Under the pieces are notes generated by a model. The model saw only the letters and a list, made by a program, of their open reading frames with translations, did not search any database and was not told the origin of the DNA. The position numbers were made by a program, and so were the translations under genes. Below, piece by piece: positions 1 to 47,656 of a DNA stretch of 47,656 bases (positions are counted from its first letter, which is position 1; every line of letters starts with the position of its first letter). Location: positions 1 to 47,656 of the forward strand of contig JAZSLO010000043.1 of NCBI GenBank assembly GCA_045535415.1, in the 5' to 3' direction. The DNA is from Eubacteriales bacterium. GTDB taxonomy: Bacteria > Bacillota > Clostridia > Oscillospirales > CAG-382.

Positions 1-3
1 GTC

Positions 4-1560
4 ATGGACAAAGTAGCAATTTATTGCCGCTTATCTGAAGAAGACAGAGACAAACTAAATAAAACAGACGATTCTGAAAGTATAAAGAATCAAAAATCAA
101 TGCTATTGAAGTATGCAATGCAACAAGGGTGGGAAGTTTACAACATTTACAGTGATGACGATTATGCCGGAGCTGACAGAAAAAGGCCTGAATTTAACAG
201 GTTGCTTCATGATGCCGAAGAAGGAAAATTTGATATTGTGCTTTGTAAAACTCAGTCGCGTTTCACTCGTGAACTTGAGCTTGTTGAAAAGTACATACAC
301 GGATTGTTTCCTCTTTGGGGAATCAGATTTGTCGGGCTTGTTGACAATGCTGATACCGACAACAAAGGTAACAAAAAAGCAAGACAGATAAACGGTCTTG
401 TAAATGAGTGGTATCTCGAAGATATGTCAGAAAGTATCAAAAGTTCACTTACAATCAGACGACAAAACGGATATCATATCGGTTCGTTTGCTCTCTATGG
501 TTATATGAAAGATCCTAACCAGAAAGGGCATCTGATTATCGATGAAGAAGCTGCAGAGGTTGTTCGCAAAGTGTTTACATTGTTTTCGCAAGGGATGGGC
601 AAAACCGCCATAGCAAGGTGGCTTAATGAGAAAGGAATACCTAATCCTACAGAATACAAACATCTGAAGGGGCTCAGGTACAAACAACCGGAATCGAAAA
701 AAAGTACACTTTGGAGATACTTTGCTATATCTGATATGTTGGTGAATGAAATTTATATCGGAAATATGGTTCAAGGTAAATATGGCAGTGTTTCTTACAA
801 AACTAAGGAAAACAAACCACGACCTAAAGACCAATGGTACCGTGTCGAAGGAACACACGAGCCTATTATCGATCGTGAACTTTGGGACAGAGTGCAGGGA
901 ATGATAAAGAATCGCACAAAACCATTTACTACGGGAAATATAGGTGTTTTCGCTGGCAAAGTACACTGTGAGCATTGCGGTTATACGATGCGTTCTTCAA
1001 AGAGTCGTGGTGAGCATTATCTGCAATGTGCAACAAAGCACGTGGCAAAGGGGGCCTGCGAGGGTGCTTTTATTCCGGTGAAGAAGCTTGAAAGCATCGT
1101 AATTGCTGAACTGAATCGTATGACGAGAGAATTTCTTGACAAGGATGAGCTCGAACAGAAAATTGAGTTTGCAAAGAATCTTACCGAGCAAAAGAAAAAG
1201 CTTGAATCAGAGGTTGAACGGTACAAAAAGCTTGTTGACAGTACTTCCCGTGCAGTTAAGGAGTGTTATCTTGATAAAGTTAAGGGCGACATTGATATTG
1301 ATGAATACAATTCAATCGTCAAAGAACTGAAATCAGATAAGACAAAGTATGAAAAAGTTATAACTGACGGAGAAAATCAGATTGCAGAGATTGAAGAGCG
1401 CCTTGCAGCCGGAGATAATCGTCGTGAACTGATTGAACAGTACACCAATATCACAGAACTTGACCGTGAAACTGTGGACATTATGATTGATCACATCGTT
1501 GTCGGCAGACGAATCAAGGGTACGAAAAATTACCCCGTTGAAATTTATTGGAACTTCTGA
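4..1560 (+). CDS. large serine recombinase, probably the integrase of a second integrated element lying left of the window
   Basis: Full 518-aa ORF. N-terminal catalytic-serine motif VAIYCRLSEEDRD, recombinase domain, Cys-rich zinc ribbon (CEHCGYTMRS...LQC...C) and a C-terminal coiled coil. The 3' end points at the cotJC breakpoint near 1714. Confidence 0.9.
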   Translation: MDKVAIYCRLSEEDRDKLNKTDDSESIKNQKSMLLKYAMQQGWEVYNIYSDDDYAGADRKRPEFNRLLHDAEEGKFDIVLCKTQSRFTRELELVEKYIHGLFPLWGIRFVGLVDNADTDNKGNKKARQINGLVNEWYLEDMSESIKSSLTIRRQNGYHIGSFALYGYMKDPNQKGHLIIDEEAAEVVRKVFTLFSQGMGKTAIARWLNEKGIPNPTEYKHLKGLRYKQPESKKSTLWRYFAISDMLVNEIYIGNMVQGKYGSVSYKTKENKPRPKDQWYRVEGTHEPIIDRELWDRVQGMIKNRTKPFTTGNIGVFAGKVHCEHCGYTMRSSKSRGEHYLQCATKHVAKGACEGAFIPVKKLESIVIAELNRMTREFLDKDELEQKIEFAKNLTEQKKKLESEVERYKKLVDSTSRAVKECYLDKVKGDIDIDEYNSIVKELKSDKTKYEKVITDGENQIAEIEERLAAGDNRRELIEQYTNITELDRETVDIMIDHIVVGRRIKGTKNYPVEIYWNF

Positions 1561-1698
1561 GGCAAGAGCTGAAAATGACTGTTTTTGCCTCAGGTTGTTC
1601 TTACAACATCGTAGCTATGAAAAAGCAAGCGCAACAGAAAAAACGACAAAAATCGCATAAAATAAGGGTTTTCAGCAATTCGGTTTTGTATGTTGTTC

Positions 1699-2039
1699 TT
1701 ATGAGATTGTAGCATCTGCTGCAAGGTCTTCGGTAAGGTCGGTTATTGCGTCACCTTTAGATTGAAAAACAAGGGAGGTAAAGGGAATGCCGCCCGAGGA
1801 CATAGGCCAAAGACCTGGGCCGTGGTCAACATAATAGGTGTAAAAACCGCTGTCTTCAATCTGCTTTTCGGTAAGACCACGTGTTAGCTGACGAATCATT
1901 GAACTGACAAGCTCCATATGAGCAAGTTCTTCCGTACCGATGTCAGTAAGAAGGCCCGTTACATCGTTGTAGGGCATGCTGTATCTTTGAGAAAGATAGC
2001 GCATACTTGCCGCAAGTTCGCCGTCAGGACCGCCGAACT
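1699..2039 (-). pseudogene. cotJC: internal segment of split spore-coat gene cotJC (Mn-catalase family), roughly residues 29-136 of the family
   Basis: Translation FGGPDGELAASMRYLSQRYSMP..LLTDIGTEELAHMEL..GIPFTSLVFQSKGDAITDLTEDLAA matches the CotJC/Mn-catalase pattern. It lacks the N-terminus (found at 39747-39840). It ends prematurely (..AADATIS*) about 50 residues before the family C-terminus. Confidence 0.85.
2028..2039. repeat. attL core (GACCGCCGAACT), identical to 39747-39758
   Basis: Exact 12-nt direct repeat at both cotJC breakpoints, in the same codon phase (TTC GGC GGT on the minus strand). Confidence 0.8.
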
Positions 2040-2064
2040 TCATTAGGCTATTGAGTGCCAAAAA

Positions 2065-3519
2065 TTAATCTACCATAAGGCGATAGGAGATTTTTAAGCA
2101 GTTTGTTTCGGATGAGAATGAGCAGGTGCTTATCAGTCCGCTTGCTGCTTCGTTCTTTTGCTCAAGTGTTGCCTTTTCGTCATTGATAACTTCAAGCACT
2201 TTTGCAATTGCGCTTTTCAGCAATTTTAAATCGTCTTTGGTATTCCGTTTCTGATTTTGCTTTTTCTTTTGTTTTTCCAAAAGTTCAAGTTCACTATCAA
2301 TAGAATACTTTATTTTTTTATAATTGTCAAGGGTTTCCACTCCATTTAGGTATGCTTCTCTTAATCTATCAAGTTTCTTCTTCAGGTTTTGCTCTTGTTT
2401 CTCAAGGTTTACATCCTTTGAGGAGAGGGATATTATCTCCGAAAAGTATTCGACGGGGACAAAGGTTCCTGTGTCTGTTTCAAGGCGCTGGACAAGTGCT
2501 CTTTCAAGTTCATCCTGCGGTATTGCCTGAGAATGAGAGCATCTTCCTTTGAGATAATTTCCGCACTTATATTTTCCGCAATTCCAGATAAGTGTTGCAT
2601 TACATTCGCTACATCTTACTATTCCAGAAATCCAATGTTTTTTTTCTGATGCAGGTCTTGCGTGATACTTGAACTGCTCTTTTAACATTCTCATACGCCT
2701 TTGTGCAGCGTTCCAGGTTTCCTCGTCAATTATGGGCTTATGCTTTGCATCTGCCGTTATGATATTTTCATCATCAAAGTTGCGTTTTGACCTACCCGTC
2801 GGATTCCAACGCAGTTTTCCGATATATACAGGGTTTCTGATTATATACTCTATTGTCCTATGCTCAAAGGGGTTTCCTCTATGTGTTTTTATGCCAAGTG
2901 AGTTTACATATCTTGCAACGGGCAAATAGCCTTCACCGCCGACAAAGCGTGCGAAAATTGTTTTTACTATCTCTGCTTCCTCGGGTACCGGCACGAGTAC
3001 ATTATCCTTTACTGCATATCCGAAAGGTGCTGTTGTCTGAAGCTCTCCACGCAGTGCCTTTTCTGTCATACCCTTTTTTACCTCATCGGAAAGGTTTATT
3101 GAATAGTATTCCGCCATTGCTTCAAGCATTGCTTCAAGTATTACGGAAAACTTATCATCCTCTATTGACTCGGTTATGGATATAACACGCACACCGCATT
3201 CTTTTTTAAGCATTGACTTATATACAACGCTATCCTCACGGCTTCTTGCAAATCTATCAAATTTATGCACGAGTATTACATCAAATGGGTGGTCTTTACT
3301 CTTTGCCATTGATATCATTTGCATAAATGCAGGTCTTTTTTCAGCTTTTCTTCCTGATATGCCTTCATCGACAAATATGAATTCCTCGGGAATATACATA
3401 TTGTTGGTGTCGGCATATTTTTTTAATGCCTTTTTTTGTGCATCGGGGGAATATTCCGTCTGGTCATCTGTACTTACACGGATATAAGCGGCGGCTATAA
3501 GGGTTTTATTATGCTTCAT
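2065..3519 (-). CDS. large serine recombinase (prophage integrase)
   Basis: 484 aa. AAYIRVSTDDQ catalytic-serine motif, recombinase domain, zinc ribbon (CSECNATLIW..KYKCGNY..GRC) and a coiled-coil C-terminus. The stop codon lies 25 bp from the attL core. 12 nt downstream of the repressor gene on the same strand. Confidence 0.92.
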   Translation of the reverse strand: MKHNKTLIAAAYIRVSTDDQTEYSPDAQKKALKKYADTNNMYIPEEFIFVDEGISGRKAEKRPAFMQMISMAKSKDHPFDVILVHKFDRFARSREDSVVYKSMLKKECGVRVISITESIEDDKFSVILEAMLEAMAEYYSINLSDEVKKGMTEKALRGELQTTAPFGYAVKDNVLVPVPEEAEIVKTIFARFVGGEGYLPVARYVNSLGIKTHRGNPFEHRTIEYIIRNPVYIGKLRWNPTGRSKRNFDDENIITADAKHKPIIDEETWNAAQRRMRMLKEQFKYHARPASEKKHWISGIVRCSECNATLIWNCGKYKCGNYLKGRCSHSQAIPQDELERALVQRLETDTGTFVPVEYFSEIISLSSKDVNLEKQEQNLKKKLDRLREAYLNGVETLDNYKKIKYSIDSELELLEKQKKKQNQKRNTKDDLKLLKSAIAKVLEVINDEKATLEQKNEAASGLISTCSFSSETNCLKISYRLMVD

Positions 3520-3531
3520 TATATCACCGCC

Positions 3532-4455
3532 TTATATATTCTTGATAACTGTTTTTACAAGTCCTACAACTCTTATTCTGAGTACATCTCTGCCCTCAAA
3601 TCTCTGCATCGGGTACATAGGGTTTATGGAATGCAGTTCAATCCAGTTATCACCGTACACGACCTTTTTGACAAGGCCTTCTTCACCGTCAAGGAGAATT
3701 ACGGCTATCTGACCGCTATCAACGCTTGTTTGTCTATGTACCTGAATTATATCACCGTCTTCAATTTTTGGATGCATGCTATCGCCTGTTACCTTAATAC
3801 AGATTGAGTTTTCTGCATCAGCAGGGTTTGTTATATAGCAGGGGACATAATCAAGCACATCACTTACAGCGCAGGCTCCAAAGCCTGCGGAAACGGATTC
3901 AAAGAGAGGAATCATATATATGTTTTTATCGTTTAAGAATATTGCGTTTGCTTCGGGAGAGGGGAATGTAATACCTTTGCGGTCTGTATCTTGCTCTTTT
4001 TCTTCTGAAAAATAAGATACAGGGACACCAAAGAAATCGGCAATTTTTGCGAGTGCAGTGCTATGGGGAACTGCACCGTTCTTCCACCGTGTAACAGCAC
4101 CCGACGAGATACCGAGTTGTTTTGCAACGGGGTTTGGCTTTGTATTATTCTCAACACACAATCTTACAAATCTTTCCCAAAACATATCAAAACTATCATT
4201 AGATTGTATTTGATTGTCTGATGTGGAGAGGGTAGGTTTTGCACTTTTATCATCTGTTTGGTCGGTCAAATATTCAAGAGAGGTGTCTAAAATCTTGATG
4301 ATTATAGACAACCTATCGTTTGGTATATCTCCGCCATTTGATTTCAAAATATCATTGAAGTAACTTCTTCCCATACCGAATTTCTTACAAATAAAGGCTA
4401 TTGAAATCCCCTTTTCTTTTGCCAATTCCTTTATTTTTGAAATGTTTACCTTCAT
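3532..4455 (-). CDS. CI/LexA-like phage repressor: two XRE-type HTH domains plus an S24 autopeptidase domain
   Basis: Two HTH segments (KEKGISIAFICKKFGMGRSYF; VAKQLGISSGAVTRWKNG). C-terminal VTGDSMHP...LVKKV Ser/Lys peptidase signature. Divergent from a cro-like gene. Confidence 0.85.
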   Translation of the reverse strand: MKVNISKIKELAKEKGISIAFICKKFGMGRSYFNDILKSNGGDIPNDRLSIIIKILDTSLEYLTDQTDDKSAKPTLSTSDNQIQSNDSFDMFWERFVRLCVENNTKPNPVAKQLGISSGAVTRWKNGAVPHSTALAKIADFFGVPVSYFSEEKEQDTDRKGITFPSPEANAIFLNDKNIYMIPLFESVSAGFGACAVSDVLDYVPCYITNPADAENSICIKVTGDSMHPKIEDGDIIQVHRQTSVDSGQIAVILLDGEEGLVKKVVYGDNWIELHSINPMYPMQRFEGRDVLRIRVVGLVKTVIKNI

Positions 4456-4475
4456 AATTCACACCCTTTGTTAAT

Positions 4476-4573
4476 TTTGACTAAACCTACAACACATTTG
4501 TTGTGCAACCCTACAAAAGTAGGTGATTGTTTAGAAAAAAGTATTGACAAAACCTACGCAGGTAGGTTACAAT
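4476..4573. promoter_or_regulatory. lysis-lysogeny switch region with operator-like inverted repeats and a rightward promoter
   Basis: TTGACA (4544-4549), 18-nt spacer, TACAAT (4568-4573). Inverted repeat AACCTAC-GCAG-GTAGGTT (4551-4568) sits between -35 and -10. Related CCTAC-AAAA-GTAGG at 4510-4523. ACAACA-N4-TGTTGT at 4489-4504. Confidence 0.5.
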
Positions 4574-4653
4574 ACAATCACAGAACAAATCCGTAACACG
4601 ATTATATCATTGTTGGAAATTGTTTGTCAAGTATTTACGAAAGGAGAAAATAT

Positions 4654-4854
4654 ATGAAGCTTAGCAAAGCCTTAAAGCGCAAAAGACTTGCGGCAGGACT
4701 TACTCAGGAACAGCTCGCTCAGAGTCTTGGTATTCAGCATACTGTTATTTGCGAATACGAGAACGGAAAGCGAGGAGCAAATCCGGGAAGAATAAAGGCT
4801 ATGGCCGATGTTCTCGGCTGTGATGTTGAAAGTATTATTGACGAGAACTCTTAA
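4654..4854 (+). CDS. Cro-like XRE-family HTH regulator
   Basis: RBS AAAGGAG upstream of ATG 4654. LTQEQLAQSLGIQHTVICEYENGKR helix-turn-helix. Divergent from the repressor. Confidence 0.75.
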   Translation: MKLSKALKRKRLAAGLTQEQLAQSLGIQHTVICEYENGKRGANPGRIKAMADVLGCDVESIIDENS

Positions 4855-4927
4855 TTTAATTTAAGAAGAATCGAGGAGGAAAGAAGGTGAGAATATGCTT
4901 TTGAGGATTATCGGACTTGTTTTGTTT

Positions 4928-5260
4928 TTAGTTTGTGTCAATTTTATTGCCTCCCTTTTTGCGACGGCTTTTACTGCCGAGGTTCGTGATTATGGTAAAA
5001 TCAGGGCTTGTTTTTATTTGCTGGGTGTTTTCCTTGCAGGAATAGTTATTGGCATATTTCTTTTTTAGAACCCCGTCATTTCCGAAATATGACCAGTCAA
5101 GGTGTTGTCCGCATCTATCGCAATAGGATTGAAATTCTCTTTCAAGAGTTATTTCACATCTTGGGCAGATTGGAAACACGGACAAGTCTTTACATTCAAA
5201 AACCCTTGTGACTTTCATTTTAATTCTAAAGCTTTGAGCGTCCTCTAAATCAGGCGACAT
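4928..5260 (-). CDS. small zinc-ribbon protein (hypothetical); start uncertain
   Basis: CPRC..x12..YCDRCGQHLDWS motif, paralogous to 10286-10549. The C-terminal half is low-complexity and overlaps a plus-strand 57-aa ORF (4895-5068). Confidence 0.4.
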   Translation of the reverse strand: MSPDLEDAQSFRIKMKVTRVFECKDLSVFPICPRCEITLEREFQSYCDRCGQHLDWSYFGNDGVLKKKYANNYSCKENTQQIKTSPDFTIITNLGSKSRRKKGGNKIDTN

Positions 5261-5558
5261 TCTTTGCAGATTCCTTCACGATTCTTGCAAGGTCTGAAAG
5301 CACCTTTGAAGGACTATCGCACAGAAACAGCAGAAAGAGAATAATTGTGAGTGTGCCGGGCGTTGTCTTTTGGTTTTCTATAAGGCAGTAGGAGCGCACA
5401 TCCATTTGCAGTTTTTCTGCCATCTGGCTTTGAGTGAGCGAAAGGGACTTTCTTGTTTCATAGAATTTCTTTGAAAAATACTCCTGAAGTTTTGAATGTA
5501 ATACTTTTCTCATTAAAATGTGATACCTCTTTCGACAAATTTTTACACATTTTAACAA
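5250..5558 (-). CDS. XRE-family HTH protein, paralogue of 39423-39692 (true start possibly 5513)
   Basis: LTQSQMAEKLQMDVRSYCLIENQK..TLTIILFLL aligns with LTQKKMANLLEMDVRSYSDIENGK..TLTFILLL of the attR-proximal gene. Confidence 0.65.
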   Translation of the reverse strand: MLKCVKICRKRYHILMRKVLHSKLQEYFSKKFYETRKSLSLTQSQMAEKLQMDVRSYCLIENQKTTPGTLTIILFLLFLCDSPSKVLSDLARIVKESAKNVA

Positions 5559-5692
5559 AATATTCCAGCCAATAAAATGAGGCGCATATCATATTTTTTA
5601 ATTTCAAACAACTTTTTTATGAGTTTTTACGACAGGACAAGCAACAAAATACAAATTTTTGCATATTTTTTTAAATGAAAGGAGACACGACA

Positions 5693-5965
5693 ATGCCGAG
5701 AAAACCAAAAGAAAGACCGCCTATAAGAACAGAATCCTATGTTCATGTGGGCGACAAGCTTGTAAACACAGACGATTTAAACCCCGTTCAGAAGGAAAAG
5801 CTTGGGATATGGATAAAAACAACTCTTTTAAATTCTATTTACAGAGGCAGGTACCGCTTTTTCCCCGTTGATGAAAACGGAAACGAAATTACTATTGACG
5901 ACATTACACCTGAGCTTCTTGAAACAATGAAGGCAAGGCAGACGGCTTCTGAATCAAAGGCTTGA
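5693..5965 (+). CDS. hypothetical early protein
   Basis: ORF with RBS AAAGGAG before ATG 5693. No recognised motif. Confidence 0.45.
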   Translation: MPRKPKERPPIRTESYVHVGDKLVNTDDLNPVQKEKLGIWIKTTLLNSIYRGRYRFFPVDENGNEITIDDITPELLETMKARQTASESKA

Positions 5966-6010
5966 AATGAAAAAGGAAGTCAAAAAAGGACAAGCATTAC
6001 AGGAGGCAAT

Positions 6011-6808
6011 ATGACAGAAAAAGAATACAGACTTCATCCTGCAATATCACGCTCGGAATTATTCAGAATAAGCGAAAGTCCCGAAAAGTTTAAGTATTAC
6101 AAGGACAACCCTCCGTCTCCCACTCCTGCGTTAATTTTTGGTCAGGCTTTTCACAAAGCGGTTCTTGAGCCGAGAAGTTTTAACAAGGAGTTTGCAGTTA
6201 TGCCAAATGTTGACAGGCGCACAAAAGAGGGGAAGGCACTGCACGAAAGTTTTTTGCAAGAGTCAAGAGAAAAAACGATTATTTGTGCCGAGGATTTCTT
6301 ACTTATAAAGGAAATGGCAAAGGCACTCAAGAAAAATGAGTATGTGAAAAAGTTACTTTCGGGCAAAAAGGAAAAGGCTTATTTCTGGACTGACGAGCTT
6401 TCCGGTGAAGAATGCAAATGCAGAGTTGACTGTCTGAACACGAAATTTTCCACACCTATTATTATTGACTTAAAGACAACGCTGGATGCTTCAACGGAAG
6501 GTTTCACAAAGGCTGCCATAAAGCACGGATATGATTTTCAGGCAGCTATGTACAGCGAGGGTGTCAAGAAAAACATAAAAAAGGATGTTCTGTTTGTTTT
6601 TATTGCCATAGAAAAAACGCCGCCTTATGCAATAAACATATTTCAGGCGGACGAGCTCTTTATAAAGCGCGGATATGACCTTTTCCGAGAGTACATAGGT
6701 ATTTATTCGGAATGCAAACAAAAAGGCGAATTTTGGGGTTATCTCGGGCATTACAATCAAATAAACAACTTATCCTTGCCAAGTTATTTGGCAAAGGAAA
6801 TTGAATAG
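6011..6808 (+). CDS. PD-(D/E)XK exonuclease (RecE-C-terminal/DUF3799-like)
   Basis: N-terminal HPAISRSEL..G.AFH pattern and IIDLKT (D..K) nuclease motif. Immediately upstream of an annealing-protein gene. Confidence 0.65.
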   Translation: MTEKEYRLHPAISRSELFRISESPEKFKYYKDNPPSPTPALIFGQAFHKAVLEPRSFNKEFAVMPNVDRRTKEGKALHESFLQESREKTIICAEDFLLIKEMAKALKKNEYVKKLLSGKKEKAYFWTDELSGEECKCRVDCLNTKFSTPIIIDLKTTLDASTEGFTKAAIKHGYDFQAAMYSEGVKKNIKKDVLFVFIAIEKTPPYAINIFQADELFIKRGYDLFREYIGIYSECKQKGEFWGYLGHYNQINNLSLPSYLAKEIE

Positions 6809-6817
6809 GAGAAGATT

Positions 6818-7663
6818 ATGAACAAAGACATTATAGAAGTTGAGGCACAGGTGCCAAATGCTCCCGAAATGAAAAACGGGATTATGGCACAAATGGACAA
6901 CATAAATCAGGGAACTGTTGCAATTGAAGCAAGCAGAGCCATAGCGGAAGCGCAGGGAAAACTTGTTATTGCAAAAAGATTCCCGAGAGACGAGGTACAG
7001 TCTTATGCAAAGGCAATGGAAGCCTGTCAGAGACCTTCAATGGCAGAAAAAGCATTTTATTCCTTTCCAAGAGGTACACAGACAGTTGAAGGACCGACAA
7101 TACGCTTTGCAGAGGAGCTTGCTCGTTGCTGGGGCAACATTGATTACGGTATAAAGGAACTGTCACAGGATGGCGGAAAAAGCGAAATGCAGGCGTATGC
7201 GTGGGATTTGGAAACAAATGCTCAGAGTATTCAGAACTTTACAAACCCACACGCACGAGAACAAAACAAAAAAATGGTAACTCTTACAAGTCAGAGGGAC
7301 ATTTACGAAAACAATGCAAATATGGCAACAAGGAGACTCAGAAGCCGTATTCTTGCAATTTTGCCTTCCTGGTTTGTTGAAGATGCTATTGCCGAATGTA
7401 AAAAAACTCTTGCGGGGCAGAATGACACCCCTCTTGTTGACAGAGTTAAGAAAATGGTTACTTCCTTTGCGAAGTTAGGTGTTACTCAAAAGCAACTTGA
7501 GGGCAGACTTAAACGCAAAATTGACACAATGAATGCCGATGACTTCACGGAATATATTGGAATTTACAATGCGATAAAGCAGGGGGAGAGCAAGATTGCA
7601 GACTGGTTTGAGGCTGAAAAGGTTGCGACTGACCTCTCTGATGAACTTAAAGGTGCACAATGA
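6818..7663 (+). CDS. single-strand annealing protein (RecT/Red-beta-like superfamily)
   Basis: Position after the exonuclease gene. C-terminal ATRRLRSRILAILP resembles the RecT AIRRLFKYLP segment. Assignment is by pattern only. Confidence 0.5.
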   Translation: MNKDIIEVEAQVPNAPEMKNGIMAQMDNINQGTVAIEASRAIAEAQGKLVIAKRFPRDEVQSYAKAMEACQRPSMAEKAFYSFPRGTQTVEGPTIRFAEELARCWGNIDYGIKELSQDGGKSEMQAYAWDLETNAQSIQNFTNPHAREQNKKMVTLTSQRDIYENNANMATRRLRSRILAILPSWFVEDAIAECKKTLAGQNDTPLVDRVKKMVTSFAKLGVTQKQLEGRLKRKIDTMNADDFTEYIGIYNAIKQGESKIADWFEAEKVATDLSDELKGAQ

Positions 7664-8133
7664 TTATTGTTGATACAAGAGAAAAAAAGAACGCTCACAT
7701 ACTCGAGTACTTTGACAAAAACGGAATATTCTATACTCTCAAAAAACTTGATGTTGCAGATTACAGTCTTGAGGGAAATGAAAAGGTATGTGTTGACCGA
7801 AAACAGAATCTTGAAGAGGTTTCTTATAATCTTATGAACAAAAAGGACCATTCAAGGTTTTGGAAGGAAGTCCGCAGGGCAAAGGAAAAGGGCATTAAAA
7901 TGATTGTTCTTTGCGAACACGGCGGAAGCATTACGGACATTAAAAGCGTGTCAAAATGGCACTCTCTTTATACTACGGTTTCGGGCCGTACTCTTATGGA
8001 CGAAATTTACAGGGTACATATTTCCTATGGAGTGGAGTTTCTCTTTTGCAAAAAGTGTGACACCGGAAGAATAATAAACGAGATTTTGACAGGAACTTAT
8101 AAAGGAGATGCGACAAATGAAAGTCAGAATTGA
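7660..8133 (+). CDS. ERCC4-type (XPF/Mus81-like) nuclease, possible junction resolvase
   Basis: IIVDTREKK .. VADY .. VDRKQNLEE matches the ERCC4 domain signature (DxRE..GDY..ERK). Confidence 0.6.
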   Translation: MIIVDTREKKNAHILEYFDKNGIFYTLKKLDVADYSLEGNEKVCVDRKQNLEEVSYNLMNKKDHSRFWKEVRRAKEKGIKMIVLCEHGGSITDIKSVSKWHSLYTTVSGRTLMDEIYRVHISYGVEFLFCKKCDTGRIINEILTGTYKGDATNESQN

Positions 8134-8452
8134 AAGAACAACCAAAAAACAAAAAGACGAAGCTCTATCCTACGCTATGAACTGGCTTAAAGGGACAGCG
8201 ATGCCGAAAGTGACTCGCAATGTTGAAGCAATCATTTTATGGCAGCTTCACGAACAGTTTGGATTTGGAAAGAAGCGTCTTTTAAAGTTTCTTGACAACA
8301 CAATGCCGATGTTGACGCATATGCTTGATTATTACGATTATCAGACCGACGAGGACGCTATATGGATTTGTGAGCACAAGTTAAAGACGGTGCTTGGCAT
8401 TGACCTTAATGAGATAAATTCGCCGTTTGAGGCAAAACCAGTTGTGAGGTGA
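8117..8452 (+). CDS. hypothetical protein
   Basis: ORF with AAAGGAG 9 nt upstream of ATG 8117. Confidence 0.4.
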   Translation: MKVRIERTTKKQKDEALSYAMNWLKGTAMPKVTRNVEAIILWQLHEQFGFGKKRLLKFLDNTMPMLTHMLDYYDYQTDEDAIWICEHKLKTVLGIDLNEINSPFEAKPVVR

Positions 8453-8456
8453 GAAA

Positions 8457-9329
8457 ATGGATAAAGAACATATTGCGATAGAACGATTGAAAATAGCAAG
8501 TGAAATGTCATTAAACTATTATCAAAAACCTGTATCAATTTGTTGTTCAGGCGGCAAAGACAGTGCAGTGATAGTAGAACTTGCAAAAAGAGCAGGAATA
8601 CCATTCATTGTGCAGCACAGTCATACAACAGTTGATGCTCCTCCAACGGTTCTACATATAAGAAAATTATTTAGAAAACTTGAACTTGAAGGAATAAAAA
8701 CACTATATACTATGCCAAAGCTGACTATGTGGCAGCTTATTGTAAAGAAAAAAATGCCACCAACAAGGATTGTTAGATACTGCTGTTCTGAACTCAAAGA
8801 AACTTATGGAAATAACAGTCATATAGTTACTGGCGTAAGAAAAGCAGAAAGTCATAAGAGACAATCAAGAACCGTGTATGAAAGTTTTGAGAGAGATATT
8901 AAAAAAAAGGTTTATCTTGATGACAACAGCGATATAAGAAAATTGACTGAAATATGTCAAAGGCGTGGAAAAACAACAACTAACGCAATTATAGATTGGG
9001 AAGATTATGAAGTCTGGGATTTCTTAGCAGATGCAAAAGTAGAGCTTAATCCGCTTTATGAGATGGGATTTCATAGAGTAGGGTGTGTAGGATGCTCGAT
9101 GGCATCAAAATGCGAGAGAAAAAGAGAGTTTGAATTATTCCCGACTTATAAAAAAGCGTATATAAATGCCTTTGACAAAATGATTTTAGCGAGAAAAACC
9201 GCAGGGCTTGAATTAAATCCACATTGGAATACAGGAGAAAATGTTTTTCGCTGGTGGATGGAAGAAAAATTTCATCCTGACCAAATAAATATGTTTGAGG
9301 AATTTAAGGAGAATGACAATGACGGATGA
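8457..9329 (+). CDS. PAPS reductase/PP-loop ATPase family protein
   Basis: PP-loop CCSGGKDSAV near the N-terminus. C-terminal Cys pair (GCVGCSM). Confidence 0.75.
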   Translation: MDKEHIAIERLKIASEMSLNYYQKPVSICCSGGKDSAVIVELAKRAGIPFIVQHSHTTVDAPPTVLHIRKLFRKLELEGIKTLYTMPKLTMWQLIVKKKMPPTRIVRYCCSELKETYGNNSHIVTGVRKAESHKRQSRTVYESFERDIKKKVYLDDNSDIRKLTEICQRRGKTTTNAIIDWEDYEVWDFLADAKVELNPLYEMGFHRVGCVGCSMASKCERKREFELFPTYKKAYINAFDKMILARKTAGLELNPHWNTGENVFRWWMEEKFHPDQINMFEEFKENDNDG

Positions 9330-9510
9330 TGCAATAAAAGAGGCAAAAAAATATTATAAATATGGAATTGATTGTGATATATTTCAAGAGCCGGTATTGA
9401 GTTACGCAAGAACAGTACTTTGGGCATTTGAAGAAATTGACCGCCAAAAAGCAGAGATTGAAATGTTTTAGAGGAGAGAAGAGGAAATCAAGGAAGGTTT
9501 AGAAAAAATA

Positions 9511-9702
9511 ATGGCAATGCTTGATGAAACGGAAGCATCTGTTTTAAGAGATATTAAAAATGCAAAAATTCAAGCATACAAAGAGTTTGCGGAGAGGGCA
9601 AAAAAGAAAGCATATCCATTCCCGTGTGCAATAGGTGTTGAATATGCCGTTTCAATACGAGGGATTGACGATACTTTAAAAGACCTAACAGAAAACAAAT
9701 AA
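9511..9702 (+). CDS. hypothetical small protein
   Basis: ORF in the co-oriented early gene array. Confidence 0.3.
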   Translation: MAMLDETEASVLRDIKNAKIQAYKEFAERAKKKAYPFPCAIGVEYAVSIRGIDDTLKDLTENK

Positions 9703-9727
9703 AAGAACGATTTTAAGGAGTGAGAGT

Positions 9728-9937
9728 ATGAAAGATAAAGATTTAACTTGGGATATAGTCAATTCTGAAATGATGAGAAAAAGACTTTTTAAGCGGTATT
9801 GTTGGCTTAACTCTTGTTGTGAAGAATGCAATAAAAAAGTTCGTTTTTGGTGTCTGATTAAAGAACGCATAATCAAACATCAAGAAAATATTATAACAAA
9901 ATCGCTTAATAAAAGATTAAAGAGAAATCATCAATAA
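9728..9937 (+). CDS. hypothetical small protein
   Basis: Preceded by the repeated RBS cassette AAAAGAACGATTTTAAGGAGTGAGAGTATGAA. Confidence 0.35.
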   Translation: MKDKDLTWDIVNSEMMRKRLFKRYCWLNSCCEECNKKVRFWCLIKERIIKHQENIITKSLNKRLKRNHQ

Positions 9938-9986
9938 AATCGCAATTCTAAAACCAAACAAAAGAACGATTTTAAGGAGTGAGAGT

Positions 9987-10247
9987 ATGAATATATATTG
10001 GTGCTTTGAAAAGAATGATTATTCGGGATTGTATGTTATTGCTGAAACAAGAGGAAAAGCAAAGCAAATATTTGCAAATGAAATTGGTGAGAGCTATATC
10101 GACATACGAAGTTCTATTTACAGGCGTGGTGTAAATGAACGGAGAGGGACAATTGAGGCAGAAGAAATCGAATTGCTTAATAAATACAATTTGGAATATG
10201 GCGAAGAAGAAATTCCTGATAATTGGGGCTATGGGTGTGTATTGTAA
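9987..10247 (+). CDS. hypothetical small protein
   Basis: Preceded by the same 32-bp RBS cassette as 9728. Confidence 0.35.
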   Translation: MNIYWCFEKNDYSGLYVIAETRGKAKQIFANEIGESYIDIRSSIYRRGVNERRGTIEAEEIELLNKYNLEYGEEEIPDNWGYGCVL

Positions 10248-10285
10248 CCCACAATAAAATCGCAATTCAAAACGGAGGAAACAAA

Positions 10286-10549
10286 ATGAACAAAAAGTAT
10301 AACGAAACAATTAAGCCTGTTGCATTGAGAAAGAAAAAAGACGCTGAAGCTAAAAAAGTTAGGGTTGTGAATCCGTCAAGCGTTAAAGCATTTGATGGCA
10401 AAGACAAAGTATTGACATACCGTTGCTATCCTTGCCCTGAATGTGGCAAATGGCTGATTGATAATGAAAACCATAAATATTGTCAATGGTGTGGTCAGGC
10501 TCTTGATTGGAGCGACCACCCAACCGAGAAAGGCGGTGTGCAGGAATGA
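10286..10549 (+). CDS. zinc-ribbon protein (hypothetical)
   Basis: RBS GGAGGAA. CPECGKWL..x..YCQWCGQALDWS motif, paralogous to 4928-5260. Confidence 0.45.
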   Translation: MNKKYNETIKPVALRKKKDAEAKKVRVVNPSSVKAFDGKDKVLTYRCYPCPECGKWLIDNENHKYCQWCGQALDWSDHPTEKGGVQE

Positions 10550-10941
10550 GAGAGATTTTGTTTAGAGGTAAAGATATAGCAGGTAATTGGCATTATGGCG
10601 ACTTGATTAACTTAACAAAAGAAATAAAGCAAATCTGCAACCATAACCAATTAGAACACGCACACAGCGTAAACCCCGAAACAGTAGGACAATACACAGG
10701 CTTGACCGACAAGAACGGCAAGAAGATATTTGAGGGTGATATCTGTCAAACAAAAGGTTATCCAATTATTGATGAAAAACCATTTGAAATAGTTTGGAAC
10801 AATTATTATGGCGGATGGTATTGGCAAGACCTGTTTGTGTCGGTAGAAACCGACGCTCTCACGATGTCAGTCGCAGCGCTAACAAAAGTAATTGGTAACA
10901 TACACGATAACCCCGAACTGTTGAAAGGCGGTGCGGAGTGA
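10546..10941 (+). CDS. YopX-family phage protein
   Basis: MREILFRGK...VGQYTGLTDKNGKKIFEGDI is the typical YopX pattern. Confidence 0.7.
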   Translation: MREILFRGKDIAGNWHYGDLINLTKEIKQICNHNQLEHAHSVNPETVGQYTGLTDKNGKKIFEGDICQTKGYPIIDEKPFEIVWNNYYGGWYWQDLFVSVETDALTMSVAALTKVIGNIHDNPELLKGGAE

Positions 10942-11174
10942 TGGACGAAATTGAATACAGAGAAGAATCTATAAAGCCCGGTGGGGCGAGAGTCATAAAT
11001 GCTTATGTCGACGGCCGTCTTGTTATGTGTTACACGGGATATTTCGGAAGAAATCCGAATGTTTTGGTTCTCTATCCCAGAGGGCAGGGCATTCACACTA
11101 GCCGCATCAAGATGCCCGGCAAGCACGAGGTTTCTATATTTAAAATTAAGTCTGAAGAAAAGGTGAGAGGATGA
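10938..11174 (+). CDS. hypothetical protein
   Basis: ORF with start/stop overlap to its neighbours. Confidence 0.35.
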   Translation: MMDEIEYREESIKPGGARVINAYVDGRLVMCYTGYFGRNPNVLVLYPRGQGIHTSRIKMPGKHEVSIFKIKSEEKVRG

Positions 11175-11548
11175 AAGCAATGGGAATTTTGACAAATAAA
11201 AAAGGCAGCCGAACTGCTGGAACAGTATCGACTGCCAATCGGTCAAAAACGAGACCGACAATGCGCAAGGCTATTATACAACATATTTTTCAAAATTGCA
11301 AGATATTTTTTATAATTCTTGTTTTAGCCCTGCTTATTATTCTTTACATACAAGATGCGCCTTATGAATACAGCGCAGTTGAGCACAGAGTAAATGAGGG
11401 TGACACCCTTTGGGACATTGCAAAACAGTACAAGCCTGAGAGTGTTTCAATGCAGGAATATATGGCGTGGGTTTACGAACACAACGAGGAAGGTATTATT
11501 TTTCCCGGAGATATTGTTATTATGGCAAAAGAGGTGGATAAAAAATGA
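11171..11548 (+). CDS. membrane-anchored LysM-like protein
   Basis: One hydrophobic helix (IFFIILVLALLIILYI) followed by VNEGDTLWDIAKQY...GDIVIM, a LysM-type motif. Confidence 0.5.
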   Translation: MKAMGILTNKKGSRTAGTVSTANRSKTRPTMRKAIIQHIFQNCKIFFIILVLALLIILYIQDAPYEYSAVEHRVNEGDTLWDIAKQYKPESVSMQEYMAWVYEHNEEGIIFPGDIVIMAKEVDKK

Positions 11549-11796
11549 AAAACAAACGCTGCAAGAGTGCTGCATCTATTTGCATTGACTGTGCAAAGTC
11601 GGGCGGTCTTTGTGCCTGGTCATCAAATTTTCAGGCGGTCCCGGGATGGAAAACGCAAAGGGTTTTGCGAAAAGACATACATAACAAGCCCCAATATTCA
11701 ACAAGAGTTATTAAGTGCCCCTTTTTTGAAACTGAAAAATACGGAGGTGGAAAAGCAAATGTGCAAAATATGTTATTCAGACCCTTGCAATCGTGA
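11545..11796 (+). CDS. Cys-rich hypothetical protein
   Basis: ORF overlapping the stop of the upstream gene. CIDCAKSGGLC motif. Confidence 0.35.
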   Translation: MKNKRCKSAASICIDCAKSGGLCAWSSNFQAVPGWKTQRVLRKDIHNKPQYSTRVIKCPFFETEKYGGGKANVQNMLFRPLQS

Positions 11797-12004
11797 TTGT
11801 CCGAATGCTCCTGTGGGAAGAAAAGTCGGAGTATGCAAGGCTTGCGGATATACTCTTTTTCACAACGATGAAGTGACGGCAGTTAAAATCAACGGCATTT
11901 ACAACAAATATCATTACGATTGTTTTATTGAACTTTCGGCTCCTGATTTTGTAAATGACTTTGAGTTATCTGATGTTATATGTGCCATAAACGAAAGGGC
12001 ATAA
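11759..12004 (+). CDS. Cys-rich hypothetical protein
   Basis: RBS GGAGGTGG before ATG 11759. CKIC..C..DC...CKACG motifs. Confidence 0.35.
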   Translation: MCKICYSDPCNRDCPNAPVGRKVGVCKACGYTLFHNDEVTAVKINGIYNKYHYDCFIELSAPDFVNDFELSDVICAINERA

Positions 12005-12030
12005 AAAGACCGCCGCACAAATGCGGCGGT
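12003..12030 (-). terminator. intrinsic terminator downstream of yafQ
   Basis: 9-bp GC-rich stem ACCGCCGCA/TGCGGCGGT (12009-12030). On the minus strand it is followed by CTTTTTAT. Confidence 0.6.
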
Positions 12031-12041
12031 GAGATGATGAA

Positions 12042-12317
12042 TCAGAACAGGTCGCTATGTGTGCCGGTTCTTGACAATGTAAGCACAAGCACATCATTTT
12101 GGATTTTATACACCAAAAGCCAATCTGGCTGTATATGGCACTCACGAAAGCCTTTATATTCGCCTGTCAGAGAATGGTCTCTATACTTTTCCTCAAGCTT
12201 TTCTCCGTTTGCAAGCAAGGCGACAACCTCTTTTAAAAGAGAAATGTCAAGACCTCTCTTTTTTATGAGTTTATAGTCTTTTTTAAATTGTGTTGAAAGT
12301 TTAATGTTATATGCCAT
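12042..12317 (-). CDS. yafQ: YafQ/RelE-family type II toxin (mRNA interferase)
   Basis: MAYNIKLSTQFKKDYKL..KRG...L..GE..EKYRDHSLTGEYKGFRECHIQPDWLLVY....VLTLSRTGTHSDLF is the characteristic YafQ pattern. Overlaps the upstream antitoxin gene. Confidence 0.8.
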   Translation of the reverse strand: MAYNIKLSTQFKKDYKLIKKRGLDISLLKEVVALLANGEKLEEKYRDHSLTGEYKGFRECHIQPDWLLVYKIQNDVLVLTLSRTGTHSDLF

Positions 12318-12588
12318 TTTCCAAATCCTCAAAAAGTTCGTCTACGTCGGAGTAAGCTTTTGCAGGGATTTTGCCGTCGAGGATGTCTTGTGTCTCTCTC
12401 ATTGCCGAAAGAGTCACAGCGTTTGGTCTTTTTGCTTTGATTTCAAAGGGCAGACCATTATTGGAAAGAGCTTGTCGTAAAAATATATTGATTGCTGTGG
12501 ACATATTGAGGCCCAGCTCTTCAAAGAGTGCATCGGCTTGTTTTTTTACATCTTCGTCTATTCGGATATTTGTACTTACTGTTTTCAT
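12307..12588 (-). CDS. dinJ: DinJ/RelB-family antitoxin
   Basis: NIRIDEDVKKQADALFEELGLNMSTAINIFLRQ is the typical RelB/DinJ ribbon-helix-helix N-terminus. Confidence 0.8.
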   Translation of the reverse strand: MKTVSTNIRIDEDVKKQADALFEELGLNMSTAINIFLRQALSNNGLPFEIKAKRPNAVTLSAMRETQDILDGKIPAKAYSDVDELFEDLENGI

Positions 12589-12689
12589 AAATTACACCTC
12601 CCACAATTAGTATATTCATAATAGCACAAATTATACACAATGTCAATACAATGTATAAAAATATTTACACAAAGAAAGGAATTTTAAAA

Positions 12690-13118
12690 ATGAGTATTTC
12701 ACTTAACAAAGTTATTATTATCGGAAATCTGACAGCAGACCCTATTCTTGAAACAACAATGAGCGGTGTTGCTGTTACAAAAGTAAATGTTGCCGTGGCA
12801 AGAGATTTTGTCAAAGAGGAAAATGCTGTAAAGGCAGATTTCTTCAGAGTGGTGGCGTGGCGTGAGAGAGCCGAGAAGCTGTCAAAATTCTTTAAGAAAG
12901 GTCAGCCTGTAATGGTAGTGGGTAGACTTGAAAACTCGCAATTTACGGCAAATGACGGCTCTGTACGGCACATTACGGAAATTATTGCTGACGAAATAAG
13001 GTTTGCATCGACAAAGAGTAATACAGACAGCGCACAAGTTCACAAGCAAGCAGACACAAAAGAGCAAAAGGATATAAATTTAACTCAAATGGGAAATGAA
13101 GAGGATTTGCCGTTTTGA
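12690..13118 (+). CDS. ssb: single-stranded DNA-binding protein
   Basis: LNKVIIIGNLTADP OB-fold start, FFRVVAWRERAE, acidic tail ending EEDLPF. Confidence 0.9.
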   Translation: MSISLNKVIIIGNLTADPILETTMSGVAVTKVNVAVARDFVKEENAVKADFFRVVAWRERAEKLSKFFKKGQPVMVVGRLENSQFTANDGSVRHITEIIADEIRFASTKSNTDSAQVHKQADTKEQKDINLTQMGNEEDLPF

Positions 13119-13145
13119 TAAGAATAAATGTGAGGAGAATTTAAA

Positions 13146-13871
13146 GTGAAAAGGGACAGCATGGTGTTTTACAGAAGCTTTTTTGATGCCATTTATGAGC
13201 TTCCGCCGGAAGAATTTAAGAAATGTGCCTGTGCGGTGCTTGAATACGGATTTGACGGCAAAGAGCCTGAAACAAGTGGGATTGAAAAAACTATTTTTAT
13301 TATGGCAAGACCTCAGATTGACAAAACAATGACTCGTTATGATGCTTGTGTTCAAAATGGAAAATCGGGTGGAAGACCGAAAAAACAAAGCAGTTCAAGC
13401 TCTGAAAACGATACTGAACATAACCAAGACCATAACCAAAAAGGAAACCAAAGAAAAACCAAAACCATAACCAAAGAAAAACCAGAACAAAAACCTAAAA
13501 AAAACCTTAATTATAATTATAATTATAATGATAATGTAAATTATAATGAGAATGATAATTATAATGAGAATGAGTCTTTAAATTATAATGTTAGTAGTTG
13601 TTGTAGTAGTAATGTGGAGTGTGTTGAACACGACGACAACGACGACGGCAGCAGCCAAGAACGAGATTCATTTGAATATGTTGGAGGTATCGGAAAGGGA
13701 GTTGTATTACTTACTCAATCTCAAATGGATTTGTTAATTGACAAGCTGGGTATTGACGGATTTAACCACTACATAGAAAAGCTTGCTGATTTTATAATAA
13801 AAAAAGATGCAAAAGTTAAAAACCATTATGCCACAATTCTAAAATGGGTAGATGAGGATTCAAATGTATGA
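13146..13871 (+). CDS. phage replisome organizer/replication initiator-like protein with an internal low-complexity repeat region
   Basis: N-terminal FYRSFFDAI..LP.EEF.. pattern of replisome organizers. Central K/N/Y-rich repeats. C-terminal ..YATILKW.. segment. Confidence 0.55.
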   Translation: MKRDSMVFYRSFFDAIYELPPEEFKKCACAVLEYGFDGKEPETSGIEKTIFIMARPQIDKTMTRYDACVQNGKSGGRPKKQSSSSSENDTEHNQDHNQKGNQRKTKTITKEKPEQKPKKNLNYNYNYNDNVNYNENDNYNENESLNYNVSSCCSSNVECVEHDDNDDGSSQERDSFEYVGGIGKGVVLLTQSQMDLLIDKLGIDGFNHYIEKLADFIIKKDAKVKNHYATILKWVDEDSNV

Positions 13872-14299
13872 ATAAATTAACTGCGCAAGAATTTTTAAGA
13901 CAAGCATACAGACTTGATGAGCTTATTAAAAGTAATCAAGAAGAACTGAATAAGCTAAGAGAACAGGTTGTAACAATAAGTGCAATAAATTATGCAAAAG
14001 AAAAAATACAAAGTAGTCCACAAAGTGAGGCCCTTTTTTCCAGAACTATAATGAAAATCATTGACCTTGAAGAATCAATACAAGCAGATATTGACAAACT
14101 ATTCAATTTGAAGCTGGAAATAAGAACAGCAATTAATAATGTTGAAAACACGGATGAAAGGTTGTTGCTACGGTGCAGGTATTTGAATTTTCTTAAATGG
14201 GATGAAATATGTGAAGAAATGCATCTGTCAATGAGAACTGTGTTCAGAATACATATGTCTGCTTTACAAAACATAGTTGTACCGGCAGAATATTCTTGA
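13868..14299 (+). CDS. sigma-70 region-4-like late transcription regulator (ArpU/DUF1492-like)
   Basis: C-terminal ERLLLRCRYLNFLKWDEICEEMHLSMRTVFRIHMSAL resembles a sigma region-4 HTH. Last gene before the terminase. Confidence 0.5.
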   Translation: MNKLTAQEFLRQAYRLDELIKSNQEELNKLREQVVTISAINYAKEKIQSSPQSEALFSRTIMKIIDLEESIQADIDKLFNLKLEIRTAINNVENTDERLLLRCRYLNFLKWDEICEEMHLSMRTVFRIHMSALQNIVVPAEYS

Positions 14300-14542
14300 A
14301 AAACCATTATTATTTAAAGTTGGCAGATTATGACACTAAATGCTATTGTATGCCGAAAAAAATAATGTATAATTTAAAATAGATTATTACATTAAAGTGC
14401 GTTTTCATACTATATAGCATCCTTATACAGAAAGTCATTCCTAACACTTGGGAGTGCCTTTTTGTTTTGGATGAAGACAAAAAGGCAGGAGCAGAATCTG
14501 TCTGTTCTTTTTTATTTATGCAAGAAAGGAAGTGAAAATTCT

Positions 14543-14977
14543 ATGACTGACAAACAAAGAAAGTTTGCCGATGAATACCTGATTGACACAAATGCAACCA
14601 GGGCATATAAAGTAGCATATCCCCATGCCAAATCAGAAGGTGCTACAATGTCAGGTGCATCAAGATTGTTAAGAAATGTTAAGGTCAAAACTTATATAGA
14701 TGAACAACTTGAAAAGATCAGTTCTAAAAAGATTGCTGATGCAAAGGAAGTCATGGAATTTTTGACTTCTGTCATGCGTGGTGAAACCAAATCAGAAATA
14801 GTGGTTGTTGAAGGTTGCGGTGATGGTTATTCAGAAGCAAGAAACATTGATAAAGCACCTGACGAAAAAGAAAGACTGAAAGCAGCAGAACTTCTTGGAA
14901 AAAGATTTGGTCTGTTTAAGGACAATGTTGCACTTGAAGTTGAACCTGTTGTCATCATGAATGATTTGAAAGAATAG
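14543..14977 (+). CDS. terminase small subunit
   Basis: MTDKQRKFADEYLIDTNATRAYKVAY is the canonical Terminase_2 N-terminus. Confidence 0.8.
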   Translation: MTDKQRKFADEYLIDTNATRAYKVAYPHAKSEGATMSGASRLLRNVKVKTYIDEQLEKISSKKIADAKEVMEFLTSVMRGETKSEIVVVEGCGDGYSEARNIDKAPDEKERLKAAELLGKRFGLFKDNVALEVEPVVIMNDLKE

Positions 14978-16219
14978 GTGGTGATGCTGATGAAGGTGTC
15001 ACTTCAAGAAGCAGTTGGAAAGAATTATGCTGATTTTTGGAACACAAAGAAAAGATATAGAGTTTGTAAAGGAAGCAGAGGTTCAAAGAAATCAAAAACC
15101 ACTGCCCTGAACATGATACACAGATTATATCAGTTTCCTGAAAGCAATGGTCTTTGTGTCAGAAGGTATTCAAACACTTTACGTGATTCTGTCTATTCAG
15201 ATTTGAAATGGGCAATTCACAAACTTGGTTTGGATGCCTTTTTTGATTGCACTGTTTCACCAATGCAAATCACTAGGAAGTCAACTGGTCAGAAGATCCT
15301 TTTCAGGGGTCTTGATGATGGTTTGAAAATCACATCAATTTCTGTTGACAAAGGTGTTCTTTGTTGGGTGTGGATTGAAGAAGCCTATGAAATATCAAAT
15401 GAAGATGACTTCAACAAACTGGACATGTCCATTCGTGGTGAAGTTCCTGATGGATATTTCAAGCAAATCACTCTGACATTCAACCCTTGGTCTGCAACAT
15501 CTTGGTTGAAAGCAAGGTTCTTTGATGAAGAAGATGAAGATGTCTTTTGTAAAACAACTACATGGGAATGCAATGAATGGTTGGATGAAGCAGACAGAAA
15601 CATCTTTTTGAAGATGAAAGAAAAGAACCCAAGAAGATACAGAATTGAAGGTGAAGGTGAATGGGGTATTGCAGAAGGTCTAATCTATCCAAACCACAAG
15701 GTTGAAGACTTTGATGTGAATGTGATTAGACAAATTCCTGGAATAAAGTGTGCATTCAACCTTGACTTTGGTTTTACAGATCCAAATGCATTTGTTTGTG
15801 AATTGGTGGACAACACCAATATGAAAATATATATCTTTGATGAATGGTATAAAACAGGGGTGACAAACAAGGTCATTGCTGCTGCAATCAAAGAAAAAGG
15901 ATATGGTGGACAAAGGATTGTATGTGATAATGCGGAACCAAAGTCCATTGCTGAATTACAGGAAGAAGGACTCAAGGCAGAACCTTCAAGAAAAGGTAAA
16001 GATTCAGTTAACCATGGAATTCAGTTAATACAGAACTATGAAATCATTATTCATCCAAGATGTGTGGAATTCAGGAAGGAAATTGACAATTATTGTTGGT
16101 CAAAAGATAAAGATGGAAAACCAACAGACAAACCTGATCATGAATTTTCACATGGAATGGATTCAATGCGTTATGGTGTCAGCAAGATAATGTTACCTGA
16201 CACATTTTCGTTTGATTAA
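14978..16219 (+). CDS. terminase large subunit (PBSX family); exact start uncertain (14978/14984/14990)
   Basis: Walker A-like CKGSRGSKKSKT, a C-terminal nuclease region, correct size and position. Confidence 0.88.
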   Translation: MVMLMKVSLQEAVGKNYADFWNTKKRYRVCKGSRGSKKSKTTALNMIHRLYQFPESNGLCVRRYSNTLRDSVYSDLKWAIHKLGLDAFFDCTVSPMQITRKSTGQKILFRGLDDGLKITSISVDKGVLCWVWIEEAYEISNEDDFNKLDMSIRGEVPDGYFKQITLTFNPWSATSWLKARFFDEEDEDVFCKTTTWECNEWLDEADRNIFLKMKEKNPRRYRIEGEGEWGIAEGLIYPNHKVEDFDVNVIRQIPGIKCAFNLDFGFTDPNAFVCELVDNTNMKIYIFDEWYKTGVTNKVIAAAIKEKGYGGQRIVCDNAEPKSIAELQEEGLKAEPSRKGKDSVNHGIQLIQNYEIIIHPRCVEFRKEIDNYCWSKDKDGKPTDKPDHEFSHGMDSMRYGVSKIMLPDTFSFD

Positions 16220-16225
16220 GAAAGG

Positions 16226-17554
16226 ATGAAACAAATGTCACACGCAAATATTATTGTTGATAACGATGCATACTTCAAGATAGATACTGTCACAAGAAAC
16301 ATTGTTGTTGAATCCGTTGACAGACCTTCGTTGATACAGTATGACCACAATTCAGAGAGACTTTCGTTTTCTGTACCAAAAGAGATCGAAGGTCATAATG
16401 TACTTGAATGCACTAAGATAGAAGTGCTTTATAAGAGCAACACAACCCCGGGTGCATCGCCCAATGTATATGAAGTTGATGATGCAGCAATAGACCAAGA
16501 GGATGACACGAAGGTTGTGTTCTCTTGGTTAGTATCACAGAACGCAACAAAGACAGTCGGTGCGATTGCTTTCCTGATTCGTTTTTCGTGCTGTGATGAT
16601 GAGGGTAATATAACTTATGTATGGAACACCTCCGTATATACCGGTGTCACAGTAAAGCTTGGAATGAATAATGGCGAAGTGCTTATAGAACAGTATGTAG
16701 ATGTACTTGAGCAGTGGAAACGAGAATTGTTTGCCATTGTGAGTGATAGTTCAAGCCATTTAAACGATACAAACAATCCCCATAAAGTTACAAAAGAGCA
16801 GATTGGTCTTGGAAAAGTTAAAAACCAAGAAAGTCCAAGTAAGACAGAATTCACAAATTTCAAGAATAAAGCTGACAGTGTTATAGATGCGGAAATTACA
16901 TGGGATTTATTCCAAGAATATGGATTTCGTGAAAATTATCAGGGAATGGACGGCTCTCCTGGAAATATCAAGACAAATTCATTTGGCGGAAGCACGGACA
17001 AGTATATTTATCCAAAGTACCCTTTGCACCCGACAATGGCTTACGGAATGTTTCATATGTGCGAAAATTTAGTTATTGCGCCTGAGGTTGATTTTTCGCA
17101 GTGTACCAATATGACAGCGGCTTTTCATACCTGTACAAAGCTTAAAAAGGTTGGCAGAGTTGAAAGCTATATTGCCATAAAAGGAAACCATATATTTACC
17201 GACGACACAAATCTCGAAACAATAGAATATATAAACTTGCCAAATGTTGCAAACTTTGAGGCAGCATTTAACGGATGTAAAAATCTTAAAAACATAAGAT
17301 TTGAAAAAGGCTCGATAAGATGCACTTCGGGCGGTAAGATTTCATTTTATTTTTGTCCGGATTTAACTATTGACAGTATAAATTCAATCTTTGACGGTCT
17401 TGGGAAAGTTTCCGGAAATCCGACTATACAGTTTGATAAAAACGGTATGAATAAAGCAAATTATGATGCAAAGTTCGGAGACGGTGCTTTTCAGACAAAA
17501 GTTGACGAGGCAAATTTTCTCGGATGGATAGTAATTCCCGATGAAAATCAGTAA
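16226..17554 (+). CDS. tail-fibre-like / BspA-type leucine-rich-repeat protein in an atypical position
   Basis: Contains NNPHKVTKEQIGLGKVKN, the same motif that occurs twice in the tail fibre 34161-35528. The C-terminal half has F.xC.NL..I.. LRR-like repeats (NLETIEYINLPNVANFEAAFNGCKNLKNIRF). Confidence 0.55.
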   Translation: MKQMSHANIIVDNDAYFKIDTVTRNIVVESVDRPSLIQYDHNSERLSFSVPKEIEGHNVLECTKIEVLYKSNTTPGASPNVYEVDDAAIDQEDDTKVVFSWLVSQNATKTVGAIAFLIRFSCCDDEGNITYVWNTSVYTGVTVKLGMNNGEVLIEQYVDVLEQWKRELFAIVSDSSSHLNDTNNPHKVTKEQIGLGKVKNQESPSKTEFTNFKNKADSVIDAEITWDLFQEYGFRENYQGMDGSPGNIKTNSFGGSTDKYIYPKYPLHPTMAYGMFHMCENLVIAPEVDFSQCTNMTAAFHTCTKLKKVGRVESYIAIKGNHIFTDDTNLETIEYINLPNVANFEAAFNGCKNLKNIRFEKGSIRCTSGGKISFYFCPDLTIDSINSIFDGLGKVSGNPTIQFDKNGMNKANYDAKFGDGAFQTKVDEANFLGWIVIPDENQ

Positions 17555-17566
17555 AGGAGATTTGAT

Positions 17567-17761
17567 ATGCAGGTAATTGAAAGAAATGTAAAAGGACACA
17601 CGCTTTATACTCTCAAGGCTGAAGAGGGAATGTATATTAGCGACGGCAATATTTACGCTAAAACAATTCATTTAGGCATAAACAGTAATGTGTCAGATTT
17701 CCACGATGTTACGGAGAAAGAGTATCAATGCAAGATTAAAAATGACAATGGCACAGAATAA
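17567..17761 (+). CDS. hypothetical small protein
   Basis: ORF with RBS AAAGGAGA. Confidence 0.35.
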   Translation: MQVIERNVKGHTLYTLKAEEGMYISDGNIYAKTIHLGINSNVSDFHDVTEKEYQCKIKNDNGTE

Positions 17762-17799
17762 AGAAGTATATTAACAATGCAGAATAAGGCGGTGATGAT

Positions 17800-19260
17800 G
17801 TGTTCAACTTTATTGACACTCTGCGAACAAAAATTGACAAAATGATAGACAAAAGACAACTGACGGATGAACAGTTTATTATCAAGGAAATAAGGAAATT
17901 CAAACAGTCACAAAGAAGAAAAGCAATGCTTGAGGGGGAAAGATACTTTGACGGAAAGCATGACATTCTGCATAGAGAAAGAACAGTTATTGGCAAAGAC
18001 GGAACATTGGAGGTTGTAGATAATCTTCCAAACAACCGAATAGTCGATAACCAGTATAAGAAAATGGTTGTTCAGAAGAACAATTATTTGTTAGGACAAC
18101 CCTTTACAATCAAGTGTGAAAATGAGGTTTATGCTAAAGTATTAAAACAGTTTTTCAATAAAAAATTCACACGAACATTAAAATCAATAGGCGAGGATTC
18201 ACTCAATGGCGGTATTGGGTGGATGTTTGTATATTACAATGAACAAGGTGAACTGTCATTTAAAAAGTTTAAACCTTTTGAAATTATCCCTGGTTGGAAG
18301 GATGCGGAACATACTGTTCTTGATTATGCAATCAGAATATATGAAGTAATTGTATATGAGGGCAAGAAAGAAGAAATAGTGCAGAAGATTGAAGTATATG
18401 ATGACAGTGGTATTTATTACTTTAAGGTTTCAAAAAGTGGTTCATTAAAGGCAACAGAGCCTTATTATCAGTATTATTTCTCAATAGATGATACACCTTA
18501 CAACTGGACAAAAATTCCGTTAATTCCCTTTAAATATAACAGTAATGAAATCCCATTGATTAAAATGGTGAAGTCCTTACAAGACGGATTAAATATTATC
18601 GAATCAAACTTCCAAAATCAAATGGAGGAAGACCCAAGAAATACAATCCTTGTTGTAGTTAACTATGACGGAGAAAATCTTGGTGAGTTTAGAAGAAACC
18701 TTGCAACATATGGTGCGGTTAAGGTAAGAACAGTTGATGGTGCTGGTGGTGATGTCAGAACACTTCAAATTGAAGTCAATGCAGAAAACTATAAGGCAAT
18801 TATTGAGATGTTCAAAAAGGCAATCATTGAGAACTGCATGGGATATGATGCAAAAGATGACAGAACACTAGGCACACCAAACCAGATGAATATACAGTCA
18901 ATGTATTCTGATATAGACCTCGATGCAAACGGCACAGAGATTGAATATCAGGCAGCATTTGAAGAGTTGCTTTGGTTTATCAATATGCACCTTCACAATG
19001 TCGGCATTGGTGATTTTGAAGGTGAAGAGGTCGAGATTATATTCAATCGTGACTTGCCGATGAATGAGGGTGAAGTAATTGATAATGTGAATAAGTCACA
19101 AGACTTGTCATTGGAAACAAGACTTGCAAAGCATCCTTATGTGAAAGATGTTCAAGCGGAACTCGACAGAATAAAAAAAGAAAAAGAAGAAAATGCAGAA
19201 CAGTATGGTAATGCATTTAATCCGGTGGTAAATAACACCGAACCAGAGGAAGAAGAATAA
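17800..19260 (+). CDS. portal protein (SPP1 gp6-like)
   Basis: Size, position and the N-terminal ..RRKAMLEGERYFDGKHDIL.R.R pattern typical of SPP1-type portals. Confidence 0.88.
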   Translation: MFNFIDTLRTKIDKMIDKRQLTDEQFIIKEIRKFKQSQRRKAMLEGERYFDGKHDILHRERTVIGKDGTLEVVDNLPNNRIVDNQYKKMVVQKNNYLLGQPFTIKCENEVYAKVLKQFFNKKFTRTLKSIGEDSLNGGIGWMFVYYNEQGELSFKKFKPFEIIPGWKDAEHTVLDYAIRIYEVIVYEGKKEEIVQKIEVYDDSGIYYFKVSKSGSLKATEPYYQYYFSIDDTPYNWTKIPLIPFKYNSNEIPLIKMVKSLQDGLNIIESNFQNQMEEDPRNTILVVVNYDGENLGEFRRNLATYGAVKVRTVDGAGGDVRTLQIEVNAENYKAIIEMFKKAIIENCMGYDAKDDRTLGTPNQMNIQSMYSDIDLDANGTEIEYQAAFEELLWFINMHLHNVGIGDFEGEEVEIIFNRDLPMNEGEVIDNVNKSQDLSLETRLAKHPYVKDVQAELDRIKKEKEENAEQYGNAFNPVVNNTEPEEEE

Positions 19261-19305
19261 CAGTTGAAAAGCACTCAATAATCGGGTGCTTTTCTTTTTG
19301 GAAAA

Positions 19306-21033
19306 GTGGTGAGTGCAATAGCAAACAAAACATCAGAATACTGGAAGAAAAGATTTGAAGTATTAGAATCTGCATCAAATTCTTATGGTATAAACGCATA
19401 CAGACAAATAGAACCTGCCTTTGAAATAGCACAGAGACAGATAGAACAAGAGATTGATATTTGGTATGGTAGATTTGCAAAAAACAATGCTGTCACCATT
19501 GATGAGGCAAGAAAGTTTTTAACCTCTGCGGAACTGAAAGAATTTAAATGGGATGTTCAAGAATACATCAAATATGGTCGAGAAAACGCAATAGACCAGA
19601 TGTGGATGAAAGAACTTGAAAATGCATCTGCAAAGTTCCATATATCAAGGCTTGAGGCCTTAAAGATAAGAACGCAGAACGCAGCAGAGGTCGCATTCGG
19701 GAATGAACTTGATGAAATAGATGCAATGGCAAGAAAGGTCTATACAGACAACTATTACCGGAGCATATTTGAAGTGCAGAAAGGTTTCAATGTCGGCTGG
19801 GATATTGGTCAGATTGATAAGAAGAAATTGTCGAACATTATATCGAAACCCTGGGCAGCAGACGGAAAGAACTTCTCCGAAAGAATATGGGGACAAAGAA
19901 CCCAGCTTGTAAATGAACTGCACCAACAGTTAACGAGAACTTGTGTATTAGGAAAGTCACCTGACAGTGCAATAGAAGCCATTGCAAAGAAGTTTGATGT
20001 AACAAAAAATCAAGCAGGTCGGCTTGTAATGACAGAACAGGCATATTTCCACTCTGTATCACAAAAAGAAGCGTTCAATGACCTTGATGTAGAAGAATTT
20101 GAGATAGTGGCAACACTTGATTCGCATACTTCTGATATATGTCAAGAAATGGATGGGAAAAATTTCCCGATGAAAGACTATCAACCTGGTGTTACTGCCC
20201 CACCTTTTCATGTTTGGTGCAGGTCGGTTACAGTTCCTTATTTTGACGATGATTTCTCGCCCGGAGAACGAGCAGCGAGAGATTCAGAAGGCAATACATA
20301 TTATGTGCCCGATGATATGACATATAAGGACTGGGCAAAAGAACATATTATCGATGCCAATTATGGTCAATATGGGATGACAACCGATGCGGAGCAATAT
20401 GAACGATATAAGTCCGTATTAAAAGATATTTCACCTAATTCATTTGAAAAGTTCAAAGATATCAAGTATAATGATAGTAAACAATGGGGTACTTTAAAAC
20501 ACCAGTATAGAATTGTCAATCAGTACAAGGTTGACAGTGGTGATGTGTCGGTTCAAAAAATACTTGATATGGATGAGAAAATCATCAAAGAAAAAAGAAA
20601 TAACTTCCCTAGTGCTTTTAAAAAGTCAGGCAATATTGCTGGTGCATACATCGATAACGAAGAAACCCTATATATAGCACACAGTCAAATCGACGATGTA
20701 GGCAGCAAGGGTTTAAAAAATTACAAAGGAAATTCTCAAGTTGTCTTGTTGAACCCAAATCGCAATTTTGAGTATATTGATGTAGTGAACCCTGATGGTT
20801 CAATAAGAGGGGGAACATATCATGACACAGAAGCAAAGTTATTTGAAGAATTTCATTTACTGTTACAAACGAAAAACATCAGTGAAATAACAATGCTATC
20901 TGAAAGAGGGATGTGTGAAAGTTGTGTTGGTGTAATGGAGCAATTTAAAAAGGCACACCCAAATGTCAAGGTGAATGTTGTTTCAAACAAAAAGGTCAAT
21001 GCAAATGTGTGGAAATATAGATTAAGGAAGTGA
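19306..21033 (+). CDS. MuF/SPP1 gp7-type head morphogenesis protein fused to a C-terminal deaminase-like toxin domain
   Basis: N-terminal two thirds carry the gp7 signature (TLDSHTSDICQEMDGK..PPFHVWCRS). The C-terminal ~145 aa carry YHDTEAKL-x-MCESCVGVMEQFKKAHPNVKVNVV, i.e. an (H/D)xE...CxxC spacing as in deaminase-fold toxins. Confidence 0.75.
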   Translation: MVSAIANKTSEYWKKRFEVLESASNSYGINAYRQIEPAFEIAQRQIEQEIDIWYGRFAKNNAVTIDEARKFLTSAELKEFKWDVQEYIKYGRENAIDQMWMKELENASAKFHISRLEALKIRTQNAAEVAFGNELDEIDAMARKVYTDNYYRSIFEVQKGFNVGWDIGQIDKKKLSNIISKPWAADGKNFSERIWGQRTQLVNELHQQLTRTCVLGKSPDSAIEAIAKKFDVTKNQAGRLVMTEQAYFHSVSQKEAFNDLDVEEFEIVATLDSHTSDICQEMDGKNFPMKDYQPGVTAPPFHVWCRSVTVPYFDDDFSPGERAARDSEGNTYYVPDDMTYKDWAKEHIIDANYGQYGMTTDAEQYERYKSVLKDISPNSFEKFKDIKYNDSKQWGTLKHQYRIVNQYKVDSGDVSVQKILDMDEKIIKEKRNNFPSAFKKSGNIAGAYIDNEETLYIAHSQIDDVGSKGLKNYKGNSQVVLLNPNRNFEYIDVVNPDGSIRGGTYHDTEAKLFEEFHLLLQTKNISEITMLSERGMCESCVGVMEQFKKAHPNVKVNVVSNKKVNANVWKYRLRK

Positions 21034-21389
21034 TTCAAGTGAAAAAGTTTGTATCTGAAGAAGAATCATATTATAACGATTATAAGGAAGCGTTCAACAG
21101 ATTTATAGGATATAGTTCTGGTTTCAAAGAAGGCAGAACTCTTGAGAACTCGTATTTTTATATCTATGCAGGTGATGAGGTAGAAAGTGATGAACATTTA
21201 AGACTTTGTATTATATTACCGCTAATCAAATATGAAATTGAAAACAACTTATTGACAAAAGAATTACTTGAAGAACTTGAAATCTATTATGAAGACTTCA
21301 ATAACGGAGAATTTGATGAAGTTCTATATGAACACGAATACGATGAAATAAAAAAAGATTTGTATTGGTGTTTTGAGAACAGAAAATAA
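21030..21389 (+). CDS. putative immunity protein for the MuF-fused toxin
   Basis: Small acidic ORF whose start overlaps the toxin stop codon. Followed by a 360-bp non-coding stretch with terminators. Confidence 0.5.
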   Translation: MIQVKKFVSEEESYYNDYKEAFNRFIGYSSGFKEGRTLENSYFYIYAGDEVESDEHLRLCIILPLIKYEIENNLLTKELLEELEIYYEDFNNGEFDEVLYEHEYDEIKKDLYWCFENRK

Positions 21390-21459
21390 AAAACATTTAA
21401 CATAACGCAACGCACCACAGGGCAATCCTGGGGGGCAACAAGGCATTTTAATAACACAA

Positions 21460-21487
21460 GCACCCAAAAGTATAGGGTGCTTTTATT
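21460..21487 (+). terminator. intrinsic terminator
   Basis: Stem GCACCC/GGGTGC with a 9-nt loop, followed by TTTTATT. Confidence 0.6.
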
Positions 21488-21521
21488 ATGCCGTAAAAAC
21501 GGCAAAACAAGGCAAATATAG

Positions 21522-21560
21522 GGCATTGTGAAACGCTATGTTTCATAGTGCCTCTTTTTA
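21522..21560 (+). terminator. intrinsic terminator
   Basis: 13-bp stem GGCATTGTGAAAC/GTTTCATAGTGCC (two G-U pairs), loop GCTAT, followed by TCTTTTTA. Confidence 0.55.
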
Positions 21561-21753
21561 TGCACATTTTTAATTAGGTTAGAAACCTTGGTGTGATTAG
21601 ACAAAAAGGACAACTCATTCAACTTGCTTTTTCAATCATCACACCGGGGTTTTTAATATATCCGTCTTTTTGGTATTGTAGACGAAAAAGAGCAAGACAA
21701 ATAGAACTGGACTGAACCAGGTAAAAAATGAATTTGAAAGGACTGTTAAGGCA

Positions 21754-22377
21754 ATGAAAAAAGAAGATTTTGTGAAATTAGGTATCGATGAAGAGACCGC
21801 AAAGAAACTTGAAACTGCTTCACAGGAAGAATTGAAAGGTTACATTCCGAAAGCACGATTTGACGAAGTGAACACCGCAAAGAATACAGCAGAAGCACTC
21901 GTCAAGGAACGAGACGGACAGATTGAAACCTTGAAGAATTCCGCCGGTGATGTAACCGAACTAAAAAAGCAGATTGAAACAATGCAGAATGACAACAAGG
22001 CAAAAGACGAGGCATACGCAGCGGAAATTAAGAAGTTAAAGACCGATAATGCGGTTAAGTCTGCTCTTGTTAATGCAAAAGCAAAAAACGAGGTTGCTGT
22101 TATGGCTCTTCTCAAAGACCTTGACAAAGCGGAATTTAACGATGACGGAACAATCAAAGGTCTTGATGAACAGATTACTGCAATCAAAAAGTCCGATGCA
22201 TACCTTTTTGAAACAAACGAACCCAAAAAGACACAGGTAAAGGGTGCGGTTCTTGGTGAACCCACTGACCCGGATACCAAAGGTCTTACAAAAGAACAGT
22301 TCAACAAAATGTCATACAAGGACAAGTTGAACCTGTACAACGAAAACAAAGATTTATATGATTCCTTAAAGGAATAA
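21754..22377 (+). CDS. scaffolding protein (GP20-like)
   Basis: Coiled-coil K/E-rich protein directly upstream of the major capsid gene. The N-terminal F.KLGIDEETAKK...IPKARFDEV pattern is typical of the GP20 family. Confidence 0.7.
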   Translation: MKKEDFVKLGIDEETAKKLETASQEELKGYIPKARFDEVNTAKNTAEALVKERDGQIETLKNSAGDVTELKKQIETMQNDNKAKDEAYAAEIKKLKTDNAVKSALVNAKAKNEVAVMALLKDLDKAEFNDDGTIKGLDEQITAIKKSDAYLFETNEPKKTQVKGAVLGEPTDPDTKGLTKEQFNKMSYKDKLNLYNENKDLYDSLKE

Positions 22378-22396
22378 TGAAAGGACGGAAAAGATT

Positions 22397-23275
22397 ATGG
22401 CACAGACAAAGTTAGAAAACCTTATAAACCCCGAAGTAATGGCTGACATAATTTCAGCAACACTTCCGAAGAAGATTAAGTTTTCACCTATTGCTCATAT
22501 TGACACAACACTTGTTGGTAGAGCTGGTGACACAATTACAATTCCCAAGTATGCATATATCGGTGATGCAGAAGATGTTGCAGAAGGTGTGGCAATGGGT
22601 ACAACAGTACTTACAGCATCTTCTACACAGGCAAAAATCAAGAAGGCTGGTAAGGCAGTTGAAATCACAGACGAATCTGCTCTTTCCGGCTATGGTGATG
22701 CAGTTGGCGAAGCAACAAGACAGATTACACTTGCTGTTGGCTCAAAGGTTGACACAGACTGTTATGAAGAACTTTGCAAGGCAACTCTTACATATGACGG
22801 TTCTGCAGGTCAGATTGGTTATGATGGCATTGTAAAGGCAAATACAAAGTTTGAAGATGAAGTTGATGAAGGTCTTGAAAAGGTACTCTTCATTCATCCT
22901 CTTCAGGAAGAAACACTTCTTCTCGATGAAAACTTCAAGTCAAAGGATAAATATCCTCTTGATGTAGTAATGAACGGTGTAATCGGTAAGGTTGCAAGTT
23001 GTCAGGTTGTTAAGTCCAAGAAGGTTAAGGATGACGGCAACGGCAACTGGCTCAATCCTATTGTTATAGTTTCAAAGGCTGATGCAAACGAAGACCCCGG
23101 TGCAGATGGTGTTGGAACAGCAGATTCAGCAATTACAATTTATCTTAAGAGAAATGTTGAAGTTGAAACAGATAGAGACATTCTTGCAAAGACAACAGTT
23201 ATTTCTGCTGATGAACATTACACAGCAAAACTTACAAACGAATCAAAGGTAGTTCTTGCAAAGTTTAAGAAGTAA
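22397..23275 (+). CDS. major capsid protein
   Basis: Position after the scaffold gene, size, and the LINPEVMAD.I...L...IKF.P pattern of N4-gp56-like capsid proteins. Confidence 0.8.
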   Translation: MAQTKLENLINPEVMADIISATLPKKIKFSPIAHIDTTLVGRAGDTITIPKYAYIGDAEDVAEGVAMGTTVLTASSTQAKIKKAGKAVEITDESALSGYGDAVGEATRQITLAVGSKVDTDCYEELCKATLTYDGSAGQIGYDGIVKANTKFEDEVDEGLEKVLFIHPLQEETLLLDENFKSKDKYPLDVVMNGVIGKVASCQVVKSKKVKDDGNGNWLNPIVIVSKADANEDPGADGVGTADSAITIYLKRNVEVETDRDILAKTTVISADEHYTAKLTNESKVVLAKFKK

Positions 23276-23420
23276 TGAGGTGAATCGTTATGTTGTTAAG
23301 ACGATATAGAGAAACGATTAAACCCAAGACAGAAGAAAAGCCTGTTGAAAAACCCAAGACAGAAAAAAAGCCAAGCGAGGGCAAAACCACTTCAAAGAAA
23401 AAATAAAGGTGTGATATTGC

Positions 23421-23873
23421 ATGGATGAAAGAATGATGATAATCTTTGCAAATATCTCAAGCATTATGAAAAACTCCAGCCTTTCGGAATTGTTTTATGA
23501 ATCGGTTCTGAAAAGGCTGGTGTCTTTCGGGTATGTCCTGAAAGAGAGTGATGCTTGGGAAATATGCTTTGCAATGCAAAAGGTCGAAAATCATATCAAG
23601 AATTCTTGCAACTGCACTTCTGTTCCTGATGGATTATTCAATGTGGCGGTTGATGTTGTTTGTGGAGAGTTTCTATTCGCAAGGAAACAAACAGGTCAGT
23701 TGGAATTGAACGATTTGGATTTAACTGGTGCAATAACGAGCATTAAAGAAGGAGACACAAGTGTGAATTTTGGTAGCGGTTCTTCGGAAGAAGAAAAACT
23801 CACTGTGTTTCTGAATATGTTAATGCACAGTATGGAAGGTGATTTATTATGTTACCGAAAAATGCAATGGTAA
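23421..23873 (+). CDS. head-tail connector/adaptor protein (putative)
   Basis: Position in the head-completion block. Confidence 0.45.
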   Translation: MDERMMIIFANISSIMKNSSLSELFYESVLKRLVSFGYVLKESDAWEICFAMQKVENHIKNSCNCTSVPDGLFNVAVDVVCGEFLFARKQTGQLELNDLDLTGAITSIKEGDTSVNFGSGSSEEEKLTVFLNMLMHSMEGDLLCYRKMQW

Positions 23874-24223
23874 GAGCAAGAAAAGTTCTGGAGACCTTGT
23901 ACGATGGCAGATGTACAATCACTGAACACCAGAAAATCAAAAATCCTAATAAAACCACTGGTTGTGCTGATGTAGTGGTGTTGGAAGATGTGCCTTGCAG
24001 GTTGTCATTCAGTACTGTAACTAATGCAAATCAAACGGAAACCGGTGCATCTGTTGTTCAAACCACAAAGGTGTTTCTTGCACCTGAAATCACTGTAAAA
24101 CCTGGTTCAAAGTTGACTGTCACACAAAATGGTGTGACCACTGAATACAAGTCAAGTGGTGTACCTGCTTTTTATAGTACGCACCAAGAAATTGGTGTGG
24201 AACTATTCAAGGGGTGGGCATAG
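23867..24223 (+). CDS. head closure protein (putative)
   Basis: Position and size. The pattern ..YDGRCTI......K......VPCR.. is typical of head-closure proteins. Confidence 0.5.
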   Translation: MVRARKVLETLYDGRCTITEHQKIKNPNKTTGCADVVVLEDVPCRLSFSTVTNANQTETGASVVQTTKVFLAPEITVKPGSKLTVTQNGVTTEYKSSGVPAFYSTHQEIGVELFKGWA

Positions 24224-24693
24224 TGGCAAAAAACGGCAATGTGAATGTCCGGGAACTTGAAGAATTCAGAAGAAAAATAAATTCAAAACTTGGTGCAAAT
24301 CAAGTCAATGCATTTATAGAATCTTGTGCAAAGGAACTTGCAGCGAGGCTTTTGGCAAAGGTTATTAAAAGAACACCGACAGGGGTGTATCCGGCATGGA
24401 CTGGCGAAAAAGGTGGAACATTAAAGAGAGGGTGGACGGGTGAAAAAAGCCAAGGGGCATCTTCTTATGTGGGCAACCTTAAAGTAAATCACTATGGCGG
24501 TGTATATGTTATTGAAATCATCAATCCTGTCGAGTATGCCTCTTATGTGGAATTCGGCCACAGAACAAGAGGCGGTGCAGGTTGGGTTGAGGGTAAATTT
24601 ATGTTGACATTATCAGAACAAGAGATTCAGGCAGCATCTTCAAAGATACTAGAGGCAAAACTTAAAAAATACTTGGAGGAATGTTTCAAATGA
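24214..24693 (+). CDS. HK97 gp10-family neck protein
   Basis: ..YASYVEFGHRTRGG.. motif. GTG start. Confidence 0.6.
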   Translation: MGIVAKNGNVNVRELEEFRRKINSKLGANQVNAFIESCAKELAARLLAKVIKRTPTGVYPAWTGEKGGTLKRGWTGEKSQGASSYVGNLKVNHYGGVYVIEIINPVEYASYVEFGHRTRGGAGWVEGKFMLTLSEQEIQAASSKILEAKLKKYLEECFK

Positions 24694-25115
24694 TAAATCA
24701 AATTATCGATGGAATATGTGTTGCCATAAACTCTTCTTTTGGTGACGATTACGAAATTTACACTGAATCGGTAGAGCAAGGTTTACAAGAGCCTTGCTTT
24801 TCTATTGTGTGTTTAAACCCAACAACAGACCAATTTCTTGGTACACGATATTTCAGACAGAATCAGTTTTGTATTCATTACTTTCCTTCATCTAAAGATA
24901 AAAGAGCAGAGTATTATTCCGTTATTGAAAAACTGAATGATGCACTTGAAATTATCGATGTTGAAGGAGTAAAAATCAGAGGAACAAATATGAATGCTGA
25001 AATTGTGGATGATATGCTTCACTTCTTTGTGAATTACGATATGTTTGTCTATAAGCAAAAAGAACCCATTCCAAATATGGAAACTGCAGCTTATGGAACA
25101 GAAGTAAAGGAATGA
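24681..25115 (+). CDS. tail completion/terminator-like protein (putative)
   Basis: Position upstream of the sheath gene. Confidence 0.4.
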   Translation: MFQMINQIIDGICVAINSSFGDDYEIYTESVEQGLQEPCFSIVCLNPTTDQFLGTRYFRQNQFCIHYFPSSKDKRAEYYSVIEKLNDALEIIDVEGVKIRGTNMNAEIVDDMLHFFVNYDMFVYKQKEPIPNMETAAYGTEVKE

Positions 25116-25300
25116 TGATGATGAAAAAGACAGAAAAAAAGCAAGAAAAAGTTGTATTCACCAAAGAACAAATTCTTGCTTCAAAAAAATATTCAAATAG
25201 AAGAGATGTGCTTAATGCAATTCTCCCGGATGATTTTCAGGGAACATTGAAAGAGGTGGATTCTCTTCTTTGTAAGTTTATGAAAGGAAAGGTGAACTAA
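25112..25300 (+). CDS. hypothetical small protein
   Basis: ORF with start/stop overlap to its neighbours. Confidence 0.3.
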   Translation: MMMMKKTEKKQEKVVFTKEQILASKKYSNRRDVLNAILPDDFQGTLKEVDSLLCKFMKGKVN

Positions 25301-25301
25301 T

Positions 25302-26609
25302 ATGGCATTAGGTGGAGGAACATTTACAACGCATAACAAGATTCTTCCCGGTGCATATATCAACTTTGTTTCTCTTGCAACTGCAAGTGCAACATTGTCT
25401 GATAGAGGTATTGCAACAATGCCCCTCGAACTTGATTGGGGTGTTGAAGGTGAAGTTTTTGAGGTCACAAATGAAGATTTCCAGAAGAACAGTTTAAAGA
25501 TTTTCGGATATTTATATACCGATGACAAACTCAAAGGACTTCGTGATTTGTTTAAGAATATCAGAACCTTGTATGCTTATCGTATAAATGGCGGTGGCAT
25601 TAAGGCTGCAAACACTTATGCAACAGCTAAATATTCTGGTATATGCGGAAACAATATTACAATTGTTATTCAGAAGAATATCGATGACGAAAATAAGTTT
25701 GATGTAAAGACAGTGATAGGAAGCACAGTGGTTGATGTGCAGACAGTTACTACTGCAGCAGAACTTGTTGCAAATGAATTTGTAACATTCAACGCAGAAG
25801 CAACTCTTGAAGTAACTGCCGGAAATGCTCTTACAACAGGTACAAATGGAACTGTTGATGCATCTGCACACCAGACATACCTTGATAAGATTGAGGCTTA
25901 TTCATACAATGCACTCGGTGTTGTGGCAACTGATGACACAATAAAGTCTTTATATGCGAATTTCTGCAAGAGACTTCGTGATGAAGTTGGTGCGAAGTTC
26001 CAGGTTGTTGTATATAACAAGGCAGCAGATTATGAAGGTGTTATCAATGTAAAGAACAAGACAACAGATGCAGGTTGGACTGAAACAAGCCTTGTTTATT
26101 GGGTGACGGGTATTGTTGCTGGTTGTGCAATCAACAAGTCCAACTTGAACAAATTGTACGATGGTGAGTTTACAGTTGATGTAGACTACACACAGGCAGA
26201 ACTTGTTCAGGCAATCAAGAATGGTGAATTTACACTTCACAAGGTAGGCTCTGAAATAAGAGTTCTTGAAGATGTTAACTCACTTGTTACTACAACAGAA
26301 ACAAAGGGTGATGTTTTCAAGGATAACCAGACAATTAGAGTTATTGACCAGTGTGCAAATGATGATGCGGTTCTGTTCAATACAAAATATCTCGGTGTAG
26401 TTCCGAATGATGCATCAGGAAGAATAAGCCTTTGGGCAGACCTTGTTAAGCATCGTGAAGAACTGCAGAATATCAGAGCAATTGAAGACTTCAAGGATGA
26501 AGATATAGTTGTTTCACAGGGTGATACAAAGAAATCAGTTGTTATAAATGGTGCAATTCAGCCTGTCAATGCAATGGCTAAATTGTATATGACAACTGTT
26601 GTAAGATAA
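25302..26609 (+). CDS. tail sheath protein (XkdK-like)
   Basis: MALGGGTFTTHNKILPGAYINF start typical of Firmicute myovirus sheaths. Size and position. Confidence 0.85.
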   Translation: MALGGGTFTTHNKILPGAYINFVSLATASATLSDRGIATMPLELDWGVEGEVFEVTNEDFQKNSLKIFGYLYTDDKLKGLRDLFKNIRTLYAYRINGGGIKAANTYATAKYSGICGNNITIVIQKNIDDENKFDVKTVIGSTVVDVQTVTTAAELVANEFVTFNAEATLEVTAGNALTTGTNGTVDASAHQTYLDKIEAYSYNALGVVATDDTIKSLYANFCKRLRDEVGAKFQVVVYNKAADYEGVINVKNKTTDAGWTETSLVYWVTGIVAGCAINKSNLNKLYDGEFTVDVDYTQAELVQAIKNGEFTLHKVGSEIRVLEDVNSLVTTTETKGDVFKDNQTIRVIDQCANDDAVLFNTKYLGVVPNDASGRISLWADLVKHREELQNIRAIEDFKDEDIVVSQGDTKKSVVINGAIQPVNAMAKLYMTTVVR

Positions 26610-26626
26610 GGAAGGAGTGAAACAGA

Positions 26627-27100
26627 ATGTCTAATATTACAATGAAATCAAAAGATGCCGTATCAGCAAAACTTGCAGAATGTTATGTTACTATTGGCAG
26701 AAACAGATACAATTTCATGCAGATGATAAACTTTGAAGCAAAGTTTGAAAAGACAAAGGCTGAAATTGCAATTCTCGGCAAGACTGGTTCTGGTAATAAG
26801 TCAACTGGATGGAAGGGAACGGGTTCTGCGACCTGCCATTATAACTCTTCTATTTTCAGACAGATGATGCTGGAATTTAAAGATACCGGTGAGGATGTAT
26901 ATTTTGAAATTCAGGTCACAAATGATGACCCGACAAGTGCAGCAGGTAGACAGACAATAGTATTTATTGACTGCAATATAGACGGAGGCATTCTTGCCAA
27001 GTTTGATGCAGATGGTGAATACCTTGATGAAGATATGGACTTCACATTTGAAGACTTCAAGATGCCTGAAACCTTCAAACTTCTTGACGGTATGCAGTAA
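26627..27100 (+). CDS. tail tube protein (XkdM-like)
   Basis: Directly follows the sheath gene. Size about 157 aa. Confidence 0.75.
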   Translation: MSNITMKSKDAVSAKLAECYVTIGRNRYNFMQMINFEAKFEKTKAEIAILGKTGSGNKSTGWKGTGSATCHYNSSIFRQMMLEFKDTGEDVYFEIQVTNDDPTSAAGRQTIVFIDCNIDGGILAKFDADGEYLDEDMDFTFEDFKMPETFKLLDGMQ

Positions 27101-27170
27101 ACATTTTGACCCTCATGTCTTTTGATGTGGGGGTCTATTATTTTATAAAAATCGAAAGGTGGTATAAACC

Positions 27171-27602
27171 ATGTCAAGTTTCAGCAGATTTATGAAACAG
27201 AATAAAATCACAAAAGAAAATACAACTTATGCAGCAACAAAATCACTCGTTGACGAGAATGGTCAACCTTTGCTTTGGACTATTAAACCTTTAAATACAA
27301 AAGAGAATGATGAAATCAGAGACTCTTGTATGAAGGAAGTTCAGGTGACAGGCAAACCTAATCTTTACAGACCGAAGTTGGACACTTCAAAGTATATTGC
27401 AAAGATGATTTGTGCTTGTGTTGTAGAACCTAATCTTTACGATAAGGAACTCCAGGATTCATACGGAGTTATGACACCGGAAGACCTTCTTAAAGAAATG
27501 ATTGATGACCCTGGTGAATATCAGGACTTCGCAACATTTATTCAGAATTTCAATGGTTTTAATACCACACTTGAAGATAAGGTTGAAGAAGCAAAAAACT
27601 AA
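27171..27602 (+). CDS. tail assembly chaperone (XkdN-like)
   Basis: Lies between the tube and tape-measure genes. Ends on a slippery heptamer. Confidence 0.7.
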   Translation: MSSFSRFMKQNKITKENTTYAATKSLVDENGQPLLWTIKPLNTKENDEIRDSCMKEVQVTGKPNLYRPKLDTSKYIAKMICACVVEPNLYDKELQDSYGVMTPEDLLKEMIDDPGEYQDFATFIQNFNGFNTTLEDKVEEAKN

Positions 27603-27778
27603 TTGAGGAAGGTGATGCGGAGGCAAATTATGCTCACTATGTGTTGCAGAAACTCCACATATTACCTTCTGTTTTTTTAAATATGGAAAGAAATGAAAAG
27701 GCTTTTCTCATTGCATCAATTCGCATAAGGGTTGAGCAAGAAATGGCAGAGGCAAAGAAAATAAAATCGAAAAAATAG
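27593..27778 (+). other. programmed -1 frameshift site and extension ORF of the tail chaperone
   Basis: A AAA AAC heptamer (27593-27599) immediately before stop TAA 27600-27602. The -1 frame is open from 27599 to TAG 27776-27778 (IEEGDAEANYAHYVLQKL...). Confidence 0.65.
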
Positions 27779-27811
27779 TCAAACGGCTATTTTTAATCAT
27801 ACCAAGAAAGG

Positions 27812-29770
27812 ATGGTGAAGACGATGGCGAGTATTTCATCAACCATTAGTTTGTATGATAGAGTGACCGCACCGATAAATAATATGTTGTCGGCACTTGA
27901 CAATTTGTGTATTGGCTTTGAACAAGTTGAAACTTCGATGAATGGTAGTTTTGACAGTGAACGGATAAACCAGGCAAGACAATCACTTCAAGCAGCAGCA
28001 CAACAGACCGCAGAACTCGGAAACCTTCAAGATGAATACAATCGCAGAATTGATGAAAGTTCCTCCGGCTTAAGTGGACTTGGTAGAAAGATAATGGGTC
28101 TTGTTGGTGCATATGCATCGATGCAAGGTGTCAAAAAACTTGTAAATTTATCAGATGAATATGTACAAACAACTGCAAGACTAAATATGATTGTAGATGA
28201 GTACAACGATATTGAAACTTTGCAGAATAAAATATTCGTTGCAGCACAGAAGTCGAGAAGCTCTTATGCTGATACTGCGGATATGATTGCAAAACTCTCA
28301 CTCCGAACCGGCAAGTTGTTTTCAAACGATGAGGCGGTTCTTTTTGCGACAAACCTTAATAAGTTATATACCATTGCAGGTGCAAGTCAGCAAGAAATGA
28401 AAGCATCGCAATTACAGTTGACTCAGGCTTTGGGTTCGGGTGTTTTGCGAGGCGAAGAATTCAATGCAGTATTTGAAGCAGCACCGAATGTTATGCAACA
28501 AGTGGCAGATTATATGGATGTTCCTATTGGCAAACTTCGTGATATGGCTGCCGATGGAAAAATCACTGCCTCTATTGTTAAAAATGCACTGTTGGAGATA
28601 CCTTCGGATGTTAGCAAATCATTTGAAGATATGCCAATGACCTGGGCTCAAGTATGGACTGGTGTGACGAACAGATTGTATATGGCATCACAACCTCTTC
28701 TTAAAATGATAAGCTGGTTGGCTCAAAACTGGGCGGTTCTTGAACCAATTGTGATTGGACTTACAACTGCCATTGGTTTATATACTGGTGCTTTACTTAT
28801 TAACAAAGGTGTTCAAGTGGCATCAAACATTGCGAAAACAATCGGTACAATCAAATCAATTGCACATGGTGCTGCCATAACATCTGAAATGATTGCAACA
28901 ACGGGATTGACAAAGGCACAACTTGCATTTAATGCAGCATTGTGGGCATCTCCGTTGACTTGGGTGTTGTTAATCGTAATTGCTGTGGTCGCAGCATTTT
29001 ATGCAGTTATTGCTGCAATTAACAAAACAAAAGATACATCATTAAGTGCAACCGGGATGATTGTGGGTGCTTTGATGAGTGCGGTTGCATTCATATGGAA
29101 TTTTTTTCTTTCGTTGGTTGACTTGGTGCTTGGCATAATCAACATTTTCTGGAACAGATTCGCTGCGTTTGCAAACTTCTTCGGAAATGTATTTAATGAC
29201 CCAATAGGCTCTATAATACATTTATTCGGTGATATGGCAGACAATGTACTTGGCATCCTTGAAACCATAGCAAGTGCGATTGATAAACTTTTCGGCACAG
29301 AACTCGCTGTTTCAGTTCAAGGTTGGCGGTCTGGACTTGATAATATGGTTGAGGAACTTGCAGTTAAATATGGCAACGGAACTTATGAAGAAAAAGTTTC
29401 AAAAGCAAACTTAACTGCTGAAAGCCTGGGACTTTCTCGTTGGGCATATACCGATGCTTATAACAAAGGCTATTCTTGGGGTGAAGGAATAGGTGAATCA
29501 ATTTCAGAAACACTAGGTGCTGACCTTTCTGCAACTGCAGAGAATACCGGTGAAACTGCGAATGCACTTTCAACTTCAAATGAAGAGTTGAAATATCTTC
29601 GTGAAATTGCAGAACGAGATGTTGTAAACAGATTTACAACTGCAGAAATCAAGGTTGAAATGACAAATAACAACAATGTTTCTTCAGACATGGATTTAGA
29701 CGGAATTGTAGATTACCTTGTAATCGGTGTTAATGAAGCAATGGAAATGGCAGCAGAGGGGGTGCATTAA
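27812..29770 (+). CDS. tape measure protein
   Basis: 652 aa. Helical N-terminal part, central hydrophobic segments, and position. Confidence 0.85.
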   Translation: MVKTMASISSTISLYDRVTAPINNMLSALDNLCIGFEQVETSMNGSFDSERINQARQSLQAAAQQTAELGNLQDEYNRRIDESSSGLSGLGRKIMGLVGAYASMQGVKKLVNLSDEYVQTTARLNMIVDEYNDIETLQNKIFVAAQKSRSSYADTADMIAKLSLRTGKLFSNDEAVLFATNLNKLYTIAGASQQEMKASQLQLTQALGSGVLRGEEFNAVFEAAPNVMQQVADYMDVPIGKLRDMAADGKITASIVKNALLEIPSDVSKSFEDMPMTWAQVWTGVTNRLYMASQPLLKMISWLAQNWAVLEPIVIGLTTAIGLYTGALLINKGVQVASNIAKTIGTIKSIAHGAAITSEMIATTGLTKAQLAFNAALWASPLTWVLLIVIAVVAAFYAVIAAINKTKDTSLSATGMIVGALMSAVAFIWNFFLSLVDLVLGIINIFWNRFAAFANFFGNVFNDPIGSIIHLFGDMADNVLGILETIASAIDKLFGTELAVSVQGWRSGLDNMVEELAVKYGNGTYEEKVSKANLTAESLGLSRWAYTDAYNKGYSWGEGIGESISETLGADLSATAENTGETANALSTSNEELKYLREIAERDVVNRFTTAEIKVEMTNNNNVSSDMDLDGIVDYLVIGVNEAMEMAAEGVH

Positions 29771-29773
29771 CAA

Positions 29774-30877
29774 ATGTATGAAGTTTATCTTGGTAACACA
29801 TTATGTCCGATTGCACCCTCTAAACTGCAATTGAAAATCAAAAACCAAAACAAGACAGTCAATTTGATGAATGATGGAGAAATAAACATTTTGAAGCAAC
29901 CGGGATTGACAGAGGTCAGTTTTGATTTGCTTCTTCCAAATGTCAAATATCCGTTTGCATTGTATAAGTCTGGTTTCGTGAATGCGAAATACTTTCTGGA
30001 TATTCTCCAGGATTATAAAGTAAACAAGGGAACATTCCAGTTCAAAGTAATAAGAACTTTCCCGAACGGAAAAATCTTGTTTGACAATGATATGAAGGTT
30101 TCACTTGAAGACTACACCATAAAAGAAGATGCAAAACAAGGCTTTGATGTTGTGGTTTCCGTGAAACTGAAACAATACAAAGATTATGGCACAAAAAAAG
30201 TTACCATAATCGATGAAAACACTGCATCGGTTGAAAAAACAAGACCCACGGAAAATTCACCTGCACCGAAGAAAGAACTGACATATACTGTGAAAAGCGG
30301 CGACACCTTGTGGAACATAGCAAAGCAGGTTTATGGAGACGGGGCAAAATATACAGTTATATATGAGGCTAACAAAGATAAGATTTCAAACCCGAATTCT
30401 ATTTTTGCAGGTCAAGTAATTGTAATTCCCGATGCAACGGCAGCACAAATCGCAGCAATAAAAACTGCGACACCTTCATCAACAAAAAGCAATACATCAA
30501 ATGACTATAACACTGTTACTGTTAGTTTGATTCGAGACAAAGGGACTACTGCTGTTAATCCTGTGGATGTTGTGGATAGAATTTTCATAGTGCACACCAA
30601 ACCCAATGAGACAACATCATATGGCGCAAAATTTTCACCCAGTCAGGCATTTACCACGGAACGAGGAATGACAATTTCATCGTTGTTGACTTATAGTGTC
30701 AAAATAAAGAAAAATACACAGGCAGTTGTTTCGGCAAGTTTTAAAAAGAGTGGTTATACACTTGTGAAAACTCAAAACTCTGTTGGTGAATGGACTGTTA
30801 GCAATGGGACATTTACTTGTTCGGGCAAAGATAAAACAAACTCCATTGAACTTGTTGTAAGAAGAGCGTGGGGGTAA
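29774..30877 (+). CDS. LysM-domain tail protein (XkdP-like)
   Basis: YTVKSGDTLWNIAKQVYGDGAKYTVIYEANKDKISNPNSIFAGQVIVIP LysM motif. Confidence 0.7.
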   Translation: MYEVYLGNTLCPIAPSKLQLKIKNQNKTVNLMNDGEINILKQPGLTEVSFDLLLPNVKYPFALYKSGFVNAKYFLDILQDYKVNKGTFQFKVIRTFPNGKILFDNDMKVSLEDYTIKEDAKQGFDVVVSVKLKQYKDYGTKKVTIIDENTASVEKTRPTENSPAPKKELTYTVKSGDTLWNIAKQVYGDGAKYTVIYEANKDKISNPNSIFAGQVIVIPDATAAQIAAIKTATPSSTKSNTSNDYNTVTVSLIRDKGTTAVNPVDVVDRIFIVHTKPNETTSYGAKFSPSQAFTTERGMTISSLLTYSVKIKKNTQAVVSASFKKSGYTLVKTQNSVGEWTVSNGTFTCSGKDKTNSIELVVRRAWG

Positions 30878-30880
30878 ATT

Positions 30881-31840
30881 ATGAATGTTGAATTGTTAAT
30901 TGAACACAACGGAGAATTATTTACACCCTCTGTCGAGGAAGGAATCACCTGGACAACCGAAAGAAAAGGAAGTCCGGGTGAATTAAAATTTAAAGTCCTT
31001 AAAGACAGCATTATCGATTTCGCAGAAGGTGATGCAGTTAGGTTGAGAATTGACGGAAACAATGTTTTTTTGGGGTTTGTTTTCAAGAAACAAAGAGACA
31101 AAGAACACATTATATCTGTAACTGCATATGACCAACTGCGATACCTGAAAAACAAAGACGCCTATGTTTTCACAGCCCAAAAAGCAAGTGGAATGATAAA
31201 AGCAATCGCAGACGATTATGGACTACAAACTGGTGATATTGCGGACACAGGTTTTGTGTTTTTAAGTCGAACAGAAAAAAACATAACTTTGTTTGATATA
31301 ATCCAAAACGCTCTTGATTTGACTTTGGAAAATACAAAGCAAATGTATGTGATGTATGACGATTTCGGAAAAATCACATTAAAAAGTTTAGATAATATGC
31401 GATTGGATTTGTTGATTGATGAGGAAAGTGGCTCAAACTTTGATTACACTTCCTCTATTGATTCAAATACTTACAATCAGGTCAAATTGCTTTATGAAAG
31501 TGAGAAAGGTGAATATGGCAAACCTTATTTTGCCTTTGATTCAGGCAATATAAATCAATGGGGTGTTCTTCAATATTTCGATACCCTGAAAGAAGGAGAA
31601 AACGGACAAGCAAAAGCAAATGCATTGCTTGACTTATATAACAAAAAAACAAGAAACCTGTCCATAAAAAATGCTCTTGGTGATGTAAGAGTAAGGGCAG
31701 GTTCTCTTGTCCCTGTTATCTTGAATTTGGGGGACATCGAAGTTAGTAATTACTTTCTAGTTGAAAAATGCAAACACGAATTTAAGAACAATGAACACTT
31801 TATGGATTTGAATTTAAGAGGCGGTGAGTTTGTTGTTTAA
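30881..31840 (+). CDS. baseplate hub/late-control-D-like protein (XkdQ-like)
   Basis: Gene order and size match the PBSX xkdP-Q-R-S-T-U block. Confidence 0.55.
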   Translation: MNVELLIEHNGELFTPSVEEGITWTTERKGSPGELKFKVLKDSIIDFAEGDAVRLRIDGNNVFLGFVFKKQRDKEHIISVTAYDQLRYLKNKDAYVFTAQKASGMIKAIADDYGLQTGDIADTGFVFLSRTEKNITLFDIIQNALDLTLENTKQMYVMYDDFGKITLKSLDNMRLDLLIDEESGSNFDYTSSIDSNTYNQVKLLYESEKGEYGKPYFAFDSGNINQWGVLQYFDTLKEGENGQAKANALLDLYNKKTRNLSIKNALGDVRVRAGSLVPVILNLGDIEVSNYFLVEKCKHEFKNNEHFMDLNLRGGEFVV

Positions 31841-32159
31841 TGGTTCTGATTTGTTACGAGTGATAAAAAAGGCTGCAAAAGATGCTGTTGAAGCAAGTCA
31901 GCCTTTTGACTTTCACTTCGGCAAGGTGATGAGTATTTCACCATTGAAAATTATGGTTGACCAGAAAATGACTTTGACATCTGCACAATTGGTATTATCA
32001 CGGAATGTTACCAATTACAAAACCAAAATCACAATTGATAATAACACAAGAGAAATCACAATTCACAACGCACTGGTAGTTGGGGACAAGGTGGTTCTTT
32101 TGCAGCAAAAAGGCGGTCAAAAATATCTTGTTGCGGATAGGGTGGTGAGTGCGACATGA
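31824..32159 (+). CDS. XkdR-like small baseplate protein
   Basis: Gene order and size. Confidence 0.45.
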   Translation: MSLLFNGSDLLRVIKKAAKDAVEASQPFDFHFGKVMSISPLKIMVDQKMTLTSAQLVLSRNVTNYKTKITIDNNTREITIHNALVVGDKVVLLQQKGGQKYLVADRVVSAT

Positions 32160-32560
32160 TACCTTCGAATAATCAATTACTTTCAGTTAATTTGGAAGTA
32201 AAATCACAACCAAGTAAAAATTACAAGTTGCATTTTGAACGAAACAGGATAAATGGAACTTGTGATGGATTGGATGCGATGAAGCAAGTTATATATAAAA
32301 TACTAAACACTGAAAGATACCAGAATATCATTTATTCTTGGAATTATGGCATTGAACTTCTTGATTTATACGGAGAACCGACTAGTTATGTGTTACCCGA
32401 AATTCAAAGAAGAATTACAGAGGCATTAGTCCAGGATGATAGGATTAACAGTGTAGATAGTTTTGAATTCGATATAACTGAAAAAAGAACAGTGAAGGTC
32501 TCTTTCACTGTTCATACTATTTACGGAAATATTCAAGAAGAAAAGGTGGTGACTTTCTAA
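32156..32560 (+). CDS. XkdS-like (gp25/W-like) baseplate wedge protein
   Basis: Gene order and size. Confidence 0.5.
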   Translation: MIPSNNQLLSVNLEVKSQPSKNYKLHFERNRINGTCDGLDAMKQVIYKILNTERYQNIIYSWNYGIELLDLYGEPTSYVLPEIQRRITEALVQDDRINSVDSFEFDITEKRTVKVSFTVHTIYGNIQEEKVVTF

Positions 32561-33627
32561 TGTATGAAAATATAACTTACGAAAGCATTCTCAAAAGGAT
32601 GCTCGACAAAATTCCGAATACATTTGACAAAAGGGAAGGCTCGGCCATATATGATGCAATTGCACCGGCAGCGGTTGAACTTCAGAATATGTATATAGAA
32701 CTTGATACAATCCTGAATGAAACCTTTGCTGACACTGCGAGTTTGTATTACTTAAAGAAAAGAGCAGAAGAACGAGGAATTACACAAACACTTGCGACAA
32801 GTTCTGTTCTCAAAGGTGTGTTCACACCCTCAACAACAGAAATAGACTTTGGTACAAGATTTTCTTGCGAAAACTTAAATTATATCGTCATAGAAAAGAT
32901 TAGTGCAGGTGCTTACAAGTTGATGTGCGAAACAACAGGCACAGAAGGGAATTTGCACTTTGGTTCTTTAATTCCCATTGACTACATTGACAGACTGGAA
33001 ACTGCTGAATTGACTGAACTGTTGATACCGGCAGAAGACGATGAAGAACCGGAACATTTAAGACAGAGGTATTTTGATTCATTTGAATCACAAGCCTTTG
33101 GTGGTAATGTTGCGGACTACAAAGAAAAAACTAACGCAATAAGCGGTGTCGGTGGAGTTAAGGTATATCCCACCTGGAATGGTGGCGGTACAGTCAAACT
33201 TGTTATTATGAATAGTGAGTTTGCATCACCTTCTACAACTCTTATTGATGAAGTCCAGACAAAAATTGACCCATTGCAAAATCAGGGTCAGGGTTTAGGA
33301 ATTGCACCGATAGGTCACACAGTAACAGTTGTTGGTTGCGGTGTAACTGCGGTTGATATACAGACAACAATTACATTCCAAGAAGGTTGGAACTGGGAAT
33401 TGTTAAAGGCAACTGTTGAAACAACCATTGACGAATACTTGAAGGAACTTTCAGCCACTTGGGAGGATTCAGAGAATCTGATTGTTAGAATCAGCCAGAT
33501 TGAGACAAGACTGCTTAATTTGACCGGTGTGTTAGACATAGAAAATACCACCTTGAATGGCTCGGCACAGAGTCTGATGATTGAAACAGACAATATCGCA
33601 ATCAGAGGAGTTGTAACAAATGTATAA
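32560..33627 (+). CDS. baseplate J-like protein (XkdT-like)
   Basis: Start MYENITYESILKRMLD.IP...DKREGS.IYDA..P is typical of the baseplate J family. Confidence 0.8.
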   Translation: MYENITYESILKRMLDKIPNTFDKREGSAIYDAIAPAAVELQNMYIELDTILNETFADTASLYYLKKRAEERGITQTLATSSVLKGVFTPSTTEIDFGTRFSCENLNYIVIEKISAGAYKLMCETTGTEGNLHFGSLIPIDYIDRLETAELTELLIPAEDDEEPEHLRQRYFDSFESQAFGGNVADYKEKTNAISGVGGVKVYPTWNGGGTVKLVIMNSEFASPSTTLIDEVQTKIDPLQNQGQGLGIAPIGHTVTVVGCGVTAVDIQTTITFQEGWNWELLKATVETTIDEYLKELSATWEDSENLIVRISQIETRLLNLTGVLDIENTTLNGSAQSLMIETDNIAIRGVVTNV

Positions 33628-34171
33628 CAGAAGTTTGATTGATTATCTCCCTGAATTTTTAAGAGATGTTGAAGAAAACAAAGCAATCTTGACATTGGCA
33701 GAGCAACCAGAAGTCAAAATGACCTGGGATGCATTAAAAAATGTAATGAATGACCAGTTTGTTATTGATGCAACCGAGAATGGTATATCAAGGTGGGAAA
33801 AGATGCTGAAAATCATTCCCAAAAACGAAGAAACCCTTGAAGAAAGAAAATTCACAATTTTAACGAGAATCAATGAACAACTTCCGTTTACGATGACAAC
33901 ACTTAAAAGTCAGTTGAATTCATTGTGCGGAGTGAATAATTCAGAAGTATCGTTGAATGGATTTACATTGTTGGTAAAAGTCGCTTTGAGTGCAAAAAAC
34001 AGTTTCAATGATGTGACATCACTTTTAAAGCGGATTGTACCTGCAAATATGGTTGTTGAAGTTACTCTCAAATACACGCAACACGATGCATTGGCAAAAT
34101 ATACACACAAAGAATTAAGTGCTTATACACACGAACAGTTAAGAAATGAGGTGTTCACGAATGGCAACTAA
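33620..34171 (+). CDS. XkdU-like tail protein (DUF2313-like)
   Basis: Start ..L..YLPEF...V.E typical of this family, plus gene order. Confidence 0.55.
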   Translation: MYNRSLIDYLPEFLRDVEENKAILTLAEQPEVKMTWDALKNVMNDQFVIDATENGISRWEKMLKIIPKNEETLEERKFTILTRINEQLPFTMTTLKSQLNSLCGVNNSEVSLNGFTLLVKVALSAKNSFNDVTSLLKRIVPANMVVEVTLKYTQHDALAKYTHKELSAYTHEQLRNEVFTNGN

Positions 34172-35528
34172 TACAGAAAATTTAGGATTGCAAAAGGACC
34201 TTGCAACAGAATTTTACAACATTGACACTATCAATGCGAATTTAGATAAGATTGATGCGTTTGCAGGTAGAAAGGACAATCCCCACAATGTTACAAAAGA
34301 ACAGATCGGATTGGATAAGGTTGATAATACATCAGATGCAGAGAAACCTGTATCAACCCCACAAGCAACGGCAATTTCCGAAGCAAAGGCAGCAGGTACT
34401 TCAGCACAAGCAAATTTGACAGTACACATCAACGACAAAGAAAATCCCCACAATGTTACAAAGGCACAGGTTGGACTTGATAAAGTCAATAATACGGCAG
34501 ATAGTGAAAAATCTGTTAATACTGCAAATTTCGCAAGTGAAGCGGGCGAAAGTAGAAAAGTACAATCCAAGTTAGTTGTGAGATTTAAGGGTGGTAGTAC
34601 AGAGGGAACGGACAAATGGGAGTTTGACGGTTCTACAGGAAAATCTATAAATATTACACCTGCTAAAATAGGTGCTTCCGAAAGCAGTCATACACATACG
34701 CTTGATGGTGTTTCGGAAACAACGGAAAAAAAGATTTGTCGTATAGTGGTGGCTACAAGGATTGAAGATACTGCAAGTGGAGACGGGCAAATTGTTTGTA
34801 ATTATGTGGCAAGTGCTGACGGGATAGAAGAATTATACAACGGATTAGAAATAACTATAATTCCTGACGAAAGCAGCAAGTTTAGCAGCACAGAACAAAC
34901 ACTAAACCATATAACACTTAACTTAAACAATTTGGGGGCAATTCCTGTAAGACAGCCTTTGAGTTGTAGCACATTTGTTGCAATAACACCCGATATCAAC
35001 GGCTTCATTGCGGCGAATACACCTTGTAGGCTGATGTATCACGAAAATTATGTAAGCGGTGGAATATGGCTTATGGCAGACAAAGTAAAGTATTCTGCAC
35101 AAGACCTTTACGGGATTGTGCCTATAGAAAGCGGTGGTACAGGAGCAGACAACGGAGAAGAAGCTTTGCACAATTTCGGTGTTGCTGATTACATAACAGA
35201 GCAAGGCACAAGCGGAGTGTGGAAATATCGCAAGTGGAAAAACGGAACTGTTGATTTGTGGGGAACACTAACGGATTTGAGAAGTGAAAATTCAAATTCT
35301 GAGTACTCACACTTTTTCACCTATACTTTGCCGTTTGCGGTATCTAATGCGACTATACTCGGAAACGTAAGCGGAACGAAAATAGTGTGCGACTCAAGCA
35401 TAAGCGAAAACACGCTCACGTTCAGAACGTATGATACCAAATCTTTAATAACAGGAACGTTCACGGTGAGCTTTGTTATTACAGGGAACTATGACGACGA
35501 AACCGCAGAGCTATTTTCCGAAGCATAA
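34161..35528 (+). CDS. tail fibre protein
   Basis: MATNTENLGLQK start. Two NPHNVTK.Q.GLDKV.N fibre repeats. Last structural gene. Confidence 0.75.
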   Translation: MATNTENLGLQKDLATEFYNIDTINANLDKIDAFAGRKDNPHNVTKEQIGLDKVDNTSDAEKPVSTPQATAISEAKAAGTSAQANLTVHINDKENPHNVTKAQVGLDKVNNTADSEKSVNTANFASEAGESRKVQSKLVVRFKGGSTEGTDKWEFDGSTGKSINITPAKIGASESSHTHTLDGVSETTEKKICRIVVATRIEDTASGDGQIVCNYVASADGIEELYNGLEITIIPDESSKFSSTEQTLNHITLNLNNLGAIPVRQPLSCSTFVAITPDINGFIAANTPCRLMYHENYVSGGIWLMADKVKYSAQDLYGIVPIESGGTGADNGEEALHNFGVADYITEQGTSGVWKYRKWKNGTVDLWGTLTDLRSENSNSEYSHFFTYTLPFAVSNATILGNVSGTKIVCDSSISENTLTFRTYDTKSLITGTFTVSFVITGNYDDETAELFSEA

Positions 35529-35631
35529 AGGAGGGTAACAGATGAACACAGAAGTCTTAGTAGCTGTTCTGTCATTGAGGGGCTAATATAGGCCGATACG
35601 ATGGGTTTGGTGAACACAGAGAGGAGGGTGG

Positions 35632-35916
35632 GTGATGTCACTCATTACATTGGCAACTTTCATTACAGAAATCGGGGTTGTTTTAGGAGTTATTATCCCT
35701 GTTGTTGCAAGTATTCGCAAAATCTCCGAGGGGACTAAATGTCAGCTGAGAAGCGAGATGCTGAGAATTTACTATCACAACAAGGACAAAGGCAAAATAA
35801 GGCAATACGAATACGAGAATTTCGTGATGCTTTATGAGGCATACAAGGCTCTTAAAGGAAACTCCTTTATCGACAGAATATATGACGAAATAAAAGACCT
35901 TGAAATTGACACCTGA
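35632..35916 (+). CDS. membrane-anchored protein of the lysis region
   Basis: N-terminal TM helix (LITLATFITEIGVVLGVIIPVV). Unknown function. Confidence 0.4.
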   Translation: MMSLITLATFITEIGVVLGVIIPVVASIRKISEGTKCQLRSEMLRIYYHNKDKGKIRQYEYENFVMLYEAYKALKGNSFIDRIYDEIKDLEIDT

Positions 35917-35927
35917 AAGGAGTACAT

Positions 35928-36173
35928 ATGGCAAAGAAAAAGACAAAAGAGCCTGTGAAATTTTCAAAGAAGATTATTGTTTTAATGTTTGCGACAATGA
36001 TTTTGTTTACGACAACAATGATAGTCACCTTCTGGAAATACGAGGCTGTGCCTGATGCACTCATTGAGCCGTTTTTTGCTTTTTTCGGAGTTGAGGGCGG
36101 AGCGCTCGGTGTTATCAAGGTATCGGAAAACATTGCGGAAAAATTTGAACTTAAAAGAGGTAAGAAAAAATGA
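35928..36173 (+). CDS. holin-like two-TM protein
   Basis: Basic N- and C-termini flanking hydrophobic helices. Adjacent to the holin and endolysin genes. Confidence 0.45.
   Translation: MAKKKTKEPVKFSKKIIVLMFATMILFTTTMIVTFWKYEAVPDALIEPFFAFFGVEGGALGVIKVSENIAEKFELKRGKKK

Positions 36174-47656: not shown

Follow-up and report, generated by a model that had tools for sequence, protein, structure and literature searches.

Two serine recombinase-associated insertions appear to divide a single cotJC gene in a lineage of Clostridia

The window analysed here is an entire contig of 47,656 nucleotides (JAZSLO010000043.1, from a Eubacteriales bacterium of the CAG-382 lineage), the left edge of which lies 3 bp upstream of the start codon of a large serine recombinase (LSR) gene. 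It carries a cotJA-cotJB-cotJC operon, the genes of which are known from B. subtilis to be expressed in the mother cell, and its cotJC is found in separate pieces on the minus strand (Table 1). The first break, at codon 31, is caused by a prophage with PHROGs matches to a large terminase, a portal protein, minor and major head proteins, a tail sheath, a tape measure protein, an endolysin and a CI-like repressor. This prophage is myovirus-like, and its integrase is 97.5% identical to that of a related locus (L009). It would have integrated at codon 31 by means of this integrase (3519-2065), with AGTTCGGCGGTC as the core.

Table 1. Features of the interrupted cotJC locus (positions refer to the window)
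Feature	Position	Strand	Basis
LSR, 518 aa, right end of the proposed second element	4..1560	+	Pfam domains; IYCRLSEED motif at N-terminus
Degenerate internal arm copy (GTTGTTCTTACAACATCGTAGC), 33 bp past the recombinase stop	1594..1615	+	direct repeat D1
Right terminal inverted-repeat arm of the proposed second element, 23 bp (GTTGTTCTTATGAGATTGTAGCA)	1692..1714	+	conserved at ~40 junctions
Putative crossover dinucleotide, reading GA along cotJC and TC on the + strand	1715..1716	-	attP dyad centre
cotJC middle segment, codons ~28-135, ~325 bp	1715..2039	-	tblastn to P0001, 94.6% identity; Pfam Mn_catalase 2.3e-25
Prophage attL core (AGTTCGGCGGTC)	2028..2039	-	same 12-mer at both prophage junctions
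Prophage, ~37.7 kb, first cotJC interruption	2040..39746	.	PHROGs matches; 12-bp core on both flanks
Prophage large serine integrase, 484 aa	2065..3519	-	Pfam Resolvase, Recombinase and Zn_ribbon_recom, without DUF4368
cotJC 5′ piece, codons 1-31 (MWNYEKK..SQFGG), including attR core 39747-39758	39747..39840	-	tblastn, residues 1-31, 93.5%
cotJB (mechanical ORF coordinates; true start probably internal)	39847..40206	-	Pfam CotJB 8.3e-23
cotJA	40110..40325	-	Pfam CotJA 1.9e-11

An earlier note on this DNA, made from the sequence alone, had claimed that cotJC is broken a second time, and the closer analysis confirmed this. The minus-strand ORF at 1699-2061 reads ..FGGPDGELAAS..KGDAITDLTEDLAA and leaves the family sequence after codon 135 (..TEDLAA|), at approximately 1715-1717, where five foreign codons (DATIS) and a stop codon (1699-1701) come next. 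The Pfam Mn_catalase profile covers this ORF only up to position 151 of 284. When P0001, the intact 200-aa CotJC orthologue closest to the window's gene (97% identical), was compared to the window by tblastn, only two cotJC pieces were recovered, corresponding to residues 1-31 (39840-39748) and 26-136 (2046-1714), and residues 137-200 yielded no match anywhere in the window. Excision of the prophage alone would leave a CotJC of about 140 aa (31 + 104 + 5), which is the length that the earlier note had estimated. This second insertion sits within the cotJC coding sequence of the operon.

It could be argued that this is a plain truncation or a naturally short CotJC next to which a recombinase gene happens to lie, since many CotJC proteins in the databases are exactly 140 aa long (when the 120 best relatives were inspected, this held for at least 13, which end in DLAAD-x-x-x-x-stop). 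However, every 140-aa form has the same element-derived tail, which stems from a conserved 23-bp terminal arm with an in-frame TAA. Orthologues do not naturally end here either: intact ones that are 97% and 91% identical to the window's CotJC reach 197-200 aa, continuing as AAEQKARTTYDNILRL..FLRAREIVHFQRFGEAL.. for about 65 residues past the break. Moreover, the break meets the conserved arm to the base, and LSRs of the same family are found at this very codon in about 150 loci, so that we give a coincidental neighbourhood next to no credence.

The gene at 4-1560 had been described as a full-length recombinase gene aimed at the break, and its product indeed aligned end to end with homologues of 517-521 aa. 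From the end of its stop codon (1560), it is 138 bp to the stop codon of the shortened cotJC ORF and about 155 bp to the break. The protein matched the Pfam families Resolvase (PF00239, 1.8e-21), Recombinase (PF07508, 2e-27) and Zn_ribbon_recom (PF13408, 2.3e-11) above the curated cut-offs, as well as DUF4368 (PF14287, 2.5e-9, at 37.7 bits, where 25 is the cut-off). The prophage integrase (3519-2065, minus strand) and this recombinase (4-1560, plus strand) thus converge on the cotJC segment of approximately 325 bp, as had been noticed earlier. A comparison of the two, which the earlier note had proposed, placed them in unrelated subfamilies with 24% identity, and scanning both against NCBIfam yielded sub-threshold matches only, to the CcrB and XisF models, and hence no narrower family placement.

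The DNA between the recombinase gene and the break was found to contain the 23-bp arm, which a spacer of some 130 bp separates from the LSR gene. In the reading direction of cotJC, it is this arm (1692-1714) that contributes both the residues DATIS and the in-frame TAA (1699-1701) terminating the ORF. Its inverted partner was present in a cotJC-linked locus from a relative (L010) and in a 3.2-kb contig from a metagenome-assembled genome (L022) that encodes a recombinase 97% identical in protein to that of the window and carries the joined ends of the element, i.e. its attP. This contig is arranged as LSR-arm-TC-arm-RepA_N/DUF6017-ParB. L022 links the recombinase end of the window to the element end of L010, since it matches the window at 93.7% nucleotide identity on its LSR side and L010 at 95% on the other. 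The joined ends could, instead of a free circle, represent tandem copies or an assembly join.

The attP of the second element is a near-perfect palindrome of 48 bp with GA at its centre, and across the relatives the inverted 23-bp arms around GA were kept at about 80 junctions, one arm being visible in the window. Because attB and attP have GCAGCAGA in common, the exact cut site can only be deduced, and we infer that it probably lies at GA, which is the dyad centre of attP both in L022 and in the attP sequences rebuilt from attL and attR at many loci. A palindromic dinucleotide inside GCAGCAGA was also considered as the true crossover and rejected, the dyad centre of attP being unambiguously GA. 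The degenerate arm copy at 1594-1615 (repeat D1) is 82% identical to 1692-1713 at a spacing of 98 bp and occupies the position that the functional arm has in co-directional elements; it is possibly a fossil arm.

If a second element is integrated here, the remaining 3′ part of cotJC should lie at its other end. Because the contig ends 3 bp before the LSR gene, both the body of the element and the window genome's own third cotJC piece are out of view. The search for 3′ remnants that the earlier note had suggested was nevertheless productive in relatives, where they were plentiful as ORFs of 66-110 aa starting with M-I-A-A/P-EQKAR, one of which occurs on 147 contigs. The ORFs with M-I-A-A-EQKAR start inside the terminal arm. 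In L010, the matching inverted arm adjoins a 3′ remnant whose sequence agrees with the C-terminus of P0001 at 97-98% identity. The closest 3′ remnant match (P0121/L010, 98%) stems from an ENA metagenome, and the protein search returned none at about 100% identity from an NCBI source. Of the loci that were fetched, L009 is the one closest to the window; L010 is only 84.6% identical to it in nucleotides and has no sequence in common with the window. L010 is therefore not assignable to the window's species and serves as a proxy only.

A further reading is that the left-hand element has decayed to a recombinase gene and one arm, or that the 3′ part of cotJC was deleted, so that the gene is beyond restoration. 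The contig does break off right where the LSR gene begins, and no matching 3′ remnant was recovered from the window's assembly. Against this, the LSR gene has its full length, neither the arm nor the core is damaged, and the recombinase is 97-98% identical to that of L016 and 96% to that of L017 (and 70-71% to those of L011 and L013); identity of 96-98% to copies in other hosts indicates recent transfer. Moreover, the contigs of L016, L023, L062 and L085 likewise begin at the 5′ end of the LSR gene, as would be expected if repeats had broken the assembly there, more so than if the DNA ended there biologically. We therefore consider decay improbable. We infer that the window's own third cotJC piece would persist and that the element may presently be mobile in its host.

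The two insertions also occur apart from each other. L009 has the prophage with the 3′ part of its cotJC intact, and in L016, L017 and L096 the second element is present and the window's prophage absent, which argues that the insertions are independent. In silico deletion between the two GA dinucleotides at loci L034, L047, L069 and L127 restored ORFs of 201-209 aa.

To place the window among its relatives, the loci of 160 homologous recombinases, drawn from genomes as well as metagenomes, were compared. Cultivable carriers include Lacrimispora indolis SR3, Clostridium fessum, Blautia difficilis and Anaerotignum lactatifermentans. The reservation that the element of the recombinase might not involve cotJC did not hold: at least 80 of 84 homologous LSRs on genome contigs and at least 70 of 75 on metagenome contigs directly adjoin a cotJC fragment broken at codon 135/136, amounting to about 150 independent loci. 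With more than 570 relatives listed in each of two collections, this DUF4368 clade of LSRs is dedicated to one cotJC codon, and the second cut in the window is the site of hundreds of related elements in gut Clostridia. The LSRs occur in two orientations relative to cotJC, both of which are common and share the same arms and core; the opposite orientation at L011-type loci was therefore rejected as a contradiction, since arms and core are the same relative to cotJC. LSRs with 97-98% identity were found in hosts with a CotJC only 52-58% identical to P0001, and such near-identical recombinases in hosts with divergent CotJC suggest that the second element moves horizontally.

The gene content around these recombinases differs between groups. 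In the co-directional relatives L011 and L012, a relaxase, MobC, a sigma70_r4 protein and HTH_16 are encoded upstream of the LSR, a gene set that presumably resembles the regulatory end of Tn916/Tn5397. In L017 and L096, cargo and defence genes fill the 10 kb upstream of the LSR, and the stretches at hand for the window's clade (L017, L096 and L022) showed neither a relaxase gene nor type IV secretion genes. A conserved ORF of about 45 aa, a candidate cofactor, directly precedes the LSR gene in relatives. With RepA_N/DUF6017 and ParB at its presumed left end, the element may be an integrative one of the mobilizable or conjugative type.

Taken together, it is highly probable that two LSR-integrated mobile elements, the prophage and a transposon-like element, have independently split cotJC into three pieces. 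The earlier proposal of a second integrated element left of the window is thereby supported by the recurrent site, the conserved arms and the joined-ends contig L022. According to this model, the LSR clade would recombine attP with an attB reading ..CTTGCAGCA-GA-ACA[AG]AA.. inside cotJC, and the second element would have inserted after codon 135 (DLAA|EQK) and run leftward off the contig, with its right end alone visible. Judging from near-identical relatives, its left end would comprise RepA_N/DUF6017 and ParB followed by the inverted arm against the cotJC 3′ remnant, and the left junction is predicted to read ..GTTGTTCTT..GATTGCAGCA-GA, with cotJC codons 136-200 directly attached and, beyond them, the 78-aa gene and the Aminotran_5 gene that L009 has. 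To rebuild a full-length CotJC of about 200 aa, two separate excisions would then be needed, both of them precise and each carried out by the LSR of the element concerned.

Whether such excisions serve sporulation is a different matter. Both insertions may be real and simply tolerated, in that cotJC is dispensable or redundant and stays inactive, with excision taking place only in element transfer or the lytic cycle, and we would give this a little better than an even chance. The LSR gene of the close relatives L017, L096, L097 and L019 has a sigma-A-like promoter (TAGACA-N17-TATAAT), which lends no support to sporulation-specific expression, and TndX-type LSRs work in ordinary conjugative transposons (PMC4430133). 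In C. difficile, moreover, cotJC paralogues are reported to be redundant and their mutants to lack a major coat defect (PMC11222575). A tolerant landing zone would also fit the presence of at least four recurrent cotJC breakpoints (at codons ~30, ~60, 135/136 and ~177) and the double interruption of cotJC at 25 of 60 informative loci with the window's orientation. All three cotJC pieces can be read on a single contig in one case (L068). However, many lineages have kept the cotJC pieces in frame and strongly conserved, as if selection still acted on the rebuilt gene, and developmental excision of LSR elements from mother-cell genes is well established for skin, SPbeta, gin and others (PMC4191935, PMC5595907, PMC5025042), although neither point is decisive. 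Mother-cell-specific excision of both elements is possible, though less likely than not.

Going further, and as a tentative and rather unlikely proposal, cotJC might be a multi-site landing strip in gut Clostridia, where in double alleles two unrelated LSRs must both fire in the mother cell, amounting to a two-key rearrangement, and where palindromic arms let DUF4368-LSR elements flip end for end, probably via their 23-bp terminal repeats. Such flipping would explain near-identical recombinases in both orientations.

The window offers a clear sequence-level case of one small sporulation gene with two independent LSR elements, and the clade raises the question of developmental switches versus tolerated damage in anaerobes beyond Bacillus and C. 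difficile. Further questions concern the coordination of two excisions and the recognition by LSRs of a coding target that is conserved across families. With many natural attP/attB pairs on one shared target, the clade should also be useful for studies of recombinase specificity. Our search of the literature on cotJC or manganese catalase together with serine recombinases returned no paper describing this site; a later preprint relays a statement on cotJC by Abe et al. 2013.

The double break in cotJC is real, but as gene interruptions of this known kind go, it is a fairly ordinary one. Elements in cyanobacterial nifD, fdxN (with XisF, itself an LSR) and hupL are developmentally excised in a terminally differentiated cell, the heterocyst, and in some genes of that cell type several elements occur together. 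Both LSRs of the window match the XisF model, below its cut-off. These elements provide an analogy only, as phylum and genes are different. Closer in organization are Tn5397 with TndX and, of the same kind, the clostridial Tn4451 with TnpX, both recombinases of which carry DUF4368. Like Tn5397, the second element has an LSR at one end, a central GA in its target and a strong preference for a single site in a conserved coding domain. For TndX, which is reported to be both necessary and sufficient for integration as well as for excision, a central GA has been described (PMC4430133). Unlike Tn5397, the element targets cotJC instead of a Fic-domain gene, has RepA_N/DUF6017 and ParB at its far end and, in the window's clade, defence and cargo genes near the LSR with no conjugation genes seen. 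Gene-intervening elements of sporulation include skin/SpoIVCA in sigK (B. subtilis, C. difficile), SPbeta/SprA in spsM, gin/GirC in gerE and yin in yabG (PMC4191935, PMC5595907, PMC5025042, PMC10747680). As in those systems, an LSR-bearing mobile or ex-mobile element lies inside the coding sequence of a spore gene, and the ORF would be rebuilt if the element were excised precisely at a short core. Unlike them, the locus described here combines two unrelated LSR elements in one gene of 600 bp, and the LSR promoter in relatives looks vegetative.

The cotJA, cotJB and cotJC genes form an operon in that order on the minus strand of the window. Homology in the first cotJC piece ends after codon 31, and an identical 12-mer, AGTTCGGCGGTC, occupies each inner junction (2028-2039 and 39747-39758). 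Genes for a CI-like repressor, large terminase, portal, head proteins, tail sheath, tape measure and endolysin lie in the ~37.7 kb between these copies, and the first interruption of cotJC, by a prophage, which the earlier note took as its premise, holds. To the right of the operon (41346-47656) are host genes that, by eye, resemble those for a 1015-aa wall-associated protein with an amidase-like C-terminus, an endonuclease III-like gene, hrcA, grpE and the start of dnaK.

Positions of cotJ features in the window and of cotJC pieces in two comparison loci (L068 and L058)
Locus	Feature	Position	Strand	Remark
Window	cotJA	40325-40110	-	Pfam
Window	cotJB	within 40206-39847	-	Pfam
Window	cotJC start (MWNYEKK..SQFGG)	39840	-	
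Window	cotJC middle (..FGGPDGELAAS.. to ..KGDAITDLTEDLAA)	~2039 to ~1717	-	
Window	484-aa large serine integrase	3519-2065		left edge of prophage
L068	three-piece cotJC	4085-15540		piece 1; 7.1-kb element (Schlafen/AlbA_2, GmrSD-like, DUF4368 LSR); piece 2 (~41 codons); ~3.7-kb element (MarR, flavodoxin, 511-aa LSR without DUF4368, ParE toxin); piece 3
L058	cotJC residues 59-136	2247-2014		
L058	cotJC residues 1-73	4014-3796		

Past ~1717 the cotJC frame reads DATIS and then a stop codon (1699-1701). By tblastn, the intact 200-aa orthologue P0001 (97% identical) matched the window over residues 1-31 and 26-136 only, and intact orthologues run on as AAEQKARTTYDNILRL..FLRAREIVHFQRFGEAL.., ~65 residues beyond the break. 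The ORF at 4-1560 encodes a complete 518-aa large serine recombinase (LSR) with Resolvase, Recombinase, zinc-ribbon and DUF4368 domains. Its stop is separated from the break by ~130 bp and the 23-mer GTTGTTCTTATGAGATTGTAGCA (1692-1714; referred to as arm); next come TC, which reads GA on the strand of cotJC, and ..GACCTTGCAGCA in reverse complement. The tblastn gap, the complete LSR and the 23-mer with TC at the junction thus confirm the second cotJC break at the position proposed earlier.

This break could have been a natural gene end: of the best 120 CotJC relatives, 13 or more have a length of exactly 140 aa and finish with DLAA followed by D-[AGVE]-x-x-x-stop. A query with the missing C-terminal 65 residues revealed many ORFs of 66-110 aa starting with M-I-A-[AP]-EQKAR or ..CSY[KE][IV]A[AP]EQKAR, one such 3′-remnant ORF being present on 147 contigs. 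Both tails are encoded by the arms: the 5′ fragment gains an in-frame TAA from one arm (1699-1701 in the window), and the 3′ fragment an in-frame ATG from the inverted partner of that arm (at the attR junctions of L010-L015 and others), yielding 67-aa ORFs that start with M-I-A-A-EQKAR. No obvious ribosome-binding site was seen ahead of the arm-borne ATG. The recurrent 140-aa proteins are thus accounted for by the TAA in the palindromic arm, and with orthologues being longer and both fragment types bearing arm-encoded tails, the break is not a natural end.

The 518-aa protein retrieved at least 578 relatives in species-representative genomes and at least 574 in metagenome contigs, the best 80 of each being analysed. 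Among these best loci, at least 80 of 84 recombinases in the genome set (68-98% identical) and 70 of 75 informative metagenome loci directly adjoin a cotJC fragment whose break falls at codon 135/136, bearing out the proposed tie between this recombinase and the cotJC break. Across all junctions, the consensus was ..GCAGCA-GA-TG[CG]T[AG]C[AG]AT..TAAGAACAAC at the 5′ side and GTTGTTCTTATATGATTGCAGCA-GA-[AG]CA[AG]AA at the 3′ side, corresponding to near-perfect 23-bp inverted arms about a central GA. Judging from this symmetry, the cut would fall at the GA. GA-to-GA deletion in silico restored ORFs of 201-209 aa in L034, L047, L069 and L127, where the elements measure only 4.6-7.2 kb.

These DUF4368 recombinase elements occupy cotJC in both orientations, with at least five switches in the LSR tree (L016-L175). 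In the co-directional arrangement, the recombinase stop lies a few bases ahead of the arm and the cotJC 3′ remnant, as in L011/L012, whose element carries a relaxase, MobC, a two-component system with ABC transporter, a sigma70_r4 protein and HTH_16. In the convergent arrangement of the window, the recombinase points at the 5′ fragment (e.g. L016, L017 and L096, with recombinases 97-98%, 96% and 97% identical to that of the window). L027 (co-directional) and L028 (convergent) differ in orientation while their recombinases are 98.6% identical; L011 and L050 offer another pair for comparison. The recombinase-side arm is the same in either case, reversal being confined to an asymmetric core of ~8 bp (GCAGATGG versus CCATCTGC). 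An in-place flip by recombination between the 23-bp terminal inverted repeats would explain the two orientations.

The window also holds a degenerate internal arm copy (1594-1615; 82% identical) 33 bp past the recombinase stop, a position taken up by the functional arm in co-directional elements. L033 likewise has such a copy directly after its LSR stop. An earlier attachment site may have left the copy behind as a fossil.

The window's own third cotJC piece and the body of its left element lie off the contig, and the far end was drawn from L022 and L010. L022 (JAZSHP010000084.1, a 3.2-kb contig of a Candidatus Fimenecus sp. MAG) encodes a recombinase sharing 97% protein identity and, over 1.4 kb, 93.7% DNA identity with that of the window, followed by arm, TC, inverted arm, a RepA_N/DUF6017 gene and a ParB gene. 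This order identifies joined ends (attP; 1393-1440) and speaks for the presence, in a natural sample, of a circular or tandem form, although the contig could stem from tandem copies or an assembly join instead of a free circle. The 324 bp of L022 past the attP centre match the reverse-complemented L010 element end at 95% identity, and that end is fused via ..GATTGCAGCA-GA-ACAAAAGG.. to a cotJC 3′ remnant sharing 97-98% identity with the P0001 C-terminus. From these matches, the plus strand of the window element can be drawn as cotJC 3′ piece (minus), arm, RepA_N/DUF6017, ParB, cargo, recombinase, arm and cotJC middle (minus).

In L017 and L096, the 10 kb beside the recombinase carries McrBC, SIR2-like, radical-SAM and other cargo or defence genes. 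Upstream of the recombinase, an ORF of ~45 aa (MDKKKTQKDYVKNVYK..), a candidate cofactor or regulator, is conserved (L017, L096, L019 at 9690-10010; L097 at 547-867), followed in the window's clade by a sigma-A-like promoter (TAGACA-N17-TATAAT) and a strong ribosome-binding site. The window starts 3 bp ahead of the recombinase ATG and thus excludes this region. Several independent contigs (L016, L023, L062 and L085) likewise start within a few codons of the recombinase 5′ end, suggesting that a shared recombinase module with variable cargo in the same samples leads to assembly breaks.

The close relative L009 carries the same prophage (integrase 97.5% identical) with an uninterrupted 3′ part (P0018, 174 aa), whereas L016, L017 and L096 carry the second element without this prophage. 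The two insertions are therefore separate events; the two recombinases of the window are only 24% identical. CotJC of the L016, L017 and L096 hosts is only 52-63% identical to P0001 while the recombinases are near-identical, indicating that the second element moved recently between distant hosts.

The adjoining 5′ fragment was also cut in 25 of 60 informative convergent loci, mostly at codons 28-30 (the Q[FY]GG/PDGE region of the window) and sometimes at ~codon 60. A second recombinase converges on the fragment, exactly as in the window, in L057, L082, L110, L141 and L150; its identity to the prophage integrase of the window is 35-36%. L068 (CAJUHH010000003.1, Lachnospiraceae MGBC132469) holds a complete three-piece cotJC on one contig, with an LSR in each of two elements and RFGEA/L as second site; in L058 (2014-4014), the 5′ fragment beside the recombinase is split again, with ~1.5 kb between its parts. 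At least four recurrent breakpoints emerged from cotJC fragments (L018, L020, L028, L049, L053, L058, L066, L068, L076, L077, L082, L089, L091, L092, L096, L110, L120 and L134-L159), at codons ~28-31 (Q[FY]GG/PDGE), ~58-64 (DIGTEELAH), 135/136 (DLAA/EQK) and ~176-179 (RFGEA/L), all in conserved motifs. Elements at the other sites are diverse, with other LSRs or, in the L096 neighbourhood, a tyrosine integrase, RepA_N/DUF6017 and ParA.

Each serine recombinase probably integrates its own element at a short core within conserved codons, and each element would in principle be precisely removable, full-length CotJC requiring both removals. Recombinase-bearing elements interrupting sporulation genes are well known, and Abe et al. 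2013 is said, in a later preprint, to list cotJC as a frequent target. No paper was found on this cotJC site, this recombinase clade or a doubly split cotJC; one gene split in three by two elements, and one clade inserting either way, appear modestly novel.

Excision tied to sporulation has been described for skin, SPbeta and gin (PMC4191935, PMC5595907, PMC5025042). Given the sigma-A-like promoter in close relatives and the reported redundancy of cotJC paralogues in C. difficile (PMC11222575), a simple tolerated insertion is somewhat more likely here than developmental excision. In its central GA and DUF4368 tail, the recombinase resembles TndX of Tn5397; TndX is reported to suffice for excision as well as integration, and its preferred target reportedly lies within a conserved protein domain (PMC4430133).
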